In this document: positions 1-64,000 of the stretch, one piece after another
How positions within the stretch are numbered: the first letter of the stretch is position 1
How the letters are laid out: every line of letters begins with the position of its first letter
DNA from: an uncultured archaeon
Lineage (GTDB): Archaea > Iainarchaeota > Iainarchaeia > Iainarchaeales > JAAZKV01
Length of the DNA stretch: 64,000 nt
NCBI GenBank assembly: GCA_964534045.1
Contig: CAZHNO010000003.1
Location: 37,323 to 101,322, forward strand
Direction of reading: 5' to 3'
Notes under the pieces: model-generated
The model's input: the letters and a program-made list of their open reading frames with translations, nothing else
Database searches by the model: none
What the model was told of the DNA's origin: nothing
Translations under genes and position numbers: made by a program

Positions 1-181
1 AAATAATATAATAAAGTCCATGAACTATCCAATTAAATTCAAAATAAAAAAGTTCATCTGCAAGTGCATAAGGAACCATCATTAAAACTGGTAGAGATAA
101 CCAAAAAAATAACAAAAACCACATTGCTTTTTCTAAAGAAATCCATTCATACGCTGCATTAATTACTTGGTCATAATTCAT
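1..181 (-). CDS. Membrane protein, partial (runs off the window start)
   Basis: Manual translation from ATG at 181: MNYDQVINAAYEWISLEKAMWFLLFFWLSLPVLMMVPYALADELFYFEFNWIVHGLYYII; hydrophobic, no stop before position 1. Confidence 0.55.
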   Translation of the reverse strand, partial: MNYDQVINAAYEWISLEKAMWFLLFFWLSLPVLMMVPYALADELFYFEFNWIVHGLYYII

Positions 182-217
182 GTTAAAGATAAACACTTTC
201 TCATTTTTAAGCTTTTT

Positions 218-847
218 CTAATGCAAAACTTTGTCAATTTCTTGTCTCACTTGCAAAAAAACTTCACCAATTGGTTTATTAGCATCAATAATTTTAATGT
301 TTTCATTTGACAATTTTTTTGGTAAATCATTAAATAAAGTGCGTAAATTTTTTATAAAACCAAGTTGTCTAAACTGATCTGAACTTTTTCTTTTTTCATC
401 ATTTGCTGAATTCATTCTTTTATACGCTTCATCAGGAGAAACATCAAAAATTAAAGCTAAATTAGGTGCCAAAAAATCTTTATGCTTTGAAAAAACTTTT
501 TCAAAATTTGTTCCTTGGACTGTTTGATACGCAATTGAAGAATACTTATATCTGTCACACAAAATAACAAAGTTTTTTTCCAACGCAGGTTTAATTATTT
601 CATTAATATGCCAATCTCTATCCTTTGCAAATAATTCAAACAATTCATCTTTGAAATCATCACTTGTTTTTTGTTTCTTAAAAAGCTCTCTTATTTGCAA
701 ACCAAAGGGCCCTTGCGTTGGTTCATCAGTAATTAAAATATTATCATATTTTTTGCTTTTTTCAAAAATATATTCAAAGGATTTTTTTATTTGAGTGCCT
801 TTACCTGAACCCGGCAAACCATCAAAAACAATAAAAGTACCAGACAT
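218..847 (-). CDS. tmk: Thymidylate kinase family protein (paralog 1)
   Basis: N-terminal P-loop FDGLPGSGKGTQ, TDEP, and LCDRYKYSSIAYQ (DRY..S..AYQ) motifs. Confidence 0.85.
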   Translation of the reverse strand: MSGTFIVFDGLPGSGKGTQIKKSFEYIFEKSKKYDNILITDEPTQGPFGLQIRELFKKQKTSDDFKDELFELFAKDRDWHINEIIKPALEKNFVILCDRYKYSSIAYQTVQGTNFEKVFSKHKDFLAPNLALIFDVSPDEAYKRMNSANDEKRKSSDQFRQLGFIKNLRTLFNDLPKKLSNENIKIIDANKPIGEVFLQVRQEIDKVLH

Positions 848-910
848 ATGAAAATGATAACTAAACTAGTTTAAAACAATTTTGCTCAAAAATTATTGTG
901 AGAAGATATT

Positions 911-1219
911 ATGAAATTACCACCAATATTAAGGGCACTAAGCTTTAGAACAAAAATCAGAAAAAGAAAAAATGAAAATCCCGAAGTTAAAATGTTTAGA
1001 GCATTAGAAAGAATTGGGGCAAATTCAACAGAAATACAAAAAATTAATGGATTATATGTTCAAGCCAGAATGCGAGCAAACCAAAGAACACTAATGCAAG
1101 CAAAAGGAAAATTATGGGAAGATAAAAAAATGATTGAACTAAGCAGAGAAGCCGAATCCATACTTGGAAAAAAAAGAGCAGATAAGTTTTTCGCAATGTG
1201 TAATAATCCAAGATTTTAG
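911..1219 (+). CDS. Small basic hypothetical protein
   Basis: 102-aa ORF filling the gap between tmk and tRNA-Gly; resembles the ORF at 48848-49288. Confidence 0.65.
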   Translation: MKLPPILRALSFRTKIRKRKNENPEVKMFRALERIGANSTEIQKINGLYVQARMRANQRTLMQAKGKLWEDKKMIELSREAESILGKKRADKFFAMCNNPRF

Positions 1220-1365
1220 TTAAAAAGACAAGCTTTAAAAAAGAAACTTAAGAGAAGTTTTGTAAAGCTGATTACAAAGTAGTCAACTGAAAATTAATGC
1301 CAACCGTCCAGAAAAGTTCATCGAGCAAAGCGAAGATGGACTGCGTGTCGACGGAGCAAGCCGTC

Positions 1366-1516
1366 GCGTCCGTGATGTAATGGTAGCATAAAAGCCTTCC
1401 AGAGCCTTGTTAAGGCTCGCGAAAGAATTTGCCTATTGACAAGCAATAGGTAGAAAGCGAGTTTAAACAATTGCTGATGTTAGCTTTTTGTCGGGGTTCA
1501 AATCCCCGCGGGCGCA
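1366..1516 (+). tRNA. tRNA-Gly(TCC) with 80-nt intron at 37/38 (intron 1402-1481)
   Basis: Acceptor GCGTCCG/CGGGCGC+A, D-arm ATGT-AATGGT-AGCAT, anticodon stem AAAGC/GCTTT with CT-TCC-A^A, T-arm CGGGG-TTCAAAT-CCCCG; junctions form a bulge-helix-bulge with one U-U mismatch. Confidence 0.93.
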
Positions 1517-1522
1517 CTTAAA

Positions 1523-1650
1523 CAATTTGGGAATGCAAAACCTTTTTCAAAGAGTTCGCAAGCGAAGCATTCAATTTAGGAATGCAAAACCTTTTTCAAA
1601 GAGTTCGCAAGCGAAGCATTCAATTTAGGAATGCAAAACCTTTTTCAAAG
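1523..1650 (+). repeat. 49-bp tandem repeat, about 2.6 copies
   Basis: Unit CAATTTAGGAATGCAAAACCTTTTTCAAAGAGTTCGCAAGCGAAGCATT starting at 1523, 1572, 1621 (one substitution in copy 1). Confidence 0.95.
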
Positions 1651-1712
1651 GGTTTGCGGGTTAAACTACCCGCGAGCGCATATTAAAAAAACATTCAATA
1701 AACTAATTCTTT

Positions 1713-2003
1713 ATGAAAAAAAACAATAAAATTACTCTAGAAAGAATAAATAGACTATTTGAGCTTGCGGAAGAAATGAACAAATCTAAACGAGAAGATA
1801 AAAATAAACTTGTTAAAAGATATTTATCTTTGGCAAAAAGAATTGGCGAAAAAAATACTACCCCCATTCCAAAAGAAATGAAAAAAAAGTTTTGTAAAAA
1901 ATGCTTTTCAATGAATGTCATTGGAAAAGGAGAAAAACCATTTTTTGTTGTTGAGTGTAAAGATTGTGAATTTGTAAAAAAATACTCTTTAGAAAACAAA
2001 TAA
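1713..2003 (+). CDS. rnp4: Ribonuclease P protein component 4 (Rpp21/Rpr2)
   Basis: ERINRLFELA...RY..LA.RI helix pair and FCKKC...CKDC zinc ribbon; usual position upstream of rps19e. Confidence 0.85.
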   Translation: MKKNNKITLERINRLFELAEEMNKSKREDKNKLVKRYLSLAKRIGEKNTTPIPKEMKKKFCKKCFSMNVIGKGEKPFFVVECKDCEFVKKYSLENK

Positions 2004-2031
2004 AAACAAGTAAAATTAATATTGATATGCT

Positions 2032-2958
2032 ATGAACAATAAAGGACAAGGCGCAATTGAATATTTACTAATTATTGGCGCAGCAATACTGGTTGTTGCA
2101 ATTGTTGTAGTAACAATGACAGGAATAGTTGGAACTGGTGGAGAAAACGTTGGAGATGAACAAGTAGCTGCAACATATAATCCTTTATTAGAAGCAAAAG
2201 CAAATGCAGAAAACAAATACTTCATACCAATAGGAACTAGTGAATATTATACATACACTGGAAGCGGAACAACACTTGGAAATCTTGCTACACTTGGAGA
2301 AAATATAATTGTTTGTATTGAAGATTATTGTAATAATAATTACCCAGACACTAGTATAAACTCACTAAATATTGTGAAAATAACGGCGAGTGGTGGACAT
2401 GGAACCCTACAAAAAAATAACTTAGAAGAAATAGACCCGCTAGAAAATAAAATGAGTCAAGCAGAAATTGATTTGCGAATAACAAGAGGAGAAATACCAA
2501 TTACTGAAAGCACAACCACTTTTATCAAAGGAGCAACATACTTTTTAACTCAAAATGAATCAAGAAATTTTAATTTGACACTTAGTAATTATGGCACAGC
2601 AACAACAACAATTGATTGTGCGGGACGAAAAATTCATTCATTTAATGGGGTTGCAGTAAATATTAACTCTTCATATATTACAATAAAAAATTGTGTAATC
2701 ACTGAAAACACATTGGGAATTGACATACAATATAATATTAACAACATAAATTTAGAAAATGTTCAAATTAGTTCAAATGAACAAGGCAATCGAATGAGTT
2801 ATACATCCAGTGCAAATTATAACAATGTAAGAATCTGCAATAATTTAAGTTATAACCTTTATTGCTCTGCCCCCGCAGTTCTTACTGGTTCAATCACAAC
2901 TTCTACCCCACAGTCCCCTTGTAATATTAGTGCTTTAACAATAACCCCCTGCCCTTAA
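2032..2958 (+). CDS. Class III signal peptide (type IV pilin-like) protein with beta-helix-like C-terminal region
   Basis: MNNKGQ/GAIEYLLIIGAAILVVAIVV prepilin cleavage motif; Asn/Ile-rich periodic C-terminus (ITIKNCVI, INLENVQI). Confidence 0.85.
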   Translation: MNNKGQGAIEYLLIIGAAILVVAIVVVTMTGIVGTGGENVGDEQVAATYNPLLEAKANAENKYFIPIGTSEYYTYTGSGTTLGNLATLGENIIVCIEDYCNNNYPDTSINSLNIVKITASGGHGTLQKNNLEEIDPLENKMSQAEIDLRITRGEIPITESTTTFIKGATYFLTQNESRNFNLTLSNYGTATTTIDCAGRKIHSFNGVAVNINSSYITIKNCVITENTLGIDIQYNINNINLENVQISSNEQGNRMSYTSSANYNNVRICNNLSYNLYCSAPAVLTGSITTSTPQSPCNISALTITPCP

Positions 2959-3060
2959 AACATTCATTTATAAAGGTTTTTTGAAGGGAAATTAGTATTG
3001 GTGAGCAAATTGTTCTCTGAACGGCAGTTCGGATTGAGCATTTAACACTGAAAAAAGGTG

Positions 3061-3639
3061 ATGATATTGGGAATATATGACGTGCCTTCAAAGCACTTGA
3101 TAGAGGAAGCTGCTGAACAACTAAAAGCAGAAATACAAGAACCAGATTTTACAAAATATGTAAAAAGTGGAGTACATAAAGAAAGAGCACCACAAAGAAC
3201 TGACTGGTTTTATGTGAGAATGGGAAGTATTCTTTACAGAGCATATAAATGGAATGTTATTGGAACAAACCATTTGAGAACTTATTATGGTGGAAGAAAA
3301 AGAAGAGGAGTAAAAACTGAACACCAAAGAAAAGCAAGTGGAAAAGTAATTAGAACAGCAGTACAAAAATTAGAACAAGCAGGATATTTAGAAAGAGCAA
3401 AACCAAAAGGAAGAAAATTATCAGGAAAAGGACAAAAATTTTTAAATGAAATTTCTAAAATTGTTGCAAAAAATATGCAAGAAGGAAAATACACTAAAAA
3501 AGCAAAAATTAGAAAAGATGATGCACAATCACAAAAAGTAAAAGAAGAATTAAGGAAACAAGAAAGTGAAAAAAAACAACATGACAAACCAAAAGACAAA
3601 CAAAAACCACACAAAGAAAAAAAAGGTGATGCTGAATGA
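3061..3639 (+). CDS. rps19e: 30S ribosomal protein S19e with Lys-rich C-terminal extension
   Basis: YVKSGVHKERAPQRTDWFYVRMGSILYR, LRTYYGGRKRRG, SGKVIRTAVQKLE motifs. Confidence 0.95.
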   Translation: MILGIYDVPSKHLIEEAAEQLKAEIQEPDFTKYVKSGVHKERAPQRTDWFYVRMGSILYRAYKWNVIGTNHLRTYYGGRKRRGVKTEHQRKASGKVIRTAVQKLEQAGYLERAKPKGRKLSGKGQKFLNEISKIVAKNMQEGKYTKKAKIRKDDAQSQKVKEELRKQESEKKQHDKPKDKQKPHKEKKGDAE

Positions 3640-3863
3640 GTAGAAATAAAGACAAAGAATTCAAAGATTTTCAAATAAGTGAAAGAAAAAAAATTGGTTC
3701 GGGTTTAACAAGCGCACCAGTTTGGTTAATGCAAAAAGCTGGAAAGAGATTATGGAATTCAAGACAAAAAAGAACCTGGAAAAATATTGGCATTGGAGAC
3801 AGATTCAAAAAACATGAAACAAAACAAGGAAAAATAAGAATAAAAAGTGGAGATCATAAGTAG
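3636..3863 (+). CDS. rpl39e: 50S ribosomal protein L39e (extended)
   Basis: MSRNK...APVW...KR.W pattern; ATGA overlap with rps19e and position before rpl31e. Confidence 0.75.
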   Translation: MSRNKDKEFKDFQISERKKIGSGLTSAPVWLMQKAGKRLWNSRQKRTWKNIGIGDRFKKHETKQGKIRIKSGDHK

Positions 3864-3873
3864 GTGAGGAAAA

Positions 3874-4299
3874 ATGGTTAAAGAATTTAAAGAAAAAATA
3901 ATTACAATAAGCATGAAAAAAAATTTTGGAAAACCAGCAACAAAAAAATCAAAAGCTGCGTTACATTTGATAAAAGAAGCAGTTAGAAAAGAAACAAGAG
4001 CAATTGAAGTTAAATTAAGTAATGGAATAAACGAAAAAATATGGGAGAGGGGAATGTTCAAAACAGTAAAAAAAATAACTGTAAAAGTTATCCCTGAAGG
4101 AAAGAATGTTCGCGTTTATTTACCTGAAGAAAAAATCATTGTTAAAAAAGAAGAAACAAAAAAGAAAGGATTAAAGGAAAAAGCAGAAGAAGCAAAAGCA
4201 CAATTGGAAGGAAAATCAAAAACTTCTGAAAAAAAAGAAAATTTAAAAACAGAAAATAAAAATGAAGAAAAAAATGTTGAAGAAAAGGCAAAACAATAA
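3874..4299 (+). CDS. rpl31e: 50S ribosomal protein L31e with K/E-rich tail
   Basis: VKLSNGINEKIWERG...KKITVKV motif; conserved operon position. Confidence 0.85.
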   Translation: MVKEFKEKIITISMKKNFGKPATKKSKAALHLIKEAVRKETRAIEVKLSNGINEKIWERGMFKTVKKITVKVIPEGKNVRVYLPEEKIIVKKEETKKKGLKEKAEEAKAQLEGKSKTSEKKENLKTENKNEEKNVEEKAKQ

Positions 4300-4318
4300 A
4301 GCCTTTTCTAGAATTTTT

Positions 4319-4981
4319 ATGAATATTAAAAAAACAAAAATACTTGGTTCTACTTACATTGGTTTGTTTGCAATAACAAACGATAACCTATGCTTTGCCC
4401 CAAAATCTATTGAAGAAAAAGCAAGCAAACTTATTGAAGATACATTAGATGTAAAATTAGTAAGAACAAATATTTATGATTCTTCATTGTTAGCAGTATT
4501 TGGAAAAATGAATAATAAAAAAATATTTTTGCCAAGTTTTGTTTCAAACCGAGAAATTGAAACAATTGAAAAAGAAATAAAGGTAGAAATATTGAGCACA
4601 GAACATGCACTTGGAAACTTGATTGAAATAAATGACACTCATGCAATATTGTCAAAAACCCTAAGTCCAAAAGAAATAAATGTATTTGAAAAAGAAAAAC
4701 TTAAGATAATTCAAACAAATATTGCAAAAACTGATGCTGTTGGTTCAGCAATAGTAATAACAAACAAAGGATTTGTAATTAATCCAAATGCAACAGAAGA
4801 AGAAGTTAAAAATATTCAGGAATTATTAAATATTAAAGGTGGAGCATCAACTGCAAACACAGGGGATAAATTAATAAGAAATTCAATTATAGCTAATTCA
4901 AAAGGAGCAATAGTTGGAGAACTAACAACTGGACACGAAATGAATAGAATTGATGAAGCATTAAGTGATGAGGGGAGATAA
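4319..4981 (+). CDS. eif6: Translation initiation factor 6 (aIF6)
   Basis: IGLFAITND, GNLIEIND, VGSAIVITNKG.V.NP, IANSKGAIVG..TTGHE..RI repeats; start reassigned to ATG 4319. Confidence 0.95.
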   Translation: MNIKKTKILGSTYIGLFAITNDNLCFAPKSIEEKASKLIEDTLDVKLVRTNIYDSSLLAVFGKMNNKKIFLPSFVSNREIETIEKEIKVEILSTEHALGNLIEINDTHAILSKTLSPKEINVFEKEKLKIIQTNIAKTDAVGSAIVITNKGFVINPNATEEEVKNIQELLNIKGGASTANTGDKLIRNSIIANSKGAIVGELTTGHEMNRIDEALSDEGR

Positions 4982-4984
4982 AAA

Positions 4985-5168
4985 ATGAAAAAATTTGAAA
5001 TAATTGGAATATTCAAAAAACATGGAATTGAACATAAATACACAAAAATAATAGAAGCAGAAAATGAAGAACAAGCAAAAGAAAAAAAATTATTCGCTTT
5101 TTGGTGGGAATCAAAAAATTCCAAGGAGAAACATAACAATTGAAACACTAAAGGAGGCTAAAAAATGA
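4985..5168 (+). pseudogene. rplX: 50S ribosomal protein LX (L18a/L20a) interrupted by one extra A in an A8 run (5082-5089); may be a sequencing error
   Basis: Frame 0 MKKFEIIGIFKKHGIEHKYTKIIEAENEEQAKEK then +1 frame YSLFGGNQKIPRRNITIETLKEAKK*, whose TGA (5166-5168) overlaps the pfdA ATG; conserved eif6-rplX-pfdA order. Confidence 0.85.
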
Positions 5169-5593
5169 AACAAACATTTTCAGAAAATCAAATAATTCAA
5201 ATGGCACAACAAGAAGAAGGCATGTTACAAAGCAGAGAAAGATTTTACTCTGATTTACAAAATGTTTTAAGAGAAACACATTTGAGTATTGAATCACTAA
5301 AAGAAATACAAAAAAAACCAGAGACAATAATGGTTAAAGTTGGCCCAGGGGTTATAGTTGAAGCTGAAATAAAAAATACTAAAAAATGCAAAAGAGCATT
5401 TGCAGAAAATGGTTATTTAGAAGAAGAAATTACAGAAACAATTAAATGGCTTGAAGGAAAAAAAACAAACCTAGAAGCACAAGCAAAAAATGTTGCACAA
5501 GACATTTTTAAATCAAAGCAAAGATTAAGCGAGTTAATTGGAATAATAAAACAAATAGAAGCAGAAAAACAAAAAAATATTAGTGTGAAATAA
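5165..5593 (+). CDS. pfdA: Prefoldin alpha subunit
   Basis: Coiled coil-beta hairpin (IMVKVGPGVIVEAE)-coiled coil; precedes ftsY. Confidence 0.85.
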   Translation: MKQTFSENQIIQMAQQEEGMLQSRERFYSDLQNVLRETHLSIESLKEIQKKPETIMVKVGPGVIVEAEIKNTKKCKRAFAENGYLEEEITETIKWLEGKKTNLEAQAKNVAQDIFKSKQRLSELIGIIKQIEAEKQKNISVK

Positions 5594-5594
5594 A

Positions 5595-6986
5595 ATGTTT
5601 GGATTACTTAAAAAAAAACTAAGCAATTTCGGAGAAAGACTAAAACATAATTTAGATAAGAAAGAAATTGAAAAAGAAACAAAAACTAAAGAAAATGAAA
5701 TCTCTTCTGAAGAAATTACCCCTAAAAAAGAAATTATTTTAGAAAAAGAACCAATACTTGAGAAAGAATTTATTTCAAAAGAAAAAGAGTTGCCAAAAAA
5801 AACTATTTCTAAAGAAGATCAAGTTTTTGAAGAAATAAAAAAAGAAATTGAAAAAGAAGATGCTTCTTTACTTGAAGAAACCCCTAGTGAAAAAGAGATT
5901 GAAGAAGAATTTCAAAAATATGCAACCGAAGAAAAAAATAAAGAAAAAGAAATTCCAATTGACGAAAATATCGATGATGAATTTGAAAAAGAAATTTCTA
6001 AAGAAGAAAGTGGGGAAGATTTAGAAAAAAATTTGGTTGAGCAAGTAATTGAAAGAGAAAAAATTGAAATAAAAAAAGTTGATGAAGATAAAAGGGAATT
6101 AAAAGCAAAAATAGGCGCCGGTGGAAAAATAAAAGGTTTCTTTTCTGGAAAAGTTGAAATAAAAGAAAATGATATTGAAACATTAATTTGGGAATTAGAA
6201 TTAAGTTTAATTGAAAGTGATGTTGAACAAGATACTGCAAGAGAAATAACTCAACAAATAAAAAAAAGGATGGTGGGACAAAAAATTGCTTTAAAAAATT
6301 TAAATGATTTTTTGAAACAACAAATAAAAGAAATATTAAGCGAAATGATGAAAACAGAAAAAATAAATGTTTTAGAAGAAATAAAGAAAAATGAAAAACC
6401 TTATACAATATTATTAATTGGGCCAAATGGCGCTGGAAAAACAACATCTATTGCAAAACTAACACAATACTTTAAAAAAAATAAATTGAGCTGTGTATGG
6501 GCGGCTGCTGATACTTTTAGAAGTGGAGCAATAGATCAATTACAAGAGCATGCTGATAAACTAGAAACTAAAATTATTAAACAACAATATGGAGCTGATC
6601 CTGCTGCTGTTGCTTTTGATGCAATAAAAAGTGCAAAAGCCAATGGAAATGATGTTGTGTTAATTGACTCTGCAGGAAGACAAGAAACAAACAAAAACTT
6701 AATGGAAGAATTAAAAAAAATTGAAAGAGTTGCAAAACCTAATTTAAAAATTTATGTTGGGGAAGCATACACTGGACAAGGATTATTAGATATGGCAAAA
6801 GAATTTGATGAAATGATTGGAATTGATGGTTTTATTCTAACAAAAATTGATACTGATGCGAAGGGTGGAACAACAATTTCTCTACTTTACAAATTGAAAA
6901 AGCCAATTATTTTCATTGGAACTGGACAGAATTATGAAGATTTTGAAGAATTTGATAGTGAATTTATCCTAAATAGGATAATTTAA
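5595..6986 (+). CDS. ftsY: SRP receptor FtsY with long acidic N-terminal region
   Basis: GPNGAGKTTSIAK, DTFRSGAIDQL, DSAGRQ, TKIDTDAKGG SRP-GTPase motifs. Confidence 0.97.
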   Translation: MFGLLKKKLSNFGERLKHNLDKKEIEKETKTKENEISSEEITPKKEIILEKEPILEKEFISKEKELPKKTISKEDQVFEEIKKEIEKEDASLLEETPSEKEIEEEFQKYATEEKNKEKEIPIDENIDDEFEKEISKEESGEDLEKNLVEQVIEREKIEIKKVDEDKRELKAKIGAGGKIKGFFSGKVEIKENDIETLIWELELSLIESDVEQDTAREITQQIKKRMVGQKIALKNLNDFLKQQIKEILSEMMKTEKINVLEEIKKNEKPYTILLIGPNGAGKTTSIAKLTQYFKKNKLSCVWAAADTFRSGAIDQLQEHADKLETKIIKQQYGADPAAVAFDAIKSAKANGNDVVLIDSAGRQETNKNLMEELKKIERVAKPNLKIYVGEAYTGQGLLDMAKEFDEMIGIDGFILTKIDTDAKGGTTISLLYKLKKPIIFIGTGQNYEDFEEFDSEFILNRII

Positions 6987-7005
6987 AATATTTAAAAAAA
7001 GAATA

Positions 7006-7467
7006 ATGTTTATGCAAGAATTAGAACAATCAATAAAAAATGAATTAGATTTACTAGAACGAGAATTTGATTTATTTGTAAAAGATAAAGGTTGGAAGTC
7101 AACTTCACAAGCAACAATTTTTTTAAGACAGCTTAGAATATTTTTTGAAGAAAAACAAGCAATCCGTGAAAAAATATTGTCAAAAACAATATTGCATGGT
7201 TCTGATTGTTTAACTCAATCTAATTTAGCAAAAATTCTTGGAAAGAGAAAAGGATTAAATTTTTGGGTTGCTGCCCCCAAAAGTATAAAAAAGCCTTTAC
7301 ATGCAATTGTAGCATACAAAGATTCTAATGGTGAAACAAAATTTTTTAACATAGCAGGAAAATCAAAATATTCTAAGGGCAAGATAATTTCTCAAAGAGA
7401 GAATTTAATTAGATTAAGACCAACCAAACCAATAATAAAACTTGCAAACAAAATGCGAAAAAGATAA
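7006..7467 (+). CDS. Basic hypothetical protein
   Basis: 153-aa ORF directly after ftsY, abutting the htpX stop; no recognised motif. Confidence 0.6.
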   Translation: MFMQELEQSIKNELDLLEREFDLFVKDKGWKSTSQATIFLRQLRIFFEEKQAIREKILSKTILHGSDCLTQSNLAKILGKRKGLNFWVAAPKSIKKPLHAIVAYKDSNGETKFFNIAGKSKYSKGKIISQRENLIRLRPTKPIIKLANKMRKR

Positions 7468-8388
7468 TCAAATTTGCGAACTTCCAACCAATGCTTTTAT
7501 TCGTTCATCTATTGGTGGGTGTGTACTAAATAAAGATTTCATTAGTAATTTTTGGCCTTTCAAAGGGTTAGCAATGTATAAATGAGCTGTTGCTTTGTTT
7601 GCTGCTTCTAAAGGTTCCGTGTCTTTTGCAATTGTTGCAAGAGCAGAAGCTAAACCTTGTGGATTACGAGTAATTTCTACAGCGCTCGCATCGGCAGAAA
7701 ATTCTCTTTTTCTAGAAATTGCAAAAGTAATCATTCGAGCAATAATTGGTGTTAAAATTGCTAACAAAATTGAAACAACAATTACAACAACTATCAAACC
7801 ACCTGAATCTTTTGAATTAGAGTTTCTAAAACCACCATAAATAAACATTCTAAACATAAAATCAGAAAGTAAAACAGCAATTCCAACTAGCACAGTTGCA
7901 ATTGTCATTGTTCTAACATCATAATTTTTTATATGAGATAATTCATGAGCAATTACTCCTTGTAATTGTTCTCTATTTAATCTTGTAAGACAACCAGTGG
8001 TTACACAAACAACTGCGTGCTGTGGATCTCGCCCAGTAGCAAAGGCATTTATTGCCGAATCATCAATGATAAACACTTTTGGTTTTGGCAAGCCTGCAGC
8101 TAAACATAATTCTTCTACAATATTGTGGAGTTGTTTATATTGTTCAATTGAAGCTTCTTTTGCTCCAGAAATTGCTGTAACAATTTTGTCAGATTCATAA
8201 TATGATGCAACTGCAAAAATTATTGAAAGAATACCAAAAATTGAGAAAATAAAAATAAAACCTATTCCAAAAGCAAATTCTAAAACAAATGAAATAATAT
8301 ATGCAAGAAAACCAATCAATAAAAAGAACATTAAGAAAAGCAAATAAGTCATCTTTTTGTTGTGAGAAATTTGTGAGTAAAAATCCAT
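7468..8388 (-). CDS. htpX: Membrane zinc metalloprotease HtpX (M48)
   Basis: NAFATG, HELSH, SRKREFSADA, STHPPIDERI motifs with TM helices. Confidence 0.95.
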   Translation of the reverse strand: MDFYSQISHNKKMTYLLFLMFFLLIGFLAYIISFVLEFAFGIGFIFIFSIFGILSIIFAVASYYESDKIVTAISGAKEASIEQYKQLHNIVEELCLAAGLPKPKVFIIDDSAINAFATGRDPQHAVVCVTTGCLTRLNREQLQGVIAHELSHIKNYDVRTMTIATVLVGIAVLLSDFMFRMFIYGGFRNSNSKDSGGLIVVVIVVSILLAILTPIIARMITFAISRKREFSADASAVEITRNPQGLASALATIAKDTEPLEAANKATAHLYIANPLKGQKLLMKSLFSTHPPIDERIKALVGSSQI

Positions 8389-8494
8389 TCAAAACACCTA
8401 ACAAAAATAAATACAAAACAATTAATAAATAAATTCAAACTACTTAAATTTTTAAAATACAAACAATAAAATTAAAATTTAAAAAAAATGGAAA

Positions 8495-8550
8495 AGACTT
8501 GTCTGCGAAGCCTCGCACCCGCCGGGCGATGACGGCGTTATGACAAGTCT
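8495..8550. other. GC-rich structured element bounded by 9-bp inverted repeats
   Basis: AGACTTGTC (8495-8503) / GACAAGTCT (8542-8550) enclosing TGCGA-AGCC-TCGCA hairpin; overlaps the lemA stop. Confidence 0.6.
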
Positions 8551-9113
8551 GAAAAATCCACTTTAACGCTTTTTCTTTCTGTTGGAGCTGCTTCAAATGA
8601 TTCTTTTTGTTTATTTTTTCCAAAAGCATTAGCTAAAATGTTTGTTGGAAATTGTAGAATCATTGTATTCCACTTCATTACCATATCATTGTAAAATTGT
8701 CTGGCAAAAGCTACTTTGTTTTCTGTGCTTGATAATTCCTCTTGCAAAGCTTTGAAATTTTCATTAGCTTTTAAAGCAGGATAAGCTTCAGCAACAGCAA
8801 AAATACTTTTTAGTGCTCCAGAAAGCATATTTTCACCTTTAGCTGATTCAGCAGGTGTTTTTGCAGAAAGAATAGCCGTTCTTGCCTTTGTTACTTCAGT
8901 AAGAACACTCTTCTCAAATTTTGCATACCCCTTAACAGTGTCAACCAAATTAGGAATTAAATCCGCTCTTCTTTTTAGTTGAACATCTATTTGAGCCCAC
9001 GAGTTATCAACTTGCTTTTCAGTTCTAATTAGTGAATTATAAGTCAAAACTATCCAGCCAAGAATTACAACAACTAACAATACTATTATTCCAATTATAA
9101 TCAATTCAATCAT
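8538..9113 (-). CDS. lemA: LemA family protein
   Basis: N-terminal TM then YNSL, WAQIDVQLKRRADLIPNLV, AYPALKANENF, ENKVAFARQFYND; GGGGGT RBS before ATG 9113. Confidence 0.95.
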   Translation of the reverse strand: MIELIIIGIIVLLVVVILGWIVLTYNSLIRTEKQVDNSWAQIDVQLKRRADLIPNLVDTVKGYAKFEKSVLTEVTKARTAILSAKTPAESAKGENMLSGALKSIFAVAEAYPALKANENFKALQEELSSTENKVAFARQFYNDMVMKWNTMILQFPTNILANAFGKNKQKESFEAAPTERKSVKVDFSDLS

Positions 9114-9185
9114 TGTTAAACCCCCAGAATTGTTATAATAATTACAATTTAAATGCTTAAAATACTTTTGCAACGAGACATTATT

Positions 9186-10532
9186 ATGCTTGGAGAAAAA
9201 TTACGAAAGGCAATGGACAAAATATCTGGGGCTGGAGCAGTAGATGAAAATGTTGTAAAAGAAGCAATAAAAGAAATACAACGTGCACTAATCAGTTCAA
9301 ATGTAGAAATTAATACAGTGCTAGCTATTTCTAAAAGAATTGAAGAAAAAGCATTCAAAAAAGCCGAAGGGAAAATGAGTCAAAGAGAACATGTTACAAA
9401 AGTAATTTATGACGAACTTGTAAATATGATGGGTGGAAAAGAAGCACCTAAAGAACCAAAAAGAATTTTATTATGCGGTCTGTTTGGTGTTGGAAAAACA
9501 ACTGCGGCTGGGAAACTCGGAACTTGGTATAAAAAAAGAGGAAAAAAAGTTGGAATAATTGCTGCTGACACTTTTAGGCCAGCGGCTTATGAACAATTAG
9601 AAACAAATGCAAAACAAGCGGGTGTTGATTTTTTTGGAATAAAAAAAGAAAAAAATGCTGCAAAAATTGTGAAAGAAGGAATAAAAAAATTTGAAAAATA
9701 TGATTTGATAATTTGTGATAGTGCCGGAAGATCAGGGCTAGATAATGAACTTGTTAAAGAAATAAAAGAAATTGATGATGCTTTCAAAGGAGAAGAAAAA
9801 TGGTTAGTACTTGGGGCCGATATTGGAAATCTAGCAAAAAAACAAGCACAAGCATTTCACAAAGCCGTTGGAATTAATGGAGTAATAATAACAAAAATGG
9901 ACGGTTCAAGCAAAGGTGGAGGCGCATTAGTTGCATGTAATGAAACAAATTCAAGCGTTTATTTTATTTCAACTGGAGAAAAAATTGGTGACTTTGAAGA
10001 GTTTGATGCAAATAGATATTTAGGAAGAATAATGGGCTATGGTGATTTAGAAACATTATTAGAAAAGGCAAAAGAAATTGAAATGGAAAACATTTCACCA
10101 GAAGAATTAATGAAAGGAAATATTAATTTTAAAATATTTTATGAACAATTAAAAGCCACAAAAAAATTAGGACCACTAAATAAAGTTGTTGATATGCTCG
10201 GGCTTGGAATGAAAATGCCAAAAGAAGCAATGGAAATGGGACAAGAAAAAATGGATTCTTTCAAAATAATAATTGATTCTATGACAGAAAAAGAAAGGTT
10301 GGAGCCAGATTTATTGAACAGGGGAAGGATAGAAAGAATTGCAAAAGGTTCAGGAAAAAGTGTTGAAGATGTTAGGGAATTAATAAAACAATTTAAGAAA
10401 ATGAAAAAAATGTTTAAAAGATTTAAAGGCATGGGCGAAAAAGGAATGCAAAAAATGGGTGAAAAGGATTTAGGAAAAATGATGCAACAAATGCAAGGAC
10501 AAAAGGCAAAGAAAAAATTTAGGTTGAAATAA
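9186..10532 (+). CDS. srp54: Signal recognition particle protein SRP54
   Basis: GLFGVGKTT, DTFRPAAYEQL, DSAGR, TKMDGSSKGGGAL, Met-rich M domain with RIAKGSG. Confidence 0.97.
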   Translation: MLGEKLRKAMDKISGAGAVDENVVKEAIKEIQRALISSNVEINTVLAISKRIEEKAFKKAEGKMSQREHVTKVIYDELVNMMGGKEAPKEPKRILLCGLFGVGKTTAAGKLGTWYKKRGKKVGIIAADTFRPAAYEQLETNAKQAGVDFFGIKKEKNAAKIVKEGIKKFEKYDLIICDSAGRSGLDNELVKEIKEIDDAFKGEEKWLVLGADIGNLAKKQAQAFHKAVGINGVIITKMDGSSKGGGALVACNETNSSVYFISTGEKIGDFEEFDANRYLGRIMGYGDLETLLEKAKEIEMENISPEELMKGNINFKIFYEQLKATKKLGPLNKVVDMLGLGMKMPKEAMEMGQEKMDSFKIIIDSMTEKERLEPDLLNRGRIERIAKGSGKSVEDVRELIKQFKKMKKMFKRFKGMGEKGMQKMGEKDLGKMMQQMQGQKAKKKFRLK

Positions 10533-11063
10533 ATGATAAAAAAAATTTTAAGAAGAAAACTAAAAGTAAAAAAAGCTGGACTAAGAGAACATATTGAACA
10601 TAGAAAAAAAACTACCAACCCATATCTTTGTGAAAGAGGAGATAGAGTTAGAATTTACAAAAACAAAGCTGGTGAAAGATTCTCTGTAAAAAGAATTATG
10701 CTTCTTTCACTAAATGAAAAACCCTACTATCAAATAAAGGTTGAGGGAATAAATGGAACCAATTTAAGTGCTGACGCAAACATTAGCATTGATTCAAAAT
10801 CAAAAACCATTTGTTTAGAAAGAATTGATGTAATTGGGCAATTTGGTGGAAACGAAGAAAAAAAAGGCAGATGTATGGCACAGGTTTTTGTGGATGAAGC
10901 CAAACAATTTGGAATAAAATATTTCAAAGGAGAAAGGTACTCAATAAATATTACCCCCATAAACAGAAAATTAGAAAAATATTATTTAAGTTTGGGTTTT
11001 AAAAAATTAATTGGCTGGAATAAGCTTGGCACCTTAACAATGATTGTTGGTGAAAACAAATGA
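10533..11063 (+). CDS. Hypothetical protein, possibly GNAT-like fold, basic N-terminus
   Basis: KGRCMAQVFVDEAK...INITPINRKLEKYYLSLGFK resembles GNAT motif A and the ..YY..LGF motif; judged by eye. Confidence 0.55.
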   Translation: MIKKILRRKLKVKKAGLREHIEHRKKTTNPYLCERGDRVRIYKNKAGERFSVKRIMLLSLNEKPYYQIKVEGINGTNLSADANISIDSKSKTICLERIDVIGQFGGNEEKKGRCMAQVFVDEAKQFGIKYFKGERYSINITPINRKLEKYYLSLGFKKLIGWNKLGTLTMIVGENK

Positions 11064-11854
11064 TTCAAATAATACAACAAGGAATTTTACTTTTAGGAAC
11101 TCTTGTTAGTGGGGTGGTAGATGCAAAAACCGGGTATATTTATGATTGGATAACTTATCCAATGATTTTGCTGGGGGTGATTTTGGCTTTGTTGAGTTTT
11201 AGCTGGTTTAATTTATTAAGCGGAGCAGTAATCTTTGCATTGTTGTTTTTGAGTTATTATTTTGGAAAAATTGGTGGGGGGGATGTAAAATTGTTCACCG
11301 CAATTGCACTACTTAATCCATTTAATGATTTTAATTTTCTTATAAGCTTGTTTTTTATTGCTGCAATGAGTGGCATGTTATTCTACTCAATATATTACAC
11401 AATAAAATATTATAGAAAAGGAATCAAAATTGAAAGAGAAAAAAAAGGAATATTTAATGCGTTTTTTATTGGAATTGTGTTAATTGCTTACTTTTTTATA
11501 ATGGCTCAAAGTGGAATAATTAGCATTTGGTTTGTTTATGTTATTGGCTTGCCATTAATAGCTGGTTTATTATTTGTTGCATTACAAAAAGGAATTAAAG
11601 AAGAATTTTTTGAACAAAAAATTGCGCTTAGCAAATTAGAAGAGGATGAAGTTTTGGGAGAAAAAAATTCTGAAAAAATAAAAAAAATAATTGGAAAAAC
11701 TTTGGTTGGGAAAAAAGAAATTAATAAATTAAAAAAGGCAAAAATAAAAGAAATTTATGTTCTTAGAAATTTACCAAAATTTGGTCCATTTATTTTTGTT
11801 GGAACACTTGTTGCAACTTTTTCTCCAGAATTTTTGTTAATGTTATTCTTATAA
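11060..11854 (+). CDS. Prepilin peptidase (A24 family, PibD/FlaK-like)
   Basis: Multi-TM; VDAKTG.IYDW and GKIGGGDVKL aspartate motifs; C-terminal PKFGPFI. Confidence 0.9.
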   Translation: MIQIIQQGILLLGTLVSGVVDAKTGYIYDWITYPMILLGVILALLSFSWFNLLSGAVIFALLFLSYYFGKIGGGDVKLFTAIALLNPFNDFNFLISLFFIAAMSGMLFYSIYYTIKYYRKGIKIEREKKGIFNAFFIGIVLIAYFFIMAQSGIISIWFVYVIGLPLIAGLLFVALQKGIKEEFFEQKIALSKLEEDEVLGEKNSEKIKKIIGKTLVGKKEINKLKKAKIKEIYVLRNLPKFGPFIFVGTLVATFSPEFLLMLFL

Positions 11855-11890
11855 TGCAGTTTTAAAAATCTTTAACACCTAAATCTTACT

Positions 11891-12763
11891 ATGAAAATTT
11901 TGGTTACTGGCTCAGATGGTTTTGTTGGAAAAGAACTTACCAATGAATTGAAAAATAAAAAACACAAAATAATTGAATATAATTTAAGTAAAGGAAAAAA
12001 TATTTTAAACAAAAAACAACTAAAAAAAGAATTGAAAGGGGTGGAAGTTGTAATACATTTAGCAGGAATAATAGAAAATTCCAATATTAATTTGTGGAAA
12101 GTTAACGTAGAAGGAACAAAAAACGTTATAGAAGAAAGTGTAAATGCAAAAGTGAAAAAATTTATTTTTTTATCAAGCACTGGTGTTTATGGAAGTAATA
12201 CAAATTTAGTTAATGAAAATAGTGAAACCAAACCTGAAAATATTTATGAAAAAAGTAAATCTGGGGCAGAACAAATTATTTTAAATCACCAAGAAGAAAT
12301 TCATGTAAACATTATCAGAAGTGCAATGATTCTTGGAGCAAATGATTATTGGAAAAAAATGTTTAAAGTTTTAAAAAAAGGTTTTCCTTTACCTTGTTCA
12401 GGGAAAAACATTTTTCAAATTATTTATGTAAAAGAACTAATTCAAGCAATGCATATTGTTATTGAAAAAGGCGAACCTGGAGAAATTTACCTAGTTTCTG
12501 GAAAAGAAAAATGGACTCTTAAAGAGTTTTGCCAAAAATCTAAAAAATTAATGAATTTGAATGAAAAGGTTTCCACAATTCCGAGCTGGTTTGCTGTTTT
12601 AGTTGGAAAAATAGTTAAAAATGATTTAATGACTTTTGAAAATATAAGACATTTAAAAAAGAGCAGAAATTATGATTTGAAAAAAATTTATTCTATTGGA
12701 TACAAACAAAAAATTCCTTTAGAAGAAGCAATAAGTAAAACTATTAAAGAATTGAATAATTAA
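11891..12763 (+). CDS. NAD-dependent epimerase/dehydratase (extended SDR)
   Basis: KILVTGSDGFVG, HLAG, SSTGVYG, YEKSK motifs. Confidence 0.9.
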   Translation: MKILVTGSDGFVGKELTNELKNKKHKIIEYNLSKGKNILNKKQLKKELKGVEVVIHLAGIIENSNINLWKVNVEGTKNVIEESVNAKVKKFIFLSSTGVYGSNTNLVNENSETKPENIYEKSKSGAEQIILNHQEEIHVNIIRSAMILGANDYWKKMFKVLKKGFPLPCSGKNIFQIIYVKELIQAMHIVIEKGEPGEIYLVSGKEKWTLKEFCQKSKKLMNLNEKVSTIPSWFAVLVGKIVKNDLMTFENIRHLKKSRNYDLKKIYSIGYKQKIPLEEAISKTIKELNN

Positions 12764-12769
12764 AAAAAA

Positions 12770-13546
12770 TTATTTTTTTGCTTTGGCACCTTTTTTTACA
12801 GCATCGCACATTTTTTTTAATTTGTTTGATGCGACATCAGAAGAATGAGAATTTTCTACTGCTGAACCAACATGAACAATGTCTGCACCAGAAGAAATAC
12901 AATCAAATGCATAAGCTGGTTTGTTCACTCCCCCAGCAATTAATAAAGGAATATCAATAATTGATTTTGTTGCCTTAATCATTTCTTTTGTTACTGGTTG
13001 TGAAGCCCCCCCACCAGATTCAAGAATTGCTAATTTAGAGCCCATGTATTGTCCCGCAAGAGCAGTTGCTCCTGCCAAATATGGTAAATTTCTAGGAATT
13101 AATTGTGCTCTTCCAACCCAACCAACTGCCCTGCCTGGTTCAACTAAAATATATGAAGTTGGAATAACTTCCAAACCCATTTTTTTTACAGGCATTGATG
13201 ATGCTACTTGTGCACCAGAAATATAGTAAGGATCACTGCTGTTCAGCATTGACATAAAATAAATTGCATCTGCTAGATTTGACAATGTTGCAATGTTACC
13301 TGGAAAAAGAATTGTTGGAATTTTGCATTTATCTTTTATTTTTGTTAAAGTATCATCAAGTAACTTTCCTTGTGCACCAAGAGAACCACCAATAGCAATC
13401 GCTTTTGCACCAGCATCTTCAGCTATTTTTGCTATCTTTCCGGCTTGTTCTGGAGTTTGATTAGGGGGATCTATTACCAAGAATAATGCTCCAGCCTCTT
13501 CTTGTAATTGTTTCATCAAATTGTTGTATACCTTTGCTTCTTTCAT
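12770..13546 (-). CDS. Geranylgeranylglyceryl phosphate synthase
   Basis: VIDP, IGGS, LFPGN, ADAIYFMSMLNS, YILVEPG, LESGGGA, GGG..GADIVHVGS motifs of the PcrB/GGGPS barrel. Confidence 0.92.
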   Translation of the reverse strand: MKEAKVYNNLMKQLQEEAGALFLVIDPPNQTPEQAGKIAKIAEDAGAKAIAIGGSLGAQGKLLDDTLTKIKDKCKIPTILFPGNIATLSNLADAIYFMSMLNSSDPYYISGAQVASSMPVKKMGLEVIPTSYILVEPGRAVGWVGRAQLIPRNLPYLAGATALAGQYMGSKLAILESGGGASQPVTKEMIKATKSIIDIPLLIAGGVNKPAYAFDCISSGADIVHVGSAVENSHSSDVASNKLKKMCDAVKKGAKAKK

Positions 13547-13644
13547 GATAATCATTAGAAAAAACAAGTATAAAAACATAGTGTAAAGAAAGAAAAATTA
13601 TAAAACAAGGTAAGAATAAAAAGGCTTTGAAAGAGCTTTTTATT

Positions 13645-14895
13645 ATGGATGAGCTAGAAAAAACTATTTCTGAGATAGCTAAAAAAAGTGGAAAAAGTGA
13701 AAAAGAAATAATGAAACTTGTTGATGCAAAAGTAAAAAAATTTGAAGGGTTGCTTACAGAACAGGGCGCTATTTTTATGGTGCAAAAAGAACTTGGTTTG
13801 AAATCAGAAGAAAAAGAGGAAATAAAAATAAGTGAATTAAATGATGGAATGAAGGACGTTGAAATAAAAGGGATTGTGAAAACAATTTACCCAATAAAAG
13901 AATTTGAAAAAAATGGGAAAAACGGAAAGGTTGGTTCTTTCTTAGTTGAAGATGATACGGGAATTGTGAGAATTACTTTGTGGAATGATCAAATAGAAAA
14001 ATATGATTTAACAATTGGAAGCGAAGTAAGGATTGTTGATGGTTTTGTTTCAAGTTATAATGAAAAAAAACAATTATCACTTGGATATAATGGAAAAATT
14101 GAAGTACTAAATAAAAAAGAAGAATTGTTTGAAAAAATTTCTGAACTAAAAGCAGGAATGCAAAATGTTAATTTAGTTGGAAGAATGATTAGAAAATTTC
14201 CGTGCAAAGAATTTGAAAGTGGAGAAAGAAAAGGAAAATTATGCAGTTTTCAATTTGGAGATGAAACTGCATTATTGCGGGCAACAGCTTGGAATGAAAA
14301 AGCAGACGAAATACAAAAATATAACGAGGGGGATGTTGTTGAAATAAAAAATGCATATACAAAAAATGGCTTGGCTGGAATTGAAGTTAACTTGGGCTAT
14401 AGTGCACAAATAAAAGAATCTGATAAAAAGATGCCTTCAATAATTGAAATTTTAAAAGAAAGTGTTAATGAGAAAAAAATAAATGAGTTAATGGAAAATG
14501 AAAATGTAATAATTAATGGAAAGGTGGAAGAAATACAAAAAGGAAATGTTTATTTTTTAGCTTGTGAAAAATGTGGAAAAAAAGTTTCTAACGAAGGAAA
14601 AGCCATTTGTGAGAATTGCGGAGAAGTTAAAGGAGAAAAAAGAGCTGTGCTGAGTGCAATAATAGAAGATGATACTGGAAAAATAAGAACTAACTTTTTT
14701 GGAAAAAATGCACTTAATTTAATTAATTGGAAGCAAAGTGATTTAGAAAAAAATAGTGAAGGAAAAAGCTCAGAAAAAATAATTGAAGAAATAAACGAAA
14801 AAATAAAAGGCAAAAAAATAAAGTTATTTGGTTATGAAAGAGTTAATTCTTATAGTGGAGATAATGAATTTAGTGTGAAAGAAATAGTAAATTAA
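13645..14895 (+). CDS. rpa: Replication protein A (multi-OB fold with Zn finger)
   Basis: Repeated OB motifs (DDTGIVRITLWN, DETALLRATAWN, DDTGKIRTNFFG) plus CEKC...CENC. Confidence 0.9.
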   Translation: MDELEKTISEIAKKSGKSEKEIMKLVDAKVKKFEGLLTEQGAIFMVQKELGLKSEEKEEIKISELNDGMKDVEIKGIVKTIYPIKEFEKNGKNGKVGSFLVEDDTGIVRITLWNDQIEKYDLTIGSEVRIVDGFVSSYNEKKQLSLGYNGKIEVLNKKEELFEKISELKAGMQNVNLVGRMIRKFPCKEFESGERKGKLCSFQFGDETALLRATAWNEKADEIQKYNEGDVVEIKNAYTKNGLAGIEVNLGYSAQIKESDKKMPSIIEILKESVNEKKINELMENENVIINGKVEEIQKGNVYFLACEKCGKKVSNEGKAICENCGEVKGEKRAVLSAIIEDDTGKIRTNFFGKNALNLINWKQSDLEKNSEGKSSEKIIEEINEKIKGKKIKLFGYERVNSYSGDNEFSVKEIVN

Positions 14896-15461
14896 ATTTT
14901 TGCAAGGATTTTTTCTAGTTGTAAATAAACATTTTCAATTTTTGAATCATTTATTATTGTAAAATCTGCCATTGCAATTGGGCCACCTTTCTCAATATTT
15001 TCAATTTCTGCATAATCTCTAGCAATTGCATTTTCTCTTGTGGCTGGACGATTTCTTAAATTGACATCATTACTTTGCAATAATCTTTTTTCTAATCTTT
15101 GATATCTTAATTCAGGAGGGGAATAAACTGCAATAACAATTAACTTTTCACCATACTTTTTTTTTAATATTTTATATTCAGACCAACTATACAAGCCATC
15201 CCCCACAACATTTCCTTTTTTTAACAAACCATCAAATTTTGGAATGTTTAGTGTTGCAAAAGCACCCATCCCATGCTCTTTCCTGATTCCCTCTCTTATT
15301 TTCTTTTCGTTTTCTTCATTTGGCTCTAAACCCTTTTCTTTTACAATGTCAAGAGTTATTTGTCCAAATCTCAAAAATCCAAAACCTTTCTCAACCAACT
15401 TATCAGAAACAATTGACTTTCCAGCACCAGTCATCCCAACAATACAAACTAATTTATTCAT
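14892..15461 (-). CDS. P-loop nucleotide kinase (dephospho-CoA kinase-like / archaeal UPF0200-like)
   Basis: VGMTGAGKS P-loop, R..RL..R lid, GGPIAMADFTIIND. Confidence 0.8.
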   Translation of the reverse strand: MNKLVCIVGMTGAGKSIVSDKLVEKGFGFLRFGQITLDIVKEKGLEPNEENEKKIREGIRKEHGMGAFATLNIPKFDGLLKKGNVVGDGLYSWSEYKILKKKYGEKLIVIAVYSPPELRYQRLEKRLLQSNDVNLRNRPATRENAIARDYAEIENIEKGGPIAMADFTIINDSKIENVYLQLEKILAKI

Positions 15462-15498
15462 AAAATAATTCACTCAAATAATAATAAAAAACAAACTT

Positions 15499-16194
15499 TC
15501 ACTCTCTTAAACTAATATTCACTTCATTTTTTAAAGAATTAATAATTTCTTTTATTTTTTGTTTTTTCATTGATTTCATTTTTCTTACACTTGCTTCGTA
15601 AGCATTTTTTGGATTCATCTCTTGCAAAAACCATTTTTCTTTTGGAATCAACAAAGACATTTCTTTAAAATCATCAAGAGAAAGTTTTGGATATAATGTT
15701 GTTCTAAACTCATGAGGAATTTTTGAATTTATTATTAATGAAAGAGATTCTGAAATGTTTTTTTGGCTTACTTGAGAACGAGTAATCTCTTTGTATTTTT
15801 TTAATGGTGCTTTCAAATCCATTGCAATATAATCAACCAAATTTTGATTAATTATTTTTTTTAGAATTTCTGGATTTGAACCATTAGAGTCAAATTTTAT
15901 TGCAAATCCAAATGAACGAATTTTTTTAATAAAAGGAATTAAACCAGGGGAACAAGTTGGTTCTCCACCAGTAATTACAACCCCATCTAACATTTTTTTA
16001 TTTTTTTCTAAAAAAGAAAAAAATTCTTCTTCAGGAATTAATTTTCTTTTTGATTTTTTAAAAAATTTGTAAGCAGTTAATTCTTTATTATAACAATACG
16101 GGCATTTGAAATTACAATTCACTAAAAAAACTATGCACGCTACTTTGTTAGGGAAGTCAGTGAGGGTTGTTTTTTCTAATCCCCCAATGAACAT
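15499..16194 (-). CDS. nrdG: Anaerobic ribonucleotide reductase activating protein (radical SAM)
   Basis: CNFKCPYCYN, GVVITGGEP, VDYIAMDLKAP, HEFRTT. Confidence 0.93.
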   Translation of the reverse strand: MFIGGLEKTTLTDFPNKVACIVFLVNCNFKCPYCYNKELTAYKFFKKSKRKLIPEEEFFSFLEKNKKMLDGVVITGGEPTCSPGLIPFIKKIRSFGFAIKFDSNGSNPEILKKIINQNLVDYIAMDLKAPLKKYKEITRSQVSQKNISESLSLIINSKIPHEFRTTLYPKLSLDDFKEMSLLIPKEKWFLQEMNPKNAYEASVRKMKSMKKQKIKEIINSLKNEVNISLRE

Positions 16195-16203
16195 TCAATT
16201 CAC

Positions 16204-16341
16204 CTAACAAACTTTTGCTTGCTCATCGGCAGCGAACAATTTTCTATCTTTAAATTCTGCTTGTTTTCCGTCATTCCATTGTTCTACTGGTCTGATGTAA
16301 CCTACTACTCTACTATATACTTCACATTTTGTTTTTACCAT
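16204..16341 (-). CDS. Stand-alone NrdD C-terminal glycyl-radical peptide (45 aa)
   Basis: Manual translation MVKTKCEVYSRVVGYIRPVEQWNDGKQAEFKDRKLFAADEQAKVC; YSRVVGY.RP motif; GGGGGTG RBS; missed by ORF track. Confidence 0.9.
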   Translation of the reverse strand: MVKTKCEVYSRVVGYIRPVEQWNDGKQAEFKDRKLFAADEQAKVC

Positions 16342-16399
16342 TTAAAAAACACCCCCGTTTTTTAAAGTTAAAAAATCTCTGATTTTTTTTACCATTATC

Positions 16400-18460
16400 T
16401 CAACTCCTCAATTTACCGTTATTCTCAACTTTCTCAACTGTGCTAATTTCACTAACTTTACTTGTATCTTCTTTTTCACAAATTGGGCAATATTCGTGTT
16501 CTCCAGATAAATAACCATGTATTGGACAAATACTAAATGTTGGTGTAAGAGAAACATAAGGCATTTGATAATTTTCTGTAACTTTTCTTACAAGCATTTT
16601 TGCTGCTTGCCCTGAGGGAAGTTTTTCTCCAAGGAAAATATGGAATACTGTTCCGCCAGTATAAAGTGTTTGTAAAGGATCTTGTTTTTCTAAAGCCGCA
16701 AACAAATCATTAGTATAATTAACTGGTAATTGTGTTGAATTAGTGTAATACGCAGGGGCACCATTTTTTGTTTGTGAATTATTAGCAACAATAATTTCTG
16801 GATATTGCTTTTTATCTAATCTTGCAAGTCTATGAGAAGTTCCTTCACCAGGGGTAGCTTCTAAATTAAATAAGTCTCCAGTTTCCTCTTGGTATTGTAC
16901 AAGTCGTTCTCTCATGAAAAGCATTATTTTTTTTGCAAATTCTGTTCCTTCTTCTTGTGTTAAATTTTTTCCTAAAAAGTTTATCAAAGCTTCATTCATA
17001 CCAATCAAACCAATTGTTGAAAAATGATTTTTCCAATATTGTCCTGTTGTTTCTTTCATCCCTCGCAAATAATAAGCTGAGTAAGGATACAAACCATTTG
17101 TTGAATAATTTTCCAAAGTTTTTCTTTTTATTATTAAAGATTCTTTTGCTAAGTCCATTGCTCTTGCAAGTTTTTGAAAAAAATGAACTTCGTCTTCTGC
17201 TAAATAACCGATTCTTGGAAGATTAATTGTTACTACTCCAATGCTTCCAGTCATTGGACTACTTCCAAATAAGCCACCCCCTCTTTTTGATAATTCTCTG
17301 TTGTCCAAACGCAGTCTGCAACACATACTTCTAGCATCTTCTGCACTCATATCAGAGTTAACATAATTTGCGAAATAAGGAATACCATACTTTGCCGTCA
17401 TTTCCCAAATTTTATCATAATTTTTTGTATCCCAATCAAAATCTTTTGTAATGTTATATGTTGGGATTGGGAAAGTAAAAATTCTTCCTTCAGCATCTCC
17501 TTCAGTCATTACTTCTGCAAAAATTTCGTTAAACAAATAAATTTCTTCTTGGAATTCACTATAAGTTGCTTCCATTGGTTTTCCACCAATAATTACTGGC
17601 GTATTGGCAAGATTTTTTGGAACAACCAAATCCATTGTAACATTTGTAAAAGGTGTTTGAAATCCTACTCTTGTTGGAACATTTGTGTTGAATATAAATT
17701 CTTGTAACGCTTGTTTTACTTCTTTTCGTGTTAAATTATCATATCTTATAAATGGGGCTAATAAAGTGTCAAAATTTGAAAAAGCTTGTGCTCCTGCGGC
17801 TTCGCCTTGTAAAGTATAAAAGAAATTTACTATTTGTCCAAGGGCTGTTCTAAAATGTTTTGCTGGTTTACAAGCAATTTTTCCTCTAACCCCTTTGAAA
17901 CCCTCAATTAATAATTGCTTTAAATCCCAACCAACACAATAAACACTTAGCTCGCTTAAATCATGGATGTGAAAGTCTCCCTTTTTGTGAGCATCCCCAA
18001 TCTCATCAGGATAAATTTTCATCAACCAATAATTAGAAACAAGCGAAGAAGAAATGTGATTTCTTAAACCTTGCAAAGAATAAGCCATGTTAGAATTTTC
18101 CCTAACCTTCCAATCTTCTTGTGTTACATAATCATCAATAACATCAAAATCTGAAAGCATTGATTCTTTCATTCTAATTAATTCGTGTTGATGTCTGTAC
18201 AGAATATAGGATTTTGCTACTTTGTCATGCCCAGCTTTGATTAAAACTTCTTCAACAACGTCTTGTATTTGTTCAACTGTTGGAATCCCTTCATCCCCAA
18301 AACGCGCATTAATCCTTTCTACAGCAATTTTTGACAAAGAAAGTGCTTTCTCTTTATCTTTTCCTCCAACACTTTGAGCAGCCTTCCAAATAGCTTCAGC
18401 TATTTTATGTTCATCAAAAGAAACTTTTGAACCATCTCTTTTTTTTACAAATTTAGGCAT
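16400..18460 (-). CDS. nrdD: Class III (anaerobic) ribonucleoside-triphosphate reductase, large part, with ATP cone
   Basis: VKKRDGS ATP cone, FHIHDL, SVYCVGW, RSMCCRL, EATPGEG, CPIHG...CPIC; lacks the RV.GY motif. Confidence 0.95.
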   Translation of the reverse strand: MPKFVKKRDGSKVSFDEHKIAEAIWKAAQSVGGKDKEKALSLSKIAVERINARFGDEGIPTVEQIQDVVEEVLIKAGHDKVAKSYILYRHQHELIRMKESMLSDFDVIDDYVTQEDWKVRENSNMAYSLQGLRNHISSSLVSNYWLMKIYPDEIGDAHKKGDFHIHDLSELSVYCVGWDLKQLLIEGFKGVRGKIACKPAKHFRTALGQIVNFFYTLQGEAAGAQAFSNFDTLLAPFIRYDNLTRKEVKQALQEFIFNTNVPTRVGFQTPFTNVTMDLVVPKNLANTPVIIGGKPMEATYSEFQEEIYLFNEIFAEVMTEGDAEGRIFTFPIPTYNITKDFDWDTKNYDKIWEMTAKYGIPYFANYVNSDMSAEDARSMCCRLRLDNRELSKRGGGLFGSSPMTGSIGVVTINLPRIGYLAEDEVHFFQKLARAMDLAKESLIIKRKTLENYSTNGLYPYSAYYLRGMKETTGQYWKNHFSTIGLIGMNEALINFLGKNLTQEEGTEFAKKIMLFMRERLVQYQEETGDLFNLEATPGEGTSHRLARLDKKQYPEIIVANNSQTKNGAPAYYTNSTQLPVNYTNDLFAALEKQDPLQTLYTGGTVFHIFLGEKLPSGQAAKMLVRKVTENYQMPYVSLTPTFSICPIHGYLSGEHEYCPICEKEDTSKVSEISTVEKVENNGKLRS

Positions 18461-18715
18461 CAGGCATCACAATTTTTTCAACGTGAGATAAATAAGTTTA
18501 GGGAGTTTATAAAGCTTACTTACTTTTTACGTAGAAAACAAAAAGCAAACCAAAAATTATTGAAACTAAGAAAAAAAATAAAAAAAATCACACAAAAACT
18601 CGGACTTGATTCAGAAAACAAAAAAAAATATTGTAAAAAGTTTGGAATTACTTTTAGTTATTGTAAAAAAAATATTTTTCTAAAAAGTTTTAAATTTAAT
18701 TTGTAATTTTCCAAA

Positions 18716-20074
18716 TTATTCAAGTTTTAAATTTGGATATAATGGAAAATTCTTACACAATTTTTTAACTTCTTCTCTTATTTCTTTCACTCGCACATTT
18801 GATTTAAGCTCTTGTTTGAATTTTTTGATTGCTTCTTTTCTCTGTTCAGGATTAGATGGCATTTCAAGCGGAGCGAACAATTTTATTATTTCTGAAATCC
18901 AATTTCCTATTTGAAGCATTTCTTTTTCTTTCATTCCCCTTGTTGTGAGAGATGGCGTACCTAAACGAATGCCTGAAGGATAGAACGGAGAGAAGGGTTC
19001 TTTTGGAATAGTATTTTTATTCACAGTTATTCCTGCTTCATCTAATGCTTCTTGAACAAACAAGCCTTTTCCATTACCAAAAGAAGTTAGGTCAATTAGA
19101 CAAAGGTGATTATCTGTTCCATTTGAAACTAATTTTATTCCATTTTCTATTAAAGAAGAGGCAAGTGCCTTTGAATTAAGAACAATTTGCTTTGCATAAT
19201 CTTTGAACTCTGGCTCAAGGGCTTCTTTGAAAGCAACTGCTTTACCTGCGTTAATGTGATCATGTGGGCCACCTTGCAAGCCGGGAAAAACAGCCGAATC
19301 AATTTTCTTAGCCAAATCTACATCTTTATCCAAACCTTTTTGTGTAACCATTATCATTCCACCACGAGGGCCTCGTAAAGTTTTGTGAGTTGTGCTTGTT
19401 ACAATGTGAGCAAATGGAACTGGAGAAGAATGAACTTCGCCAACTATTAAACCGGCGATGTGAGCAATATCACAAGCAAAATATGCTCCGACTTCGTCAG
19501 CAATCTTTGACATCTCTTCAAAAGGAAATTCTCTTGGATATGCTGTTGCTCCACACCAAATTAGTTTTGGTTTGTGCTTTCTAGCAAGAAAAGCAACCTC
19601 TTCCAAGTCAATATAACCATCATCTTTCACATGATATGGGATTGAGTTATAGAACTGGCCTGTAGAACTAACTTTGAAGCCGTGAGTTAAATGCCCACCA
19701 TCACTTAAATTCAAACCCATTATTGTGTCGCCTGGTTTGCAACAAGCCAAGTAAACAGCTAAATTTGCTGGAGAGCCTGAATAAGGTTGAATGTTTGCGT
19801 GTGGAACAGAGAAAAGTTTTTTTGCTCTTTCAACTGCAATGTCTTCCATTTGGTCAACAAATTTTTGCCCACCATAATATCTTTTGTGAGAATAACCTTC
19901 AGAATATTTATTATTAAAAATCGAACCCATTGCCTGTTGAACAGCAAAAGAAATATTGTTTTCAGAAGGAATCATTTCCAAGCCCTCTTCTTCTCTCTGT
20001 AATTCATTTTTTATTGTATCAAAAATCTCTTTGTCTTTTTCACTTAACTTTTGCATAAAATCTTTTTCACTCAT
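18716..20074 (-). CDS. glyA: Serine hydroxymethyltransferase, bacterial type
   Basis: MIPSEN, YSEGY..KRYYGG, GGHLTHG, TTHKTLRGPRGG (PLP Lys), GIRLGTP. Confidence 0.97.
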   Translation of the reverse strand: MSEKDFMQKLSEKDKEIFDTIKNELQREEEGLEMIPSENNISFAVQQAMGSIFNNKYSEGYSHKRYYGGQKFVDQMEDIAVERAKKLFSVPHANIQPYSGSPANLAVYLACCKPGDTIMGLNLSDGGHLTHGFKVSSTGQFYNSIPYHVKDDGYIDLEEVAFLARKHKPKLIWCGATAYPREFPFEEMSKIADEVGAYFACDIAHIAGLIVGEVHSSPVPFAHIVTSTTHKTLRGPRGGMIMVTQKGLDKDVDLAKKIDSAVFPGLQGGPHDHINAGKAVAFKEALEPEFKDYAKQIVLNSKALASSLIENGIKLVSNGTDNHLCLIDLTSFGNGKGLFVQEALDEAGITVNKNTIPKEPFSPFYPSGIRLGTPSLTTRGMKEKEMLQIGNWISEIIKLFAPLEMPSNPEQRKEAIKKFKQELKSNVRVKEIREEVKKLCKNFPLYPNLKLE

Positions 20075-20079
20075 AAAAA

Positions 20080-20748
20080 TCAACTTTCTAAAACTTCTTT
20101 TACTTTTTCATAAATCATTTCGTGAATTTTTTCAATTGAGAGCAATGAATTATTTTCAACACAATCTAATTTTGTCCAGTTTAATTTTGGAATTGTTTTA
20201 TCAAATTCTTTTGTATAATTTTTTTGAAATTCAATATCTGCTTCATGCTGATCGCGTTTTTGTCCTTTCTTATATGCCTCAGCATTTTCATTATTATCAA
20301 GTAATTTCATTGAATACTCAACAGGAACATATAATACAAGAGTTAAATCTGGTTGGGGCAAACGAGAAGAAACATTATTTATCCAATTCCAAATCTCTTC
20401 TTTTTTTTCTTCAGGAGTTAAGGCAACTTGATAAGTAAGTGTTGAAGAAAAGTAACGAGAAAGAAGAATTATCTTTCCCCCATCTAAAGCTTTTTCCATT
20501 TGCCATTTTGACTCATAAAAATCTGTCATATAAAGCATCGCAATAAATTCTGGTGGAATATCTTCTTTTTTTCCATATTCTCCCATTAAATAAGCATCAA
20601 CAACTTTTCCAAACGAAATATCGTGTTTTGGAAAATGCATGTGCAAAACTTCTTCGCCTTCTTTTTCTAATCTTTCTTTTAACAATTTTAACTGAGTGCT
20701 CTTTCCTGAGCTATCTCCGCCTTCTAAAACTATTAGCTTTCCTTTCAT
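20080..20748 (-). CDS. tmk: Thymidylate kinase (paralog 2)
   Basis: IVLEGGDSSGKSTQ P-loop, SRYFSSTLTYQ, PDL, DQHEAD. Confidence 0.85.
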   Translation of the reverse strand: MKGKLIVLEGGDSSGKSTQLKLLKERLEKEGEEVLHMHFPKHDISFGKVVDAYLMGEYGKKEDIPPEFIAMLYMTDFYESKWQMEKALDGGKIILLSRYFSSTLTYQVALTPEEKKEEIWNWINNVSSRLPQPDLTLVLYVPVEYSMKLLDNNENAEAYKKGQKRDQHEADIEFQKNYTKEFDKTIPKLNWTKLDCVENNSLLSIEKIHEMIYEKVKEVLES

Positions 20749-20797
20749 AAAAATAAATTTTTTAATTAATTATTTTTTAATTCTTTTAAATTATTTT

Positions 20798-21361
20798 TCA
20801 CTTTACTTTTGCTAAATTACCTTCGTTATTTTTTGATTCATATTTTACTTGATATTGAACTTTATCATCCAACATATCTTTTTCTCGCCAATCATTTACC
20901 CATTCATCAACGCTATGTGCAACAACCTCTCCATTTTCATTATTTCCAACAAATCTTTTAATTCCAGAATTAATAATCATTTTTTTGCACATAAAACAAG
21001 GATAAGCTAAAACAAATTTGTCTCCTTCTTCTGAGCGTTTTACAAAATAAAGGTAAATTGTTCCATCTAAAAGAGAAACTCCTGCACGAGCAGCATTAAT
21101 AATTGCATTTTGCTCAGCATGAACCGAACGACAAATTTCATATCTCTGTCCTGATGGAATGCCCAATTCTCTCCTTAAACAATTTCCTCTTTCAAAACAA
21201 TCTTTTGTGTGGCGTGGAGCACCTATGTAACCAGTGGCAATTATCTGATCGTCACGAACAATTATTGCTCCGCCTTTAACAGACATACAAGTGCTTCTTT
21301 CAGCAACTTCTTTTGCAATATTCCAATAATAAACATCCTTGCCAGGACGATAATTTGACAT
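20798..21361 (-). CDS. dCMP deaminase (ComEB family)
   Basis: RSTC, ATGY.G.P, HAEQNAII, PCFMCKKMIINSGI; GGGTG RBS before ATG 21361. Confidence 0.9.
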   Translation of the reverse strand: MSNYRPGKDVYYWNIAKEVAERSTCMSVKGGAIIVRDDQIIATGYIGAPRHTKDCFERGNCLRRELGIPSGQRYEICRSVHAEQNAIINAARAGVSLLDGTIYLYFVKRSEEGDKFVLAYPCFMCKKMIINSGIKRFVGNNENGEVVAHSVDEWVNDWREKDMLDDKVQYQVKYESKNNEGNLAKVK

Positions 21362-21462
21362 TTCAACACCCAAAAAAATATAGTGCAAGTTGTTATAAAT
21401 ATAATTCACAAAAAACAATTTTAAGCAAATTTGTTTAAATACTTTTAAAATTATAAATAACT

Positions 21463-22083
21463 ATGCAAATTGACTCTATTTACTTAGTAGTTCATCCACT
21501 TTTTAGACAAGCACAAATGAAAGACTCAAAAGAAAGACGTGCTGTAACTCAAAATGAAATGGATAACTATGGTCGAATGATTCTTGAAGCAAAGAAAAAT
21601 GCAAATTCGCTAATAATTTTTGTCCCAACAACAACTAAAAATCCAGAAACTAGAAAAAAACAAGCCAGATTAATAAAATTTGCTAGAAAGACACTTGGAA
21701 AAAGAGTAATTAGTCTGTCAACTGAATTTGGTTTTCGAGAACACCGCCGTTTAAAAGACATGGTTGACAGTCGACCAGAAGACACACAACGAATACAAGC
21801 CGCAATAAAAGAAGCCACAAAAAAGTTATCCCAATTTGAATTCACAAAAAAACCAACAATTATTTCATCTGGACAATTTCTTGGCCAGTGTGTTATGAAT
21901 GGCTCTTTTAACCTAGAATATATTCTAAAATTAAGAGGCTCAAAACCAAATATCTCTTTTCAAAAAGAGTCAAAAACGCTATCTGATACAGTTGTTTTAC
22001 TCGGAAAGAATCGCTCAATGATTGCATTTAGGAAATGGCGACAAAAAACTTTTGGAAAAAAAGCTAAAAAGCACTTATCATAG
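21463..22083 (+). CDS. Basic hypothetical protein, possibly isochorismatase-like fold
   Basis: IYLVVHPLF and SGQFLGQCV segments; K/R-rich C-terminus; fold guess by eye. Confidence 0.6.
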   Translation: MQIDSIYLVVHPLFRQAQMKDSKERRAVTQNEMDNYGRMILEAKKNANSLIIFVPTTTKNPETRKKQARLIKFARKTLGKRVISLSTEFGFREHRRLKDMVDSRPEDTQRIQAAIKEATKKLSQFEFTKKPTIISSGQFLGQCVMNGSFNLEYILKLRGSKPNISFQKESKTLSDTVVLLGKNRSMIAFRKWRQKTFGKKAKKHLS

Positions 22084-22146
22084 GACACTTTTTTGCTTTG
22101 AGCTGTGAATTAATAAGAATTTTGCAAATTAATTTTAATGATATAA

Positions 22147-23475
22147 ATGGAAATTACACTTACTGAAATTAACAAAAATGAGCTACAAAAATTAAATGAT
22201 TTCTTAGAAAATAATGAATTAAATGTTCAAGAGTTTAATGAACTGACAAAAACAATTAACTTTTCTTTTTCTGTAGAAAATTGTTCACGACTTTTAAGTC
22301 ACCACATCTGTGAATCTTTGGATTCATACACTCAACAAAGTCAAAGATATGTAAAAATGGGCAATGAAGCATTTGTAATTCCAAAAGAAATTGAAAAAAG
22401 TGATTTGAAAGAGGAGTATGAAAAATTAAATTTGGATTTATTTAAATTCTATAATAAAATAACTCAAATAAAAGAGGGATTTGCTGGAAGGAAAGCAAGT
22501 GAACAAGATTATGTTTATGGAATAAAAATAGAAGATGGAAGGTATGTTCTTCCATTAGCAACAAAAACCAACATAATAGTAACAATGAACCTATCAAAAA
22601 CAATTAACTTTTTCAATACAATAAAAAAAGCAAAAATAAATGAAGGCGAAGAGTTACTTGAAAAAATAAAAGAACTTCTTGGGAAAAATATTAGCAAATT
22701 TATTGAAAAAAATTTAAGTGAATTTGATTCTGGCAAAGTGAATGATTTTGTTCAAGAATATTTTAACAAAATTGATTCGAAAAACAATTGCGCTTTGTTA
22801 AACAAATTTGAAGAGCCATTAATTAGAAGTGGTTTGGGAGCATTAACGTCAACAAATGAAATTGGGGCGTCAAAAATAAAAGAAAAATGGGATGAAAAAA
22901 ATGAAGCCATTGAAAAAGCAAAGGCTGTTACTGAAAGAGTAATTGGCTATGGACACACATCCATAATTGAGCACGCGAGGACTAATTTTGGAATGCAAAT
23001 GTCATTAACTTGTTATCACCAATTTGAAAGACATAGACTACCAAACAATATTAGAGAAGAGTTTTCAAACTTACCTTTAGACAGAGAAGTAATTATGCCC
23101 CCCAGTGTTGAAAAAAATCAAGAAATTAACAAAGAATTCATGGAAAAAGTCCAAATGGTAAAAGAATTTAGAAAAAAAATGAATGAAAAGAATTTGCCTC
23201 AAGAATATTTGCTACTGAATTGTGATATTTTGAAATTGATTAGTTCAACAAATGCTAGAATTGATAACGAAATTTTGGCAGAAAGAACATGTAATAATGC
23301 TCAATGGGAAATAAGAGATTTATACACAAAAAAATTAGAACAATTACAAAAAACAGCCAAAGTATTATATGATAAAGCTGGGCCACCATGCACAAAAGGC
23401 ACTTGCCCTGAAGGCGCACTAAGTTGTGGAAAAATAATTGAAGTTAGAAAAAAATTTGGTTACTTTGGAAAATAA
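22147..23475 (+). CDS. thyX: FAD-dependent thymidylate synthase, tandem two-domain form
   Basis: N-domain SRLLSHH...SYTQQSQRYV and EDGRYVLPLATKT; C-domain GHTSIIEH, HQFERHR, RTCNNAQWEIR, GPPC..G.CPEG..SCG. Confidence 0.85.
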   Translation: MEITLTEINKNELQKLNDFLENNELNVQEFNELTKTINFSFSVENCSRLLSHHICESLDSYTQQSQRYVKMGNEAFVIPKEIEKSDLKEEYEKLNLDLFKFYNKITQIKEGFAGRKASEQDYVYGIKIEDGRYVLPLATKTNIIVTMNLSKTINFFNTIKKAKINEGEELLEKIKELLGKNISKFIEKNLSEFDSGKVNDFVQEYFNKIDSKNNCALLNKFEEPLIRSGLGALTSTNEIGASKIKEKWDEKNEAIEKAKAVTERVIGYGHTSIIEHARTNFGMQMSLTCYHQFERHRLPNNIREEFSNLPLDREVIMPPSVEKNQEINKEFMEKVQMVKEFRKKMNEKNLPQEYLLLNCDILKLISSTNARIDNEILAERTCNNAQWEIRDLYTKKLEQLQKTAKVLYDKAGPPCTKGTCPEGALSCGKIIEVRKKFGYFGK

Positions 23476-23501
23476 AAAAAGCAAAATAAGAAACCTTTTT
23501 A

Positions 23502-23657
23502 TTAATTTAAAACTTCAAGCAAAATTAAATATGCATCAATTTTTCCAGAAACACGATTGTGTAATTTAGAATTTGGTAAGAGTTCCTTTTCCAACCCTTG
23601 CAAAAAAACAATTTCTTTATGTAACCATTCTTTTAATTCAATACACTTACAATTCAC
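23502..23657 (-). CDS. Small hypothetical protein (51 aa, GTG start)
   Basis: AAAGGTG RBS then MNCKCIELKEWLHKEIVFLQGLEKELLPNSKLHNRVSGKIDAYLILLEVLN; directly downstream of 23668-23925. Confidence 0.35.
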   Translation of the reverse strand: MNCKCIELKEWLHKEIVFLQGLEKELLPNSKLHNRVSGKIDAYLILLEVLN

Positions 23658-23667
23658 AAAAACACCT

Positions 23668-23925
23668 TTAGAAATTAATCCACTTTTTAAAAATAAAAAA
23701 TGACAAAAATAAAGATAGTAACAAAGGAAATAAACTAAAAATAAAAAGTAATTTTACTAAAACTAAAAAAGCTAATAAAAAAAATAAAGAAATTCCAATT
23801 AAATACACATTTTTTAAAACAAAATCATTAATTTTATAGAAATTCTTTTCCAAAATAGAACAATTCTCTTTCGAATTACAACTTTCACAATATACATACT
23901 CACGTTTCATCAAATCAACTCTCAA
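23668..23925 (-). CDS. Small hypothetical membrane protein
   Basis: CESC...C N-terminus then two hydrophobic segments. Confidence 0.45.
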   Translation of the reverse strand: MRVDLMKREYVYCESCNSKENCSILEKNFYKINDFVLKNVYLIGISLFFLLAFLVLVKLLFIFSLFPLLLSLFLSFFIFKKWINF

Positions 23926-24187
23926 AATTATTAAAATGCACGAACAATTAGTCGTGTTGGGTTAAAAAAAAAACAATTTTCTCACCAAAAATTGTCTTAC
24001 TTTATAACATAAATTAGAAAGATTAAAAAAGCTAACTCAACTTTTTTGAAAAAAAACAAAAAAAAACAACACCGGCATGGAACTCAAAACTAATTTAAAA
24101 ACAAGCCAACAATAATTATACTATTGTGTCAGAGAATTAATTCTCGCCAAGAATAATTCTAAACGGCACAAAAAGAAGGTGATAAAA

Positions 24188-25138
24188 ATGGCGAAAAAAA
24201 TAGAAACAATAACTGATTTGCCCGGGGTGGGTGAAACTGCAGCAAAAAAATTATTTGATGCAGGATATAAAACACTAGAACAAATGGCTGTAGCAAGCCC
24301 AATGGAATTAAAAGAAATTGCTGGTTTAGGGGACGGCACAGCTGACAAAGCAATAAAAGCAGCAAGAGATGCTCTTGAAATGGGCTTTGAGAGTGCTGAT
24401 GTATTAGCTGAAAAAAGAAAACTCGTTGGAAGAATAACAACCGGCTCAACAGAACTAGATACTTTAATTGGGGGCGGAATAGAAACACAATCAATTACTG
24501 AAGTTTATGGAAAAATGGCTTCGGGAAAAAGTCAATGGTGCTTTCAAACCGCAGTAACCGTTCAACTCCCAAAAGAATTGGGTGGCTTAGAAGGAGCTTG
24601 CTTGTATATTGATTCTGAAAATTCATTCAGACCAGAAAGAGTAATACAAATCGCAAAAAAATTAGAATTGGATGTTGATTCAGTTTTGAAAAACATACTT
24701 GTTGCAAGAGCATACAATGCGGATCATCAAATGTTATTAGCAGAAAAAGCATCAGACATGATAAAAGAAAAAAATATTAAATTATTAATTGTTGATTCAC
24801 TAATGGCACAATTCAGAGCAGAATATGTTGGAAGAGGAACACTTTCAGAGAGACAACAAAAAATAAACAAACACTTGAGAACGCTACAAAAACTTGCAGA
24901 AATGTATAATATTGCAGTGCTTGTAACTAACCAAGTAATGTCAAGACCAGATATTTTGTTTGGGGACCCCACAGAACCTGTTGGGGGAAATATTGTTGGG
25001 CACGCAACAAAAACTCGTCTATACTTGAGAAAAAGCAAGGATGATAAAAGAGTTGCAAAACTAGTTGACTCACCATCACTGCCTGATGGAGAAGCACTGT
25101 ATAGAATAACAGAACACGGAATATTAGACGTTGAATAA
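24188..25138 (+). CDS. radA: DNA repair and recombination protein RadA
   Basis: HhH N-domain DLPGVG, GKMASGKSQ Walker A, LLIVDS Walker B, FRAEYVGRGTLSERQQK, GGNIVGH; AAGGTGA RBS. Confidence 0.98.
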   Translation: MAKKIETITDLPGVGETAAKKLFDAGYKTLEQMAVASPMELKEIAGLGDGTADKAIKAARDALEMGFESADVLAEKRKLVGRITTGSTELDTLIGGGIETQSITEVYGKMASGKSQWCFQTAVTVQLPKELGGLEGACLYIDSENSFRPERVIQIAKKLELDVDSVLKNILVARAYNADHQMLLAEKASDMIKEKNIKLLIVDSLMAQFRAEYVGRGTLSERQQKINKHLRTLQKLAEMYNIAVLVTNQVMSRPDILFGDPTEPVGGNIVGHATKTRLYLRKSKDDKRVAKLVDSPSLPDGEALYRITEHGILDVE

Positions 25139-25147
25139 AAATTAAAT

Positions 25148-25173
25148 AATTGCTCCGCACACACGGAGCAATT
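25148..25173 (+). terminator. Perfect 10-bp hairpin downstream of radA
   Basis: AATTGCTCCG-CACACA-CGGAGCAATT, 10 nt after the radA stop, T-rich tract shortly downstream. Confidence 0.55.
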
Positions 25174-25211
25174 CACATTATTTTTTAAGCAGAAACAACA
25201 AATACCTAATT

Positions 25212-25847
25212 ATGAATGGCTTCAAATTAACAAAAAAAATTGGTGAAGTTGAATTATGGAAGCATCCGGCTGGACACAAATTTATTCGATTTAGTGATTC
25301 CTCTCTTAGTGGAAAAGAAATTCCTCATCCAAAAAAAATACCACAAATTGATTATCCTGGAGTAAATTTTGTTACAACACTTGAAACAGAAGTCAGTGGT
25401 AAAAAGCAACAAATTTGGGCAAAAGAAGTTGGCGGAAAAGCAGATGATATATTAAAAATATTTTTTACAAACCCAAAAAATCGTTATAGAAAAAATACAC
25501 ACCATGCAAGAACATTGCGACAAATTAGGGCAGCTGGTTTTCAAGCACCAGAACCACTAGGAATATTATATCCGGCTAGCGGAAAACCACTAATGCTAAC
25601 AACACACATAAATGGAAGTCCTTGTGAAGATAGAATAGAAAGAAGGCTACTTGTTGCCCAATTAAAATTAGCAGGATTACACCCATCAGATTTCCACAAA
25701 AAAAATATTTTCAAAACAGAAAAAGGTTTAGCAATAATTGATGCATCAAGGTTTGGGCCAGTAAACAAAGAAAAATTACTTGCGACAATAAAAAGACAAA
25801 AGCAAATACAACAACAAAAACTAGCAAAAAAAAGAAAATTACTTTAA
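25212..25847 (+). CDS. Protein kinase-like (RIO/Kdo/APH-like) hypothetical protein
   Basis: IWAKE, HPSDFHKKNIF (catalytic loop), AIIDAS (Mg-binding) motifs; basic C-terminus. Confidence 0.65.
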   Translation: MNGFKLTKKIGEVELWKHPAGHKFIRFSDSSLSGKEIPHPKKIPQIDYPGVNFVTTLETEVSGKKQQIWAKEVGGKADDILKIFFTNPKNRYRKNTHHARTLRQIRAAGFQAPEPLGILYPASGKPLMLTTHINGSPCEDRIERRLLVAQLKLAGLHPSDFHKKNIFKTEKGLAIIDASRFGPVNKEKLLATIKRQKQIQQQKLAKKRKLL

Positions 25848-26966
25848 CAAATAATCTTTTTCAAACTCTTTTTTGAATTTTATGAAATTGTTTTCTTGAA
25901 TTGCTTTTCTAGAATTTTTTATTAAATTTTGAATAAAATAAATATTGTGATAAGAAAGCAAAATGTGTGCATTCTGTTCATAAGTTTTGAACAAATGGTG
26001 TAAATATGCGCGAGAATGATTTTTGCAAACAAAACAATCACATTCTTTATCAAGTGAAGAAAAATCTTCTTTGTTTTTTGCATTAGCAATTTCTATTGCT
26101 CCGCTAGAAGTAAAAACTTTTCCATGGCGAGCCATTCTGGTTGGATATGCTGAATCAAAACAATCAGCCCCTTGTTCAATTGCTGAAAGGATTTCTAATG
26201 GCGAACCAATACCCATTACATACGTTGGATTATTTTCTGGCAAAACTTCCTTTACAGCTTTAATTATTCTAATCATATCTTCTTGCGCTTCGCCAATACC
26301 AAAACCACCCAATGCAACACCATCAAAACCAATTTTTGTTAAAGCAAGAGCACAATTCTGCCTAATGTCAGCATGATTTCCACCTTGTGCAATACCAAAA
26401 ATTAATTGCTTTGAATTGGTTTTATTTTTACTAGAATCATGTGTGTTTTTACATCTTTGAGCCCATTCAATAGTGCGAATTGCTGAATCTAAATAATCAT
26501 TTCTGTTTTTTCCAAATAAAGGTTGGTGGTCAAGACACATTGCAACATCTGAACCCAAAACATTTTGTATTTCAATAGCTTTTTCGGGAGTAATTAATTC
26601 TTGTGATTTATCAAATGGATTTTTCAAATAAACTCCTTTATCTGTTACTCTTGGAGAAAAATGATCAAGTATTAATTGAAAACCACCCGAGTCAGTAAAA
26701 AGCGCTTTATCCCAAGACATAAAACTATGTAAGCCACCTGCTTTTTCTATTACTTGTAAACCTGGCTTTAAATAATTAATAAAAGCATTAGAAATCAAAC
26801 AATCAAAACCCATTTCTTTCAATTCTGAATTAAGAATATTTTTTACTGCACCCTTGGTTGCAACTGGCATAAAAAAAGGAGTTTTTATTTCCCCATGTGC
26901 TGTTTTTAAAATTCCTGTGCGTGCGGAGCAACTAGAATCTTTATGTTTAATTTCAAAACAAGACAT
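25839..26966 (-). CDS. tgt: tRNA-guanine transglycosylase, bacterial (queuine-pathway) type
   Basis: TPFFMPVAT, TDSGGFQ, GIAQGG, GG.G.GE, YVMGIG, FDS..PTR.AR, CDCFVC..HSRAYLHHL Zn site. Confidence 0.95.
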   Translation of the reverse strand: MSCFEIKHKDSSCSARTGILKTAHGEIKTPFFMPVATKGAVKNILNSELKEMGFDCLISNAFINYLKPGLQVIEKAGGLHSFMSWDKALFTDSGGFQLILDHFSPRVTDKGVYLKNPFDKSQELITPEKAIEIQNVLGSDVAMCLDHQPLFGKNRNDYLDSAIRTIEWAQRCKNTHDSSKNKTNSKQLIFGIAQGGNHADIRQNCALALTKIGFDGVALGGFGIGEAQEDMIRIIKAVKEVLPENNPTYVMGIGSPLEILSAIEQGADCFDSAYPTRMARHGKVFTSSGAIEIANAKNKEDFSSLDKECDCFVCKNHSRAYLHHLFKTYEQNAHILLSYHNIYFIQNLIKNSRKAIQENNFIKFKKEFEKDYLLK

Positions 26967-27091
26967 ATAATAAATTATCAAAAAAAGAATTTAAAAAAGC
27001 AAGTTAGCTTTCTGGTTATTGAAAATAGCCAAATTCTTCGTATCAGCCAAGTGAAATTGGCTTTTTAAAAGGTTTTGACTAGAAATTATTT

Positions 27092-27359
27092 TGGACTAGA
27101 CTGGGCCGCCAGCGGTGGCTTGTTACCAGAAATCCGCTTTATGCTGGAGTCGAAGCTGAAGAAGAGGTTTTAATGCTAATGCATTTCGCCAAAGGCAAAT
27201 GTCGAAGCTCTGTCCTTACAGGCCCTTTTATGAAACGAACCCCGCCAGACTCGGAAGAGAGCAACGGTAATTTTATTAGAGAGCGCTGAAGGGTAACGGA
27301 GTGGAGTTTGTGTTTGGAAAGAGTGCACTAACTAGAAATCCATTCTTCAGCACGTCCAC
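27092..27359 (+). ncRNA. ffs: Signal recognition particle RNA (7S), about 268 nt
   Basis: Helix 1 TGGAC/GTCCA; Alu domain GACT/AGTC with UGU motif and AGCGG/CCGCT loop-loop complement; helix 5 CTGAAGAA/TTCTTCAG; helix 8 CCCGCCAG-ACTC-GGAA-GAG-AGCAACGG. Confidence 0.93.
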
Positions 27360-27447
27360 TTGATGTGGTGCTATTACAAATAGCACTTAACCACGTTTCG
27401 GAACCGCCCTACGAAATGGGCGAATCCATTCTTCAGTGTGTCCACTT
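27337..27447 (+). repeat. Direct repeat of the SRP RNA 3' end (25 nt, 22/25 identical)
   Basis: AATCCATTCTTCAGCACGTCCACTT (27337-27361) vs AATCCATTCTTCAGTGTGTCCACTT (27423-27447). Confidence 0.9.
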
Positions 27448-27680
27448 ATTGTAGTTGAACTATTTTCTGGTACATTAGCACAAGATAACAAATACGCACG
27501 CTTAGGGATTATCAATTGGAAAACTTCTCATTGGGCTACCAACGGTGCCCTCCGGCGCCGCCTCACGGAAGGGGCGAGAGAAAGGTTTTTATATCATTAA
27601 AACGTTGATTCTTGCAAGTAATCTTAAAATAAGCAAGTGGCTTATTTTATTAAAAAAATGGATTTAATGGAGGATTATCA

Positions 27681-27863
27681 ATGGTTTTCGAAAAGAAAAT
27701 GTCTGTAAAAGATCTTATTGAACAAATGCGACAAGAATTACAGAGAGATAGGTCAACACCAGCAAAAAAAGGTGCAAAAGCAAAATCTGTAAAAAAGGCT
27801 ACAAAAAAGAAGCCTGCTAAAAAAAAGGCAAAAAAAGCTGTGAAGAAAAAAAAGAAAATTTAA
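27681..27863 (+). CDS. Small protein with histone H1-like Lys/Ala/Pro tail
   Basis: GGAGG RBS; helical N-half then TPAKKGAKAKSVKKATKKKPAKKKAKKAVKKKKKI. Confidence 0.75.
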   Translation: MVFEKKMSVKDLIEQMRQELQRDRSTPAKKGAKAKSVKKATKKKPAKKKAKKAVKKKKKI

Positions 27864-27867
27864 AAAA

Positions 27868-28173
27868 TTATTTAGAAGTGCTCTTTTGCACTTCTTTTTC
27901 CAATTTCTTCAACACATCCTGAACAGTTTCAATTAACTGCCAATTGGTTTCGGACGCAACAAACACTTTGTTATTCAATAATAACTTCGCTTTGACTTCA
28001 TGCTGCTTTCTAAGCCCACCTTTAGCATATTCTTTAACTGATAAAGTAAGCTTGTCTGCCCCTAACAAAGGCACTTTTGAAAAAAATCTCTCAAAATTCT
28101 TTACAAAAATTGCATTATCTATCTCATCTACTTTCGGAAACTTGATTAACTCTAAATTAGAAAAACGCTCCAA
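27868..28173 (-). CDS. HPF/RaiA-like ribosome hibernation factor (putative)
   Basis: TTG start with GGGGGAG RBS; beta-alpha-beta-beta-beta-alpha pattern ending FVASETNWQLIETVQDVLKKLEKEV, as in HPF-like modules; judged by eye. Confidence 0.65.
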   Translation of the reverse strand: MERFSNLELIKFPKVDEIDNAIFVKNFERFFSKVPLLGADKLTLSVKEYAKGGLRKQHEVKAKLLLNNKVFVASETNWQLIETVQDVLKKLEKEVQKSTSK

Positions 28174-28206
28174 ATTGACTCCCCCCTAACTTAAATAAAA
28201 ATACTA

Positions 28207-28228
28207 AGAAGTTATTAAAATAACTTCT
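28207..28228. promoter_or_regulatory. Perfect palindrome, candidate bidirectional BRE-TATA or operator
   Basis: AGAAGTTATT-AA-AATAACTTCT in the 69-bp gap between the divergent hpf-like and rsh genes. Confidence 0.7.
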
Positions 28229-28242
28229 ACTAAAAGTAAATT

Positions 28243-30033
28243 ATGTCTAACCTAGTTTTAAATGATGAAACTCTTGAGAGTGAAAAAAAAATTAAAAAAG
28301 CATTTGAAATAATTCAAAAAAGTGGTGAAAAAGAAATACTTTTACGGGCAAAGAGAATTTTGCTTGTTTTAAACAAAAAAAATATGGGTGCAACAACCAC
28401 TATTTCTGCAATACTTTACCCCCTAGTTGAAAAACAAAAAATTAGTCTTGAAGAAATAAATAATACATTTGGACAAGAAGTAATGTTAATCGCAAAAGAA
28501 TGTGTTAGAATAGAAGAAATTCTAAATGCAAATTACAAAAAAATACCCCCTGAAACTTTAAGTGCATTAATACTCTCAATTTCAACCGATTTAAGAACAA
28601 TAATTATTAAGATTGCTGATATTACAGATCAATTAAAAAATAATTCTAGTATTGATAAAAATAAATTTATTTTTTTTGCAAAAAATATATATTCCCCACT
28701 AACTGCAAAGCTAGGAATTTCTGATCTTGGCTGGCAAATTGCGGATTATTGTTTCAAACTAGAAAACCCACAAGGATATGAAAAAATAAAAAAATTGGTA
28801 AATAAAACTCGAGAAGAAAGAGAAAAACTAATTGAAGATATAAGAATTGAAATAGAAAAATTTTTGAGTGGAAAAATAAAAGTACATGTTTTTGGGCGCC
28901 CAAAAAACTTTTACTCAATTCATGAAAAATTAAAAAAAGTATCTTTCAAAGAAATGCATGACATTTATGGAATAAGAATAATTTGCAACAAAGAAAGAGA
29001 ATGCTATGAAATTTTAGGAAATATACATTCAAAATATAATTTCATTCCAAGCGCATTTGATGATTATATTGCCAAAGAAGGAAAGGGGCTTGGGAAAAAA
29101 GGCTATCAAAGCATACACACTGCAATAATAAGAAATAATGACGTTATTGAAATACAAATAAGAACTTGGCAACAACACCTAAAAACAGAATCTAGTATTT
29201 ACTGGGAATATAAAAGATTACGAAAAGATACTACTCTTGACAAATCACTAAGTTGGGAAAGGCAATTGGTGGAGTGGCAAAAAAGTATTGGGGAAGAAAA
29301 TAAAAACAAAAAAATAATTAGTGGAAAATTATTTGTTTTCACTCCAAAAAATGAAGTCATTACTCTTCCAAATAATTCAAGCGCGCTCGATTTTGCGTTT
29401 GCTGTTCATTCAGATATTGGAAAAAGAGTAAAACAAGCAAAAATTAATGGTGAACTAGTTCCAATAGAAACTAAATTAAAAAACTTGGACAAAGTTGAAA
29501 TAATTACTGATCAAAAAACAAAAATCAGGCCAGATTGGTTGAATATGGTGGTTAGTGAAAGAGCAAAAACAAAAATCAAAAGACACTTTGGATTAAAAAG
29601 TGCAATTGTAAAAAAGCAACATGCATCAGAACAAATTACAAAAAAAATAAAACTTGCTGAATGCTGTCATCCTCTGCCAGGGGAAGATGTAATTGGAATA
29701 AAAACCACTAAAAGAAAAATAATAATTCATAAACGAGATTGTAAAAACATAGCAAACATTTCTAAAAATAAAAAAATAGAAATATATTTTGAAAAGGAAA
29801 GAGGAAAAACAAAAATTAAAGTTTTGGCAATTGATAGAATTGGTTTACTGGCTGAAATTCTTGAAGAAATAAAAAGAAATAAAGCAACATTAAGTTCAAC
29901 AAACTTTAATATAAAAAAATCTGGGTATGTTGAAGCAATATTTGAACTTGAAATAAAAAATATAAATGCGCTTGAGAGATTAATTAATAACTTAGAACAA
30001 ATTCCATCAATACAAAGCGTTGATAGGGAGTAA
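28243..30033 (+). CDS. rsh: Long RelA/SpoT homolog (degenerate HD, synthetase, TGS, ZFD, ACT)
   Basis: GRPKNFYSIHEK, DIYGIR, DYIAK...GYQSIHT, EIQIRT, FVFTPKNEVITLP...DFAFAVHSDIG, AECCHPLPGEDVIG, C-terminal ACT (AIDRIGLLAEI). Confidence 0.95.
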   Translation: MSNLVLNDETLESEKKIKKAFEIIQKSGEKEILLRAKRILLVLNKKNMGATTTISAILYPLVEKQKISLEEINNTFGQEVMLIAKECVRIEEILNANYKKIPPETLSALILSISTDLRTIIIKIADITDQLKNNSSIDKNKFIFFAKNIYSPLTAKLGISDLGWQIADYCFKLENPQGYEKIKKLVNKTREEREKLIEDIRIEIEKFLSGKIKVHVFGRPKNFYSIHEKLKKVSFKEMHDIYGIRIICNKERECYEILGNIHSKYNFIPSAFDDYIAKEGKGLGKKGYQSIHTAIIRNNDVIEIQIRTWQQHLKTESSIYWEYKRLRKDTTLDKSLSWERQLVEWQKSIGEENKNKKIISGKLFVFTPKNEVITLPNNSSALDFAFAVHSDIGKRVKQAKINGELVPIETKLKNLDKVEIITDQKTKIRPDWLNMVVSERAKTKIKRHFGLKSAIVKKQHASEQITKKIKLAECCHPLPGEDVIGIKTTKRKIIIHKRDCKNIANISKNKKIEIYFEKERGKTKIKVLAIDRIGLLAEILEEIKRNKATLSSTNFNIKKSGYVEAIFELEIKNINALERLINNLEQIPSIQSVDRE

Positions 30034-30087
30034 TCAAAAAACTTTAATAACCTATACTTGATATATCCTTAGTAGGGGGAGTAAATT

Positions 30088-31296
30088 ATGAATTTTAAAA
30101 TATCAATCACAATTACAGTTTTATTAATCTTATTATCGTTTGTTTCTGCAGCAGCACCACAAACAACACAATTTAATTATTATCCAAGCCCTGCTGTGCC
30201 TGGAGATATCATAACAATATTAATACAAGTCGAAAATTTAGAAAACTCCTCACAAAGTGATGTAAAAGTAAAAATTGATAATATATATCCATTTAGTGTA
30301 GAAGAAGAAAGTGAAAAAGAAATTGGGAATATGGGGCCATATGCAAAGGCATTGGTTCAATTTAAAATATATGTTTCTCCAAGTGCAGAAAACAACACAT
30401 ATACAATTCCAATAACAATAACCTCAAAACAAGAGCCAATTGGTAAAACAACAAACCAATCAATATTGATAAGTGGCAAAGAACCAATTGTAAAAGTCAT
30501 AAATATATCAGATAGCCGATTAGTGCCTGGACAAGAAAAAGAAATTATTTTTGAATTACAAAATATTGGAACAAGCACCGCATATGATATAATATTTGAA
30601 TTAGAGGAAGATAGAACTGTTGTGGCAACAGGGGCTGTTGTTGAAAGAGAAATAACTCCCTTAGGATCAGCATTAGGATATATTGAAAAATTAGAGCCAA
30701 AAGAAAAAAGTAGTGCGCAAGTAAAACTAAGTGTGAACAGAGAAGCTAGTCTAAAAAATTACACTTTACCAATTACAGTTTCATACAGAAATAGTTCAGG
30801 AACAAGAACTAGCGAAACATCATACATTGGTTTCAAAATTGCTGGAGAAGTAAATTTAGATTTTGCACTAAAAGAAAATGTATATTTAATTGCTGGACAA
30901 ACCGAAACAATAACTTTGGAAATGTTCAACAAAGGTGCTGGAAAAGCAGAATTTACAATAGTAAATCTTGATGTCTGGTTTGGTTCAATTGATAAAGAAA
31001 AACAATTCATTGGTTCGCTAGAACCAAACGATGTAGATTCATTCAAAACTACTATTACTGTTTTTGATGACATTGAGACAACTGATACAAACATTAAAGC
31101 TTTTGTTGAATACCAAGACACCGATGCAAAAATAAAAACAATTGTGGTTGATATTCCCATAAAAGTTTATTCAGCTGCAGATGGTGCAGTGACAATGGGA
31201 ATAAATCCATTCGCAGGAATAATTAACATAATAATATTAGCAATAATTGTGTTCGTTGGATGGAAAGTTTACAAAAAGTTCAAAAACAAAAATTAA
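30088..31296 (+). CDS. COG1361-like S-layer domain protein
   Basis: Signal peptide, repeated Ig-like segments (PGQEKEIIFELQNIG, IGSLEPND), C-terminal TM with basic tail. Confidence 0.8.
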   Translation: MNFKISITITVLLILLSFVSAAAPQTTQFNYYPSPAVPGDIITILIQVENLENSSQSDVKVKIDNIYPFSVEEESEKEIGNMGPYAKALVQFKIYVSPSAENNTYTIPITITSKQEPIGKTTNQSILISGKEPIVKVINISDSRLVPGQEKEIIFELQNIGTSTAYDIIFELEEDRTVVATGAVVEREITPLGSALGYIEKLEPKEKSSAQVKLSVNREASLKNYTLPITVSYRNSSGTRTSETSYIGFKIAGEVNLDFALKENVYLIAGQTETITLEMFNKGAGKAEFTIVNLDVWFGSIDKEKQFIGSLEPNDVDSFKTTITVFDDIETTDTNIKAFVEYQDTDAKIKTIVVDIPIKVYSAADGAVTMGINPFAGIINIIILAIIVFVGWKVYKKFKNKN

Positions 31297-31322
31297 TAAA
31301 CAAGCAAACAATATTTATAATC

Positions 31323-32057
31323 ATGAATAGATTAAAAACGGGAATCGGCGGTTTTGATCAATTAATAGAAGGTGGCTTCCCAGAAGGAAGAAGCTTCTTG
31401 ATTAGTGGAGGAACCGGAACAGGAAAAACTATTTTCTCAATGCAATACCTTATCAAGGGTGTTGAAGATGATGAACCAGGAATATATTTAACTCTTGATG
31501 AAAGACCAGACTTGATTAGAGAAGATATGTTAAGATTTGGGTGGAATTTAAGGCAATATGAAGATGCAAAAAAACTAATGATTATAGATGGAACAATTGC
31601 AAAAATTGGAATTCCAAGTGACGAAGAATTTTCATTACCAGCAACAGGATTTGATTTAGATAAATTATTATTAGAATTAATGAAGGCTATAAAAAAAATT
31701 GGTGCAAAAAGAGTTGTTATTGATTCGATTCCTGCACTTGGAATGAATTTTGAAAGTGAACACGATATAAGAAAAGCAGTGTTGAAAATGGTTTATTTAC
31801 TTTCAAGAGCAGGAGTAACAACAGTACTCACAACAGAAATAGACCCAGAATCTAAAAAAGTTGGAAAATATGGTGTTGAAGAATTTGTTAGTGACGGAGT
31901 AATAGTTTTACACTACATGGGAATTGGAACACAAAGCAATAGAACTTTACACATAAGAAAAATGAGAGCAACAAAACATTCAGAAGATTTACACCCCTTA
32001 GAAATAACTGAGTTTGGAATAAAAGTTCATAATGTTGAAGATGATTATGAAGTATAA
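31323..32057 (+). CDS. KaiC/RAD55-like single-domain RecA-superfamily ATPase
   Basis: RLKTGIGGFD.LIEGG.P, GGTGTGKT, RVVIDSI, EEFVSDGVI.L, IRKMRATKHS. Confidence 0.9.
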   Translation: MNRLKTGIGGFDQLIEGGFPEGRSFLISGGTGTGKTIFSMQYLIKGVEDDEPGIYLTLDERPDLIREDMLRFGWNLRQYEDAKKLMIIDGTIAKIGIPSDEEFSLPATGFDLDKLLLELMKAIKKIGAKRVVIDSIPALGMNFESEHDIRKAVLKMVYLLSRAGVTTVLTTEIDPESKKVGKYGVEEFVSDGVIVLHYMGIGTQSNRTLHIRKMRATKHSEDLHPLEITEFGIKVHNVEDDYEV

Positions 32058-32210
32058 ATAAAAAAAAACTTTTTCTGCAAATAGAAAAATATTTCAAAAA
32101 AAATATTTTTTAAAACAAAAAAATAATTTTCAAACAAAATTACAAAATAAAAAAGTTTAAATACAAGTAAACATTAACTATTTCAATTAAAATTTATGGA
32201 GGTAATTGAA

Positions 32211-32288
32211 ATGGCTAAAAAGAAAGCAGTTAGAAAAGCAAAAAAGAAAACTGTAAAAAGAAAAGTTAAGAGAAAAAAAAGATTGTAA
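32211..32288 (+). CDS. 25-aa Lys/Arg-rich peptide
   Basis: GGAGGT RBS at 32198-32203 then MAKKKAVRKAKKKTVKRKVKRKKRL*; below the ORF-track cutoff. Confidence 0.6.
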   Translation: MAKKKAVRKAKKKTVKRKVKRKKRL

Positions 32289-32395
32289 GTGAGTATTTTT
32301 TGTGAAAAAAATTTGGGGAAACTTTTTGTTTCCCTTTTCTATTTTTTAAAAAAAGTCAAGTAAAAAAAATTGAATTATTTTTAGAAAAAATTATA

Positions 32396-32469
32396 TGGGG
32401 TTGGCGAGATTTGAACCCGCGACACCACGGTCTTCAGCCGTGTGCTCTCCCAGGCTGAGCTACAACCCC
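32396..32469 (-). tRNA. tRNA-Phe(GAA)
   Basis: GGGGTTG...GCTCAGCCTGGGAGAGC-A-CACGG-CTGAAGA-CCGTG...GCGGG-TTCAAAT-CTCGC-CAACCCC-A. Confidence 0.97.
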
Positions 32470-32520
32470 ATTAAATAAAATTAACTGACAAACCTTTTTA
32501 AAGTTCTATACTGCCTTTAG

Positions 32521-32593
32521 CGATCCCGCAGGGATTTGAACCCTGGACACCCAGATTAAGAGTCTGGTGCTCTACCAACTGAGCTACGGGACC
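32521..32593 (-). tRNA. tRNA-Lys(CTT)
   Basis: GGTCCCG...CCAGA-CTCTTAA-TCTGG...CAGGG-TTCAAAT-CCCTG-CGGGATC-G. Confidence 0.97.
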
Positions 32594-32643
32594 ACGCTTT
32601 CATTGTTAAATAAAATTATTTTAAGAGAATTTATAATTGTTTG

Positions 32644-33000
32644 TTAAATCATCTTAACTACTTTTTCAATACAAAATAAAATCACACCTTTGCATGGACA
32701 ACCTTTATTTTCAGGAATGCTTTTAGCCAATTCTAAATATTTTCCATTTTGAAAATATTTTGCCTTTCCGATTAATTCATATCCTGTATTTCCATCAAAA
32801 ATTGACAAACAAACATTTGGATTCATTAAAACATTTTCTTTTGTTTTTCTCATATAATTGTCAGTAATTAAGACTTTATTTTTAGAAACAACTTTTACAC
32901 ATGACACAAATATTGAGTGTGGGCAGAAACTAGAATTACATGTGGATAAAGAAAGCCTATTTTTTTCAACTAATAATTTAAGTTCATTTGAAATTTCCAT
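32644..33000 (-). CDS. Pyridoxamine 5'-phosphate oxidase-like FMN-binding split-barrel protein
   Basis: LSTC...PH, ITDNYM.KT.EN...NPNVCL, GYELIGKA.Y...G, CKG; start reassigned to ATG 33000 because the longer ORF overlaps tRNA-Lys. Confidence 0.8.
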   Translation of the reverse strand: MEISNELKLLVEKNRLSLSTCNSSFCPHSIFVSCVKVVSKNKVLITDNYMRKTKENVLMNPNVCLSIFDGNTGYELIGKAKYFQNGKYLELAKSIPENKGCPCKGVILFCIEKVVKMI

Positions 33001-33017
33001 ATTAATAAATCCTAAAA

Positions 33018-33090
33018 CGACCCCGCAGGGATTTGAACCCTGGACACCTGGATTAAAAGTCCAGTGCTCTACCAACTGAGCTACGGGGCC
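33018..33090 (-). tRNA. tRNA-Lys(TTT)
   Basis: GGCCCCG...CTGGA-CTTTTAA-TCCAG...CAGGG-TTCAAAT-CCCTG-CGGGGTC-G. Confidence 0.97.
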
Positions 33091-33160
33091 ATTAAATTTT
33101 TAATTTTGGCTCACCAATCAAAGAATTTGCTCTGGAAACATTTAAAAATAATTGGAAATG

Positions 33161-33862
33161 CTAAATAATGCCTAGTGCTTCTTTAACTCTGCGCTTCTCT
33201 AAGCTTAAAACATATGTAAAATCAATGTTTGTTGTTGGGGTTTTTTTGAAAAATCTATCTATTATTGGGCGCAAATTTCTTTCTTGCTTGTGCAAATGTG
33301 TATTCTTCCCTGAAAAACTTCTTTTAGAACTTAAAACAGAAACTTGAACATTTAACTTACCAGCTAATATTTCTTCTCTAAATTGTGCTAAAAGCTCCAT
33401 CATTAAATATTCAGACGGGTGCATTCCAATTTCTTTTGCTAATTGTTTAGACATTTGTCTTTCTTTAAATCTTGACCACCACTCAGTTCCTCCTTTAGAA
33501 TCATGCGGTAAATATTCATTTCTTATTCTTTGAATTGATTCAATTTTTAATATATTATAAATGGGCATTGTATAACCCATAACAAAACGAGGAACTTGCT
33601 TTGAGTCTTTCAAAACCAAATGTGGATAATATGCCGCATAGGGATGAATAAAATTACTAACCCCCAATCTTGCATCATCATAAACCCACATGTTTGATTT
33701 AAACAAATGTTTTTTACTGAATGAAAAAAGTGAATTCTTTATTGGCTTTAATTTGGCTTGCTCTCTTGTTGAAAACGGAATTACATTTAAAGAACGTTGG
33801 TGAATTGGTTTAGCACGCATTGAACCTTCTCTCCAACGTGGACTTTTTGTATGTTTAGACAT
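33161..33862 (-). CDS. Basic hypothetical protein
   Basis: Long ORF divergent from trm56; start chosen at MSKHTKSPRW to avoid overlap; no firm family. Confidence 0.6.
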   Translation of the reverse strand: MSKHTKSPRWREGSMRAKPIHQRSLNVIPFSTREQAKLKPIKNSLFSFSKKHLFKSNMWVYDDARLGVSNFIHPYAAYYPHLVLKDSKQVPRFVMGYTMPIYNILKIESIQRIRNEYLPHDSKGGTEWWSRFKERQMSKQLAKEIGMHPSEYLMMELLAQFREEILAGKLNVQVSVLSSKRSFSGKNTHLHKQERNLRPIIDRFFKKTPTTNIDFTYVLSLEKRRVKEALGII

Positions 33863-33913
33863 AAATAAGTTGATTAAAAAATTCTTATTAAATGATTCCT
33901 TCCAAAAATAAGT

Positions 33914-34444
33914 ATGCAAGAGATAATTATTTTTAGATATGGGCATAGGGCAGTGCGAGATTATCGTGTGTCAAGCCATTGTTCATTAGTTGCTAGAGCA
34001 TTAGGCGCAAAAAAAATAATTATTTGTGGAGATAAGGATTTGTCTATGAAAGAAAGTGTGGATGATATTAACAAACGTTGGGGGGGCAAATTTGAAGTTG
34101 ATTTTGTTGAAGATTGGAAAAAAGAAATAAAAAAAATAAAAAAACAAGGTTATTGCTTAATTCACTTAACGATGTATGGCGAAAGTATTGTTAAAAAAGA
34201 AAAAGAAATAAAAAAGCAAGGAAAAATTTGTATAATCATTGGTTCGCAAAAAGTAGAAAAAGAAGTTTATTATCTTTCAGACTATAATATTTCAATAACT
34301 AATCAACCACATAGCGAAATCGCAGCATTGGCAATAACCATTGATAGGTTATTGGGCGGGAAAGAACTAACAAAAAATTTTTCCAATGCAAAAAAACAAA
34401 TTATTCCACAAAAGCAGGGAAAGCAAGTTATTGATTTAAAATAG
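33914..34444 (+). CDS. trm56: tRNA (cytidine(56)-2'-O)-methyltransferase (SPOUT)
   Basis: RYGHRAVRDYRVSSH..LVARALGA, HLTMYG, IGSQKV, NQPHSEIAALAI. Confidence 0.93.
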   Translation: MQEIIIFRYGHRAVRDYRVSSHCSLVARALGAKKIIICGDKDLSMKESVDDINKRWGGKFEVDFVEDWKKEIKKIKKQGYCLIHLTMYGESIVKKEKEIKKQGKICIIIGSQKVEKEVYYLSDYNISITNQPHSEIAALAITIDRLLGGKELTKNFSNAKKQIIPQKQGKQVIDLK

Positions 34445-34465
34445 TTTTCCATAGGATAATATTAT

Positions 34466-35002
34466 ATGCCTCAAAAATCTATAACTGAGCTTAGCCTTGT
34501 GCGCGACTTTTTAGAAACGCTTGGAGGCAAGGAAGTTGTAGATCTGGTAAAAATTTGTGAAAGAAAGAGAAAGGCATTCACTGATGAAGACATTTCTAAG
34601 AAAATGGATATGAAAGTTACTGAAATAAGGGCTTTATTGAATAAACTACATTTTAGGGGTATTACAAGCTATCAAAAGAGTAGAAACCAAAAAACAGGAT
34701 GGTATAATTACACTTGGGACTTAAATAAAGAACGATTAGCAGAAATTATAATCAGTCAACAAAGGGACCAATTAGATAAATTAAGCGAAAAAAAGGTAAT
34801 AGAAGAGGATTATAATCTTTTTGATTGTAATGGTTGTAATGAAAGGCTTCCGTTTGAAATAGCGGCAGAATATAATTTTATATGCCCCAGTTGTGGAAAT
34901 ACAATGGATTCTACAAATAACCCTCAAAAACAAAAGGAGATAGTTAAAAAAATCAAAGAAATAGAGAAACAAATAATGATTTTGAACGAAATGAAGATAT
35001 AA
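34466..35002 (+). CDS. tfe: Transcription factor E alpha subunit
   Basis: wHTH (TDEDIS...IRALLNKL, TGWYNYTW) plus C..C...FEIAAEYNFICPSCG. Confidence 0.93.
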   Translation: MPQKSITELSLVRDFLETLGGKEVVDLVKICERKRKAFTDEDISKKMDMKVTEIRALLNKLHFRGITSYQKSRNQKTGWYNYTWDLNKERLAEIIISQQRDQLDKLSEKKVIEEDYNLFDCNGCNERLPFEIAAEYNFICPSCGNTMDSTNNPQKQKEIVKKIKEIEKQIMILNEMKI

Positions 35003-35176
35003 AAAACACATAAAGTTGGACAAATATAAAAAATAAGAATTAAAATAATTAAAGAACAAATATAGCTTTAAATTTACTAAAAGCCAATAAAATTGGTTTT
35101 TAAAGCTTTTAAGAATATTTTTAGGTTTTTTAAGAAAAAAAAAGTCCAAAAAGAGCTTAAAAGCGAGCAAAAACAT

Positions 35177-35251
35177 AGTGGGGTAGGGCAGCCTGGAGTG
35201 CCCGTCGGGCTCATAACCCGAAGGTCGGAGGTTCAAATCCTTTCCCCACTA
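35177..35251 (+). tRNA. Initiator tRNA-Met(CAT)
   Basis: A1-U72 acceptor AGTGGGG/CCCCACT, three G-C pairs in anticodon stem TCGGG-CTCATAA-CCCGA. Confidence 0.96.
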
Positions 35252-35664
35252 CTATTCTAATCAAAAAACAACCAAATAATAAGAAAAATCAAATACTCAA
35301 AAAAAGTCATTTTTGAAACTAATTATAATTTAAGCAAAAACAAGCAATTTAACAAGTATCACACTAACAAACAAACAGATAGTTTGTGCAAATCTATAAA
35401 TACCCCAATAGTTCCACTAATCACTTTATACAGAAAATCACTCATTTCAAGAATTTTTAAAAAAATTAAAAATCTATTCAATAATTTACATATCACTTTT
35501 AAATAAAATTTGCTAATTAAGACAAACTAGTAATTACTACTAAAAAGATATTAAAAAAATAAGCGCACTTTAACAAAAAGTAGCTTATTTTGGTAATTAC
35601 CTTTCATTACTATAATTAAGCTTCATTACCGTAAGTCTTTTAAGTAATTACGCTCAATATAATA

Positions 35665-36108
35665 ATGATGAGCATATTAAATTTTTTAAAAAAAATATTT
35701 ACCAAAAATAACATACATGCAACCGAAAGTGAAAATGCAGTAGATAAAGCAATTTACTCTGAAAAGCAATCAAATATAGCAAATGACACCCAAATACTAT
35801 CCATTTGGGACATTATAAAATGCACTGAACATACTCAAGCATATCACCTAGTGAGTGTTATTCCTTATGATGAATGGATTGATATGAGTGAAATAATGCG
35901 TAGAATATGGGACTTATTTCAAATAGAATACAAAAATGATCGTAGTTTATACCCTTATTTGAAAACAATGGTTGATTTGGGGCTTATTGAAACTAGCAAC
36001 ATTGGTGGAAAGAGAAAATGGAGAAAAAAGGACTTATTGGTAAAGATAAGTGAAAATAAAACTGAAAAAGAAACAATTAGCTTAGATAATTTAATAAAAG
36101 CCCAGTAA
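35665..36108 (+). CDS. Winged-helix DNA-binding protein (putative)
   Basis: MSEIMRRI...LYPYLKTMVDLGLIETSNIGGKRKWRK fits the wHTH recognition helix and wing. Confidence 0.7.
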   Translation: MMSILNFLKKIFTKNNIHATESENAVDKAIYSEKQSNIANDTQILSIWDIIKCTEHTQAYHLVSVIPYDEWIDMSEIMRRIWDLFQIEYKNDRSLYPYLKTMVDLGLIETSNIGGKRKWRKKDLLVKISENKTEKETISLDNLIKAQ

Positions 36109-36238
36109 AACAAGCAAGATAATAAGTAATCATGAGCTAAAAACACAGTTTCTAGGACATATTTTTGAAACAACATTAAAATTAAAAGAATTGAATTAAA
36201 TGTGTTTAAATTAGAAAATAAGCTTATTTAAGAAGTTT

Positions 36239-36832
36239 TTACTCTTTCAATGTCTTATAATTATTATAAAATTCAGTTAATTCCTTAGATTGTGAATAAA
36301 TATCTTTATTGAACCAATCTAAATCAACAATTGATTGTGCTTCGCTGATTAACTGCGCCTTATACACTGGTTCAACTTCTTTTTCAACCGCTCTTTTTAA
36401 TTCAGAGCCTAATTTAACTAACCCTTCACTTCCATCAATATATTTCCTTGAAACTAGTCCTTCAACTGCTTTTACAATATCAAGCTCAGGAATATCTTTT
36501 TCATTCAAAAAGTAAGTACACTTCCAATCACCCTTAACTGCCCAAGCATGAGTTGGATTGTGCCCTGTTTTAAAAAAATCTTGCAATGATTGAAATGCTG
36601 AAGGTGGGATAATAACACAATTTTTCCCTGGCCTTAAATAAGGATAATTTGAAAGGATTCCTTTTCTATGATAATGATACATTTTGCCATTTGATTTGTA
36701 AACCGCTTGAGTATAACCATAAATGGCTCTAAAAAGCTTTTGATAAGTATATGATGAATGTTTTATGTTTTCAGGTAAGATAAAACGATATTGAACAAAA
36801 TAACCCCTTACTGACACACCCAACACTTCCAT
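36239..36832 (-). CDS. Conserved-looking hypothetical protein (Tyr-rich N-domain, possibly ferredoxin-like fold)
   Basis: 197-aa ORF; YQKLFRAIYGY...YHYHRKGIL...CVIIP segment; fold is inference. Confidence 0.7.
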   Translation of the reverse strand: MEVLGVSVRGYFVQYRFILPENIKHSSYTYQKLFRAIYGYTQAVYKSNGKMYHYHRKGILSNYPYLRPGKNCVIIPPSAFQSLQDFFKTGHNPTHAWAVKGDWKCTYFLNEKDIPELDIVKAVEGLVSRKYIDGSEGLVKLGSELKRAVEKEVEPVYKAQLISEAQSIVDLDWFNKDIYSQSKELTEFYNNYKTLKE

Positions 36833-36930
36833 TAATATATATAAATAAAAAAATTTTTTATTTTCTTATGTATATATGTTATATATAACTTATATTAATA
36901 TTTAACTTTTTTTAAGAAATTTTTTCAAGA
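36831..36930. other. 92% AT tract, candidate DNA-unwinding element
   Basis: Counted 8 G/C in 100 nt, with alternating TA runs, next to the 16-bp repeats. Confidence 0.4.
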
Positions 36931-37049
36931 ATGTCCTAGAATTTGTGCTTTTTGGAAAGATAAGAGCAAAGTATAAATTGTCCTAAATTTTGTGTTTTTT
37001 AAATAAAAATAAGTATCTTAAGAGGTAATAAAAAAATTAAAGGAGATAA

Positions 37050-37373
37050 TTATCTCCTATATTTATATCTTGTATTTGTTGTATATCTAGTTTTTCTTTC
37101 TGGTTCAGCTTCTTCTTCATCTTCAACAACTGCTGGCCCTTTATTAGAGATTATTAAAATATCTTTTGCTGATTGAACATTTCTATAAGGGATACTTTTT
37201 TCAGAAAGAATTTTTTTAGCATCAGATTTTGTTTTAACTTTTAAAGGTTCAGTAGTAATAGTTTCTAATTTTCCTTTTTCAAGGTTAATTATAATATCAT
37301 ATACTTTTCCTTTGTAGCCTGCCTGTGCATCATAAATATCCATTCCGAATAATTTCGATAACTTTACACTCAT
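37050..37373 (-). CDS. PRC-barrel domain protein (CdpB-like)
   Basis: LSKLFGMDIY...GKVYDIIINLEKG...IPY..V....DILII; GGAGGT RBS. Confidence 0.88.
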   Translation of the reverse strand: MSVKLSKLFGMDIYDAQAGYKGKVYDIIINLEKGKLETITTEPLKVKTKSDAKKILSEKSIPYRNVQSAKDILIISNKGPAVVEDEEEAEPERKTRYTTNTRYKYRR

Positions 37374-37580
37374 ATTTACTACCTCCTTTGTTATATACAA
37401 AACAACAATGGAATATTTAAAGTTATTGTTAATTCACCAAAATACCTTGCTTATACATAATCAATTTTTATTTTAAATTAAGTTAAATTAGTGAGGTGAA
37501 AAAATAACATAGTTATACATAATAATTTTTAATTTAGGGTTATAAAAAAGAAGTTAGTATTGGAACTGTGGGGCTAGGGG

Positions 37581-38444
37581 TTATAAATTGTCTAATGGGC
37601 TTTCAACTTTTTTTAATTGTTCACTTGCTACATTTGTGTAAATTTGTGTGGTGTTAAGGCTTGAGTGTCCAAGTAAACTTTGTATATATCTAATATTTGT
37701 TCCTGATTCTAATAAGTGAGTAGCATATGAGTGTCTTAATGAGTGTGGAGTAACATGTTTTGTAATACCTGCTTGTTTAGCCGCCTTTCTAACAATTCTT
37801 TGTATTGTGTCTGTAGATAATTGTTTTCCGTTTTTTTTAGAAAACACATAATCACTTTTAACTTTTTTTTTGTTTAAATATTTTTTCAAACCTTTTATCC
37901 ATTCTTTTGAAAGAATTATTAATCTGTCTTTGTTTCCCTTTCCAGAACGTATCATTGCGGTTCTTTCTTTCAAATTTATATCATCAACTTTTAATTTAAC
38001 AACTTCACTTACTCTACAACCAGAACCATACATAAATTGTAACATTAATCTATTTCTTCCAAACCTTGTGGCATGAAATAATTCACGTATTTCATCTTTG
38101 TTTAAAACTTTTGGTAATGACTTTGCTTTTTTTGGAGTTTTTATTTCATCAACAATATTTTTTTTCAAATATTCTTTAAAAAAGTATTTCATTGCGGCAT
38201 GTATTAAACCTAAAGTAGCATTTGAACATCCATTTTCTTTTTTTTGAGCTAAAAATCCTATCAAATCTCGGCTTGTTATTTCATTTGGATTTTTATCAAT
38301 AAATTTTAGTAGTTCTTTAATGTACATAAGGTACATTTTGAGTGTTTTACTTGAATAACCCGCAATTATTAACTCTTGTTTGAATTCTTTAATCTCTCTT
38401 GCAAATTTTTCTTCATTTGCTTTTGCAGTATAATCATTATCCAT
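37581..38444 (-). CDS. xerA: Tyrosine recombinase XerA
   Basis: SAM-like N-domain; GCRVSE, GKGNKDR, TPHSLRHSYATHLLE, LLGHSSLNTTQIYT. Confidence 0.9.
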   Translation of the reverse strand: MDNDYTAKANEEKFAREIKEFKQELIIAGYSSKTLKMYLMYIKELLKFIDKNPNEITSRDLIGFLAQKKENGCSNATLGLIHAAMKYFFKEYLKKNIVDEIKTPKKAKSLPKVLNKDEIRELFHATRFGRNRLMLQFMYGSGCRVSEVVKLKVDDINLKERTAMIRSGKGNKDRLIILSKEWIKGLKKYLNKKKVKSDYVFSKKNGKQLSTDTIQRIVRKAAKQAGITKHVTPHSLRHSYATHLLESGTNIRYIQSLLGHSSLNTTQIYTNVASEQLKKVESPLDNL

Positions 38445-38534
38445 TATAGTAGTAAGTGTTTGTAATATTAAAATTTATTTGAATTTTCAAAAAGTATAAG
38501 ATAGCTTTTTAAACGGAATAATCACTATTTTTTT

Positions 38535-38792
38535 ATGCCTACAAGAAAATTAAGAAAGCCTCCGGAGGGTGCAAGATTGCCAGACTCAGCAGATATGAAA
38601 GCTTGGCGAGAAGAATTTGACGAGATGAAAACCGATGATCATTTAGCAAAATTGAAAGCACTTGGTTTAGATGAGGAAGATTTAGAAGAATTCAAAGAAA
38701 TGGAAGAAAAAGGAGTTCCATTAGAGCAAGAGATATTGCAAGAAGACCCAGCGGTTGGGGAAAAGAATGAAAAAAAATCAAAGAAAAAGTAG
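38535..38792 (+). CDS. Small acidic hypothetical protein
   Basis: 85-aa ORF divergent from xerA. Confidence 0.6.
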   Translation: MPTRKLRKPPEGARLPDSADMKAWREEFDEMKTDDHLAKLKALGLDEEDLEEFKEMEEKGVPLEQEILQEDPAVGEKNEKKSKKK

Positions 38793-38837
38793 TTGGTTTG
38801 AAATAATCAAATATTATTTTAGTTATTAAAATTAAAT

Positions 38838-39899
38838 TTATTTTTCTAAATGAATTGTTTGAGTAGGGAATGCAAAATCTATCTTTTCTTTTTCAAATCC
38901 TTTTTTGATTGCTAAACCAACTTCATCTTTTGCTTGAACCATATCTGCCCAGGCTCCACTTTTTGTAAAGAAGACTACTAAAATATTTAATGATGAGTCA
39001 CCAAATTCATCAAAAGCAATTGTTGGTTTTTCATCACACAATTCACAATCAGTTATTGCTTTTTCAATAATTTTTTTAGCAATATCAATTTTTTTCAAAC
39101 TTGTACTATATGTAACCCCAATTTTCCACACAGTTTTTCTTTTTGGGGCTGAAGAAATATTTGTTGTCATTGATTCTGCAATTTCACTATTTGGAACCGT
39201 CACAAGTCTTTTGTCTAAATTTCTTAATCTTGTATGCATTAAACTAATTTCTTCAACAGTCCCAACATTTCCTTTATAATCAATTGTATCTCCTAAAACA
39301 AATGGTCTGCTTACTAGAATTGTTAAACCACCAAAAGCATTTGAAATAGTTTTTTGTGCAGCAAATGCAAATGCTAAGCCCCCAATTCCTAAACCAGCAA
39401 GTAATGTAAATACATCAAAACCAAAATTGTCTAATCCAATAATTATTGCAATTATTATTGCTGTTGCTTTTAATAATTTTCCAAGTAAATGAACTATTTG
39501 GTCGTCATATTTTGATTTTGTTTTTCCTGTTAGGGGTGCAAGTAATAATTTTAACACTAAATCAATAACTCTTATTGTTATCCAAGTTCCAGCTAGAATT
39601 CCCATTAATTTCAAAACGTTAATAAAATAAAAATCAACTATTGAATCAAAAACTAAAAATTGATAACCTAAATAAGCGCCAATTATAATCATTACAAATG
39701 CAAGTGGTTCTTCTAGCAAATCTAATAATTTGTCATCTAAGTCCCCCTTTATTTTTGAAGTGATTCTTCTTCCAAAACCTTTAGTAAAATAGATAATTGT
39801 TTTTGCCACTAATGCAAATATAATTATTGTTGCGAAGAAATAAATCCAACTTAATAATGGATTTCCAAAATAAATGTTTGCTAAAAATTCAAAAGCCAT
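38838..39899 (-). CDS. mscS: Small-conductance mechanosensitive channel
   Basis: AGLGIGGLAFAFAAQKT.SN..GG, RPFVLGD.I, GTVEEI, VPNS, FAFPTQTI. Confidence 0.93.
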   Translation of the reverse strand: MAFEFLANIYFGNPLLSWIYFFATIIIFALVAKTIIYFTKGFGRRITSKIKGDLDDKLLDLLEEPLAFVMIIIGAYLGYQFLVFDSIVDFYFINVLKLMGILAGTWITIRVIDLVLKLLLAPLTGKTKSKYDDQIVHLLGKLLKATAIIIAIIIGLDNFGFDVFTLLAGLGIGGLAFAFAAQKTISNAFGGLTILVSRPFVLGDTIDYKGNVGTVEEISLMHTRLRNLDKRLVTVPNSEIAESMTTNISSAPKRKTVWKIGVTYSTSLKKIDIAKKIIEKAITDCELCDEKPTIAFDEFGDSSLNILVVFFTKSGAWADMVQAKDEVGLAIKKGFEKEKIDFAFPTQTIHLEK

Positions 39900-39950
39900 A
39901 TGCTCATTAAAGTAAAAATGTTTTTAAAGGTATTAAACATACTAAATGTG

Positions 39951-40175
39951 ATGAATGAATTTTTCAAAGATTGGAAGAAAAATTATGTTTTAATATTTTC
40001 AATTGGTTTGATAGTGTTGATTATTGCTTGGCCAATTTACTTTTTTAGCTTGTCAAATTTGGGTTTGATTTTGTCAGATTTAGAACAATTAATCTTTTTT
40101 TCAATTGTTGAAATTGGTTTGATTATTTTACTTGTTGTATTTTGGAAAATATACTCAAAATTAGTAAAAAGCTAA
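39951..40175 (+). CDS. Small two-TM membrane protein
   Basis: MNEFFKDW... two hydrophobic segments; start chosen at ATG 39951. Confidence 0.5.
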   Translation: MNEFFKDWKKNYVLIFSIGLIVLIIAWPIYFFSLSNLGLILSDLEQLIFFSIVEIGLIILLVVFWKIYSKLVKS

Positions 40176-40314
40176 GTAATTCTTATGTATATTTAATGTT
40201 TTCTTGCACTTTAAGTAAGTTTTAAGTGTAAAGCAAGGTTTATATATAACCTCCAAAGCAATACTTATGGAACTGTTTTTTTAGTTTCAAATTAAGGAAT
40301 AATGAGGTGAGCTT

Positions 40315-40488
40315 ATGAGCAATGTGCTTTTGAATCTAGAAGTAGATGAGGATTTAAGGACTAAACTTTTGGCAGAAGAATTGAAATTAAGGGGTAAACA
40401 GCCAGAAGCATGGACTAAAACAAAATTCAGAAAATATGCTAATTTTGGTAGAAACAGAGTAAAAGAAGAAACTGCAACTAAACAATAA
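40315..40488 (+). CDS. Small hypothetical protein (57 aa)
   Basis: GAGGTGA RBS then MSNVLLNLEVDEDLRTKLLAEELKLRGKQPEAWTKTKFRKYANFGRNRVKEETATKQ; missed by ORF track. Confidence 0.55.
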   Translation: MSNVLLNLEVDEDLRTKLLAEELKLRGKQPEAWTKTKFRKYANFGRNRVKEETATKQ

Positions 40489-40539
40489 ATTTTTTTAAAT
40501 TGATGATTGAAAAAGAGGCTTTTATGCCTCTGTCAATAA

Positions 40540-40830
40540 TCAATCCAATATTTCAAGTTTTCCCATTTTACCAGTACTTACTTGTAGTTGTCCCTGATAT
40601 TCAGAAGTCCAGCCGTTGGTTATTTTTATTTTTGCTCCTTCTTCAACATCTTTACATTGTTCATTCCACAATGTTACAGAAACTTCTTTTCCATCAGAGT
40701 CTTTTGCAGCACAGCTACAAACCTTTCCTGAACCATTTGCATTTGCAAATTCTCTCATTTCTCCCTTGGAAATAATTTCCAGTTCAATTTCTTCTACGCC
40801 CATTCTTGGTTTCAAATCTTTTATAAGCAT
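40540..40830 (-). CDS. ssb: Single-OB single-stranded DNA-binding protein
   Basis: IKDLKP, VSVTLWN, IKITNGW..EYQG.LQ...GK.G.LE. Confidence 0.88.
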   Translation of the reverse strand: MLIKDLKPRMGVEEIELEIISKGEMREFANANGSGKVCSCAAKDSDGKEVSVTLWNEQCKDVEEGAKIKITNGWTSEYQGQLQVSTGKMGKLEILD

Positions 40831-40878
40831 GTTATCTACTCCTTTTTTTGATTAATTTTAGATTGAAAACAATTATAA

Positions 40879-41835
40879 TTAGCTCTCTTTTTTAATTACA
40901 CTTTCAATGCCACGTGGAGTAAGTCCAGACTTTGTTTTCTTAGTTAAAAAAATTATTGTATTAGTTTTCTTTATGTTTGGGCATTTTCTAGATAAATTTT
41001 TGTAAAATTGGGCCAAATCATCACTATCCCTAGCCCTTATTAATAATATAATTTCATTTTCAATACTTGTAAATAAATCCTGAATTTGTTCATGGTCAAT
41101 AATTTTTTCAATGATTTTGTCTTGCATTCCTGGCAAGGGTTTTACAATAATAAATGATTTTAGTCCCCTATCAATGAAGTTATATCCTTTTGGAGTAAGT
41201 TCAATAGTTTTTTTCAAAATTGCATTGTTTTCCCACATTTTGTTCCATTTGTTAGATACTGTATTTCTGTGAATTTTGTATTTTTTAGCAATCGCGGATA
41301 ATTTCATTGAAGGATTTTGATCCTTTTCAGAGACAATCCAAAGTTCATCTTCATTTAAACGATATTTTTGGTCAGAATAATGTTTCACAAATTGAGTTTT
41401 GAATTCTCTATTAGCAAAGTGTACCTCAGTATCAATTATTTCTGGAAAAAATTTTTCAATAGTCAAAATTATTGAATTCAAGTTTTGTATACTGTTGCCA
41501 ATTAGTTTAATTGCGTAATCATAATTTCCAGTAATTTCAGCAATTGTATGAACATTTATTATTTTCATTAACTTTGTCATGAATAATTCTTCATCAAATT
41601 TTTCCCAATTCACTGAAATAAACAACCATGCAAATTTTCCAAGATTTAGTGTATTTAAGTCTATAATGTAACGCTCTTTTACAAAATATTTTTCTGTTTT
41701 TAGCTTTTCTAAGACATAGTCAACAGTACTTTTGCTTAATTTTAATCTTTTGTCAATACTCTGCCCATTAGAATAAATTCCATTTATGTATGCAGTTTTC
41801 AAAATCTTTTTCCAAACATCCTTTGTTTCAACCAT
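40879..41835 (-). CDS. Tandem-duplicated Lrp/AsnC family transcriptional regulator
   Basis: Two HTH+RAM units (KRLKLSKSTV...; LSAIAKKYKIHRNTVSNK...), EITGNYDYAIK. Confidence 0.8.
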   Translation of the reverse strand: MVETKDVWKKILKTAYINGIYSNGQSIDKRLKLSKSTVDYVLEKLKTEKYFVKERYIIDLNTLNLGKFAWLFISVNWEKFDEELFMTKLMKIINVHTIAEITGNYDYAIKLIGNSIQNLNSIILTIEKFFPEIIDTEVHFANREFKTQFVKHYSDQKYRLNEDELWIVSEKDQNPSMKLSAIAKKYKIHRNTVSNKWNKMWENNAILKKTIELTPKGYNFIDRGLKSFIIVKPLPGMQDKIIEKIIDHEQIQDLFTSIENEIILLIRARDSDDLAQFYKNLSRKCPNIKKTNTIIFLTKKTKSGLTPRGIESVIKKES

Positions 41836-42008
41836 TTAAACATATTCTGTTTTTGTCATATAAATAACCCACACATAAAATTAATTATTAAAAGTGAATA
41901 GTTAGACATTAGTTAGAATGTTTTTCTAATTTGCACAATTTTTTTAGTAAATTTTGTGATTTTTAAAGTGATTATTAATTAATTTCAGCTGAACAATATT
42001 ATCAGTGA

Positions 42009-42266
42009 TTGATGTGGGAGATGATGTGGTTGGAGGAGACTGTTCTGATAAAGGGCATTGCGCTATTTTCAGCACTCATTGCTATTCAGCAATGGATTTT
42101 TCAATTAGTAAACCTTTTCGACATAATATTTATAGTGTTGATTGTCGCATTCCTAATTTCATTAGAGCATGATTACTTCAAGCATAAAAAAAAGCAAACG
42201 GGTGGGGACTTAAATAATGCCTCTCAAAGTTCTCACCTGTATTTTTCTAACCCCTTAACAGCATGA
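42009..42266 (+). CDS. Small hypothetical membrane protein
   Basis: TTG/ATG start, two hydrophobic segments, basic tail. Confidence 0.4.
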   Translation: MMWEMMWLEETVLIKGIALFSALIAIQQWIFQLVNLFDIIFIVLIVAFLISLEHDYFKHKKKQTGGDLNNASQSSHLYFSNPLTA

Positions 42267-42294
42267 TTTTATTTGTTTCCATTTCATATCTTTT

Positions 42295-42912
42295 ATGGGT
42301 TTCTTGTTTCTTGATATTGAATCATTTGTTGATCCGAAGAATGAACGCTCTGGGCTGAATCCTCATTTTGAAAAGAGTGAAGTTTTAGTTATTGCGTATA
42401 ATTATTATGCGTTTGCGAAGGCCCCGTCTTTAGCCCAAGTAAAAGAGCCAACTTTTTTGTTTGAATGGGTTGAAGGCTCAGAAAAGAAGTTGTTAAAAAA
42501 ATTCTATGAGGTTTTAAAGGAAATTTACAAAGAAGACAAATTTTTGAAAATTGTTGGATTTAATCACATTGCTTATGATTTACCATATATGTTCTCACGA
42601 ATGATAGAAAATAAAGTTGCCGAAAAACAAGAGCTTTTTGATATGCTTTTTACTAATGCGAGACACATTGACCTGTCCCAATTAGGGATGGCTGTTTCTG
42701 AAAAAACAAAGAAAGATGAAGATTTTAGATGTATTTCTCAAAAAGTAATTAATGCGTATTTTGATATTCCAGTAAAAGTTGCTTCAGGGAAGGATGTTTC
42801 TGAATTCTATTTAAAGAAAAGGTATGATTTGATTGAAAAATATTGCAAAGAAGAATTTACCTTTGAAATGCTTTACCAATCCCTCTTAGAGTATTTTATT
42901 TATGTAAAATAA
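42295..42912 (+). CDS. DnaQ-like 3'-5' exonuclease domain protein (PolB exonuclease-like)
   Basis: FLDIES (Exo I), VGFNH..YDLPY (Exo II), HIDL, YCKEE (Exo III variant). Confidence 0.75.
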   Translation: MGFLFLDIESFVDPKNERSGLNPHFEKSEVLVIAYNYYAFAKAPSLAQVKEPTFLFEWVEGSEKKLLKKFYEVLKEIYKEDKFLKIVGFNHIAYDLPYMFSRMIENKVAEKQELFDMLFTNARHIDLSQLGMAVSEKTKKDEDFRCISQKVINAYFDIPVKVASGKDVSEFYLKKRYDLIEKYCKEEFTFEMLYQSLLEYFIYVK

Positions 42913-43110
42913 GAACAAAAAAATTGAATTTTATTTTTTTATTAAGAAATTTATTTTTTATTTTTTTTGATTAAAAAACTTTGTCCTAGAATTTAAGTTT
43001 TTTTAAATTCGTTTTTTGTATAAGTATACATAAGAAAATGGCTTCTTCACTAATTCACTTTTCAAATTAATCAAAATTTTTGGATAAGGTTTTTATATGA
43101 GAAAATTTAT

Positions 43111-43272
43111 ATGTTGTTCAACATGGACCCAACACAGAAAATTTCTGGTGAAAAAATGGAATCACAAAGAGAAGATTTCTTGTGCAAGTTGCTTGATATT
43201 GGTGGTAAATGTTTGGAGAATGATTCTCCTGCCTTCCAAAAAAAATTCTTCTGCCTAGATTTGAATGAATGA
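43111..43272 (+). CDS. Possible small protein (53 aa)
   Basis: ORF MLFNMDPTQKISGEKMESQREDFLCKLLDIGGKCLENDSPAFQKKFFCLDLNE following a TTTTTATA box; weak support. Confidence 0.3.
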   Translation: MLFNMDPTQKISGEKMESQREDFLCKLLDIGGKCLENDSPAFQKKFFCLDLNE

Positions 43273-43318
43273 TTACCCCATTAATCTATTTTTTAACGTT
43301 TTGTTTAGCCATTAGTAT

Positions 43319-43792
43319 ATGCGACTACTTATTACTGGAACACCAGGCACAGGAAAAACAACTTTGGCAAAAGGTTTAGCTAAAAAGTTGAAAATGGTTG
43401 TAATTAATGAAAAAGACTTTGCTTTGAAGCATTCAATTGGCGCATTTAATGATGAAAATGAATTAGAAATTCCAATTAAAGAGTTTGAAAAGCAAGCAAA
43501 CAAATTTTTGTCAAAAAAAGATAATGTTATTTTTGAAGGACACACAATTTGTGAAATGAAGCTTAAAGTAGATAAGGTTTTGCTTATTAGGATTGAGCCA
43601 GAAGTGTTAGAAGCTAGGTTAGAAGCTAGAAATTATTCAATGGAAAAAATAATGGATAACACTTTTTGTGAAGGTATTGATTATTGCAGAAAACATTTAC
43701 TTCGTACTTATCCAGCTTCAAAAATAATTGAAATACACTCAAAAAATAGGTTAGAGGATACTTTGGATGAAGCACTTTTAAAAATCAAATAA
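43319..43792 (+). CDS. Adenylate kinase 6 (Fap7/AK6 family)
   Basis: LITGTPGTGKTT, IFEGH, L..RLEARNYS..KI.DN. Confidence 0.9.
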   Translation: MRLLITGTPGTGKTTLAKGLAKKLKMVVINEKDFALKHSIGAFNDENELEIPIKEFEKQANKFLSKKDNVIFEGHTICEMKLKVDKVLLIRIEPEVLEARLEARNYSMEKIMDNTFCEGIDYCRKHLLRTYPASKIIEIHSKNRLEDTLDEALLKIK

Positions 43793-43828
43793 ATCCATTT
43801 TAAAAACTATTTTTAGAATAATTTAGTA

Positions 43829-45004
43829 ATGATTATGAGAAAATTTGTGAGTTTGCTGTTGGTTTTACTTTTTTTAACCGCAGGAGCGTATGCTTTTGAG
43901 AAAGAGTTGACTAATTTTGGCTTTGAAGCAGTTTCTTTAACAAGCCCTAACGAAACACACTGTCAAACAATACAAATTTCAATACCAAGTGAAGAATTGA
44001 TTAACAATTATGAGCCAATATTATCAATTTATGCAAATTTTGTTGGTGAAAAGAGCGATAACTCTTATGTGAGTGTAAAAATCAATGACATGGATACAAA
44101 AATATTATGGCCCGAAAGCTTTGTTTGTAATTCAGATTGTGTTGCCCGAGTGTTTGTTCCTGAATTAAGGAATAATAATTCGGTTTCAGGAAAGATTTGT
44201 GTTGTTTCTGGTGGAAAAAGCACAGCATCCCTTTCTACAAAATCAAAAATTGGTTTGTATACATCCCCAATTTTAGAAATAGAAAATATATCTCCTGAAA
44301 AAATGGTTTTGGGTGAAAGAGCAAAAATGATTATTAGAGTAAAAAATATTGGTTCAATTTCTTCAGATGTTTTTGTTCAATTTATTGCTCAAGATTTAAG
44401 AGCTTTTATCGAAATCACAAGTTTTGACATAGTTGAAGGAGATGCAAGTGCTAGCACAACAATAAAAAAAGGGGAAACAAAGGAATTTGTTTACTATATT
44501 AAACCAACAAAGGTTAGCTCATATAACTTACCATCAGCAGTTTTATTTTTTGAAAATATTTTTGGCGAAAGACAAAAAATATTGAGTTCTCACCCCCAAT
44601 TAGAAGTTTATAAACCCGAGCAAATAAGTTTGGTTTTGATTTCATCAAAAAAAGAAAATATTGAAAAAAATAAATTCACATTTGAGGTAGCAATTAAAAA
44701 TAATTATGACGAAGAATTTGCTGGAAAATTACTTGTTTACCCAACAGACATTGTAAATAATCCTGAATTAGAAATAAAAATTCCAGCATTTGCTGAGAAA
44801 AAAGTTTTTTTCTCAACTGAAGAGTTAATGCCTGGGAATTATTCAGTAATTGTCCAAGTTGATAACAATGGTATTCTTTACACATCTGAAAGTATTTCTT
44901 TTTCAGTAGTTGATAATGACTTTGTTTTTGAAATAGTGTTTTCAATTTTAGCAATACTAATTGCATGTATAATATTTTTGGTAATATATTTTGAAAAGTA
45001 TTAA
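43829..45004 (+). CDS. Secreted, C-terminally anchored protein with Ig-like (BatD/CARDB-like) domains
   Basis: Signal peptide, LG.RAKMIIRVKNIG, YNLPSA.L.F, C-terminal TM. Confidence 0.7.
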   Translation: MIMRKFVSLLLVLLFLTAGAYAFEKELTNFGFEAVSLTSPNETHCQTIQISIPSEELINNYEPILSIYANFVGEKSDNSYVSVKINDMDTKILWPESFVCNSDCVARVFVPELRNNNSVSGKICVVSGGKSTASLSTKSKIGLYTSPILEIENISPEKMVLGERAKMIIRVKNIGSISSDVFVQFIAQDLRAFIEITSFDIVEGDASASTTIKKGETKEFVYYIKPTKVSSYNLPSAVLFFENIFGERQKILSSHPQLEVYKPEQISLVLISSKKENIEKNKFTFEVAIKNNYDEEFAGKLLVYPTDIVNNPELEIKIPAFAEKKVFFSTEELMPGNYSVIVQVDNNGILYTSESISFSVVDNDFVFEIVFSILAILIACIIFLVIYFEKY

Positions 45005-48000
45005 TCTTCCCATTGTTTAATGAATTCTTGCTTTTCTTTTTGGTTTTCTTTCCTTTTTTTAGAGAATTTTATTTTTATTATTCCAAACACTATTACAATT
45101 ATTCCTATTGGAATAAAGCTAATCCAAGAAATCGAATTTTCAGTTTTTAAAATTAATAATGCGCCAATATAATGATTTGAATCAATAGAACTTTTAGCCT
45201 TGCCCAAAATTTCGCTGCTTAATCCAGCATCAATTGCAAAATTATATTTTCTTATTACTTGTTTTTTTATATCATTGTGTGCTAAATCAAGTTCAAAATA
45301 AATTTCTTTTATTTTTGTTAAGTTTTCCACAGTTTTATTATTTTCAATTTTTTCTAGATTTACTTTGATTTGTTCCAGTCTTTTTATAGTTATTGGTAAA
45401 ATAAAACCAATCTCTAATAACTTTTTAGTATCAATATTTAGTTCATTTTCTAATAGCTTTATTTTTGATTTGCATTCCTCTAACCAATAATTAATTTCAT
45501 CTTCAACGTTTTTGTTAATTTCGCTTTCTAAATTATTCAATCTTTCTTCTTCTTCAAAATACTGCTTCTCTAGAAATAATAATTCACTAAATAGCTTTTT
45601 TGCTTCAAAGGGATCAAAGCTAATTGTTTTTTCAATTAAATTTTGTTTTTCAACCAATTCCCCAAATAAAATTAGCAATTCTTGATTTTCGCTTTTTTTA
45701 TTATTTATAACTTCTCTTGATTTTTTTAAAATTTCATCATCAATACTAAAATTCATTTTTTCACTTTCCGCGAATGCTTTATCTAAGTTATTTTTGTCAA
45801 TGAGTGTTTGAATGTTTTCTAATTTGGTTTTGATTTCTTCATTAAGTTCATTTAATTCGAGTTTTTCTGACTCAGATAAGTATTTTTCTAATTGTATAAT
45901 TTTTTCATCTAATGTTTTTTTTAAAAGCTCAATTCGCAATTCTTCATTTATTTTTAAGTTGTGTTCTAAAATCTTTTTCTCGGCTTCTTTTAACACAGTT
46001 TCTATTTCCTTGATATTAGTTTCAGTTAGTTCAATCCCAATTAATGCATTTATTTTTTCAATTAGCTTTATTTCATTAAATTTTTCTAGTTCTTCCTTTT
46101 TTTGATTTAATGTTAATTGGTAATAACCATATATGTTACTAATTTCAATTATTAATTCATATTTTTTTATTTCATGTTCAGTCAATTCTTGATTTTTTAG
46201 TATTAATTCATTCCCAATTATTTGTTTTTGTTTATTGGTTTTTATTTCATCAAAAACATTTATTTTTTTAATTAGTTCTTGTGAGCCAATATCAATTATT
46301 AAAGTTGTATTTACCTTTTCATTAAAATTGTTTTTAACAATTAATTCATATTTAAGTTCAGTATTTTCTAATGAAGTGTTTTTTGTTGAAATTATTTTTT
46401 TTTCAATGGTTATTTTGTTTTTTAAGTAATAATTAACTTTTATTAAGGATTTATTGTTTACATTTTCAACTTTAAAGCTTATTTCTTGCTCTTCTTCTGA
46501 ATAACTTGTTTCATTTCCATTAACTGTGATTATACATGCAATAAGATTTTGCGGCTTTTCAATTTTTATTATTCCATTATTTATGGTTTCTTCATTTGAA
46601 AGAAATATTTTTTTTTGTAATAAACTATCTTTATTTGTTGCATAAATTATTTCATTTTTTTCAGAAACATCTATTTTTTTTCTTATTTTAAAATCAATAT
46701 TTGTTGTTCCAACATTTAATGGTGAGATAACAATTTTTCCATTTTTTCCAAATAGTATTTCCTTCAAATTGTTATTTGTTGATATAATTTCTGCATTTTC
46801 TAAGTCAGTATCAATTAAAAATTCATCAACTATTTCAAATGGATTTTTGACAATTAGTCTTAATAAATAGTTATTTTCTTTTCCAATAATAATTGTTTCT
46901 TGATTTATTAGTTCTTTTGTTATCATTAAAGTTATTGTTTTTTTTAATTTATTTTTGTAAAAATCAACTGTTTCAATTTCATATTCTTTAATAATTTCAA
47001 GAAAGTCATTTTTTATTGGTAGAATAGTTTCAATATGTAACTTGGTAGAGTAATATTTTTGCCAATCCATAATCTTTTTTGAAATATCATCATTTTTCTT
47101 GATTATTTCTTTATTAGAGTTGTATAATGTTAGTTCAATTAACTTTTCTTTGACTTTTAAAATGCTTTCAAAATATTTTTCTATTTCTTTTATGGTTGGC
47201 TCTTCAAGAATTTGTTTTTCTAATTGGCTTCTTATTTTTTCACAAGCATCTTCAAAGTAAAATATATTATCTTTAGTAACTGGCTCTTTTTTTAATCTTT
47301 CAAAAAAGTATTTTAGCTCCTCGGAGTTATAATACAAAAATATTTTTTCTACTGCTTCAAAGCAATTTTTAGTTAGTGTTATTTTTTGGGCTTTGAGTTT
47401 TTCAATATCACTTAAGCCAAGCCGGTAATCAACCTCTTTTTCCAGCATTTGATTGCAGTATTCTAATGTATAATTTTTTTCAAGGGTTTTTTTAGATAAA
47501 AACATTAGTTCGTCATAAATTTTTTTTATTTCTTCATTTTTGTTTTTTTCATTTTCTATTTCTCTAGCTTTTGCAGTGCATTTTTCTTTCATTATATTTA
47601 TTTCTAAATTTTCTTTTTGAATCAGCATTTTTTTTAACTCGGTAAAGCCATTTTCAATTTGCTTTAGCTTAAATAATTCTTCACCGAGTGGAGTTTTGTT
47701 TATTTTTGTACTGTGCTTTTTTTCCACAAGTGCATTGAGCATTTTTTCAGTTTCGTTGCTTTTTATTATTTCTCCGCTCATTAGCTTTTCTTCTATCAGA
47801 GGATATTTTTTTCCATTTTTTATATTAATGCTTAATTCAACACACTCTTTTTCTAGTTGTTCTACTCGTTTCCAATATTGTTGTATTTCGTTTTCAATGA
47901 TTATTTGATTTTTGCTTATTTTGTTTATTAATTCTGCATATTTTTTTAAAACTGAATTTTCTATTCCACTTATTTCAGAGTAAAGTCTCATGAATTTTTC

Positions 48001-48786
48001 AGTTGGTATTTTTTTTAATTCGTTTAAACTTTGGTATGTGTAAAAAATACTTTCTAACGCAGGTATGCTTTTGATTAAGTAATTACTCATTGCGGGCAGT
48101 TCTGCTTCATTTGAACTCTGTATAAAAGATTCTTTGTAAAAAGTATAAGTTCTCATTAATGCTGAATCTTTTTCTATTAACCAATTGCCTTTTCCTGCTT
48201 CAGATGCATTATATGTTTCAATTTTATTAAAATAATAACTTAAATAATTGTTATTTTTTGTATTTCCTGTTTCTAAATCTGCTAAAATTTGTCTTAGCTC
48301 AATTAAATTAGCAAATAATTCTTCTTCTTTTAATAAATCTATTTTATCTTTGGCTAAACTTTCTTCCAAAATTGCAATTGATTCTAGAGAGTTTTTTATT
48401 CCTTCTTCCATTTCTTTGAGTGATTTTTCTAAATAAAAACTAGTTTGATTTATTTGTCCAGGTAGTGCGCTTGCTTGTCCATTTTGGCAAGACTTTGAAA
48501 TGTTGTTTATTTCTTTTATAGATTTGTTGTAAAAAAACCAGCTCCGCGCAAAATCATTTTTTATTTCGTATAATTTGCTCTCTTGACTTTGATTGGGGCT
48601 TTTATTGAATAATAAGTCTATTTTTTGATAACAGCTAGATTCTGTTTCACAATTAGGTATGTATGCAAAGCTTTTGCTTGTTAAATAGTAGCAAGTGTTT
48701 TTTTCCTCACGAGTCATTTCTGTGCACCCAAGTGTGAAAAACAAAACTATTGTTATTACTAGTATTACAAAAATTATTTTTTTCAT
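45001..48786 (-). CDS. Large (1261 aa) coiled-coil-rich surface protein with lipobox-like N-terminus and C-terminal TM
   Basis: MKK..hydrophobic..TLGC; long K/E helical regions flanking a beta-rich middle; TM plus basic tail. Confidence 0.75.
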   Translation of the reverse strand: MKKIIFVILVITIVLFFTLGCTEMTREEKNTCYYLTSKSFAYIPNCETESSCYQKIDLLFNKSPNQSQESKLYEIKNDFARSWFFYNKSIKEINNISKSCQNGQASALPGQINQTSFYLEKSLKEMEEGIKNSLESIAILEESLAKDKIDLLKEEELFANLIELRQILADLETGNTKNNNYLSYYFNKIETYNASEAGKGNWLIEKDSALMRTYTFYKESFIQSSNEAELPAMSNYLIKSIPALESIFYTYQSLNELKKIPTEKFMRLYSEISGIENSVLKKYAELINKISKNQIIIENEIQQYWKRVEQLEKECVELSINIKNGKKYPLIEEKLMSGEIIKSNETEKMLNALVEKKHSTKINKTPLGEELFKLKQIENGFTELKKMLIQKENLEINIMKEKCTAKAREIENEKNKNEEIKKIYDELMFLSKKTLEKNYTLEYCNQMLEKEVDYRLGLSDIEKLKAQKITLTKNCFEAVEKIFLYYNSEELKYFFERLKKEPVTKDNIFYFEDACEKIRSQLEKQILEEPTIKEIEKYFESILKVKEKLIELTLYNSNKEIIKKNDDISKKIMDWQKYYSTKLHIETILPIKNDFLEIIKEYEIETVDFYKNKLKKTITLMITKELINQETIIIGKENNYLLRLIVKNPFEIVDEFLIDTDLENAEIISTNNNLKEILFGKNGKIVISPLNVGTTNIDFKIRKKIDVSEKNEIIYATNKDSLLQKKIFLSNEETINNGIIKIEKPQNLIACIITVNGNETSYSEEEQEISFKVENVNNKSLIKVNYYLKNKITIEKKIISTKNTSLENTELKYELIVKNNFNEKVNTTLIIDIGSQELIKKINVFDEIKTNKQKQIIGNELILKNQELTEHEIKKYELIIEISNIYGYYQLTLNQKKEELEKFNEIKLIEKINALIGIELTETNIKEIETVLKEAEKKILEHNLKINEELRIELLKKTLDEKIIQLEKYLSESEKLELNELNEEIKTKLENIQTLIDKNNLDKAFAESEKMNFSIDDEILKKSREVINNKKSENQELLILFGELVEKQNLIEKTISFDPFEAKKLFSELLFLEKQYFEEEERLNNLESEINKNVEDEINYWLEECKSKIKLLENELNIDTKKLLEIGFILPITIKRLEQIKVNLEKIENNKTVENLTKIKEIYFELDLAHNDIKKQVIRKYNFAIDAGLSSEILGKAKSSIDSNHYIGALLILKTENSISWISFIPIGIIVIVFGIIKIKFSKKRKENQKEKQEFIKQWED

Positions 48787-48847
48787 ATGAATGCTCTTTT
48801 TTGAGCATTTAAAAAACTAAGTAGAATTTCGTTATTTGTCTTATGCC

Positions 48848-49288
48848 TTAGAAACCATGTTTTTTTTCAAAATTATTTAGTTTTTTTAGTTCTTGCATAA
48901 AAATTTGCATAAATCTTACGGTTTTGACTGTGCTTCCAATTAGGTTTCCAAGTTCAATTGCTAAATCGCCACGATATTGATCTCCTTTTATTGGCTGCTT
49001 GATGTGTTCTCTCTGATCAGTTCTTACATGCATTTGCCACATTAATGTTTGGATTTTTTGACGTGTTTTTTGATCAGTAACTCCTAATCTGTCTAATGTT
49101 GCTTTAGTTAGCATTCTAACTTTTATTCGGTAGAATCTTTTATTGCTTTGTATTGATTTTCGTTCAAAAATGGCTGAGAATAACTTTTCTTCAGCAGTCT
49201 TTTTTTTTGATGAATTTCGTTTTATTTGATTTAAATAAACCCTTGAAAGCACTTCATTAGTAAGCCCTTTTCGAATTGGTCTACCCAT
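48848..49288 (-). CDS. Basic hypothetical protein, probable paralog of 911-1219
   Basis: GGTGA RBS before MGRPIRK; LDRLG...QKI..L..Q and ...L..LIG.....RF pattern shared with 911-1219. Confidence 0.6.
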   Translation of the reverse strand: MGRPIRKGLTNEVLSRVYLNQIKRNSSKKKTAEEKLFSAIFERKSIQSNKRFYRIKVRMLTKATLDRLGVTDQKTRQKIQTLMWQMHVRTDQREHIKQPIKGDQYRGDLAIELGNLIGSTVKTVRFMQIFMQELKKLNNFEKKHGF

Positions 49289-49298
49289 TTTTTCACCA

Positions 49299-49610
49299 TT
49301 AGCTACTATCATTGCATTGTGCTAAAGCAGTTTGTGGATTATCAATTAGTTCATATAAGCAAGAATTTTCTTTGTTTAATAGTTCTTTTGCCTCTAGGCA
49401 AGTTTCACATATTCCTGATTCATTAGTGAGTAGTGGTTCTATGTAATAATGTCCCAGCATTATTCCAATTAATATTCCAATTATTAGTAAGATTATGCCG
49501 AATTTTGTTTTTTTGAAAAGGTTTCCAAACTTTCCTTTTAATTTGCTTTTTTTTTTGTGTTTTGAATCAACTAAATCTTCATACTCTTCATCAGGATTTG
49601 CTAGCGACAT
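49299..49610 (-). CDS. Single-TM hypothetical protein
   Basis: Charged N-terminus, TM GIILLIIGILIGIMLG, Cys-containing C-domain. Confidence 0.6.
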   Translation of the reverse strand: MSLANPDEEYEDLVDSKHKKKSKLKGKFGNLFKKTKFGIILLIIGILIGIMLGHYYIEPLLTNESGICETCLEAKELLNKENSCLYELIDNPQTALAQCNDSS

Positions 49611-49839
49611 GCTATGTTATTGTTTTTCTAATTAAAAAGTCTTTTGTTTTTAATTTAACTTTTCTCAAACTACAAAAAACCATTCTTATACATAATGATT
49701 TTTTTGTTTGATTTTAGCAGTTTTTAAATTTTATTATATATACATAATTAGTTTTTGTTTTATTTTTGTTTTTATTTTTTGGAGAAATATTTATAAAGAA
49801 GTTATACTTTCTTATTATAACAATTAAAGGTGTTTATCA

Positions 49840-50112
49840 ATGTACAAATATACAATCGCAAGACAATTGGCATCAAAGAGAGTTATTACTAATAGAGGAG
49901 ACGAAGTTGGTAAACTTTCAGATATGATTGTTTCAGAAGTTGGCGGGGATATAGAATCATTAGTAATTGAAGTTGATAGAAATTCAAAGATTCTTTCTAA
50001 ATCTGGAAAGATTGGAAAGACAATAGAAATACCTTATTCAGCAGTTACTGCTGTTAGTGATGTTTTTATTGTTGATGAAAGAGAATTGATTGAAGAAGTT
50101 TCTAAAGACTAA
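49840..50112 (+). CDS. PRC-barrel domain protein (CdpB-like)
   Basis: ARQL.SKRVITNRGDEVGKLSD, IPYSAVTAVSDVFIV; AAGGTG RBS. Confidence 0.88.
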   Translation: MYKYTIARQLASKRVITNRGDEVGKLSDMIVSEVGGDIESLVIEVDRNSKILSKSGKIGKTIEIPYSAVTAVSDVFIVDERELIEEVSKD

Positions 50113-51167
50113 ATTTCTAGTATAACTTTGCCCTTAGTTAAGTCAATGCTTTTGACAACAATTTTGCTAGAGTTAATCTTTTTCATTATTTCTTTTGCAT
50201 TCAAACCTTTTTTTTCATTTTCATTTATTTCTTTCAGAATTTCAGTTAGATCTGTGTACTTCAAATAAATATCGCTACCAATTTTTTTATATTTTTCAGA
50301 TTTCATTTCAGAATTTTTTATTTCTTTTTCATAATCAATTTTATATTCTTTCTTTTTTTCTTCAACAATTTTTGGTTTTTCGCTTCTTTCTAACGTATTT
50401 AGTGCTTCATTTAAAGAATCAAATTCTTTCTCATTTCCAACATCAATTGAATAAAGTACATTATCAAGCAAGCCAACTTTTTCTTCTTTTTTTGAATATT
50501 TTTCAAATGTTGAAGTGAATATTTTTTTTATTTCTTGAATGCTTAGTTTATTGGCATTTTTTTTCTTATCAATTTTTGTTTCTTCAAAAACAACTTCAAT
50601 TATTCGTGGTGCAACATTTAGTATGTCAAGTGTTGCTCCAAAAGCAGTTTTTTCATTTGTTTTCATTGCTTTTTCAAATTCCTTTTCAGTAATTTTTAAT
50701 ATATTTGCTCCTCTTGAACTTGGAAATTTATATTTTTCATTTTGTGCAAGAGTTCTATCTTTCCATTGTTCTTTTCGCATTGCTTTCAAGATGTTTAATT
50801 CATTATCACAAAGAATTATGTTTCCTTTTGCAAATAATTCAAGAATTAATATTTTTTCTGGAAAATAAAATAAAATGATTCTATCTAATCCTTTTTGTTC
50901 TATTTTTTTTATTAGTTGATTAAATAAATGTTTTTTTAGAAATGCGGAAAAGCCCCCGGGGTTTTGTTTTGCACCAATACTTTCTTCTGAAATATAAAAT
51001 GCTTTATCGTTTACAAGTATTGTTTTGTCTCCTTTTTTTGTGTGTATTTTTAATTTTAATAAACCTTCTGGAGTCGTTTGTATTTTATTAATAAATCCAT
51101 TTACAAGACATTGGTTTTCTTCAACTAAATGTTTTAGTGCAAGGTTACTTATTTGATAATTTTTCAT
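50109..51167 (-). CDS. rqcH: NFACT (Rqc2/RqcH/FbpA) family protein, C-terminally truncated
   Basis: FSAFLKKHL, IEQKGLDRII.F, ILELFAKGNIILCD, RT....E.Y.FP; ends at 352 aa. Confidence 0.88.
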   Translation of the reverse strand: MKNYQISNLALKHLVEENQCLVNGFINKIQTTPEGLLKLKIHTKKGDKTILVNDKAFYISEESIGAKQNPGGFSAFLKKHLFNQLIKKIEQKGLDRIILFYFPEKILILELFAKGNIILCDNELNILKAMRKEQWKDRTLAQNEKYKFPSSRGANILKITEKEFEKAMKTNEKTAFGATLDILNVAPRIIEVVFEETKIDKKKNANKLSIQEIKKIFTSTFEKYSKKEEKVGLLDNVLYSIDVGNEKEFDSLNEALNTLERSEKPKIVEEKKKEYKIDYEKEIKNSEMKSEKYKKIGSDIYLKYTDLTEILKEINENEKKGLNAKEIMKKINSSKIVVKSIDLTKGKVILEI

Positions 51168-51221
51168 AATAGAATTAGGGATAATGATAATAAAAATGTT
51201 AATAATCTCTCTTTAGTTTAT

Positions 51222-52469
51222 TTATGCTGAGATTTCCAAGTCATCTTCGCCACTTTCTGTTTTTATGGAATCTTTTCCATATTTTATCATTAATTTTATT
51301 AGTCCTGGGCGAGTGATTAGTTTTTTAGTAAATAATAATGCTTTATCAGTTTTAGATAAAGTTCCATTTCCAATTTTTAATGCTTCATCCATTGTTATGC
51401 TGTCAGCTAAATAATTAAAATCGTCATCTGTTAGTTGTTCAAGAAGATGTCTTCCTTTTAATCTTCTCATTAATTCTGTTCCTCTTGTATTATACCAATC
51501 TTTTGTATATCCTTCAAGTGATTTTTCATCAAACTTATTTTCTTTCAATGCTTTGATTGCGTGTTTTGCTGCAATCCTTCCACCTTCCATTGCGATTCCA
51601 ATTCCACCACCATGTATTGGATCAACCATGTGTCCAGCATCTCCAGCAACAATTAAATTATCTGCTTGCATTTTTTCTAAAAATCCACCAACCGGAATTG
51701 CTCCAGCATTTACTTCAATAATACTTCCATTTTTCATTCCTTCTTGACTTGCTATCCACTTATCTAAATAATATTTTGCTGTTTTCTTTTCGTAAGCTCC
51801 TATTCCTATACCGACATTTGCTGTTCCATCTCTTTTTGGAAATATCCAAATATATCCTCTTGGTGCAACATCTACTCCGAAAAATAAGTGTAGTAAGTTT
51901 TCATCATACCCACTTATGCCAGTCATTTCGTATTGGTAACCTGAATCAGTTTCTCTTAGTTGAAGTTTTGTATTTAATCCAAGCATTTTTGCTGTTAATG
52001 AATCAACACCATCACAAGCAATAACCAATTTACAAGTGAATTTTTTTTGTTCATCATTTTCTTCAACAATCAATTCAACTTCTTCTTTTCCTAATCTCTT
52101 TGCCCCAACAACTTGATTTCTCAATAATATTTTTGCGCCTTTTTTTACTGCTTCAATTGCTAATTCTTTTTCAAATACTTTTCTTTCTAAAACGTAACCC
52201 ATTACTTTTTGCTTTTTCATTTTTACACTCTTTCCATTTGGCGCATAAAGTTCAGCACCATGTATTGGTTGAACGGCCCATTCTTTTTTTGGTTTTAACT
52301 TTAATCTATTAAACCAGCCCAGCCCTAACCCTTCAGCGCATCTTTTTGGACAACCAATTTCTTGTTTTCTATCTAAAACAAGGACACTTATTTTTGCTTT
52401 TGCTAAATCTATTGCTGTACACAATCCTGCTGGACCAGCACCCACTACAATAACATCATAATCAACCAT
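51222..52469 (-). CDS. Geranylgeranyl reductase (digeranylgeranylglycerophospholipid reductase)
   Basis: DVIVVGAGPAG, PKRCAEG, IACDG, APRGYIWIFPK, GDAGH.V.PIHGGGI. Confidence 0.93.
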   Translation of the reverse strand: MVDYDVIVVGAGPAGLCTAIDLAKAKISVLVLDRKQEIGCPKRCAEGLGLGWFNRLKLKPKKEWAVQPIHGAELYAPNGKSVKMKKQKVMGYVLERKVFEKELAIEAVKKGAKILLRNQVVGAKRLGKEEVELIVEENDEQKKFTCKLVIACDGVDSLTAKMLGLNTKLQLRETDSGYQYEMTGISGYDENLLHLFFGVDVAPRGYIWIFPKRDGTANVGIGIGAYEKKTAKYYLDKWIASQEGMKNGSIIEVNAGAIPVGGFLEKMQADNLIVAGDAGHMVDPIHGGGIGIAMEGGRIAAKHAIKALKENKFDEKSLEGYTKDWYNTRGTELMRRLKGRHLLEQLTDDDFNYLADSITMDEALKIGNGTLSKTDKALLFTKKLITRPGLIKLMIKYGKDSIKTESGEDDLEISA

Positions 52470-52473
52470 AATT

Positions 52474-52650
52474 TCACTTCTTTATTTCCATTGCCCCAAC
52501 TGGACAAATGCTTACGCATGCTCCACAATTAATACATTTTGCTTTATCAACAACTATTCTAGTGTCCTTTAAAACTAGGGCTTGTACTGGACAAACACCA
52601 ACACATGCTCCACAATAAACACATTTGTTTGGATTATTTGTTACTGCCAT
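52474..52650 (-). CDS. 2[4Fe-4S] ferredoxin
   Basis: CVYCGACVGVCP and CINCGACVSICP; directly upstream of GGR. Confidence 0.92.
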   Translation of the reverse strand: MAVTNNPNKCVYCGACVGVCPVQALVLKDTRIVVDKAKCINCGACVSICPVGAMEIKK

Positions 52651-52730
52651 AATCTCACCAACTCGCAAAGATTTAGAATGGTTTTGTTTAAAAACTTACT
52701 GAAGAAGCGCAATAAATCATGTTTAAATAA

Positions 52731-53324
52731 TTATTCTTCTTCTAAAAATTGTTCATATTTATTGTAATTAAACCTATACAAAAATCGCTTTATTTTGAAT
52801 TCTTTGAATTTATAGTCTCTAATAATACTAACTTTGTCTCCTAAATATTTACTAAAGTCATGTTTTTGAGCAGCATCAAGTAATAAAAATTTTCCATTTA
52901 TTTCGGTGGTTACAAATGCGTGTGTTTTTAAATTTTCTAATTCTGCGATTATTACTTCTGCTTTTTCATCCCCCAAAGCTTTCATACATGAACAAGTAAA
53001 AGCAGCCATATCTTCATCATCCACAACTTTTATTTCCATTATTTCTTTAGGGCTTAACCAGTAATTTATTCCAAAATTGGTTTCAACAAATTCAAGCTCA
53101 TCTTTAATAAACTTAAATAATTTCTCCAAAACATTTGAATAATCTTTTTCAAATTCATAATTTGCTTCAGTAAATTCTCTAATTATGCTTTGAATTGTTA
53201 AATCAGAACCATTAACAAGAGTTTTTATTTCTCCAATGGTTCTTTGCTCTCGCTCATTAATTATATCAGAATATTTTTGCAACAAAAATTTACTGAGTTT
53301 TAACTCTTTTTCTTTGGAATCCAT
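52731..53324 (-). CDS. Transglutaminase-like protein lacking the catalytic Cys
   Basis: YW.SP.E...KVVDDEDMA (GDCED equivalent), THAFV, LLDA. Confidence 0.6.
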   Translation of the reverse strand: MDSKEKELKLSKFLLQKYSDIINEREQRTIGEIKTLVNGSDLTIQSIIREFTEANYEFEKDYSNVLEKLFKFIKDELEFVETNFGINYWLSPKEIMEIKVVDDEDMAAFTCSCMKALGDEKAEVIIAELENLKTHAFVTTEINGKFLLLDAAQKHDFSKYLGDKVSIIRDYKFKEFKIKRFLYRFNYNKYEQFLEEE

Positions 53325-53411
53325 ACTCTATACATAACTTCGTTGGAAAAGTTTATAAAATCAGATTTTTTTACTATATTTAATTGAATTAGACTTTTTA
53401 ACCAGTTTTTT

Positions 53412-54707
53412 CTATTTTAATACTATTTTTGCATTAGTTACCTTTTCAGCAAAAATAACTATTTTTTCTTTTTCTTGTTCAATTATTTTTTTAATATTTT
53501 CAATTTCTTTTTCAGTAGTTCTTTTTTCTTCATTTATTTTTTCAATATCCCTTTCTATTTCGTTTCTTTGGTGTTCTATTTCATTGATGCCTAAAGAAGC
53601 GCTATTATCCTTTAATTTTTTTTCAATTTCAGCTTGTCTTTTTTGAATTTCGTTTAATCTCCAAAATACTTTTTCAAAAAAATCAAAATTAATTAGTTCT
53701 TGTAATGCATCAACCCGCTTTTCTTTTTCCTTATCTTTTAATTCAATCTTTCCATCATTAATTGCATCTAAAATTTCTTTCAATATTTCCTTGAATTTTT
53801 TTCCATTCACATCTTTTTTCAAAGCAAATAGTGGATTTGTAATAAAAAGACTGAGTAGTTCTTCTTGTTCTTTGTTAATTTTCCATCTTCCACTTTTAAC
53901 CAAACCCTCAAAACGCTGTAATGGTCTATCAATAGTTGAAATCATTGAGGAAACTTCAGTTTTTAGCTCTTGTTTTTCGTGACTTATTTTACTTAACTCC
54001 TCACCCAAATTTTTTACTTCAAGCATATCAGCACTCTCACTAATTTTATTTTTTTCATCATCACATTCTTTTATTTTTTTCTTTTTCTCAAGAATTAGTT
54101 TATCAAATTCTGTTTGCTTTTTGTTTAAATCATTAATTGACTTTTGGTTTTCAATAAGATTATTTATTTTTGTTTTTATTTTTTCAAATTCAAATAATTC
54201 TTTTTCCTTTTCTAATTCGTTTCTTATTTTGTTTAATTTATTTAATAATTCTTGAAGTGTTTCTCCAAATGCTTTCATTTCATCCTTCAAGTAAACACTA
54301 GTATAAACAAGTCCTTTTCTAAATGAATTTATTTCATTTATTAGGGAAAGGTAACTTTCGTTTGAGTAAGCTCTAATTTCTTGTAGTTCACTTCCAATAT
54401 TATTAGGGTTTGTTTTATCAAGGGCTTTTTCCATTTGCAACTCAATTTGTTTTTTTGCGGTTATTGCAGCTTTGTTGAATCGCTCATTTTCTTTTTTATC
54501 CAATTCTTTTTGTTTTATATCTTTTAATAAAGTTTTACATTTTTCGTGCAAGTATTTTACTTCAGACATTTCTTTTGCCATTTCTAATTCAAGGGTTTCA
54601 ATTTTCGCCTTAAAATTGTGTTGAATTAATGTCGGCAATAAATCAAGAGTGGTTTCTTGAGTGTTCTTTGTTTTTTTGCCAAAAACTTTGCTGAATAATC
54701 CAACCAT
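53412..54707 (-). CDS. Coiled-coil hypothetical protein
   Basis: 431 aa K/E-rich heptads around a small globular insert (IDRPLQRF). Confidence 0.7.
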   Translation of the reverse strand: MVGLFSKVFGKKTKNTQETTLDLLPTLIQHNFKAKIETLELEMAKEMSEVKYLHEKCKTLLKDIKQKELDKKENERFNKAAITAKKQIELQMEKALDKTNPNNIGSELQEIRAYSNESYLSLINEINSFRKGLVYTSVYLKDEMKAFGETLQELLNKLNKIRNELEKEKELFEFEKIKTKINNLIENQKSINDLNKKQTEFDKLILEKKKKIKECDDEKNKISESADMLEVKNLGEELSKISHEKQELKTEVSSMISTIDRPLQRFEGLVKSGRWKINKEQEELLSLFITNPLFALKKDVNGKKFKEILKEILDAINDGKIELKDKEKEKRVDALQELINFDFFEKVFWRLNEIQKRQAEIEKKLKDNSASLGINEIEHQRNEIERDIEKINEEKRTTEKEIENIKKIIEQEKEKIVIFAEKVTNAKIVLK

Positions 54708-54850
54708 AATAATATTAAGTTAGCGAGAAATTAAAATAGGTTCTTTTTTTATAAAATGTGTATTTTTCGCTTTAATAAGCATTTTATTGATTTTGCTGGT
54801 GGCATTGAACTTGCCCTTTATTTATATTATAATTTGTACAACTTTTATTT

Positions 54851-56281
54851 ATGGAAAAAGAAAATAATGGTGAAAAACAATTTTTTTCAGATTTGTTAAC
54901 ATTGGCAAAAGAAATAAAAAAAAGAGAAAAAATTGTTGTCATTCATCATTATGATGCTGATGGTTTGACAAGCGGAGCAATAGCAATCAAAGCTCTTGAA
55001 AGAGAAAAGAAAAAAGTTGAACACATTTGTTTGAAACAATTATATAAAGAAAATATTGAAGAAATTAAATCTCTTGGAAAAAATTATTTGTTTGTTGACT
55101 TTGGTTCTGGACAATTAGATTATTTGCACGAACTTGGAAAAGACAATGTTTTCATTCTTGACCACCACATTCCAATAAAAGTTAATGATGAAATTCCAGA
55201 ATTTAAATTTCATATAAATCCATTGCTTTATGGTATTGATGGTGGAAAAGAAATTTCTGGTTCTGGCGTGGTTTTCTTTTTTGCGCTTGCATTAAATAAA
55301 AAAAATTCTGATTTGTCTGCACTAGCAATAGTTGGTGCTGTTGGAGATATGCAAGATTTTTCAGGAGCACTAATTGGTTTGAATAGAAAGATTTTAGAAG
55401 TTGCAGAAAAAGAAAAAGTTTTGTCAGTAAAAAAAGATTTGCGCTTGTATGGAAGAATTTCTCGCCCATTAATTTCATATTTATGTTTTTCTTCCTCGCC
55501 AATTCTACCAGAACTAACAGCACAATCAGAAAATTGTAAAAACTTTTTACTACATCTGGGAATTCCATTAAAGGATTCTTTTTCAGAAGAATGGCTTTCC
55601 TATGAAGATTTATCATTTGAGCAAAAGCAAACACTTTCCACAGCACTAATAATGCATTTAACAAAACACAATGTTCCAGAATGGAAAATAAAAGAATTAA
55701 TTGGAGAAGTTTATACTCTTGAAAAGGAACAACCAAAATCTCCTTTGCGAGATGCAAAAGAATTTGCCACTTTATTAAATTCCACTGCTAGGCACGGGGA
55801 AGCACAAATAGGTTTAGATGTTTGTCTTGGTGACAGAAATAGTTCAAGTTCTTATGGAAAAGCACTTGCTTTATTAGAAGAGCATAGAAGAGAGTTAAAA
55901 CTGGGGATAGAATTTATTGAAAGAAATGGTATTGAGGAAAGGGAATCATTTTATTTTTTTGATGCAAAAGAAGCTATTCGTGATTCACTTGTTGGTATAA
56001 TTGCAGGCATGCTTTATGGTTCAGTAATTCAAGAAAACAAACCAATTATTGCCCTTGCTCGAAATGAAGATGGAACAATAAAAGCTTCAGGAAGAGCAAC
56101 AAAAGAATTATTACGAAGAGGATTAAATTTAGGTTTAGCATTCAAAGAAATTGGTTTAGAAATTTCTGGGGTTGAAGGGGGCGGGCATAAAATTGCTGCA
56201 GGATGTAAAATTCCTTCTGAAAAATTAGATGAATTTTTGGAAAAATTGAATTTGAAAATTAAGTTACAATTGAGAATTTAG
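54851..56281 (+). CDS. RecJ-like DHH phosphoesterase (GAN/Cdc45-like)
   Basis: HHYDADG, FVDFG, DHH, GAVGDMQ, DHHA1 GGGHKIAAG. Confidence 0.92.
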   Translation: MEKENNGEKQFFSDLLTLAKEIKKREKIVVIHHYDADGLTSGAIAIKALEREKKKVEHICLKQLYKENIEEIKSLGKNYLFVDFGSGQLDYLHELGKDNVFILDHHIPIKVNDEIPEFKFHINPLLYGIDGGKEISGSGVVFFFALALNKKNSDLSALAIVGAVGDMQDFSGALIGLNRKILEVAEKEKVLSVKKDLRLYGRISRPLISYLCFSSSPILPELTAQSENCKNFLLHLGIPLKDSFSEEWLSYEDLSFEQKQTLSTALIMHLTKHNVPEWKIKELIGEVYTLEKEQPKSPLRDAKEFATLLNSTARHGEAQIGLDVCLGDRNSSSSYGKALALLEEHRRELKLGIEFIERNGIEERESFYFFDAKEAIRDSLVGIIAGMLYGSVIQENKPIIALARNEDGTIKASGRATKELLRRGLNLGLAFKEIGLEISGVEGGGHKIAAGCKIPSEKLDEFLEKLNLKIKLQLRI

Positions 56282-56370
56282 TTTTGCCCTTTTTGTATTG
56301 TTTTTCTTTAAAGAAGTTACAATTATAAAGAAAGATTAAGTATTATTAGCAGGTTAGTTGGGTGTGAATT

Positions 56371-59300
56371 TTGCATAAGATAATTTTAGCTTTAGCTGTA
56401 CTTTTAGTATTGTTTCCTTTAGTATTTTCTGGTGATTGTTCTTCTCCTTATTTCAAATCAGTTGCTTGTTTTGATTTGAATCATTATTTTGATTTTAATG
56501 GTTTTGTTTCAAATCCTTTAAACACAACTTTTATTACTGCGAGTGGGGAATTAGATTGGAATAATTTAGATGGGGGGAGTGAACTTTCTTCAAGCAACGC
56601 TCTTTTTGATTCTAATTTAGTTGGTTTGTGGCATTTTAATGGAAATGCGCTTGATAGTAGTGGGAATGGAATTGATGGAACTACAAATAATTTTGATGGT
56701 GATGAAACAACTAGGGGGTTGTTTGGAAGTAATGCTTATGATTTTGACGGAACAAACGACCACATTACTTTTGGGACTTCAACATTAACAAGCGGGGCAA
56801 CAACAATTAGTTTTTGGTATAATTATGATACTGGTGATGGTTATATTGCCGATTTAAAAGTTGGTGGTGCTTCAGGAGCATTTTTTGCAGCAACAAATAG
56901 TAGTATCTGTTGGGCATTCAGAGGGGTTAGTGGAACAATTTGTGGAGCCATAAATGTTTCTGGTTGGACTCATGCATTAATTACTTATAATGGTGGAACG
57001 ACAAGTGATGTTGGAAATTATGCTATTTATATAAATGGCAGAAGCATTCCTCTTACAAATTATGGTTCTCAGGGGGGTTCTACTTCAATAAATTATTTGG
57101 GTTATGTTGTTGGGGGCACTTATTTTAATGGAAAAATAGAAGAACTTGCTATTTGGAATAAAGCATTAACTTCTGATGAAGCGCAAGTGGTTTATGATTC
57201 ACAAAAAAAAAATTGGTTAGATGAAAATTTAATTGCTTATTACAAATTTAATGAAGCTAGCGGAACAACTATTTATGATTCTGCAAGAGGGCATAATGGA
57301 ACCCTTACAAACGGAGCAAGCGTGAATGCAAAAGGAATGTGGGATACAAATGCTTTGATTCTTGATGCGAGTAATGATTTTGTGAATGTTACTGGGGGAA
57401 TAGATAATAATTTTTTTAATGGTTCAATTTCTGTTTGGTTTAAAACTACAAACAAATCAAATAATCGGTATATTTTTGAGGCTACAAACACCACTCCAAG
57501 TGAAGGAATATATGTATACATTAACATTACTACTGGAAAGTTAGGTTTTTATGGTGCAAATGATGGTTCTGCAATATTTGATATATTATCCAATAAAGAT
57601 ATGACAGATGGGCAGTGGCACCATGCAATTGGTGTGTGGGATAACACTCAAGCAAGCTTATACATTGATGGATTATTACAAACTGACTCCGAAAGCGGGG
57701 ATAATACTTTAGATATGCAAGCGCCATTCACTAGAACTCTTATTGGAAGTTATAACGGGGGTTATAATTTTGGCGGTTCAATAGATGAATTAAAAATTTA
57801 TGATAGGGCTTTGACAGAAGAAGAAATTCTTTATGATTATAACAATTTTTTAAATAACAAATTTGTTGCTGATGAAAATGCAATTATTCATGCAGTAGAT
57901 AATTCTCTTCGTGATTGGAATTATTTTAAAATTAATGAAAGTTTGTATTATGATTTTGGAAAAGAAATGCAATCACACTTTGATGGAACAAGCAAAACGA
58001 ATGAGCTTACTTCAGCAAGTTCTTTGTTTGATTCTAATTTAGTTGGCTTGTGGCATTTGAATGGTAATGCACTGGATAGTTCTGGAAGTGGGAATAATGG
58101 TTCTTGGGGCGGAAGCGAAGAATATACAACTGGGTTGTGGGATACAAACTGTGGAGATTTTGATGGAGTGAGTAACTATATAACAGTTTCAAATGATTCA
58201 AGTATTGATTTTGCTGATGAGGATTTTTCCGTATCGGCATGGATTAATGTAAATAGCTTTCCAAATGTTGGTCAGTTTATTGTTGGAAAAAATTATGGAA
58301 GCACTGGTGTTAAATGGTATGCTCTATCTGTCACTAATGTTGGGGAATTATATTTCTCAATTGATGATGGCACAAATATTGTAACCGCGCAGTCTAAAAC
58401 AGGAACGATTGAAATTGGAAAATGGTATCATATTCTTGGACAAAGAGACACTTCAGCAAGCAAAGTTAGACTATATATTAATGGAATAGACATTAACTCC
58501 TTAAGCGAATCAGCTGTTGGTTCAATAAGTAATAATGGTCCCTTTGTAATTGGTGCAAGAGCAGATTTGTCTTCTTCAAGATTTTACGATGGAAAGATAG
58601 AAGAAGTCACAATTTGGAACAAGGCGTTGTCTACAACAGAAATTCAATCTCTTTATAATTCTCAAGCATCACAATTTCATGAACCAGATATTAATGTTCT
58701 TTATCATTTCAATGGAAATGCTTTGGATTCTAGTGGAAGTGGTTATCATGGAACTCTAGTAAACTTTGGCGGTGATGAAAATGTTTCTTGTTTATGGGAC
58801 ACTAATTGTTTTAGTTATGGTGGGACAAATGAATATATCCAAACTACTTTTCAACCACAATATGTAAAGAGTGATTCAACAGGATTTTCACATAGTCTTT
58901 GGTTTAGAAAACCTTACTCAGGAAATTGGGAATATATGTTGGGGGTTGCTGCGCAGGCTCCCTCGTTGTATTATCTTTTTTCTAATGTTGGAATATTACA
59001 AGTTGGTTTTAGCACTAATGAAACATCAACAGTTTGTAATATGTATACTCCATATCGTGTTGATGATAATTTGTGGCACAATATAATATTTACTCGTGGG
59101 GGCGCACAAGGGGCAACAGCACACAATTTGTATTTGGATGGGGTTTGGGTTGATTCAGAATGGTATCAAGGAAATTGTGATGAAAACATGTACTTCCAAG
59201 AGCCTTTTTATTTTGGAAATAGAAATCCTTCGGGTGGTGAACCAACAAATAATTGGTTTGTTGGAGAAATAGAAGATTTTGTTGTGTGGAATAGAAAATT

Positions 59301-62300
59301 AACCGAACAAGATGTGGTAGAAATTTACAGAAAAGGAATTTCAAAATTAGATTTGAATGTTTATTCTTGTAGTGATGCAAGTTGTTCAACAAAAACAGAT
59401 TCAGAATATTTCTCGGATGTAAATAATAATTCTAATTTAAATTTAGCCAATTTAAATCCTTCAGCGTATCTTGGTTATGAAACTTATTTCAAACCAATAT
59501 CAACTTTCCAAGATTATAATGCTGGGAGATTTTTTGTTTTGAGTTATTTGAGTGATGTTTCAGTTGATTCAACAACTGGGAATACTGTTCCAGTTGCAAC
59601 AATTGATTTTATTGAGGGTTCAAGTGCGTCTGGTGCACTGCCTTACTATTCTTTTATTCAAGATGGAACAATTGATGTTAACTTTTCTGTTACAGATGAT
59701 GATAACAACCCATTAACAGCAAATTTTTATTTTACAGATAGTTTGGTTGAGAACACAAGTGGAACTTTAATGACAACAATTGATTTGAACACAGATTATT
59801 GTGATTCAGCAGACCTGACTTTAGATGTAAATTGTTATTATGATATTAATTCTTTGATAGCAAGTGATGGAAATTATTATTTGAAAATAATTGTTAATGA
59901 TGGTTATTCTAATGATTATGCTTTTTCTTCGGAATTTGGTTTAGATAATTCTGCACCAACAATAACAACAACAAATACCCACAATGATTGGAATAGAGAA
60001 AAAGCCAGAGTAACTTTTACTTGCTCAGATGCTGGTTCTGGTTGTGATTTAACAACTTATAGAATTAATGGTGGTTTATGGAATACTTATTCTTCAGCAA
60101 TTAGTATTAGTGGAGATGGGAATTATCAAATTGATTTTAATGCAGTAGATGCAAAAGGAAACGTTTCTGATTTAAATTCTTTAAATGTTTTAGTTGGTTT
60201 TAATGGTTTGTTAAAAACTTTTAATGATGAAAATAAGCCAAGAAGCTTTTTTGGTGCAGGAGAAAGAGTTGAATTAATTTTTGATGTTAATTTGAATGTT
60301 GCACCAACAATTTCTATTATTGATTCTAACAATGCTGAGGTAATTTCTGGAACAATGACAAACATTTCACAAGACACTAATTTAGGCAGAAATGATTTGA
60401 ACACTTATTATTATGAATTTGATGTTAATGGTGCACAAGGTTGGTACGACGCCCAAGTACAAAATCAATTATTCGAAGACGCATTTTACCAATCAAATAT
60501 TTGGGTGGATGCTTACACTTCAAATGATGGAAATGTATTTCCGTTCAGTTTAGATTTGAATGTTTATGAACCAAATATCCAACAAAGATGGTTCTATCCA
60601 ATTGATACAAATATCCCGTTTACTTTTGGAACAAAACTAAAATCAATAAGGGTTTTAGATTTTAATGGCACACATTACAAAGAAATCCCGGCAGAAATTT
60701 ATTCACCAGTTTATTCTGGACAAAATATTTCTCAAGCAAATATTGTTTTCTTATCTTCTCTCGATCAAAATGAAATAAGAAATTATTTTGTTAGTTATTC
60801 AATTGTTGATATTAATAAAGAATATTTAACCGATTTAAATGCAAATTGGAACTCTTATGAATTGGACATTAATTCAAGCAATTATTTTGTTCAATTTGAT
60901 GTGAACAAGGGGGCAGCAATTGAACTCTTAAGAAGTAGAAAAGGAACAAATAGTGGTTTGAATTTTGGAAATGAGTTTGACAGAGCGCCAATGATTGATT
61001 CTGATTTATCATCAAATACTTATATTACAAGCATCACTGCGCCTTCTTACACAATTACTGCAGGAAATTTAATTTACAAATTAAATACTTCTTCATTAAT
61101 TAGTTTTGCTGATTATAATTTGAATTATACAATATATGCAAAAAGCCCTTATTTTTTACAAGATATAAATATTGTTTCGCGTGGAGCAGTTTATTGGGAT
61201 GATTACATTGACACAAACCCAAGAATTATTCCAAATAAATTTGAAAAATATTCTTACTTACAAAACAATTCTCTTTTAACACAAGATATTAATGCATTAG
61301 GGAATGCAAAATCACTTTCTGACATAAATTATTTAGTAGTTTACAACAAGCAATTAGATTCATTTGGGCAAATTTTCTTAGAAACAGATTCATCAAAAGC
61401 AGAGTCACAAAATATTGCATTTAGGGATTTGTCAAATTCGTTATATTGGGAAAATACGCTATTAACTGTCCAAAATATGGCTACTGGAGATTATGTTCAC
61501 ACAAAGAAAGCAATTGTTTTATCAAATCCATTAAATGGGGCAGAAGATATTAACAAAATTTTTACAAGCTTAGCAAACCCTTTAACAATTATTGTTGGAA
61601 ACACAACAACAAATGATTCTGGTTCTCCCCCAACAAATATTTCAATTGCTTATTCTCCAACAGATATTAATTCAAACACGGATGTAAATTGTTATTCAAG
61701 TTGGCAGGATGACACAATAATTAACACAATTATATTGAATGTTTCTGGCCCAAACACTGATGTTAATTATTCTTTCTCTGTGCTTGATGCGAATGCGTTT
61801 GTTTCACAATTAATTAGTTCAACTTATATTAATGCAGGGGATTATAATTGTAATTTTATTGCTACTGATGCTGCCGGAAATACAGATTCGAATTATGTTT
61901 CATTTTCTGCAATGGATATTTCTGCACCTGATATTTATTCAGTGATTAATACTCCTGATGGAAACGCTGACATTGATATTGATTCAAATATTGTTGTTGA
62001 TGCTAATATTGCAGAATACACTGGATTAAATTCAGTAACCTTATATTATAGGGATTTAAATGCTGACGCAGTTTCTGGCTGGAATGAATGGCAAACTACT
62101 GCAATGAATAATGATGAAAATTATTCTGACACAAATTATGGTTATTCAGCAAATTTTATTGCTACTGAAAATATTTGGCAGTATTTTATTAATGCAATCG
62201 ATTCTAATGAATTAGATTCTAATTCTAATGTTGTTACATTATATGCTTATGATGATTATACTTGGGAATTTACTCCAAGCTCTTTCGGAACAAAATCAGG

Positions 62301-64000
62301 GCCATTATTACAAAATATTACTGTTGGAAATCTCACAATTAATAATAGTGGAGATTATGCATTATCATTTAAACTTTCAAGCAATTGGGATGACAAGTAT
62401 GCTATTTGGTATGATGATATTGAGGAAACAACTTCAGGGTATGCTTTTTCAATTGCTTCTGGAGCATCAGAAATTATTGCAGTAAAAGTTAAAGCAAAGC
62501 CAACAGGAAAAACTGATGCTTTAACAATTAATGTTGATGCCACAACTGCTTTAGCAAGCCCGTCAATTGATTATTCAACAGCAACAATTGTTTCTTTATC
62601 AGAAGAACCAGCATTATATTTAGAATTAGTGTCAACAAATAATTCAGCAACGCAAGGAGACACAAATGTTTACTATTCTGCAAGGATAACTAATGTTGGA
62701 CAGCAAAATGCAACAAATGTTTTCTTTGATTGGAACTATCCAAGTGACTGGGTAATTAATTCAGGGGTTGAATCATTAAGTGGTTTTAGTTTGTCTTCAT
62801 CGTCATCTTATTTAAGTACAATTTCGTTTAATGTTTCTTCCTCAGCAACAACTGGAAATCAAACAATTACTTTTGGTGCAGGTTGTTGTTCTGATTTAAA
62901 TAAAAATCAATCAACTTCAACAACAACTTCGGTGGTAGCATATAGCTCAGGCACTGGTGACACAGGTGATATTGGAAATACTGGGGGTACAAGTGGTGGC
63001 CCTGATGGTTCAGGAGCTTCAGGTTCAAGCGGGGGAAGTATTTTTGTTGGGACTCAAGCAGATTTGTTTTTCCAAACAAACGAATTTTTTGAACTTGTGC
63101 GAGGTGAAGATAATTCTTTCCCAATAAAATTTACTAACCCTTTAAAGAATAAATTAATTGATATTGAATTAAGTGTTGAGGGAATAATTTCGAAATATTT
63201 AAGGTTGAAAAATTCTTCAATAAATTCACTTGATTCAAATGAAGAGTTTTCTACAAGCATTGAAATTATTTCTCCAAAATATTTTACTCCAGGGATTTAT
63301 TCTTTGAATTTTATTATTAAGGGTATTTTATTAGATGATTATAATAGAGAAACTAATTTTATTGAAGAAAGAGAAATTTCTTTATTGATTCATGACACTA
63401 ACAAAGAAACTGCTGAACTATATATAGTTGAAATGGAAAAATTTTTACTTGATTTAAATGAATTTAATTTGAGCTTGAATGATTTACCAAAGTTAATTGA
63501 AAAATCAAAGAATTCTTTGGAAAATAATCAGTTTGATGAAGTTGCAAAAATATTTGATGAAGTAAAAAAGACGTATGATTCTGCTATTGAAGCCAGAGTG
63601 AAGAGTGGACAAATTACTGGTTTGGTTGGTTTTGCGAATTCAAAAGGAATTGAGACGCCTAATACGGATAGGTTGTTGATGCTTGCACAATTAGCATTAC
63701 AGCGAGGTGATTACGCTCTTGCTCTTTCTAGATTAAAAGAAGCAGAACTAATGTATTCTTTAGAAACAAAGGGAGAATTTAATTTTGTAATTTGGGCTCT
63801 GGCAAATTTTGATAAGTTATTACTTATGGCTGGCTTGTTTTTAGTTGCGATGTATATGTTTGCTTTGGGAATAAAAATTATTATTATAAAAAGAAAGTTA
63901 AAGTTGTTAGCGTCTGAAAATAACTTATTGTTGTCTTTGATAAAAAATTTGCAAAATCAATGTTTTGTTGAAAACAAGATTAGTATTGGAGAATATTACG
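56371..64000 (+). CDS. Giant surface protein (>2,540 aa, partial) with four LamG domains, Ig-like domains, G/S linker and C-terminal TM
   Basis: TTG start after GGTGTGA, signal peptide; lines read in this frame show no stop; LamG signatures (LVGLWHFNGNA, WYHI, LYING, FNGKIEEL.IWNKAL) four times; absent from ORF track, consistent with no stop before the window end. Confidence 0.9.
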   Translation, partial: MHKIILALAVLLVLFPLVFSGDCSSPYFKSVACFDLNHYFDFNGFVSNPLNTTFITASGELDWNNLDGGSELSSSNALFDSNLVGLWHFNGNALDSSGNGIDGTTNNFDGDETTRGLFGSNAYDFDGTNDHITFGTSTLTSGATTISFWYNYDTGDGYIADLKVGGASGAFFAATNSSICWAFRGVSGTICGAINVSGWTHALITYNGGTTSDVGNYAIYINGRSIPLTNYGSQGGSTSINYLGYVVGGTYFNGKIEELAIWNKALTSDEAQVVYDSQKKNWLDENLIAYYKFNEASGTTIYDSARGHNGTLTNGASVNAKGMWDTNALILDASNDFVNVTGGIDNNFFNGSISVWFKTTNKSNNRYIFEATNTTPSEGIYVYINITTGKLGFYGANDGSAIFDILSNKDMTDGQWHHAIGVWDNTQASLYIDGLLQTDSESGDNTLDMQAPFTRTLIGSYNGGYNFGGSIDELKIYDRALTEEEILYDYNNFLNNKFVADENAIIHAVDNSLRDWNYFKINESLYYDFGKEMQSHFDGTSKTNELTSASSLFDSNLVGLWHLNGNALDSSGSGNNGSWGGSEEYTTGLWDTNCGDFDGVSNYITVSNDSSIDFADEDFSVSAWINVNSFPNVGQFIVGKNYGSTGVKWYALSVTNVGELYFSIDDGTNIVTAQSKTGTIEIGKWYHILGQRDTSASKVRLYINGIDINSLSESAVGSISNNGPFVIGARADLSSSRFYDGKIEEVTIWNKALSTTEIQSLYNSQASQFHEPDINVLYHFNGNALDSSGSGYHGTLVNFGGDENVSCLWDTNCFSYGGTNEYIQTTFQPQYVKSDSTGFSHSLWFRKPYSGNWEYMLGVAAQAPSLYYLFSNVGILQVGFSTNETSTVCNMYTPYRVDDNLWHNIIFTRGGAQGATAHNLYLDGVWVDSEWYQGNCDENMYFQEPFYFGNRNPSGGEPTNNWFVGEIEDFVVWNRKLTEQDVVEIYRKGISKLDLNVYSCSDASCSTKTDSEYFSDVNNNSNLNLANLNPSAYLGYETYFKPISTFQDYNAGRFFVLSYLSDVSVDSTTGNTVPVATIDFIEGSSASGALPYYSFIQDGTIDVNFSVTDDDNNPLTANFYFTDSLVENTSGTLMTTIDLNTDYCDSADLTLDVNCYYDINSLIASDGNYYLKIIVNDGYSNDYAFSSEFGLDNSAPTITTTNTHNDWNREKARVTFTCSDAGSGCDLTTYRINGGLWNTYSSAISISGDGNYQIDFNAVDAKGNVSDLNSLNVLVGFNGLLKTFNDENKPRSFFGAGERVELIFDVNLNVAPTISIIDSNNAEVISGTMTNISQDTNLGRNDLNTYYYEFDVNGAQGWYDAQVQNQLFEDAFYQSNIWVDAYTSNDGNVFPFSLDLNVYEPNIQQRWFYPIDTNIPFTFGTKLKSIRVLDFNGTHYKEIPAEIYSPVYSGQNISQANIVFLSSLDQNEIRNYFVSYSIVDINKEYLTDLNANWNSYELDINSSNYFVQFDVNKGAAIELLRSRKGTNSGLNFGNEFDRAPMIDSDLSSNTYITSITAPSYTITAGNLIYKLNTSSLISFADYNLNYTIYAKSPYFLQDINIVSRGAVYWDDYIDTNPRIIPNKFEKYSYLQNNSLLTQDINALGNAKSLSDINYLVVYNKQLDSFGQIFLETDSSKAESQNIAFRDLSNSLYWENTLLTVQNMATGDYVHTKKAIVLSNPLNGAEDINKIFTSLANPLTIIVGNTTTNDSGSPPTNISIAYSPTDINSNTDVNCYSSWQDDTIINTIILNVSGPNTDVNYSFSVLDANAFVSQLISSTYINAGDYNCNFIATDAAGNTDSNYVSFSAMDISAPDIYSVINTPDGNADIDIDSNIVVDANIAEYTGLNSVTLYYRDLNADAVSGWNEWQTTAMNNDENYSDTNYGYSANFIATENIWQYFINAIDSNELDSNSNVVTLYAYDDYTWEFTPSSFGTKSGPLLQNITVGNLTINNSGDYALSFKLSSNWDDKYAIWYDDIEETTSGYAFSIASGASEIIAVKVKAKPTGKTDALTINVDATTALASPSIDYSTATIVSLSEEPALYLELVSTNNSATQGDTNVYYSARITNVGQQNATNVFFDWNYPSDWVINSGVESLSGFSLSSSSSYLSTISFNVSSSATTGNQTITFGAGCCSDLNKNQSTSTTTSVVAYSSGTGDTGDIGNTGGTSGGPDGSGASGSSGGSIFVGTQADLFFQTNEFFELVRGEDNSFPIKFTNPLKNKLIDIELSVEGIISKYLRLKNSSINSLDSNEEFSTSIEIISPKYFTPGIYSLNFIIKGILLDDYNRETNFIEEREISLLIHDTNKETAELYIVEMEKFLLDLNEFNLSLNDLPKLIEKSKNSLENNQFDEVAKIFDEVKKTYDSAIEARVKSGQITGLVGFANSKGIETPNTDRLLMLAQLALQRGDYALALSRLKEAELMYSLETKGEFNFVIWALANFDKLLLMAGLFLVAMYMFALGIKIIIIKRKLKLLASENNLLLSLIKNLQNQCFVENKISIGEYY

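Follow-up and report, generated by a model that had tools for sequence, protein, structure and literature searches.

Hairpins sharing a CAAG loop in the leader, intron and trailer of an archaeal tRNA-Gly(UCC) gene are probably of separate origin

Archaeal bulge-helix-bulge (BHB) introns at the canonical tRNA site are typically short and dispensable, being present or absent among near-identical genes. They lie one nucleotide 3' of the anticodon, and a 4-bp helix with a 3-nt bulge on either side connects the anticodon stem to the intron helix. The tRNA-Gly(UCC) gene analysed here contains an intron that has this position and is similarly dispensable, with a geometry that fits, but it is longer, as are the other tRNA-Gly introns of this group (69-83 nt in tRNA-Gly(UCC) and 90-134 nt in tRNA-Gly(GCC) genes). 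It also differs from the described introns in its rod shape, its conserved 5' half and a U.U in the central helix, and in that three unrelated intron families occur at one site of orthologous genes. Intron transposition and tRNA gene disruption have been described in the Thermoproteales and in Caldiarchaeum subterraneum, with a published model in which an integrating element scatters tRNA fragments, accompanied by intron gain (PMC3293823). Related introns across tRNA genes, fragments beside intact genes, and intron gain and loss over short evolutionary distances are common to those cases and to ours, but here there is no recombinase-bearing element, the fragments lie 40-140 nt from the gene rather than kilobases away, the introns stay canonical, and the lineage is DPANN. 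Integrases are known to leave att duplications at tRNA 3' ends (SSV-type and pNOB8-type elements; casposons, PMC5137440), and our locus resembles these: the stretch between T-arm and 3' end is directly repeated, the gene remains intact through the proximal copy, and the original trailer follows the distal one. Unlike those cases, however, the repeats enclose no element and have no integrase beside them, the distal copies have decayed, and the pattern also appears at the SRP RNA and in the form of tandem arrays.

In being short, rich in G+C within an AT-rich genome, polymorphic between relatives and tolerated where RNA is non-coding or spliced out, the palindromes further recall REP/BIME sequences with RAYT, MITEs, Rickettsia palindromic elements and the GC clusters of yeast mitochondria (PMC3184786, PMC4478555). 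In contrast to these systems, the hairpins described here have a very low copy number and no sequence common to all of them, they are restricted to the flanks of stable-RNA genes, neither their ends nor target duplications could be defined, and the 10 ORFs searched included no HUH gene. The many dispersed copies of one palindrome that characterise REP/RAYT systems were not found in the 64-kb window, that is, the whole stretch of DNA that we analysed. Lastly, split and permuted tRNA genes (Nanoarchaeum equitans, Caldivirga, Thermofilum) have in common with our material a free piece resembling a 3' half near a tRNA gene, and a leader complementary to intron sequence (locus L005 against L016/L020), but the present gene is continuous and complete, no 5' partner half occurs in the window, and the decayed copy has a 6-nt T-loop.

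A first-pass annotation had listed hairpins with CAA(A)G loops upstream of, within and downstream of the tRNA-Gly gene, together with ACAA loops elsewhere in the window, and had proposed that they represent one protein-recognised motif or a REP-like mobile family. Such a family, if real, would have been a sign of a REP-like system in archaea or of an RNA-binding protein not known so far. All of the hairpins are present where claimed (1321-1333, 1349-1366, 1432-1450, 1555-1566, 1604-1615, 27368-27386 and 23939-23956), and the tRNA-Gly call is correct, but the shared-loop family is not supported: the loops are not enriched, orthologous hairpins in 24 related loci carry other loops, the pair in the trailer consists of tandem copies, and the hairpin at 23939-23956 has no relatives. 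The reading that we favour, with a probability of about 0.6 for the whole of it, is that this is an ordinary, functional tRNA-Gly(UCC) gene of an AT-rich DPANN archaeon related to Iainarchaeum, with three dispensable transcribed spacers that each contain G+C-rich hairpins of different origin, and that the common CAAG loop is coincidental.

Loop statistics for the window show CAAG to be no commoner than other loops among its hairpins, which is the outcome that the first-pass annotation had itself named as refuting its proposal. With stems of at least 4 bp, CAAG was seen in 46 hairpin loops against 51.2 expected (rank 162 of 256 tetramers), and with stems of at least 5 bp in 17 against 17.4 expected (rank 122 of 256). 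ACAA loops are depleted, at 0.78 and 0.62 times expectation for the same two stem lengths, and C-AAA-G triloop hairpins occur at expectation (6 seen, 6.4 simulated). The tRNA-Gly locus is nevertheless the window's densest patch of G+C-rich hairpins, and three distinct hairpins sharing a loop tetramer, each with at least two G-C pairs, are found in 6 of 1591 sliding windows, at only two places in the window, of which this locus is one, a pattern that was chosen after looking at the data. Since such a cluster is rare in the window, the case for coincidence rests mainly on the comparative data presented below, in which the shared loop looks like a coincidence between three unrelated spacer parts, namely leader, intron and trailer.

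The gene lies at 1366-1516; this and all further features of the tRNA-Gly and SRP RNA loci are on the + strand. Rfam model RF00005 matches it over its full length (1-71) with a score of 49.5 bits against a threshold of 29 bits, and the alignment places an 82-nt insertion within the anticodon loop. The anticodon UCC sits in a 7-nt loop, and the acceptor, D, anticodon and T stems, as read from the sequence, all pair. ARAGORN missed the gene at 1366-1516, a lesser, practical point. Exon 1 (1366-1401, tRNA positions 1-37) is near-identical or identical in 24 loci, and exon 2 (1482-1516), delimited by RF00005 and intron boundary analysis, does not encode CCA; the 26-nt 3' end has exact matches in 23 metagenome loci. 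An element of the form TTTAAAAA(A/C)G stands at the head of the leader in 20 related loci, and its counterpart TTTAAAAAAG at 1234-1243 is, judged by conservation and position, the probable TATA box. Transcription would start about 25 nt past the beginning of this box and terminate at the first T5 run of the trailer (1543-1547). RNase P, whose Rpr2 subunit is encoded next to the locus (1713-2003), would cut off the leader at 1365/1366, the splicing endonuclease would cut at 1401/1402 and 1481/1482, and CCA would be added later. A search for RNA runs gave none with coverage of the locus.

The hairpin nearest to the promoter, TGATTAC-AAA-GTAGTCA with a C-AAA-G triloop (1269-1285), was recognised by its distance from the TATA box and by covariation, and had been absent from the first-pass annotation. 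Its loop lies 42 nt past the TATA start. In relatives, a stem-C-AAA-G-stem hairpin with fully covarying stems occurs at 36-50 nt in tRNA-Gly(UCC), tRNA-Gly(GCC) and tRNA-Val(UAC) genes. In an alignment of 26 leaders, 86.8% of cells pair, a figure inflated by the fact that the hairpins had been picked as hairpins; all seven of seven pairs have changed on both sides, and none of 500 shuffles reaches the score. By this comparison, the promoter-proximal C-AAA-G hairpin is typical of the clade. The CAAAG part of the earlier proposal is thereby kept as a real hairpin near the promoter of related genes, but not as a loop enriched across the window.

The remainder of the leader is occupied by a 55-nt cassette with two hairpins, A and B (1312-1366), defined by its fold and by its identity with a second tRNA-Gly gene. 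Hairpin A, which had been given a 3-bp stem near 1321, is more accurately a structure of 28 nt (1315-1342; AGUUCAUC / GA / GC-AAA-GC / GA(A) / GAUGGACU) that contains tandem G.A pairs and is tipped by GC-AAA-GC. The 12-nt core CGAGCAAAGCGA of the 1321 hairpin recurs exactly in the leaders of L008, L011 and L019. Hairpin B (CGACGG-AGCAAG-CCGTCG, 1349-1366) ends on tRNA position 1, which is its final G. In X1, X2 and X4 of the metagenome runs X1-X4, which come from wastewater and landfill samples, a sequence identical to the cassette at 55 of 55 positions stands upstream of tRNA-Gly(GCC), behind a different upstream flank, the organism's tRNA-Gly(GCC) locus being visible there as 30-nt contig ends. 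As the cassette is found on the tRNA-Gly(GCC) gene of the same organism, it would have been copied between both genes, by gene conversion or insertion. Strong functional constraint would account for perfect 55-nt identity at two genes equally well. The cassette was not found in the closest genome, L003. In about half of the related loci, a hairpin rich in G+C ends 0-2 nt from tRNA position 1, and the loops of 5'-abutting hairpins in relatives are AACG, ACTGGA, CCGAAA or TTTGAGAA. The leader would then consist of a hairpin typical of the clade followed by a lineage-specific cassette that runs up to the tRNA. A marginal likeness of the upstream region to the repeat unit of the trailer (z 2.2, p 0.04) was left unused as evidence.

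The intron, an 80-nt insert of type A at the canonical 37/38 site (1402-1481), was delimited by boundary and BHB geometry analysis. It folds into a rod, the tip of which is the hairpin with the ACAAG loop (1432-1450); an alternative hairpin, GAGCCTT-GTT-AAGGCTC, can form at its 5' end (1402-1418), where the conserved half of type A introns reads GNNCCTT-NNT-AAGGNNC GCGAAAGAATTTG. The BHB geometry fits, with 7 unpaired nucleotides per strand between the anticodon stem and an AGC/GCU helix, and 3-nt bulges. The central helix, CUUC/GAUG, contains one U.U and forms only under constraint (-23.8 vs -30.7 kcal/mol), the minimum-energy fold being without it; relatives have GAAG, GGAG or GGGG at this place. 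In the family alignment (A1) of 10 tRNA-Gly(UCC) and tRNA-Gly(GCC) introns, the stems covary and the loops vary, and orthologues of the tip hairpin present UAAA, UAC or UAAU loops on covarying stems. This pattern of substitutions indicates that the stem of the intron hairpin is kept by selection and its loop is not. The ACAAG hairpin would accordingly be seen as the tip of a rod intron whose family is common to both tRNA-Gly isoacceptors. We also considered, and rejected, a reading of the intron and hairpin A as a C/D box, H/ACA or K-turn RNA: the boxes are absent, the intron having a CUGAUG only at its 3' end, where it is part of the BHB helix, and no 5' C box being found; Rfam gave no guide-RNA or K-turn match at the locus with E up to 10; and the symmetric GA/GA form of hairpin A in L008, L011 and L019 is without a 3-nt bulge, which counts against a K-turn.

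Nine related genes have the same exons and lack the insert at exactly the 37/38 point, and the 24 related loci with these exons hold three unrelated intron families, or none, at the one site. These near-identical tRNA-Gly genes form a compact natural series, which also shows hairpin inserts in introns, cassettes shared between isoacceptors, and displaced 5' or 3' gene fragments. The series bears on the old question of how archaeal tRNA introns are gained and how disrupted and split tRNA genes originate, now in DPANN archaea, where to our knowledge intron gain and tRNA gene disruption have hardly been examined.

Downstream of the gene, a 49-nt cassette is repeated in 2.7 tandem copies (1523-1654, with units from 1523, 1572 and 1621; TRF score 250, 97% matches). 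Each unit contains a T5 run (1543-1547, 1592-1596 and 1641-1645), and the first two contain the hairpin TTCG-CAAG-CGAA (1555-1566 and 1604-1615). Because these two hairpins are the same sequence within a tandem repeat, they count as one event. The third unit ends in GCGGGTTAAACTACCCGCGAGCGCA (1656-1680), which alignment to the tRNA 3' end identifies as a second, decayed version of T-arm and 3' acceptor strand, with four substitutions and one insertion relative to the last 24 nt of the tRNA (repeat pair 1491-1516 / 1656-1680). The decayed copy is followed by the ancestral trailer (TATTAAAAAAA...ACTAATTCT), and, taken together with its downstream flank, it aligns over 34 nt, at 82%, with L012 and L019, where the matching sequence is the end of the tRNA and its trailer; the composite alignment reaches z 5.6-8.4. 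The downstream hairpins are collapsed remnants of a T-arm within the repeated cassette. A duplication or integration at the T-loop may have moved the original tRNA 3' end to 1656-1680 and left behind a T5-bearing spacer cassette, which would later have been amplified in tandem, while its T-arm copy collapsed to TTCG-CAAG-CGAA in two of the units. The two 3'-end copies are separated by 139 nt of repeat cassette; the space between them holds no element or integrase, an observation that speaks against the integration-and-decay part of this scheme.

The 49-nt unit is homologous (score 41, z 5.0, p<0.0005) to an 87-nt tandem unit of L013/L022, which lies upstream of tRNA-Gly and includes a 5' tRNA fragment. 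Metagenome contigs with the 49-nt unit show no other flanks, and the trailer hairpins are known at this locus only; as a practical matter, short-read public assemblies break at the repeat. Two other interpretations of the trailer were rejected. A second tRNA, or the 3' half of a split tRNA, at 1621-1680 gave no Rfam hit, has an aberrant 6-nt T-loop and lacks a 5' partner in the window, where the acceptor complement GCGCTCG is found solely within coding sequence (7682 and 29383). A copy of the intron 3' end was suggested by the 10-mer TTAAACAATT at 1463 and 1518, but this is an AT-rich exact match of which, by a rough estimate, about 0.3 would be expected by chance in a stretch of similar length. 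The trailers of relatives likewise begin with CTTAAA.

A similar arrangement was found at the SRP RNA (27337-27452; from the sequence and Rfam), where a 3'-end repeat (27337-27366, the RNA ending at 27361 according to Rfam) is followed by two hairpins (27368-27386 and 27405-27422) and a decayed second copy of the 3' end (27423-27452), with five substitutions in the 24 nt from 27429 to 27452. The first of these hairpins, GTGCTATT-ACA-AATAGCAC, belongs to a GYRCTATY..RATAGYRC family, all eight copies of which in about 213 kb adjoin tRNA or SRP RNA genes. The hairpin CACGA-ACAATTAG-TCGTG at 23939-23956 has no related sequence that we could find, and no RNA gene was detected beside it. In the window, the tRNA-Gly and SRP RNA loci are affected, and the four other tRNA genes are without such hairpins.

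Around stable-RNA genes, as the related loci show, hairpin cassettes have been acquired, dropped and exchanged, and so have partial copies of tRNAs. L003, the closest genome, has the intron and neither the 55-nt cassette nor the repeats, and about half of the relatives lack hairpin cassettes at orthologous sites although their exons are identical. Pairs of hairpins, 54-57 nt in length, are inserted in otherwise conserved tRNA-Gly(GCC) introns of L008, L005 and L017; the L005 insert may be flanked by a 3-nt AGG duplication, and consistent ends were not definable for the three inserts. One module of 31-32 nt is shared, without differences, by the L005 leader and the L016/L020 intron, where its orientation is reversed. 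Decayed 3'-end copies follow tRNA-Gly in L005, L011, L014/L015 and L016, and tRNA-Val in L006 and L016; in L005, the copy comprises an entire tRNA, likewise decayed, together with its trailer. L013/L022 present the mirror case, namely a displaced 5' tRNA fragment and a new promoter.

Such data are what would be expected if small non-autonomous palindromic mobile elements, of the REP/BIME, MITE, Rickettsia palindromic element or yeast mitochondrial GC cluster kind, had colonised the leaders, introns and trailers of stable RNAs, perhaps with a duplication of some 25 nt from the 3' end of the target, and we regard this as the best of the alternatives, albeit an unlikely one. The inserted hairpin pairs, the inverted module, the cassette common to two tRNA-Gly genes, the eight family members beside RNA genes, the variable occupancy of orthologous sites, and the recurrence, at RNA genes of three kinds, of small hairpin inserts accompanied by a decayed 3'-end copy all favour it. 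Against it stand the very low copy number, with the 49-nt unit and the 55-nt cassette each at one locus in the 64-kb window and the four other tRNA genes clean; the lack of definable terminal inverted repeats or short target duplications; the differing sequences of the hairpin families, from which no single element is evident; and a Pfam search of 10 candidates among the 53 window ORFs of at least 100 aa, which revealed no Y1, HUH or RAYT domain. Gene conversion between paralogous tRNA genes would explain the sharing of the cassette equally well. What remains of the mobile-hairpin idea is that the cassettes behave as movable modules around stable-RNA genes, but not as a family united by a loop. 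On a broader and similarly speculative view, which we consider improbable as it stands, the small hairpin cassettes of Iainarchaeum-related DPANN archaea would constitute an undescribed class of modules confined to the discarded leaders, introns and trailers of tRNA-Gly, tRNA-Val and SRP RNA precursors, moving in either orientation and inserting at the 3' end with a duplication of about 25 nt of the RNA gene, and the promoter-proximal C-AAA-G hairpin would be a conserved structural signal of the clade's tRNA transcription units.

Somewhat less likely still is that plasmids or viruses left the decayed 3'-end copies, and the DNA that these enclose, as scars: their tyrosine integrases would target the segment from the T-loop to the 3' end of tRNA and SRP RNA genes, most of each element would have been deleted, and the hairpins would be leftover att arms. 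A direct repeat from T-arm to 3' end, with the distal copy before the ancestral trailer, is the classic mark of tRNA-gene integration. The mirror case of L013/L022 fits, as does the published scattering of tRNA fragments with intron gain by an integrating element (PMC3293823), and the same Pfam search identified one tyrosine recombinase gene in the window (37581-38444). This gene, however, lies at a distance of 36 kb and resembles housekeeping recombinases of the Xer type, and neither the tRNA 3' end nor the repeat unit had a match in viral contigs. Moreover, the copies are separated by only 40-140 nt without element genes, the same small insert size recurring in at least eight independent cases; inserts as consistently small as these, about 40-110 nt, would not be expected from random decay of large integrated elements. 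The whole decayed tRNA with trailer in L005 fits plain tandem duplication. Locus L023 has the 26-nt 3' end alone and an unrelated, enzyme-like ORF that is not an integrase. The tRNA-Gly segment that an attP would have to match is GGTTCAAATCCCCGCGGGCGCA.

The least probable alternative is that the hairpins are functional RNA signals recognised by protein, whether a loop-specific site, an element for precursor processing or stability, or a shared regulator of both tRNA-Gly isoacceptors: the covarying promoter-proximal stems at a fixed TATA distance in three tRNA gene families, the cassette perfectly kept at two genes with differing exons, the hairpins abutting tRNA position 1 in about half of the related loci, and a fold better than that of shuffled controls (z = -5.2, much of it contributed by the tRNA and intron) would agree with this, but the loops of the intron-tip and 5'-abutting hairpins are not conserved, neither CAAG nor C-AAA-G is enriched in the window, L003 and about half of the relatives manage without the cassettes, as do the window's four other tRNA genes without such hairpins, and the trailer hairpins lie beyond the first T5 run. 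Complementarity between leader and trailer, as for a processing helix, was not found in the window; in the tRNA-Val locus of L016, one pair of leader and trailer arms would fit, with wobbles needed.

The first-pass annotation had placed a tRNA-Gly gene here, and an Rfam tRNA match at 1366-1516 (49.5 bits) bears this out: the anticodon is UCC, which identifies the product as tRNA-Gly, and the anticodon loop holds an 82-nt insertion in the Rfam alignment. We delimited exon 1 at 1366-1401, an 80-nt intron at 1402-1481 and exon 2 at 1482-1516. The gene was not reported by ARAGORN, probably because of its 80-nt intron, and the orthologue in the closest genome (L003) fell below the Rfam gathering threshold and was likewise missed. 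Intron-bearing tRNA-Gly genes may thus be under-annotated in such genomes. We infer a functional gene and, at every processing step, a conventional pathway. Its neighbours are a thymidylate kinase (218-847, minus strand), a conserved 102-aa ORF (911-1219), the RNase P subunit Rpr2 (1713-2003), a pilin-like gene and S19e. The genomes nearest to the window are Candidatus Iainarchaeum MAGs, with ribosomal protein S19e identities of 66% (L003) and 46% (L004).

Hairpins around this gene and elsewhere had been proposed to form a family with a shared CAA(A)G loop, and each of them is indeed present in the window at its reported position. In a census of all perfect hairpins on both strands of the window, with expectations derived from tetramer frequency, CAAG loops numbered 46 against 51.2 expected for stems of at least 4 bp (rank 162nd of 256 tetramers) and 17 against 17.4 for stems of at least 5 bp (rank 122nd of 256), while ACAA loops were depleted. 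This lack of CAAG enrichment across the window is the outcome that the first-pass annotation had itself named as refuting its proposal. Moreover, the two downstream CAAG hairpins are a single sequence repeated within a 49-nt tandem array, so that the independent CAAG loops number three, plus one CAAAG loop. The tRNA-Gly locus is the densest patch of G+C-stem hairpins in the window (29.6% G+C overall), and three distinct G+C-stem hairpins with a common loop tetramer occurred in 6 of 1591 sliding windows, at two loci, for a loop-sharing pattern that was picked post hoc. We consider that comparison with relatives settles the CAAG question against this local rarity: orthologous intron loops differ and, with no enrichment in the window, the CAAG loop as a unifying feature is not real, accurate as the observation of the hairpins was.

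To find relatives, we searched metagenome contigs for exact matches to the last 26 nt of the tRNA, and 23 metagenome loci were returned. A tRNA-Gly(UCC) with identical or near-identical exons was present in 24 loci (L003 and the window included), and the surroundings of the exons were all variable. Nine of these genes had no intron and 15 had one, always at site 37/38 and drawn from three unrelated sequence families. The leaders ranged from ~60 to ~240 nt, counted from a conserved TTTAAAAA(A/C)G element, and contained zero to five G+C-rich hairpins; in several trailers, hairpins preceded a decayed tRNA 3'-end copy.

The window intron is of type A, a family common to seven tRNA-Gly(UCC) and three tRNA-Gly(GCC) genes in our alignment (A1), and composed of a 5' hairpin (GNNCCTT-NNT-AAGGNNC), a conserved GCGAAAGAATTTG and a second hairpin that precedes AGAAA. 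Covariation is seen in both stems, and the loop of the second hairpin is ACAAG in the window only, being UAAA, UAC or UAAU in the others. Since the stems covary and the loops vary, the stem of the window's second hairpin (1432-1450) appears to be a conserved structural part of an intron that is spliced out, and its ACAAG loop a lineage accident. This hairpin is the tip of the rod into which the intron folds, with 7 unpaired nt per side beside the anticodon stem. Pairing of CUUC (positions 32-35) with GAUG, which leaves a single U.U mismatch, would give bulge-helix-bulge (BHB) geometry; relatives carry GAAG, GGAG or GGGG there.

Upstream of the gene, metagenome contigs aligned to the locus showed that the 55 nt at 1312-1366 recur without any difference in a second context, in which the upstream flank differs and the downstream sequence, T-GCGATTGTAGTCTAGTGGCTATGATTCGT, is a tRNA-Gly(GCC) gene. 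This identity argues that the two upstream hairpins, at 1321 and 1349-1366, are one cassette common to both glycine isoacceptor genes of the organism. The outer stem of the first (hairpin A, 1315-1342) is 8 bp long; this hairpin also contains tandem G.A pairs, its tip is GC-AAA-GC, and its 12-nt core CGAGCAAAGCGA has an exact match in the leaders of L008, L011 and L019. The second (hairpin B) ends on tRNA position 1. In about half of the related loci some G+C-rich hairpin ends 0-2 nt from this position, with different stems and loops (AACG, ACTGGA, CCGAAA, TTTGAGAA); L003 has no abutting hairpin, and its promoter-proximal hairpin lies only 16 nt from the tRNA.

The corresponding hairpin of the window, TGATTAC-AAA-GTAGTCA at 1269-1285, had not been listed previously. 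Its loop lies 42 nt past a TATA-like element at 1234, and most tRNA-Gly(UCC) leaders have a stem-C-AAA-G-stem hairpin 36-50 nt past the TATA element; such hairpins are also present in tRNA-Gly(GCC) and tRNA-Val(UAC) leaders, whose promoter sequences differ. Among 26 such hairpins 86.8% of cells pair, a value inflated by the choice of these sequences as hairpins; both-side changes occur in 7 of 7 pairs, and no shuffle or slid register came near the observed pairing. The informative feature is the fixed position and loop combined with freely varying stems. Over the whole window C-AAA-G hairpins were not enriched (6 seen, 6.4 simulated), and they were absent at four other tRNA genes. If the transcription start is ~25 nt past the TATA element, hairpin 1269-1285 would lie near the 5' end of the precursor.

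Downstream, the 49-nt tandem array spans 1523-1654, with units from 1523, 1572 and 1621. The first 30 nt of the units, including a T5 run, are essentially identical, and the tails differ: units 1 and 2 end in AGTTCGCAAGCGAAGCA and unit 3 in GGTTTGCGGGTTAAACTACCCGCGAGCGCA. The unit-3 tail departs from the last 24 nt of the tRNA by 4 substitutions and 1 insertion, matches together with its downstream flank the tRNA 3' end and trailer of L012/L019 (82% over 34 nt), and is followed by the trailer motif of relatives, TTAAAAAAA ... ACTAATTYT; it is a decayed duplicate of the T-arm and 3' acceptor strand of the tRNA. Going by their place in the unit, the short tails are this segment minus T-stem and T-loop, a deletion that gives rise to the TTCG-CAAG-CGAA hairpin. 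The 49-nt unit also shows significant similarity (score 41, z 5.0, p<0.0005) to an 87-nt unit that occurs in tandem ahead of the tRNA in L013/L022, two loci of identical sequence that are the closest relative by intron sequence. That unit, in tandem ~240 nt upstream of tRNA-Gly, comprises a TATA-like run, a leader and the displaced first 17 nt of the tRNA, so that two or more displaced 5' fragments, every one with a promoter-like element, lie before the intact gene. AAAAGGTTCACGAAAA is common to the L013 unit and the trailers of both L004 tRNA-Gly genes. In metagenomes, the 49-nt unit was found only with the same flanks as in the window. Public short-read (Logan) contigs from this organism (L001, L002) end exactly inside the repeat, which fragments the locus.

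Decayed 3'-end copies after 40-110 nt of hairpin-rich DNA were found at tRNA-Gly(UCC) in L005, L011, L014/L015 and L016, at tRNA-Val(UAC) in L006 and L016, and at the archaeal SRP RNA that Rfam identifies in the window. Here, a decayed repeat of 27337-27366 (the 3'-terminal ~25 nt of the SRP RNA and ~5 nt beyond) occupies 27423-27452, and two hairpins separate the copies (GTGCTATT-ACA-AATAGCAC and CGCCC-TACGAAAT-GGGCG); the layout of 27337-27452 is that of the tRNA-Gly trailer. One of the two, at 27368-27386, previously grouped by its loop, belongs to a sequence family, GYRCTATY-loop-RATAGYRC, of which 8 of 8 members in ~213 kb of sequence adjoin tRNA or SRP RNA genes. Downstream of this locus lies a G+C-rich (~53%) non-coding stretch (27500-27585; GGGCTACCAACGGTGCCCTCCGGCGCCGCCTCACGGAAGGGGCGAGAG) with no covering ORF and no Rfam match. 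Introns are affected as well: the tRNA-Gly(GCC) introns of L008, L005 and L017 (types A or C) owe their length of 127-134 nt to hairpin pairs of 54-57 nt, such as GCAAAGC-AAAA-GCTTTGC and ACAAAAGC-AATA-GCTTTTGT, inserted into otherwise conserved sequence. There is a possible AGG duplication either side of the L005 insert. In reverse complement, the final 31-32 nt of the L005 leader match exactly the 31-32 nt with which the L016/L020 intron begins, and this leader resembles an almost complete type B intron, inverted and with an extra hairpin insert. Together, the decayed 3' copies, the intron inserts, the GYRCTATY family and the inverted L005/L016 module show that this clade gains, loses and copies hairpin cassettes among those parts of stable-RNA precursors that are discarded.

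The trailer array and decayed 3' copy are DNA-level scars of an event at the T-loop, either duplication or integration, with tandem amplification afterwards. As for the cassettes, gene conversion between paralogous tRNA genes is one candidate for their movement. Integrase-mediated events followed by deletion are another, against which stand the absence of element genes between the repeats, the absence of viral matches and the distance of 36 kb to the sole recombinase found among 10 ORFs tested. This tyrosine recombinase (287 aa; 37581-38444, minus strand; Phage_integrase and N-terminal SAM-like domains) is 2.3 kb downstream of tRNA-Met, from which three ORFs separate it; the two of these that were tested had no Pfam match, and a search of the window for a second copy of the tRNA-Met 3' end found none. 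Movement as a small mobile palindrome, as in REP-like systems, has against it the very low copy number, the lack of a conserved sequence common to the hairpins and the absence of an HUH gene among the 10 ORFs tested.

The nearest counterparts in the literature are canonical archaeal BHB introns, the transposition of introns in Thermoproteales, the Caldiarchaeum model in which tRNA fragments are scattered and introns gained via an integrating element (PMC3293823), and att duplications at tRNA 3' ends, casposons included (PMC5137440). Overall, this is an ordinary tRNA gene with an intron, and its scars and cassettes belong to kinds that are known in general. In a limited literature search, which can yield absence of evidence only, neither leader or intron hairpin cassettes nor these intron families turned up for Iainarchaeota or other DPANN archaea. 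As a comparative pattern, modular hairpin cassettes together with 3'-end duplications at stable-RNA genes are modestly new and merit a dedicated survey.

Two further regions of the window stood out. At 8486-8556, a G+C-rich non-coding element within an AT-rich spacer has an outer stem (AGACTTGTC/GACAAGTCT) around the hairpins TGCGA-AGCC-TCGCA and CGCCG-GGCGATGA-CGGCG and contains GATGA and CTGA motifs; Rfam at E up to 1 returned two weak, chance-level matches and nothing else. The hairpin at 23939-23956, also grouped previously by its loop, had no detectable relatives. It lies within 23480-24190, an unusually long AT-rich stretch without an ATG-initiated ORF of at least 100 aa and with the highest density of A-loop hairpins in the window.

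Follow-up and report, generated by a model that had tools for sequence, protein, structure and literature searches.

A signal recognition particle RNA without helix 6 in a lineage of Iainarchaeota

Introduction

SRP19 and helix 6 of the SRP RNA are textbook features that separate the archaeal and eukaryotic signal recognition particle (SRP) from the bacterial SRP. In standard SRP RNA nomenclature, helix 6 lies after the 5′ strand of helix 5 and before helix 8. In canonical archaeal SRP RNA, helix 6 comprises about 40 nt, carries a GNAR tetraloop, and is a partner in the helix 6/8 'adenosine clamp'; it is the primary binding site of SRP19. The internal loops and tetraloop of helix 8, in turn, bind the M domain of SRP54/Ffh and engage the receptor complex. 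The need for SRP19 in archaea has long been debated, and SRP54 binds the RNA without SRP19 in vitro.

A 2010 review reports that archaeal SRP RNA binds SRP54 even without SRP19, that SRP19 'may be defunct' in archaea, and that SRP19 and helix 6 coexist in all archaeal subgroups then known (PMC2905702). The lineage-specific departures from the standard archaeal plan that have been described include a circularly permuted SRP RNA in Thermoproteus (PMC4731332) and eroded Alu domains in the SRP RNAs of Desulfurococcales and Nitrosopumilus (PMC2905702). The SRP19 family PF01922 is listed as a universally missing CheckM marker in 152 Woesearchaeota genomes (PMC8421398) and in Parvarchaeales and Jingweiarchaeales (PMC10134863). 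Neither of these two papers ties the absence of PF01922 to SRP RNA, and in the library searched for archaeal SRP RNAs lacking helix 6 and for SRP19 in DPANN, no paper describes such an RNA or connects the two.

Here we describe an SRP RNA gene in a 64-kb stretch of DNA (hereafter the window, whose coordinates are used throughout). An initial annotation of the window had proposed that its SRP RNA lacks helix 6, resembles the long bacterial SRP RNAs, and assembles independently of SRP19.

Results

The SRP RNA of the window matches the archaeal model with helix 6 skipped

A whole-window Rfam scan reveals a single SRP RNA (7S RNA) gene, located at 27089–27361 on the plus strand and 273 nt long; a scan of the sub-region gave the same result. 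The RNA matches Archaea_SRP (RF01857) from model position 1 to model position 317, with a score of 137.7 bits (E 2.5e-31; gathering score 96.5), and in clan competition RF01857 is the best-scoring member of the SRP clan, CL00003. The G+C content is 47% in the SRP RNA and 29.6% across the window. The Alu domain, both strands of helix 5, and helix 8, all of which the initial annotation had read as clear, are aligned by cmscan with high posterior probability.

The full 317-position model fits into 273 nt because Infernal skips the 40 positions of helix 6. Specifically, the alignment contains a local end between 27228 and 27229, at which 40 consensus positions of the model are passed over and 0 nt of sequence are inserted: the 5′ strand of helix 5, ending in GGCCCUUU, stops at 27228, and helix 8, beginning with UAUGAAAC, starts at 27229. 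The minimum-free-energy fold of the 273 nt is one unbranched rod (−90.1 kcal/mol, z = −3.0). In the comparative structure described below, the site of helix 6 is reduced to a 1 × 1 U·U mismatch of 27229 opposite 27277. Neither the alignment nor the folds contain, between helix 5 and helix 8, the helix 6 hairpin with a GNAR tetraloop that belongs to RF01857. The local end at 27228/27229, together with the unbranched fold, therefore establishes that the observed loss of helix 6 is correct; the Infernal alignment that had been suggested as a check does not place a normal helix 6 in the RNA, and the absence of a GNAR tetraloop hairpin was rightly noted.

The helix-6-less form is conserved across a broad Iainarchaeota lineage

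To gather relatives, we searched a metagenome collection for a 23-nt stretch of Alu-domain helix 4, a pattern that is blind to helix 6. The scan returned 70 loci, among them about 50 bacterial long SRP RNAs (identifiable by the helix 8 sequence CAGGUCCGGAAGGAAGCAGC; the 6 scanned with Rfam are all RF01854) and 15 archaeal-type loci (identifiable by GCCAG..GGAA..AGCAACGG in helix 8). The archaeal-type loci comprise 12 that are full-length and distinct, one, L066, that is identical to L048, and two, L058 and L069, that are truncated. Rfam typing of the 13 full-length loci found with the pattern assigned all of them to RF01857, with the complete 1–317 model accommodated in 270–277 nt; across the relatives, L002 (below) included, the scores are 116–152 bits. 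Every full-length archaeal-type SRP RNA is 270–277 nt long, and in every archaeal-type sequence helix 8 lies at the helix-6-less distance from the Alu motif. A Tgt search in GTDB genomes yielded two Iainarchaeum loci, L001 and L002, one of which ends before the RNA; L002, from a Ca. Iainarchaeum MAG with a Tgt that is 69% identical, carries a syntenic SRP RNA with the same 40-to-0 skip.

The archaeal-type loci originate from about 12–13 independent metagenome assemblies and one named Ca. Iainarchaeum genome (MAG). Their RNAs are 57–85% identical to the RNA of the window, their G+C contents range from 26% to 50%, and they have a gene order in common, radA–tgt–SRP RNA–small basic ORF–HPF-like–relA/spoT; they therefore represent one broad lineage and not one strain. 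The helix-6-less form is conserved across this broad Iainarchaeota lineage, with compensatory changes. In principle, the genome could hold, outside the window, another SRP RNA gene of the canonical kind whose Alu sequence differs.

Many bacterial large SRP RNAs carry exactly the 23-nt Alu segment of the Iainarchaeota RNAs, ACCNGAAATCCGCTTTATGCNGG, a striking match across domains. In a separate search for other DPANN SRP RNAs, the archaeal helix 8 pattern applied to viral contigs returned only phage or bacterial 4.5S-like hairpins. In particular, the viral-classed loci L080, L082, and L084 (IMG/VR contigs of 101–194 kb), L079, and L081 carry short 4.5S-like SRP RNA hairpins that match RF00169 with 40–72 bits, and those of L080, L082, and L084 are embedded in large tRNA gene arrays. 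These hairpins may be fragments of host origin or SRP RNA mimics encoded by phages.

Covariation supports a continuous rod from helix 5 into helix 8

We aligned 14 full-length sequences (alignment A1), derived the consensus structure with RNAalifold, and counted pairs with shuffle and slide controls. The consensus is an unbranched rod like the fold of the window RNA, with 78 pairs, 54 of which (54/78) show compensatory changes on both sides. Paired cells make up 92.3% in A1 versus 75.7% in column shuffles, and 0 of 500 shuffles reach the alignment on any of five measures. The register test shows a sharp peak at slide 0, with 92% of cells paired versus 39–49% when the 3′ partners are slid.

The Alu (small) domain occupies 27089–27151 and comprises the 5′ half of helix 1 (GGAC, 27093–27096), helices 2, 3, and 4, and the UGUUAC motif. 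Helices 1–4 of A1, which correspond to this domain in the cmscan alignment and of which helix 1 joins the 5′ and 3′ ends, are 98–100% paired and covary. The 5′ strand of helix 5 occupies 27155–27221 (A1 helices 5–10); its 3′ strand, together with the 3′ half of helix 1 (GUCC, 27353–27356), occupies 27285–27361, as defined by the cmscan alignment, the A1 consensus, and covariation.

In place of the helix 5/6/8 three-way junction, at the cmscan local end, the structure has a junction stem, in which 27222–27235 on the 5′ side pair with 27271–27284 on the 3′ side (A1 helix 11; columns 137–150 with columns 186–199). Each of the 12 pairs of this stem (12/12) shows changes in both partners, and the stem as a whole has 94.6% of cells paired. 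Helix 5 runs straight into helix 8, and this continuity is supported by covariation.

The apical part of helix 8 (27236–27270) contains the GGAA tetraloop (27253–27256) and the internal loops to which the M domain of SRP54 binds; helix 8 of the window RNA reads CCGCCAGACUCGGAAGAGAGCAACGG. The helix 8 internal loops and tetraloop are invariant in the 14 sequences (columns GAAC.CCGCCAG, GGAA, and AGCAACGGUA), and the pairs of the apical stem covary (3/3).

One detail of the initial annotation did not survive the alignment, namely a CCT-TAC-AGG stub (27214–27222) that might remain between helix 5 and helix 8. Read as a hairpin, this segment shows no covariation and is broken in the 2 sequences in which it varies. 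We rejected CCU-UAC-AGG as a vestigial helix 6, since its bases have their partners in the 3′ strand of helix 5, where pairing is backed by covariation: CCUU (27214–27217) pairs with AGGG (27290–27293), and A1 pairs 131–206 and 132–205 change from U-A to C-G. Because CCU-UAC-AGG covaries when paired long-range, it is part of helix 5.

The RNA is represented in RNA libraries

A TATA-like box, TTTTTAAAA, is located at 27062–27070 on the plus strand, ∼20–27 nt 5′ of the RNA start, and is, from its sequence, a probable archaeal promoter. The relatives have A/T-rich TATA-like boxes with the same spacing to the 5′ end of the SRP RNA.

Metatranscriptome contigs from four runs fall on 27132–27337, 27128–27288, and 27121–27277; they are 157–206 nt long, cross the junction with 0 gaps, and give zero coverage outside the SRP RNA gene. 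These are assembled contigs of close relatives (95–99% identical), for which DNA carry-over is possible. The DNA runs containing the stretch are wastewater and landfill metagenomes. The helix-6-less SRP RNA is real and appears to be expressed, with expression read from the assembled contigs of relatives and subject to the same possible carry-over. Covariance-model alignment, fold, covariation, and RNA-derived contigs thus bear out the SRP RNA without helix 6 that had been proposed for the window.

These data bear on whether the short form could be an assembly artefact or a decaying pseudogene copy. That the window is metagenome-derived is the one point in favour of such an origin. About 13 independent assemblies contain the same form, as does an NCBI MAG; every helix is maintained by compensatory changes, the TATA-like box is conserved upstream, and the RNA-library contigs match the form without gaps; we regard an artefact or pseudogene as effectively excluded.

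Downstream of the gene, the last ∼24 nt of the SRP RNA (27338–27361, ATCCATTCTTCAGCACGTCCAC) are repeated with 3 mismatches, 62 nt downstream, at 27425–27446. Next to the second copy comes the flank CTTATTGTA, which in L021 and other relatives adjoins their only 3′ end, and two hairpins lie between the copies (GGTGCTATT..AATAGCAC and CGTTTCG..CGAAATG). The duplication is also present in the close relative L010 (downstream of L010:9065–9339, minus strand) and is absent from 13 other loci. The segment 27362–27450 looks like a small insertion, or like an integration scar with duplication of the 3′ end.

The host and the protein partner are archaeal

The window encodes RadA, SRP54, FtsY, a class III signal peptide protein, a geranylgeranyl reductase, and an intron-containing tRNA, which mark it as archaeal. 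SRP54 is encoded at 9153–10532 on the plus strand, with N, G, and M domains of archaeal type (Pfam SRP54_N, SRP54, and SRP_SPB); the public gene call, of 448 aa, uses a downstream start. FtsY, the SRP receptor, is encoded at 5595–6986 on the plus strand, has a long N-terminal extension, and matches Pfam SRP54_N and SRP54 and, with 297.8 bits and above the cut-off, NCBIfam TIGR00064 (ftsY). The closest homologues of SRP54 are 74–84% identical and are named Candidatus Iainarchaeum sp. or Diapherotrites archaeon. Judged from the closest homologues of its markers SRP54 and Tgt, the window is of Iainarchaeota/Diapherotrites (DPANN) origin.

Compared with solved structures, the SRP54 of the window scores 355 bits against Pyrococcus furiosus 3DM5, 321 bits against M. 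jannaschii 3NDB/2V3C, and about 305 bits against S. solfataricus 1QZW, versus 260 bits against the best bacterial Ffh structure. The NCBIfam ffh and SRP54_euk models are both below their cut-offs on this protein and do not help to type it. The predicted SRP54 partner is, by the comparison with structures, archaeal-type and not Ffh.

The only serious rival to archaeal descent is horizontal transfer of a bacterial long (Bacillus-type) SRP RNA, in which helix 6 was never there. The architecture of the RNA is identical to that of the bacterial large SRP RNA, and its 23-nt Alu motif is exactly common to about 50 bacterial long SRP RNA loci (among L011–L078); nevertheless, clan competition keeps Archaea_SRP in 15/15 full-length members despite the 40-position skip penalty, whereas the 6 bacterial loci scanned from that pattern search are all placed in RF01854, and helix 8 has GCCAG...AGCAACGG and not the bacterial GUCAGGUCCGGAAGGAAGCAGC. 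Transfer would also fit the bacterial-type neighbours (Tgt passing TIGR00430, RelA/SpoT, and an HPF-like protein), but the partner encoded in the window is an archaeal SRP54 and not Ffh. Finally, the S domain alone passes the bacterial 4.5S model: the isolated segment 27207–27305 aligns with positions 1–97 of Bacteria_small_SRP (RF00169) end to end, with 44.1 bits and above the gathering score, in a sub-region test that is biased against the long archaeal model. We consider horizontal transfer distinctly unlikely. The end-to-end alignment with RF00169 means that the large domain is, in its architecture, a 4.5S-like hairpin on an archaeal Alu/helix 5 scaffold. The likeness to the helix-6-less long bacterial SRP RNAs put forward in the initial annotation thus holds for architecture and fails for kind, since the RNA is archaeal, and not bacterial, by Rfam and by its SRP54 partner.

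Searches for SRP19

The presence of srp54 and ftsY near the SRP RNA gene, and the absence of srp19 from the window, agree with the Pfam matches given above and with a null result for an SRP19 profile in six frames. Specifically, we built an SRP19 HMM from 120 SRP19 proteins taken from the protein search described below, checked the M. jannaschii SRP19 sequence against PDB 1LNG, and ran the HMM with all filters off on the window and 84 loci, 501 kb altogether, translated in six frames. It found no SRP19 in the window (best E about 7) or in the 84 loci (best E 0.16, at a bacterial-type locus), a scope in which the 64-kb window represents roughly 5% of a genome and the loci of the relatives represent short flanks of SRP RNA genes. 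PF01922 has no match among ten small ORFs of the window. The 101-aa ORF at 27868–28173 on the minus strand was considered as a divergent SRP19 and rejected, as it has no match to the SRP19 HMM and has a weak match to Ribosomal_S30AE/HPF.

A protein search with M. jannaschii, A. fulgidus, and human SRP19 as seeds gave 363 candidates, none of them named Iainarchaeum or Diapherotrites; this is weak evidence, because the search reached only close relatives of the seeds, namely Methanococci, Archaeoglobi, and vertebrates, and therefore says nothing about DPANN.

An SRP19 could be retained elsewhere in the genome and could join the particle, for example through the helix 8 tetraloop only, or have another role. 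The absence of SRP19 is seen for 64 kb of the genome and short flanks in relatives, and divergent DPANN SRP19s lie beyond the reach of a word-indexed search limited to close relatives of its seeds. On the other side, helix 6, the primary SRP19 site, is gone; every archaeal group covered by the 2010 survey has both SRP19 and helix 6 (PMC2905702), PF01922 is reported to be missing from other DPANN lineages (PMC8421398, PMC10134863), and the candidate list, for the little that it weighs, contains no named Iainarchaeum or Diapherotrites SRP19. A retained SRP19 seems very unlikely to us.

Genes around the SRP RNA and elsewhere in the window

Bacterial-type genes flank the SRP RNA and are conserved across the lineage: a queuine tRNA-ribosyltransferase, Tgt (25839–26981, minus strand), which passes the bacterial equivalog TIGR00430; the 101-aa protein (27868–28173, minus strand), whose weak match (Ribosomal_S30AE, E 0.005) is to a ribosome hibernation factor; and a long RelA/SpoT protein (28243–30033, plus strand) with HD, synthetase, TGS, and ACT domains. 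The Tgt/HPF-like/RelA-SpoT cluster suggests a (p)ppGpp/hibernation module.

A 60-aa ORF (27681–27863, plus strand) lies directly downstream of the SRP RNA in 10/15 lineages (the window and L002, L009, L021, L026, L044, L045, L060, L069, and L076). Its product has a conserved N-terminus, MVFEKKMSVKDLIEQMRQEL, and a Lys/Ala/Pro-rich tail, and matches no Pfam family; the ORF has a TATA-like box of its own, AAAGGTTTTTATA, at about 27580–27592. The product may be a small nucleic-acid-binding protein and, more speculatively, this lysine-rich protein could be a lineage-specific RNA-binding subunit. Within the A+T-rich intergenic region, a G+C-rich patch, GGGCTACCAACGGTGCCCTCCGGCGCCGCCTCACGGAAGGGGCGAGAG, is present at 27520–27580 on the plus strand; Rfam gives no match to this patch at E ≤ 10, the relatives show no obvious equivalent, and it may be a small structured RNA or a remnant.

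Farther from the SRP RNA, a 151-nt tRNA gene (1366–1516, plus strand) scores 49.5 bits with Rfam, was missed by ARAGORN, and presumably carries an archaeal intron of about 80 nt. A ThyX-like protein (22147–23475, plus strand; 442 aa) has two Thy1 stretches and is about twice the usual length; its gene has dCMP deaminase, thymidylate kinase, and SHMT genes as neighbours.

Discussion

The explanation that we favour, and consider probable as a whole, is that the window encodes a functional SRP RNA of archaeal descent from which helix 6 has been cleanly excised, and that this RNA forms an SRP19-independent particle. Excision would leave both strands of helix 5 continuing, through a 12-bp covarying stem, directly into helix 8. 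Since helix 5 is continuous with helix 8, the S domain forms one hairpin, as bacterial 4.5S RNA does, with the Alu domain and the long helix 5 kept. In keeping with established SRP biochemistry, SRP54 would bind the conserved loops of helix 8 on its own, in the way that Ffh binds 4.5S RNA and that archaeal SRP54 can achieve in vitro when SRP19 is missing. Helix 5 and the GGAA tetraloop would retain their part in FtsY docking and GTPase activation. SRP19, having no helix 6 to bind, would no longer take part in the particle, and its gene has probably disappeared from the genome. From the invariant helix 8 elements, taken together with the published statements that archaeal SRP RNA binds SRP54 even without SRP19 and that SRP19 'may be defunct' (PMC2905702), we infer SRP19-independent assembly of a two-component core of SRP54 and RNA.

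The helix-6-less SRP RNA reveals no new mechanism. It does provide a natural experiment: an archaeal lineage that lacks the docking helix of SRP19, but keeps the rest of the RNA and an archaeal SRP54, would show that SRP19 is not always needed. Loss of helix 6 also offers a structural explanation for the unexplained absence of PF01922 from DPANN genomes. In practical terms, completeness estimates that count SRP19 would wrongly penalise such genomes, and the helix-6-less RNA would be a minimal archaeal SRP for biochemistry and structural work.

Because SRP19 is reported missing in Woesearchaeota and in Parvarchaeales/Jingweiarchaeales, one can ask whether loss of helix 6 and SRP19 is a trait shared by much of DPANN, reached either by repeated convergent reversion to a bacterial-like two-component core or because helix 6 and SRP19 are a later addition. 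We regard this extension as speculative and rather unlikely. If it is true, and if DPANN branch deep, helix 6 and SRP19 would be a later addition and not ancestral to Archaea.

Among known systems, canonical archaeal SRP RNA (RF01857; Methanocaldococcus jannaschii 7S RNA, PDB 1LNG/2V3C) is the best-scoring Rfam family for the RNA described here. The two have in common the end closure by helix 1, Alu helices 2–4 with the UGUNR motif, a long helix 5, conserved internal loops and a GGAA tetraloop in helix 8, and SRP54 of archaeal type as the partner. They differ in that the RNA of the window is without helix 6 and has a continuous covarying stem in place of the three-way junction.

With the bacterial large SRP RNA (RF01854; Bacillus subtilis scRNA type), the RNA shares an Alu domain, helix 5, and helix 8 without helix 6, a length of about 270 nt, the identical 23-nt segment of helix 4, and, presumably, assembly of the particle without SRP19. 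Unlike the bacterial large SRP RNA, it scores better at full length as archaeal in clan competition, has an archaeal-like helix 8 signature, and is accompanied by an archaeal-type SRP54 instead of Ffh. With bacterial 4.5S RNA (RF00169), it shares a single hairpin with M-domain-binding loops and a GNRA tetraloop; in contrast to 4.5S RNA, this hairpin makes up no more than the distal portion of a 273-nt molecule in which the Alu domain is retained.

Like the SRP RNAs of Thermoproteus, Desulfurococcales, and Nitrosopumilus, the RNA of the window is a lineage-specific departure from the standard archaeal plan. In those three, the change affects gene order or the small domain, and helix 6 and SRP19 are retained, whereas the RNA of the window has a collinear gene and an intact Alu domain and is reduced in its large domain.

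Follow-up and report, generated by a model that had tools for sequence, protein, structure and literature searches.

The SRP RNA gene and its genomic setting

The window analysed here, the whole stretch of 64,000 nt, has a G+C content of ∼30%. It is part of an Iainarchaeia (Diapherotrites) genome, and homologues of the tRNA-guanine transglycosylase (TGT) encoded beside the locus under study carry the names Diapherotrites or 'Candidatus Iainarchaeum'. The SRP (7S) RNA gene lies at positions 27089–27361 on the plus strand. It matches the Rfam model RF01857 at 137.7 bits, against a gathering score of 96.5, and the alignment covers model positions 1–317, which identifies an archaeal SRP RNA. Homologous SRP RNA genes of 267–270 nt were found in 8 relatives, and the relatives' RNAs score 124–140 bits against the same model. 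The helix-6 segment of the model is absent from the window's gene, with 40 model positions skipped in the Rfam alignment. Helix 6 is likewise missing from the SRP RNA of the whole clade (the window and all related loci, with genes all in the 267–270-nt range), an absence that prompts the question of whether these archaea have, or require, SRP19.

The local gene order is RadA, a 211-aa protein, TGT (minus strand), SRP RNA, a lysine-rich small protein, a RaiA-like 101-aa protein (minus strand) and RelA/SpoT, and this order is kept in relatives from RadA to RelA/SpoT. The gene that comes next after the SRP RNA gene, in the same orientation (27681–27863, plus strand), encodes a protein of the 60–100-aa class, and a gene of this class likewise comes next, in that orientation, in L084, L086, L089, L094, L170 and L173. 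The exceptions are L166, where a 104-aa gene lies between, and L081/L088, where a transposon does. The N-terminus of these proteins, MVFEKKMSVK[D/E]LIEQMR, is conserved and their tail is rich in lysine. They may be RNA-binding partners. The RaiA-like ribosome-hibernation protein (27868–28173, minus strand) adjoins a full-length RelA/SpoT homologue (28243–30033, plus strand) with HD, RelA_SpoT, TGS and ACT domains, a neighbourhood that is unusual in an archaeon.

Several smaller features of the window were also recorded. A near copy (TTTTGACTAGA) of the SRP RNA 5' end (TTTGGACTAGA) sits 17 nt upstream of it (27073–27083 against 27090–27100), between a TATA-like box and the gene; none was seen in the relatives. 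An Rfam tRNA match spanning 151 nt at 1366–1516 (plus strand), not called by ARAGORN, probably represents a tRNA gene interrupted by a long intron. Short G+C-rich islands at 8500–8542, 58938–58966 and 59091–59122 have no Rfam match in this genome of 30% G+C, and the first forms a long hairpin with closing strands GACTTGTC and GACAAGTC. These islands may be unannotated small RNAs.

Duplication of the SRP RNA 3' end

The functional 3' end of the SRP RNA, which is the 3' strand of helix 5 plus helix 1, is formed by the segment c1 (AATCCATTCTTCAGCACGTCCACTT; 27337–27361, plus strand). A second copy of this end, c2 (AATCCATTCTTCAGTGTGTCCACTT; 27423–27447, plus strand), is offset by 86 nt downstream and is identical at 22 of 25 positions. 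A preliminary description of this DNA had reported just such a duplication around a 61-nt insert, and the present analysis confirms it. The sole mismatches are three adjacent transitions, CAC in c1 (27351–27353) against TGT in c2 (27437–27439), and they fall where the helix-5 half of the repeat meets its helix-1 half, the presumed crossover point in the recombination reading developed below. The likeness between the copies runs 8 nt beyond the RNA end, reaching 27369 after c1 and 27455 after c2, so that 33 nt match at 82% with 5 of the 8 flanking nucleotides in common. The pattern of c occurs at two places only in the 64-kb window, and none of 100 shuffles produced it. Downstream of c2, the 3' flank at 27448–27470 (plus strand), as read from the sequence and compared with L089 and L094, is of the ancestral type. 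The first run of four T after the gene lies at 27463–27466 and is a possible terminator of a read-through transcript.

An artefact of assembly, which the preliminary description had named as the result that would undo the duplication, was considered among the alternatives. Logan contigs from two other runs, both belonging to the same wastewater study as the window, cover 27139–28189 (X1) and 26772–27760 (X2) with 0 differences. Because these contigs of two further runs span the whole region without difference, the duplication is real DNA. The same architecture is moreover found in four species, from different samples and assemblers, and one of these loci, L081, was recovered from three separate assemblies. 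The probability of an artefact is thus practically negligible. A CRISPR-like repeat-spacer unit was also rejected, since there are two copies only and the 'spacer' is conserved between species.

A conserved two-hairpin insert between the copies

The DNA between the copies, insert B (27362–27422, plus strand), is 61 nt long and aligns as a homologue of the 52–65-nt inserts of L081, L166 and L170. It contains two hairpins. H1 (27365–27394, plus strand) folds with an inner stem GGTGCTATT / AATAGCACT (27367–27387) within outer pairs GTGG / CCAC. H2 (27405–27422, plus strand) has the form CGCCC(T)-ACGAAA-(T)GGGCG with a conserved RCGRAA loop, and it directly abuts c2, at the same junction in all four species. 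Both hairpins had been named in the preliminary description, and both are present in the minimum-free-energy folds.

Comparison of the four species provides further evidence for these structures. In H1, all 36 of 36 cells are paired, and both sides have changed in 4 of the 9 pairs. In H2, 28 of 30 cells are paired over five copies, a count that includes a second H2-like hairpin at 27559–27576, and two pairs have changed on both sides. Several of the hairpin cells are G-U, which pair on the sense strand only. The G-U (G-T) pairs and the compensatory variation are more typical of a structure formed by RNA or a single strand than of duplex sites bound in a sequence-specific way.

All four inserts can be aligned. 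L081, L166 and L170 have in common AATATTTATAAGG, H1, CCTTGAYGTAT and H2, and the window's B is the most divergent of the four. Because intergenic DNA elsewhere in the module-bearing species is unalignable between them, B is constrained, in the role of an RNA, of single-stranded DNA or of a selfish unit. Motifs resembling B or H2 were found at SRP loci only in the 730 kb of loci searched, and an Rfam search of 27340–27700 gave 0 matches at E-values up to 10.

Several known kinds of element were tried for B and rejected. A tRNA-like or known ribozyme element does not fit: ARAGORN called no tRNA, no Rfam family was matched, and a hammerhead core proved a misfit on inspection. The ends of B (TAATATTT… and …ACAGGCG) are not inverted repeats and a duplication of 24–35 bp is far longer than usual, neither of which fits a transposon with target-site duplication such as the one in L088 described below. 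An IS200/IS605-type insertion makes no duplication.

The second H2-like hairpin, CGCCTC-ACGGAA-GGGGCG (27559–27576), is part of a G+C-rich element at 27524–27580 (plus strand; repeat family D2) that is identical to the H2 of L081 at 22 of 28 positions, with one flipped pair. Copies of this element, about 46 nt of it (27532–27577), lie at other loci of related metagenomes: runs X6/X7 have at least three further contigs with it and X1–X3 have one, and the flanks are unrelated and A+T-rich. It is a dispersed small element or an RNA motif without Rfam match.

Occupied and empty sites among relatives

The SRP locus was recovered from nine further lineages. The complete c1-B-c2 module, with a homologous B, is present in three other species (L081, L166 and L170) besides the window. 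In L081, c1 is AAATCCATTTTCCAGTACGTCCACT and c2 is AAATCCATTGTTCCAGTACGTCCACT, with an insert of about 64 nt. In L166, the copies are the same from GAAATCC to TTTA, including 11 nt past GTCCAC, around a 52-nt insert, and in L170 they are the same from GAAATCC to GTCCAC around a 63-nt insert. The start-to-start spacing of the copies in the module-bearing species is 85–90 nt. Six relatives (L084, L086, L089, L094, L173 and X6), the closest included, have a single c and no module. The comparison of occupied and empty sites that had been proposed for this locus is thereby answered, since both kinds exist.

The closest relative, from run X6, differs at 5 positions in 289 nt of SRP RNA. Its locus consists of c1 with the 8-nt flank, then a T5 run, then unrelated sequence, with no c2; 82 nt, of which 60 were recovered, stand in place of window positions 27370–27572. 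A metagenome search with an SRP 21-mer returned 5 loci only, and in a search of genome contigs with the TGT protein profile, the matches listed reach at most 52% identity and their loci contain no detectable SRP gene.

The divergence of B between species roughly parallels that of the host SRP RNA. The constant size and homology of B in four species, together with this host-parallel divergence, fit constrained vertical inheritance at least as well as mobility. Trees of RadA, TGT, the 101-aa protein, RelA and SRP RNA are mutually discordant (loci L081–L094 and the window), and SRP stretches of more than 100 nt are identical within otherwise different sequences in runs X4 and X8. The discordance of adjacent-gene and SRP trees and these shared stretches suggest frequent recombination among the lineages.

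Evidence for recombination at the SRP gene end

The anatomy of the locus is a classic one: direct repeats of the 3' end of a small-RNA gene flanking an insert are what is seen at site-specific recombination (att) sites. The repeats include the 3' end of the target RNA gene, at 22 of 25 positions in the window and identically or nearly so in L081, L166 and L170. The distal repeat lies next to native flank, and the corresponding sites are empty in relatives. The window's c2 and flank (CAGTGTGTCCACTTATTGTA) include 20 nt identical to the native SRP end and flank of L094, and 16 nt in common with those of L089. Its c1 and flank (…CACGTCCACTTGATGTGGT) equal the native end of X6. As c1 with its flank is the X6 end and c2 with its flank is the L094 end, the locus reads as two different native ends joined via B.

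An independent junction at the same site was found between L166 and its sister strain L167, which come from different JGI samples, 3300077746 and 3300077993 respectively. Their sequences are identical over 4,013 nt with 0 mismatches and then diverge completely inside c2, between CTCTG and GCACGTCC. This break point is 1 nt from the start of the window's c1/c2 mismatches at the homologous position, and it also divides the helix-5-pairing part of c from the part whose partner is the 5' end. Two otherwise identical genomes are thus polymorphic for a junction inside c2. Beyond it, L167 carries unknown DNA (4014–4373) with an orphan coiled-coil ORF (MENKNEIEKELGFS…), a promoter-like region and the inverted repeats GCACTTAAAGT / ACTTTAAGTGC. 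The ORF has no homologues in any collection searched. The end of the L167 element has no similarity to B, and the insertion is therefore a different element or a rearrangement.

These observations are the basis of our leading, still tentative reading, to which we give a little less than an even chance: c would be an att site, and c1-B-c2 would be attL, a cargo-less mini-element and attR, with c1 as the proposed attL core and c2 as the proposed attR core. DNA carrying its own copy of c would recombine with the chromosomal c near the middle of c, at the boundary of the helix-5 and helix-1 halves. With a crossover near the middle of c, the gene would retain an entire 3' end (c1), and the distal half that c had at first would be shifted 86 nt downstream together with the native flank and become c2. 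The two structure-conserved inverted repeats of B would be a requirement of the recombination machinery. Since B is without genes, it would depend on a recombinase acting in trans, for example from larger elements at the same site. That a recombinase took part, where the crossover fell and that B is mobile at all are inferences.

The search for the element itself gave negative results. No integrase or other element genes lie between the repeats, which are separated by 52–65 nt, or near them, and a heuristic scan for a tyrosine-recombinase motif in the window and all Iainarchaeal loci found none. Neither an attP on a free element nor a circular junction was found. In IMG/VR, the SRP 21-mer, the B motifs, the L167 junction and the L167 ORF had 0 matches; the 70 matches to a degenerate c pattern look like chance occurrences within other sequence. 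BLAST against phage and plasmid collections returned no match to attP-like or B-like sequence. The attP search is a weak negative, because the viral, phage and plasmid collections hold few DPANN elements. A 5.5-kb insertion after c2 in L081/L088 was considered as the missing element and rejected as an ordinary transposon. It occupies L088 3385–8880 (equivalent to L081 downstream of c2), encodes a DDE transposase, an AAA ATPase and two orphan genes, has terminal inverted repeats GGRCTTGTGCGAAAAGT and a 10-bp target duplication GAAAATTACG, and was inserted ∼105 nt after c2.

The preliminary description had suggested an att-like scar, and only part of this stands. The ancestral-type flank after c2, the occupied and empty sites and the foreign DNA joining inside c2 in L167 support the att likeness. 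The word scar is wrong for an insert of 52–65 nt that is conserved in four species with covarying hairpins, and there are no nearby element genes or integrase. Overall, the att reading accounts for the anatomy of the locus, for the identity that reaches into the flank, for the ancestral-type flank and for the patchy distribution, as well as for the L166/L167 junction. Taken alone, it leaves unexplained the constancy of B and the matching to the host of the c2 half that would derive from the element.

The second copy follows the first in each lineage

The helix-5 half of c varies by lineage in step with the 5' strand of helix 5, giving lineage-specific pairs (CTTCAG/CTGAAG, CTCTGG/CCAGAG and TTCCAG/CTGGAA). 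In every module-bearing lineage, c2 carries the version of that lineage's own c1. The three differences in the window's c2 keep the pairing: in the Rfam alignment, one is a C to U change opposite G and two are at unpaired positions. The tracking of c1 by c2 is not how an old neutral copy would behave. It requires selection on c2, conversion from c1, a recent origin in each lineage or a turnover that exchanges the copies. An integrase with a fixed crossover does not explain it without gene conversion or copy-swapping turnover. As a speculative addition to the att reading, repeated excision and integration with variable resolution within c might put either copy into the gene-proximal position, where it would come under selection.

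The main rival is that B and c2 form a functional 3' extension of the SRP RNA, in a precursor or a longer mature form, made by reading from the promoter through c1. This takes up the other suggestion of the preliminary description, a longer alternative fold or a processing signal, and it has its rank because the compensatory changes that each lineage has made in helix 5 recur in c2. c2 would be kept complementary to the 5' strand and would replace c1 or share its job. For instance, c1 might supply the helix-5 half and c2 the helix-1 half, both paired simultaneously with the 5' strand, and H1 and H2 would protrude as an expansion at the helix-5/helix-1 junction. The match of c2 to its own lineage's c1 at positions covarying with the 5' strand of helix 5, the intact pairing of the window's three c2 differences, and the maintenance of H1 and H2 by compensatory and G-U changes on the sense strand are all consistent with such an RNA. 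The DNA between c1 and c2 contains no run of four or more T, the first being that at 27463–27466, and the module-less X6 has its T5 run directly after the gene. In the RNAalifold consensus of the four extended RNAs, c1 is used for helix 5 and the 5' end pairs with c2, although these c2 pairings vary on one side only over the four sequences. Neutral repeats so close together should also vanish fast by slippage, and the module persists in four diverged species. The loop of H2 is GNRA-like (GAAA/GGAA), in an SRP RNA that has lost helix 6.

Against an extended RNA, the module is dispensable, being absent from six relatives including the closest. The identity of the L166 copies continues into the flank, 11 nt beyond GTCCAC and so past the mature RNA end, where it would not be needed for RNA pairing. 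The L166/L167 junction inside c2 indicates DNA recombination, and no Rfam family was matched. Among the RNA sequencing runs, none contains 27340–27600, and the RNA contigs of related SRP RNAs end at 27337–27341, none of them covering B or c2. We give a functional extension somewhat less weight than the att reading, and regard it as a serious possibility. The att and extension readings are not exclusive, and an insertion of mobile origin could later have been co-opted. A combined form, judged somewhat unlikely, would make B and c2 a working 86-nt 3' expansion with two extra helices and a second 3' strand that allows strand swapping, doubling as a docking site for mobile DNA. Strand swapping in such an expansion would amount to a structural switch or an alternative long isoform.

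Other origins of the repeat

A neutral local duplication was also weighed. It would start from an ancestral tandem unit running from the SRP RNA 3' end to a terminal hairpin, which then decayed by deletions; short-patch conversion from c1 would keep c2 alike, and B would survive as terminator or stabiliser hairpins of the SRP transcript. The window contains interleaved repeats in the order c1-x-H2-c2-y-H2', with spacings of 86 and 154 nt, and a third collinear block (ATTACAAATA-GCAC against ATAACAAATACGCAC) points in the same direction, a score equalled by 1.9% of shuffles. The identical flanks in L166 are in keeping with conversion, or with copying in recent times. However, no second H2 follows c2 in L081, L166 or L170, and the module-less relatives are without any B. 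The junction between H2 and c2 is the same in all four species, which indicates one origin or a site-specific process. Deletion between repeats of 25–35 nt lying 86 nt apart should, moreover, outrun conversion. On balance, a neutral duplication is quite unlikely.

Archaeal RNA precursors can be processed via bulge-helix-bulge motifs, and the SRP RNA of Thermoproteus, processed at such motifs, is a precedent. Here, B and one copy of c would be removed as an intron, or by permuted-gene processing, at a bulge-helix-bulge by the splicing endonuclease, and the repeat spacing would permit the excision of exactly one unit. A search for the pattern helix(4)-bulge(3)-helix(4)-bulge(3)-helix(4) turned up scattered weak matches only, with no motif at homologous positions in all four species, and this explanation is very improbable.

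Relation to known systems and significance

The module is a real and reproducible feature, conserved in evolution, and most likely a miniature insertion bounded by att sites where the SRP RNA gene end forms a hot spot of recombination. That mobile DNA integrates at the ends of tRNA and tmRNA genes is well established in textbooks. The SRP RNA gene can also serve, as the attB of phage phiEf11 lies inside ffs, the bacterial SRP RNA gene (PMC12540744; 2025). No archaeal report of such an integration or structure at an SRP RNA gene was found in the literature searched. As in the att duplications of tRNA and tmRNA genes and the ffs case, the repeats here are the 3' end of a small structural RNA gene and the gene end is intact. 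The displaced copy likewise adjoins native flank, and occupied and empty sites coexist among relatives. Unlike those cases, the host is archaeal, the 'element' is 52–65 bp without integrase or cargo, the insert is conserved with covarying hairpins in four species, and no free attP was found. Of the known kinds, the att duplication of integrative elements comes closest, and the agreement is incomplete: the anatomy, the empty sites and the second junction are shared, and no integrase, element genes or attP were found.

Three further comparisons are instructive. Cis-mobilisable elements (CIMEs), described in Streptococcus thermophilus, are att-flanked remnants of integrative elements that have no integrase of their own and are kilobases long. 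They resemble the module in their att-insert-att layout without recombination genes, and a larger element is apparently present at the same site in L167. The module unit is only 86 bp, and it is doubtful that the mobilisation of so small a unit would be physically feasible. The SRP RNA of Thermoproteus, which is permuted or circularised, is another case of unusual architecture at archaeal SRP RNA gene ends, but the gene order is not permuted here and there is no conserved bulge-helix-bulge motif. Finally, two conserved covarying hairpins added at a helix junction recall the expansion segments and variable 3' extensions of structural RNAs. Unlike these, the candidate extension carries a second copy of the preceding strand.

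In this DPANN lineage, the 3' end of the SRP RNA acts as a site of recombination and, in four species, carries a conserved, gene-less insert of two hairpins; mobile DNA seems to use the gene end as a docking site. A mini-element of this size, if the insert is one, would rank with the smallest units bounded by att sites so far described, and it would hint at mobile elements and recombinases of Iainarchaeia that are still unknown. Should the module instead be expressed, it would constitute a new SRP RNA architecture, one that carries a spare copy of its own closing strand.

Follow-up and report, generated by a model that had tools for sequence, protein, structure and literature searches.

A candidate stringent-response and ribosome-hibernation gene pair in an uncultured archaeon: a RelA-like RSH divergent from an HPF-like gene

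A gene for a small HPF/RaiA-like protein and a gene for a long, RelA-like RSH were found head-to-head in the DNA of an uncultured archaeon, with a short spacer carrying a conserved palindrome between them. Both genes are real, and the explanation considered best, which is held with a confidence that is about evenly balanced, is that they would be expressed as one divergent unit of two ribosome-directed starvation functions. Functional coupling of alarmone synthesis to ribosome storage is plausible from the comparisons described below.

Archaea were once listed as having no long RSHs (Atkinson 2011). (p)ppGpp-like alarmones were not detected in archaea according to the AHA preprint (PMC12934967), and a 2021 study says the same of (p)ppGpp. 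Moreover, how archaeal ribosomes hibernate was elucidated as recently as 2025–2026. The original prediction regarded long RSHs as rare in archaea, which does not hold for the lineage of the present DNA: a DPANN survey gives RelA/SpoT in 69% of Diapherotrites MAGs and predicts its acquisition from Bacteria (Li et al. 2021, mSystems, PMC8407392). That survey concerns the same gene family and lineage, and gives its presence and predicted bacterial origin; the domain state, the neighbourhood and the HPF linkage come from the present analysis. Both gene families had thus already appeared in DPANN surveys (2021, 2026). As for the linkage between them, which the original prediction did not know to be described, no published description was found.

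Gene organization of the locus

The window, namely, the whole 64-kb stretch of DNA that was analysed, was considered archaeal because it carries an SRP RNA of archaeal type (27089–27361), RadA and an archaeal-type TGT. Checking the ORF coordinates in the window placed the 101-aa ORF and the 596-aa ORF head-to-head with 69 bp between them, exactly as had been predicted (Table 1). The small ORF belongs to a family with 24 close homologs and 192 representatives, and the RSH to one with >700 homologs. As both families are conserved, neither ORF is a chance ORF.

Table 1. Positions of the two genes, their domains and the associated sequence elements in the window
Feature	Position	Strand	Remarks
Small ORF, HPF/RaiA-like	27868-28173	minus	101 aa, TTG start, pI 9.5
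Hairpin AGAAGTGC-N6-GCACTTCT	27874-27895	minus	last codons of the HPF-like CDS, then T-rich tail; terminator-like
Divergent intergenic control region	28174-28242	no strand	69 bp
Shine-Dalgarno-like GGGGGGAG	28179-28186	minus	5 nt upstream of the HPF-like TTG
Palindrome AGAAGTTATTAAAATAACTTCT	28207-28228	no strand	22 bp, TATA-like core
Long RSH, RelA-like	28243-30033	plus	596 aa, ATG start
Pseudo-hydrolase (HD_4) domain	28318-28719	plus	HD dyad replaced by Y59-P60, ED pair lost
Synthetase (RelA_SpoT) domain	28894-29217	plus	catalytic residues intact, acidic AFDD motif
TGS domain	29332-29508	plus	Pfam match; H389 invariant, aligns with E. coli RelA H432 (HIHSDVGHR)
Zinc-finger (ZFD/RIS) domain	29653-29742	plus	CC-x20-H-x3-C
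C-terminal ACT/RRM domain	29806-30027	plus	Pfam ACT_4 E 3.6e-16

The RSH alone was matched when bacterial Rel domain HMMs were applied to the 64-kb window, and neither a second synthetase nor a separate (p)ppGpp hydrolase was found there. Nothing alarmone-related was found by Pfam among 20 flanking genes, which include those for dNTP metabolism, RPA, TFE, Trm56, an integrase and MscS.

Fold and type of the small protein

The small ORF had been proposed to be HPF/RaiA-like, and it does fold as HPF in the prediction. The AF2 model of the 101-aa protein (pLDDT 89.4) consists of E7-10, H17-33, E41-51, E54-66, E69-77 and H80-99, and its best 35 PDB fold matches in Foldseek were all HPF/YfiA/pY/RaiA/RafH proteins (TM 0.6–0.74, probability 1.0). 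As modelled, therefore, the protein has the HPF/RaiA fold. The type, on the other hand, had to be corrected. The ORF scored below threshold with both Pfam Ribosomal_S30AE (PF02482; 18.0 bits, cutoff 23.7, E 0.005) and TIGR00741 (17.9 bits, cutoff 40.9, E 0.003), which marks it as a distant, archaeal-type member rather than a bacterial yfiA equivalog; its relative at locus L034 reached 22.9 bits. Sequence and profile searches against the PDB gave marginal matches (HPF E 0.4–0.5), and homology was accordingly established by fold and by profile–profile comparison.

The profile of the small-ORF family found many proteins of approximately 370 aa with the domain at residues 270–370 (hmmsearch), and CBS domains lie N-terminal to the HPF domain in those sampled (Pfam). 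The small-ORF family matched this CBS-HPF (HibA-type) fusion family with an hhalign probability of 99.75% and E 2.8e-27. The fusion family, in turn, matched PDB 9sr9_H (E 1e-68), a 392-aa chain in ribosome entries that is equal in length to P. abyssi HibA (392 aa; HibA paper). With a sequence taken as that of E. coli HPF, the small ORF gave hhalign E 0.002 and a probability of only 14%. From these profiles, the small gene is assigned to the archaeal HibA C-terminal-domain type, not to bacterial-type HPF. The window protein is an HPF domain only, without the N-terminal four-CBS module, and hence is not HibA proper; its 101 aa and missing CBS module fit the stand-alone derivative class of PMC13324472. 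Stand-alone HPF/RaiA-like proteins occur mostly in DPANN and Nitrososphaerales and arise by loss of the CBS module (PMC13324472), and those of DPANN were reported earlier (PMC13324472; PMC12934967).

Two motifs, FPxxDExD (residues 12–19) and KxYxKGGxR (47–55), are conserved and common to the CBS-HPF fusion family. By position, they appear to lie at the sites of the beta1-alpha1 and beta2-beta3 insertions of HibA, both of which are archaeal-specific and make the contacts with uS19 and uS12 (HibA paper). In HibA, it is the C-terminal domain that anchors the protein in the 30S channel, and inhibition of translation requires it (HibA paper). The conserved motifs at these apparent contact sites, the strong profile homology to the anchoring domain and the best 35 fold matches, all of them ribosome-bound hibernation factors, argue against a different role for the small protein, for example as a constitutive factor that accompanies or assembles the small subunit or as a general RNA-binding protein. 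Its scores, which fall short of the curated cutoffs for bacterial HPF, would suit such a role, as would the weaker fold matches at ranks 43–50 (Foldseek, PDB), which include dsRBD proteins. Furthermore, the function of stand-alone archaeal HPF/RaiA-like proteins rests on homology, and the authors of the HibA paper failed to obtain the isolated C-terminal domain as soluble protein. A role outside hibernation was considered very improbable.

Compared with known hibernation factors, the window protein has the HPF/RaiA-type domain of HibA/AHA (PMC13324472; PMC12934967) but not their adenylate-sensing CBS module, which leaves any sensing of energy to another component. In addition, its gene has an RSH gene as its head-to-head partner, and no such pairing was found in the hibernation-factor literature examined. 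Bacterial HPF/RaiA (YfiA)/pY proteins have the same fold and, like the window protein, a size of approximately 100 aa and a basic pI, whereas the sequence similarity to them is marginal. Unlike bacterial HPF, the window protein would, by analogy, bind an archaeal (eukaryote-like) small subunit, and it is without the dimerisation domain of long HPF.

Domains and catalytic state of the RSH

The prediction of an RSH with synthetase, TGS, ZFD and ACT motifs was borne out. Pfam domains above the gathering thresholds occur in the order HD_4 (residues 26–159), RelA_SpoT (218–325), TGS (364–422) and ACT_4 (522–595), and the zinc-finger residues C474, C475, H496 and C500 are invariant across 54 RSH homologs. 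The zinc finger aligns to CCQPIPGD...H..C of RelA and has a precomputed match to PF28438 RelA_RIS. The protein matched TIGR00691 (E 5e-118), and its AF2 model (pLDDT 81) matched RelA, SpoT and Rel structurally; the nearest solved relative by both sequence (E 8e-82) and fold was E. coli RelA (5IQR).

In the case of the hydrolase domain, the alignment showed ILYPLVEK in the window RSH, LLHDvxEDT in bacterial Rel and LLFPLADA in E. coli RelA. Among the archaeal-type RSHs examined, only the most divergent one (P0137, locus L036) still has the ED pair, and the HD dyad is kept in only some members. In the synthetase domain, R219, K221, K229, D240, Y288, H292, E303 and Q305 are invariant in the 54 homologs, and the synthetase residues align to G251-R-P-K, D275 and EIQIRT of RelA. 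The acidic motif is AFDD in the window RSH and xFDD across the close archaeal clade, compared with RFKD in nine of ten bacterial neighbours; it belongs to the RelA-type EXDD class, with Ala instead of Glu in the first position. The linker from TGS to ZFD has a median of 57 residues against approximately 151 in bacterial Rel. Judged by alignment, the RSH is therefore without approximately 95 residues of the alpha-helical domain and keeps the other long-RSH domains in order. Since the hydrolase motif is degenerate and these alpha-helical residues are missing, the RSH is RelA-like and probably acts as a synthetase only. If so, a hydrolase would be required elsewhere in the genome, as none was found in the 64-kb window.

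Whether such an enzyme would make (p)ppGpp has to be considered, since it could use another nucleotide, e.g. (p)ppApp, or another substrate, or be mainly a ribosome- or tRNA-binding regulator, in which case alarmone signalling would play no part in the link to HPF. In the window subclade, four residues are inserted in the G-loop region for the substrate (EGKGLGKKG), with residues 279–283 modelled at low confidence, and this insertion, the missing alpha-helical domain and the hydrolase partner not seen in the window are compatible with a changed activity. However, the invariant synthetase residues include Y288, the Tyr that stacks on guanine, and two catalytic residues, D240 and E303, and both sequence and fold match best to bona fide RelA, Rel and SpoT. 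Haloferax and Sulfolobus, the archaea that were tested for (p)ppGpp, moreover, are not reported to encode a long RSH. An activity other than (p)ppGpp synthesis was thus regarded as very improbable, and a synthetase of the stringent-response type was retained as the prediction.

E. coli RelA (5IQR, 5KPV) also has a degenerate hydrolase motif (FP, compared with YP in the window RSH), and its acidic motif is EFDD where the window RSH has AFDD; the TGS His (H432), the zinc finger and ACT are common to both. The window RSH differs in being approximately 150 aa shorter, with a shorter N-terminus and the alpha-helical residues between TGS and ZFD absent, in the G-loop insertion of its subclade, and in belonging to an archaeal genome, where it would work on archaeal ribosomes. 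On an NJ tree, which is rough and has six Rel sequences as its bacterial side, the earliest-branching RSH of the archaeal clade (L036) keeps HD..ED. The RelA-like state probably arose independently for this reason, which suggests independent degeneration of the hydrolase rather than RelA orthology.

Conservation of the pairing

The pairing occurs at related loci as well. The RSH and HPF-like genes are directly adjacent and divergent in the window, at L001, L003, L005 and L010, and at 14 of the 16 informative metagenome loci, that is, at approximately 19 loci. A pattern scan of genome contigs with the single RSH protein confirmed three loci (L010–L012), the peptide patterns being too specific. 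The locus scan with the alignment of the close HPF-like family reaches the close family only, and the broad stand-alone alignment was too divergent for patterns. The linkage extends to lineages in which the RSH is 35–38% identical, and on the NJ tree it covers the window clade and most of the sister clade. In L006, L023 and probably L018, ahcY is inserted on the RSH side, and in L007 and L034, TIM or CorA-TIM is inserted on the HPF side, with the divergent layout kept in all cases. At L035, a 377-aa CBS + HPF-like (HibA-type) gene occupies the equivalent position.

These observations have to be weighed against descent as the reason for the neighbourhood. In that reading, the bacterial RSH landed once beside a resident HibA/HPF gene in a stable RadA...KaiC block whose order was not disrupted afterwards, the two genes act and are regulated independently, and the palindrome in the spacer is the RSH core promoter. 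Indeed, at the same loci synteny extends over the whole block RadA-TGT-SRP RNA-Krich-HPFL-RSH-CARDB-KaiC, and the HPFL-RSH adjacency is conserved no better than Krich-HPFL, RSH-CARDB or CARDB-KaiC. Because these other adjacencies are equally conserved, functional coupling does not follow from synteny alone. The tree is compatible with the linkage having arisen once, the RSH-KaiC adjacency is older than RSH-HPFL, and the tolerated insertions of ahcY, TIM and CorA, by separating the genes, indicate that the pair does not depend on a common core promoter. In addition, an HPF-domain gene is absent from the flank of four distant archaeal RSH loci (L008, L009, L011 and L036), and the stand-alone HPF/RaiA-like proteins of Nitrososphaerales show no sign of a link to RSH. 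The small divergent genes upstream of RSH in L009 were considered as a partner and rejected, being unrelated to HPF or CBS.

Against mere descent, the linkage persists even at 35–38% RSH identity, and the divergent orientation was kept after insertions on either side. L035 retains the pair although its left context differs and RadA is not found within 8 kb, this being the only case of retention with changed outer context. The strictly conserved and fully symmetric 22-bp palindrome also exceeds the needs of a one-directional TATA box. Independent neighbours are accordingly a serious alternative, which we consider possible but short of probable, and the divergent unit remains our preferred reading.

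Spacer and promoter elements

The RSH ATG and the HPF-like start lie approximately 25 nt and approximately 44 nt, respectively, from the centre of the palindrome, which is upstream of both. The sequence is unique in the window, where 0 occurrences are expected by chance. It is identical at 22 of 22 positions in L003/L004/L015, where the flanks are 41–57% and the CDS 67–76% identical. The exact palindrome is confined to the subclade of the window, L003/4 and L015. The spacer is 61–96 bp in 11 other loci, a TATA-like TTAAAA(T/A)AA lies 22–32 nt upstream of the RSH start in the loci compared, and longer spacers seem to hold two separate TATA-like boxes. On the HPF-like side, GGAGG or GGTGG is found at the position of the Shine-Dalgarno-like element in all 12 loci compared. 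No structured RNA was found in the spacer by Rfam. A sigma-70 promoter scan was set aside as not meaningful for an archaeon, with fewer sites than in shuffled sequence; the reported hairpin was kept.

From its sequence, the palindrome may be either a bidirectional BRE-TATA-BRE core promoter or an operator. An archaeal precedent is known from Pyrococcus furiosus, in which one TATA serves two start sites 49–50 bp apart (PMC6640164). As in the 69-bp spacer, a symmetric A/T-rich element stands midway between the divergent starts. Bidirectional transcription from symmetric archaeal TATA boxes is, however, often non-functional noise, yielding mostly non-coding antisense RNA in P. furiosus (PMC6640164), and this accords with the two genes being regulated independently. 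In the window, by contrast, both directions would serve protein-coding genes, from predicted start sites.

The hairpin at the end of the HPF-like CDS repeats the AGAAGT-N10-ACTTCT outline of the palindrome in the spacer, and this motif occurs only twice in the 64-kb window. It is also present in L003/4, L010, L013 and L033. A second operator was considered for the hairpin copy. This copy falls in codons for EVxKSTS, a conserved peptide at the C-terminus, and may be explained by coding constraint.

Proposed explanation

In the preferred explanation, the HPF-like protein would, by homology with HibA, lodge in the mRNA/tRNA channel of the small subunit and thereby silence and protect idle ribosomes, while an RSH of bacterial ancestry would make (p)ppGpp and still dock on ribosomes. 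That the RSH is most likely synthetase-only yet ribosome-docking follows from the retained synthetase, TGS His, zinc finger and ACT together with the degenerate hydrolase. A single bidirectional BRE-TATA-BRE promoter would give a leaderless RSH mRNA in one direction and, in the other, an HPF-like mRNA with a leader of approximately 19 nt containing the Shine-Dalgarno. In this explanation, the linkage is ancestral to a large Iainarchaeota-type clade, and it appears to have existed before the HPF gene lost its CBS sensor module. Co-regulation of the two genes and an effect of (p)ppGpp on hibernation are what we infer from this arrangement.

The same two players, a ribosome-bound alarmone synthetase and an HPF-fold ribosome-parking factor, operate in bacterial stringent control. 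In bacteria, rmf, hpf and raiA are induced in a (p)ppGpp-dependent manner, the coupling being through (p)ppGpp acting on transcription. To our knowledge, the bacterial alarmone synthetase and hibernation-factor genes are not neighbours, and we know of neither an archaeal RNA polymerase that responds to (p)ppGpp nor a (p)ppGpp receptor in archaea. Compared with the bacterial system, the evidence of coupling here comes down to physical linkage and a shared control region. A more far-reaching version was also formulated, in which HibA lost its CBS module and a horizontally acquired, hydrolase-dead RelA-like enzyme took over the regulatory role under one symmetric BRE-TATA-BRE promoter. The pair would then be the first archaeal stringent-response-like module, with starvation sensing and ribosome parking wired by gene linkage and not by (p)ppGpp acting on RNA polymerase. 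This version, taken as a whole, is unlikely.

Implications

The locus offers a specific, clonable pair, namely, a predicted synthetase-only RSH with ribosome- and tRNA-sensing domains and an HPF-domain gene, with a strictly conserved palindrome as the control element between them and a linkage that traces back to a full-length HibA-type gene. As a candidate for a starvation response in archaea, it is a concrete, if unproven, pair in a tiny DPANN-type archaeon. If the coupling is false, two families described only recently are still cleanly annotated, and the syntenic block is well defined. If it is true, it would show how, in symbionts with reduced genomes, a bacterial stress sensor was grafted onto an archaeal device for shutting down translation.

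Organization of the locus

Two ORFs, encoding a RelA-like RSH and a small HPF-like protein, had originally been predicted to lie head-to-head in this window, and both were found exactly where the prediction placed them, 69 bp apart. The window is AT-rich (GC approximately 30%) and archaeal, and the close homologs that carry names belong to MAGs labelled Candidatus Iainarchaeum, ainarchaeum, or Diapherotrites, which makes an Iainarchaeota-type DPANN origin likely. The features of the locus and its surroundings are summarized in the table.

Features of the window and of related loci (window positions unless a locus is named)
Feature	Position	Strand	Remarks
RPA	13627-14895		
DNA-precursor gene cluster	15499-23475		
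RadA	24179-25138		
tRNA-guanine transglycosylase (TGT)	25839-26981		archaeal-type
SRP RNA	27089-27361		archaeal
Lysine-rich ORF	27681-27863	+	60 aa; convergent with HPF-like gene, stop codons 4 bp apart
HPF-like ORF	27868-28173	-	101 aa; TTG start
AGAAGT-N10-ACTTCT, copy 2	27874-27895	-	hairpin in last HPF-like codons (EVQKSTS), then T-rich tail
22-bp palindrome, AGAAGTTATTAAAATAACTTCT	28207-28228		spacer; is AGAAGT-N10-ACTTCT copy 1 (candidate promoter palindrome)
RSH ORF	28243-30033	+	596 aa; head-to-head with HPF-like ORF
G-loop region insertion	29077-29103		RSH residues ~279-287
CARDB/NPCBM_assoc surface-protein ORF	30088-31296		
KaiC-like ATPase	31260-32057	+	single-domain; 265 aa as listed
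Intron-containing tRNA (presumed)	1366-1516	+	151-nt Rfam match
tRNA-Met	35177-35252		
Tyrosine recombinase	37581-38444	-	phage-integrase family
Very large ORF	45001-48786	-	1261 aa
Very large ORF	56371-64000	+	>2543 aa; runs off window end
S-adenosylhomocysteine hydrolase gene	L006 2673-3938; L023 6646-7911; probably L018 1-933		inserted, one subclade; co-directional with RSH
HibA-type gene	L035 5908-7041		377 aa

The listed start of the KaiC-like ORF overlapped the end of the CARDB/NPCBM_assoc ORF by 37 bp (31260-31296). As its homologs were 244-249 aa long, the true start is probably a downstream ATG. Homologs of the lysine-rich ORF were present in most related loci, at a constant position beside the ribosome factor gene, and in locus L018 its N-terminus (MVFEKKMSVKDLIEQMR) recurred unchanged (17 of 17 residues); its best family match, Ribosomal_60s (E 0.07), was weak and below assignment. 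Elsewhere in the window, the 151-nt tRNA match was not called by ARAGORN, and the tyrosine recombinase gene, approximately 2.3 kb from tRNA-Met, may mark the edge of an integrated element. The DNA-precursor cluster comprised NrdD (anaerobic ribonucleotide reductase) with an ATP-cone, a radical-SAM activase, SHMT, thymidylate kinase, dCMP deaminase, and ThyX (442 aa, with two Thy1 stretches), and was adjoined by RPA and RadA.

Domains and motifs of the RSH

The RSH exceeded the Pfam thresholds for HD_4, RelA_SpoT, TGS, and ACT_4, and TIGR00691 matched it with an E of 5e-118. By sequence and by fold, the latter compared using an AF2 model (pLDDT 81), the closest solved relatives were ribosome-bound E. 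coli RelA, followed by SpoT and Rel. Among 54 homologs, the synthetase residues R219, K221, K229, D240, Y288, H292, E303, and Q305 were invariant, as were TGS H389, which aligns with RelA H432, and the zinc-finger residues C474, C475, H496, and C500. The predicted domain set was thus confirmed, with Pfam supporting synthetase, TGS, and ACT, and residue invariance supporting the zinc finger.

The hydrolase site was degenerate, with ILYPLVEK in place of the LLHDvxEDT of bacterial Rel, whereas E. coli RelA has LLFPLADA at this motif. The ED pair was gone from all aligned archaeal-type members except the most divergent, P0137 (the RSH protein of locus L036), and the HD dyad was kept by only some of the members aligned. 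The monofunctional/bifunctional motif was acidic, AFDD in the window RSH and xFDD in its close clade, and read RFKD in nine of ten bacterial neighbours. The linker from TGS to the zinc finger had a median of 57 residues compared with approximately 151 in bacterial sequences, so that the alpha-helical domain lacks approximately 95 residues, and the N-terminus was also approximately 20 residues shorter. Judged from these motifs, the RSH is a RelA-like and probably synthetase-only enzyme that has kept its ribosome- and tRNA-sensing domains, and it would be catalytically active. A 4-residue insertion in the synthetase substrate G-loop region (KEGKGLGKKG compared with KP-K-xNG) was confined to the window's subclade, with pLDDT <50 at residues 279-283.

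Archaea were considered to be without long RSHs in 2011 (Atkinson 2011). RelA/SpoT homologs have since been reported from 69% of Diapherotrites MAGs and ascribed to bacterial transfer (PMC8407392).

Identity of the small protein

Sequence models by themselves were inconclusive for the small ORF. Pfam Ribosomal_S30AE scored 18 bits (cutoff 23.7, E 0.005), TIGR00741 yfiA gave an E of 0.003, and sequence searches of the PDB reached HPF at E ~0.4-0.5 at best. The protein nonetheless falls in a well-conserved family, invariant at F12, P13, D16, D19, Y49, G52, G53, Q57, H58, and W78, and in a KKLEKEV helix. When the structural model was searched against the PDB with Foldseek, the top 35 matches were HPF/YfiA/pY/RaiA/RafH chains (TM 0.6-0.74), most of them ribosome-bound.

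An exhaustive profile search with the family yielded 192 representative proteins, many of them approximately 370 aa long with the HPF-like domain at the C-terminus; in a sample of these, Pfam placed CBS domains N-terminal to it. When the stand-alone family was compared, profile to profile, with 30 CBS fusion proteins, the probability was 99.75% (E 2.8e-27), and the motifs FPxLDExD, KxYxKGGxR, and WxLLxxxQ were common to both. The profile comparison with E. coli HPF was weak (E 0.002, 14% probability). The fusion family matched PDB chain 9sr9_H (E 1e-68), which occurs in eight ribosome entries and whose 392 aa equal the length reported for the hibernation factor HibA of Pyrococcus abyssi (PMC13324472). 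Based on the fold matches and the profile homology to CBS fusions, the small ORF belongs, as a stand-alone protein, to the family of archaeal HibA/AHA C-terminal HPF/RaiA-like domains; structure-match and profile checks both agreed with the HPF-like identity first proposed.

HibA needs its C-terminal domain, which occupies the mRNA/tRNA channel of the 30S subunit, to inhibit translation, and two archaeal-specific insertions in this domain touch uS19 and uS12 (PMC13324472). Stand-alone HPF/RaiA-like proteins are found in 8% of archaea, chiefly DPANN and Nitrososphaerales, where they nest inside HibA clades and are ascribed to CBS-module loss (PMC13324472), and 926 HPF-only proteins were counted in the AHA preprint (PMC12934967). 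As such proteins are already published, the identity of the small gene is not new. The protein encoded here would likewise be expected to bind ribosomes.

Conservation of the gene pair

The pairing was recovered by synteny in related genomes, either adjacent and divergent or with inserted genes. Contigs found by protein identity carried the same divergent pair (L001/2, L003/4, L005, and L010), and scanning metagenomes with the family of the small ORF provided 21 further loci. The RSH was directly adjacent to the HPF-like gene and divergent in 14 of these; five were too short upstream to judge, and in two (L023 and probably L018), as in L006, the RSH was preceded by an inserted S-adenosylhomocysteine hydrolase gene. 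At three distant RSH loci (35-38% identity), an HPF-domain gene was still present on the divergent side as the last of a short gene string, namely, CorA-TIM-HPF-like in L007, TIM-HPF-like in L034, and, beside the 632-aa RSH of L035, TIM followed by a CBS and HPF-like gene of HibA type. Since TIM adjoins the HPF-domain gene in all three, an ancestral TIM-HibA string is suggested. No HPF-domain gene was found in the flanks of four other distant RSH loci (L008, L009, L011, and L036). On a rough NJ tree of the RSH, linkage extended over the window clade, included three of the four sister-clade members, and was absent from earlier branches. The adjacency is long-standing, and the simplest reading is that it arose once, probably beside a HibA-type gene of full length, and was then long retained, with the CBS module being lost in place.

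The two genes may also be neighbours by descent only, a reading to which a sizeable minority of the probability is assigned. The pair forms part of a block of RadA, TGT, SRP RNA, the lysine-rich ORF, the HPF-like gene, RSH, CARDB protein, and KaiC, and the other adjacencies of this block were conserved in the same loci. RadA was 3-5 kb away or nearer in most loci; in L035, where the HPF-domain gene was retained, the outer context on its side differed and RadA was absent within 8 kb. The RSH-KaiC adjacency reaches further back than that of RSH and the HPF-like gene: wherever an archaeal RSH locus had downstream sequence, a KaiC-like gene was close to the RSH, with L036 as the exception, and in the distant L007, L008, L009, and L034 it was directly downstream and co-directional. 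The conservation of the pairing is real, and by itself it does not demonstrate selection for coupling.

Control region between the two genes

The palindrome in the spacer occurred only once in 64 kb, where chance alone would give none. It was identical in L003/L004 and L015, though identity to the window there was 41-57% in the spacer flanks and 67-76% in the HPF-like coding sequence; the element is under strong constraint. In all three lineages, its centre preceded the RSH ATG by 25-27 nt and the HPF-like start by 43-45 nt. The other loci had a TTAAAA(T/A)AA box 22-32 nt ahead of the RSH start and lacked a Shine-Dalgarno sequence there; each HPF-like start was preceded by GGAGG, GGTGG, or GGGGGGAG. 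This geometry would fit a leaderless mRNA for the RSH and, for the HPF-like gene, an mRNA whose leader is approximately 19 nt long, with both predicted starts approximately 25 nt from one symmetric TATA element. In Pyrococcus furiosus, one BRE-TATA-BRE element directs two start sites approximately 50 bp apart, as found in vitro and by dRNA-seq (PMC6640164). Equally, the palindrome may serve some regulator as its operator instead of being a bidirectional promoter. Loci with longer spacers (78-96 bp) apparently have two TATA-like boxes, and where genes have been inserted, a common core promoter is impossible; therefore, the shared element characterizes the subclade rather than the entire family.

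The pattern AGAAGT-N10-ACTTCT occurred in exactly two copies in 64 kb, flanking the HPF-like gene. The two-site arrangement was repeated in L003/L004, and the 3' site alone was present in L010, L013, and L033. For the 3' hairpin site, the possible readings are a terminator, a second operator, and a simple result of coding constraint.

Possible coupling of alarmone synthesis and ribosome storage

The original prediction was that the pair may couple alarmone synthesis to ribosome storage. Both products would act on the ribosome under starvation: stalled ribosomes would be sensed by the RSH through TGS, ZFD, and ACT, leading to (p)ppGpp synthesis, and small subunits that are vacant would have their decoding and mRNA channel filled by the HPF-like protein. 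Within the subclade of the window, both genes are probably co-expressed from a single bidirectional promoter, and co-regulation of the two would be expected. No (p)ppGpp hydrolase or target was identified in the 64-kb window, and (p)ppGpp was not detected in archaea in published surveys (AHA preprint PMC12934967; a 2021 study). That the RSH and the HPF-like gene form a coupled unit is the most likely reading, at roughly even odds; apart from the descent-only reading, the remaining probability is split between doubt about the RSH product and doubt about the role of the small protein.

In the literature searched, no description was found of the conserved divergent pairing with an HPF-domain gene, including the HibA-type gene in L035, of the conserved palindrome, or of the motif state and reduced alpha-helical domain of this RelA-like RSH, consistent with the earlier view of the linkage as undescribed. 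The presence of both gene families in DPANN was already known. With this locus, the question of a stringent-like response in any archaeon becomes approachable by straightforward experiments on a defined gene pair.
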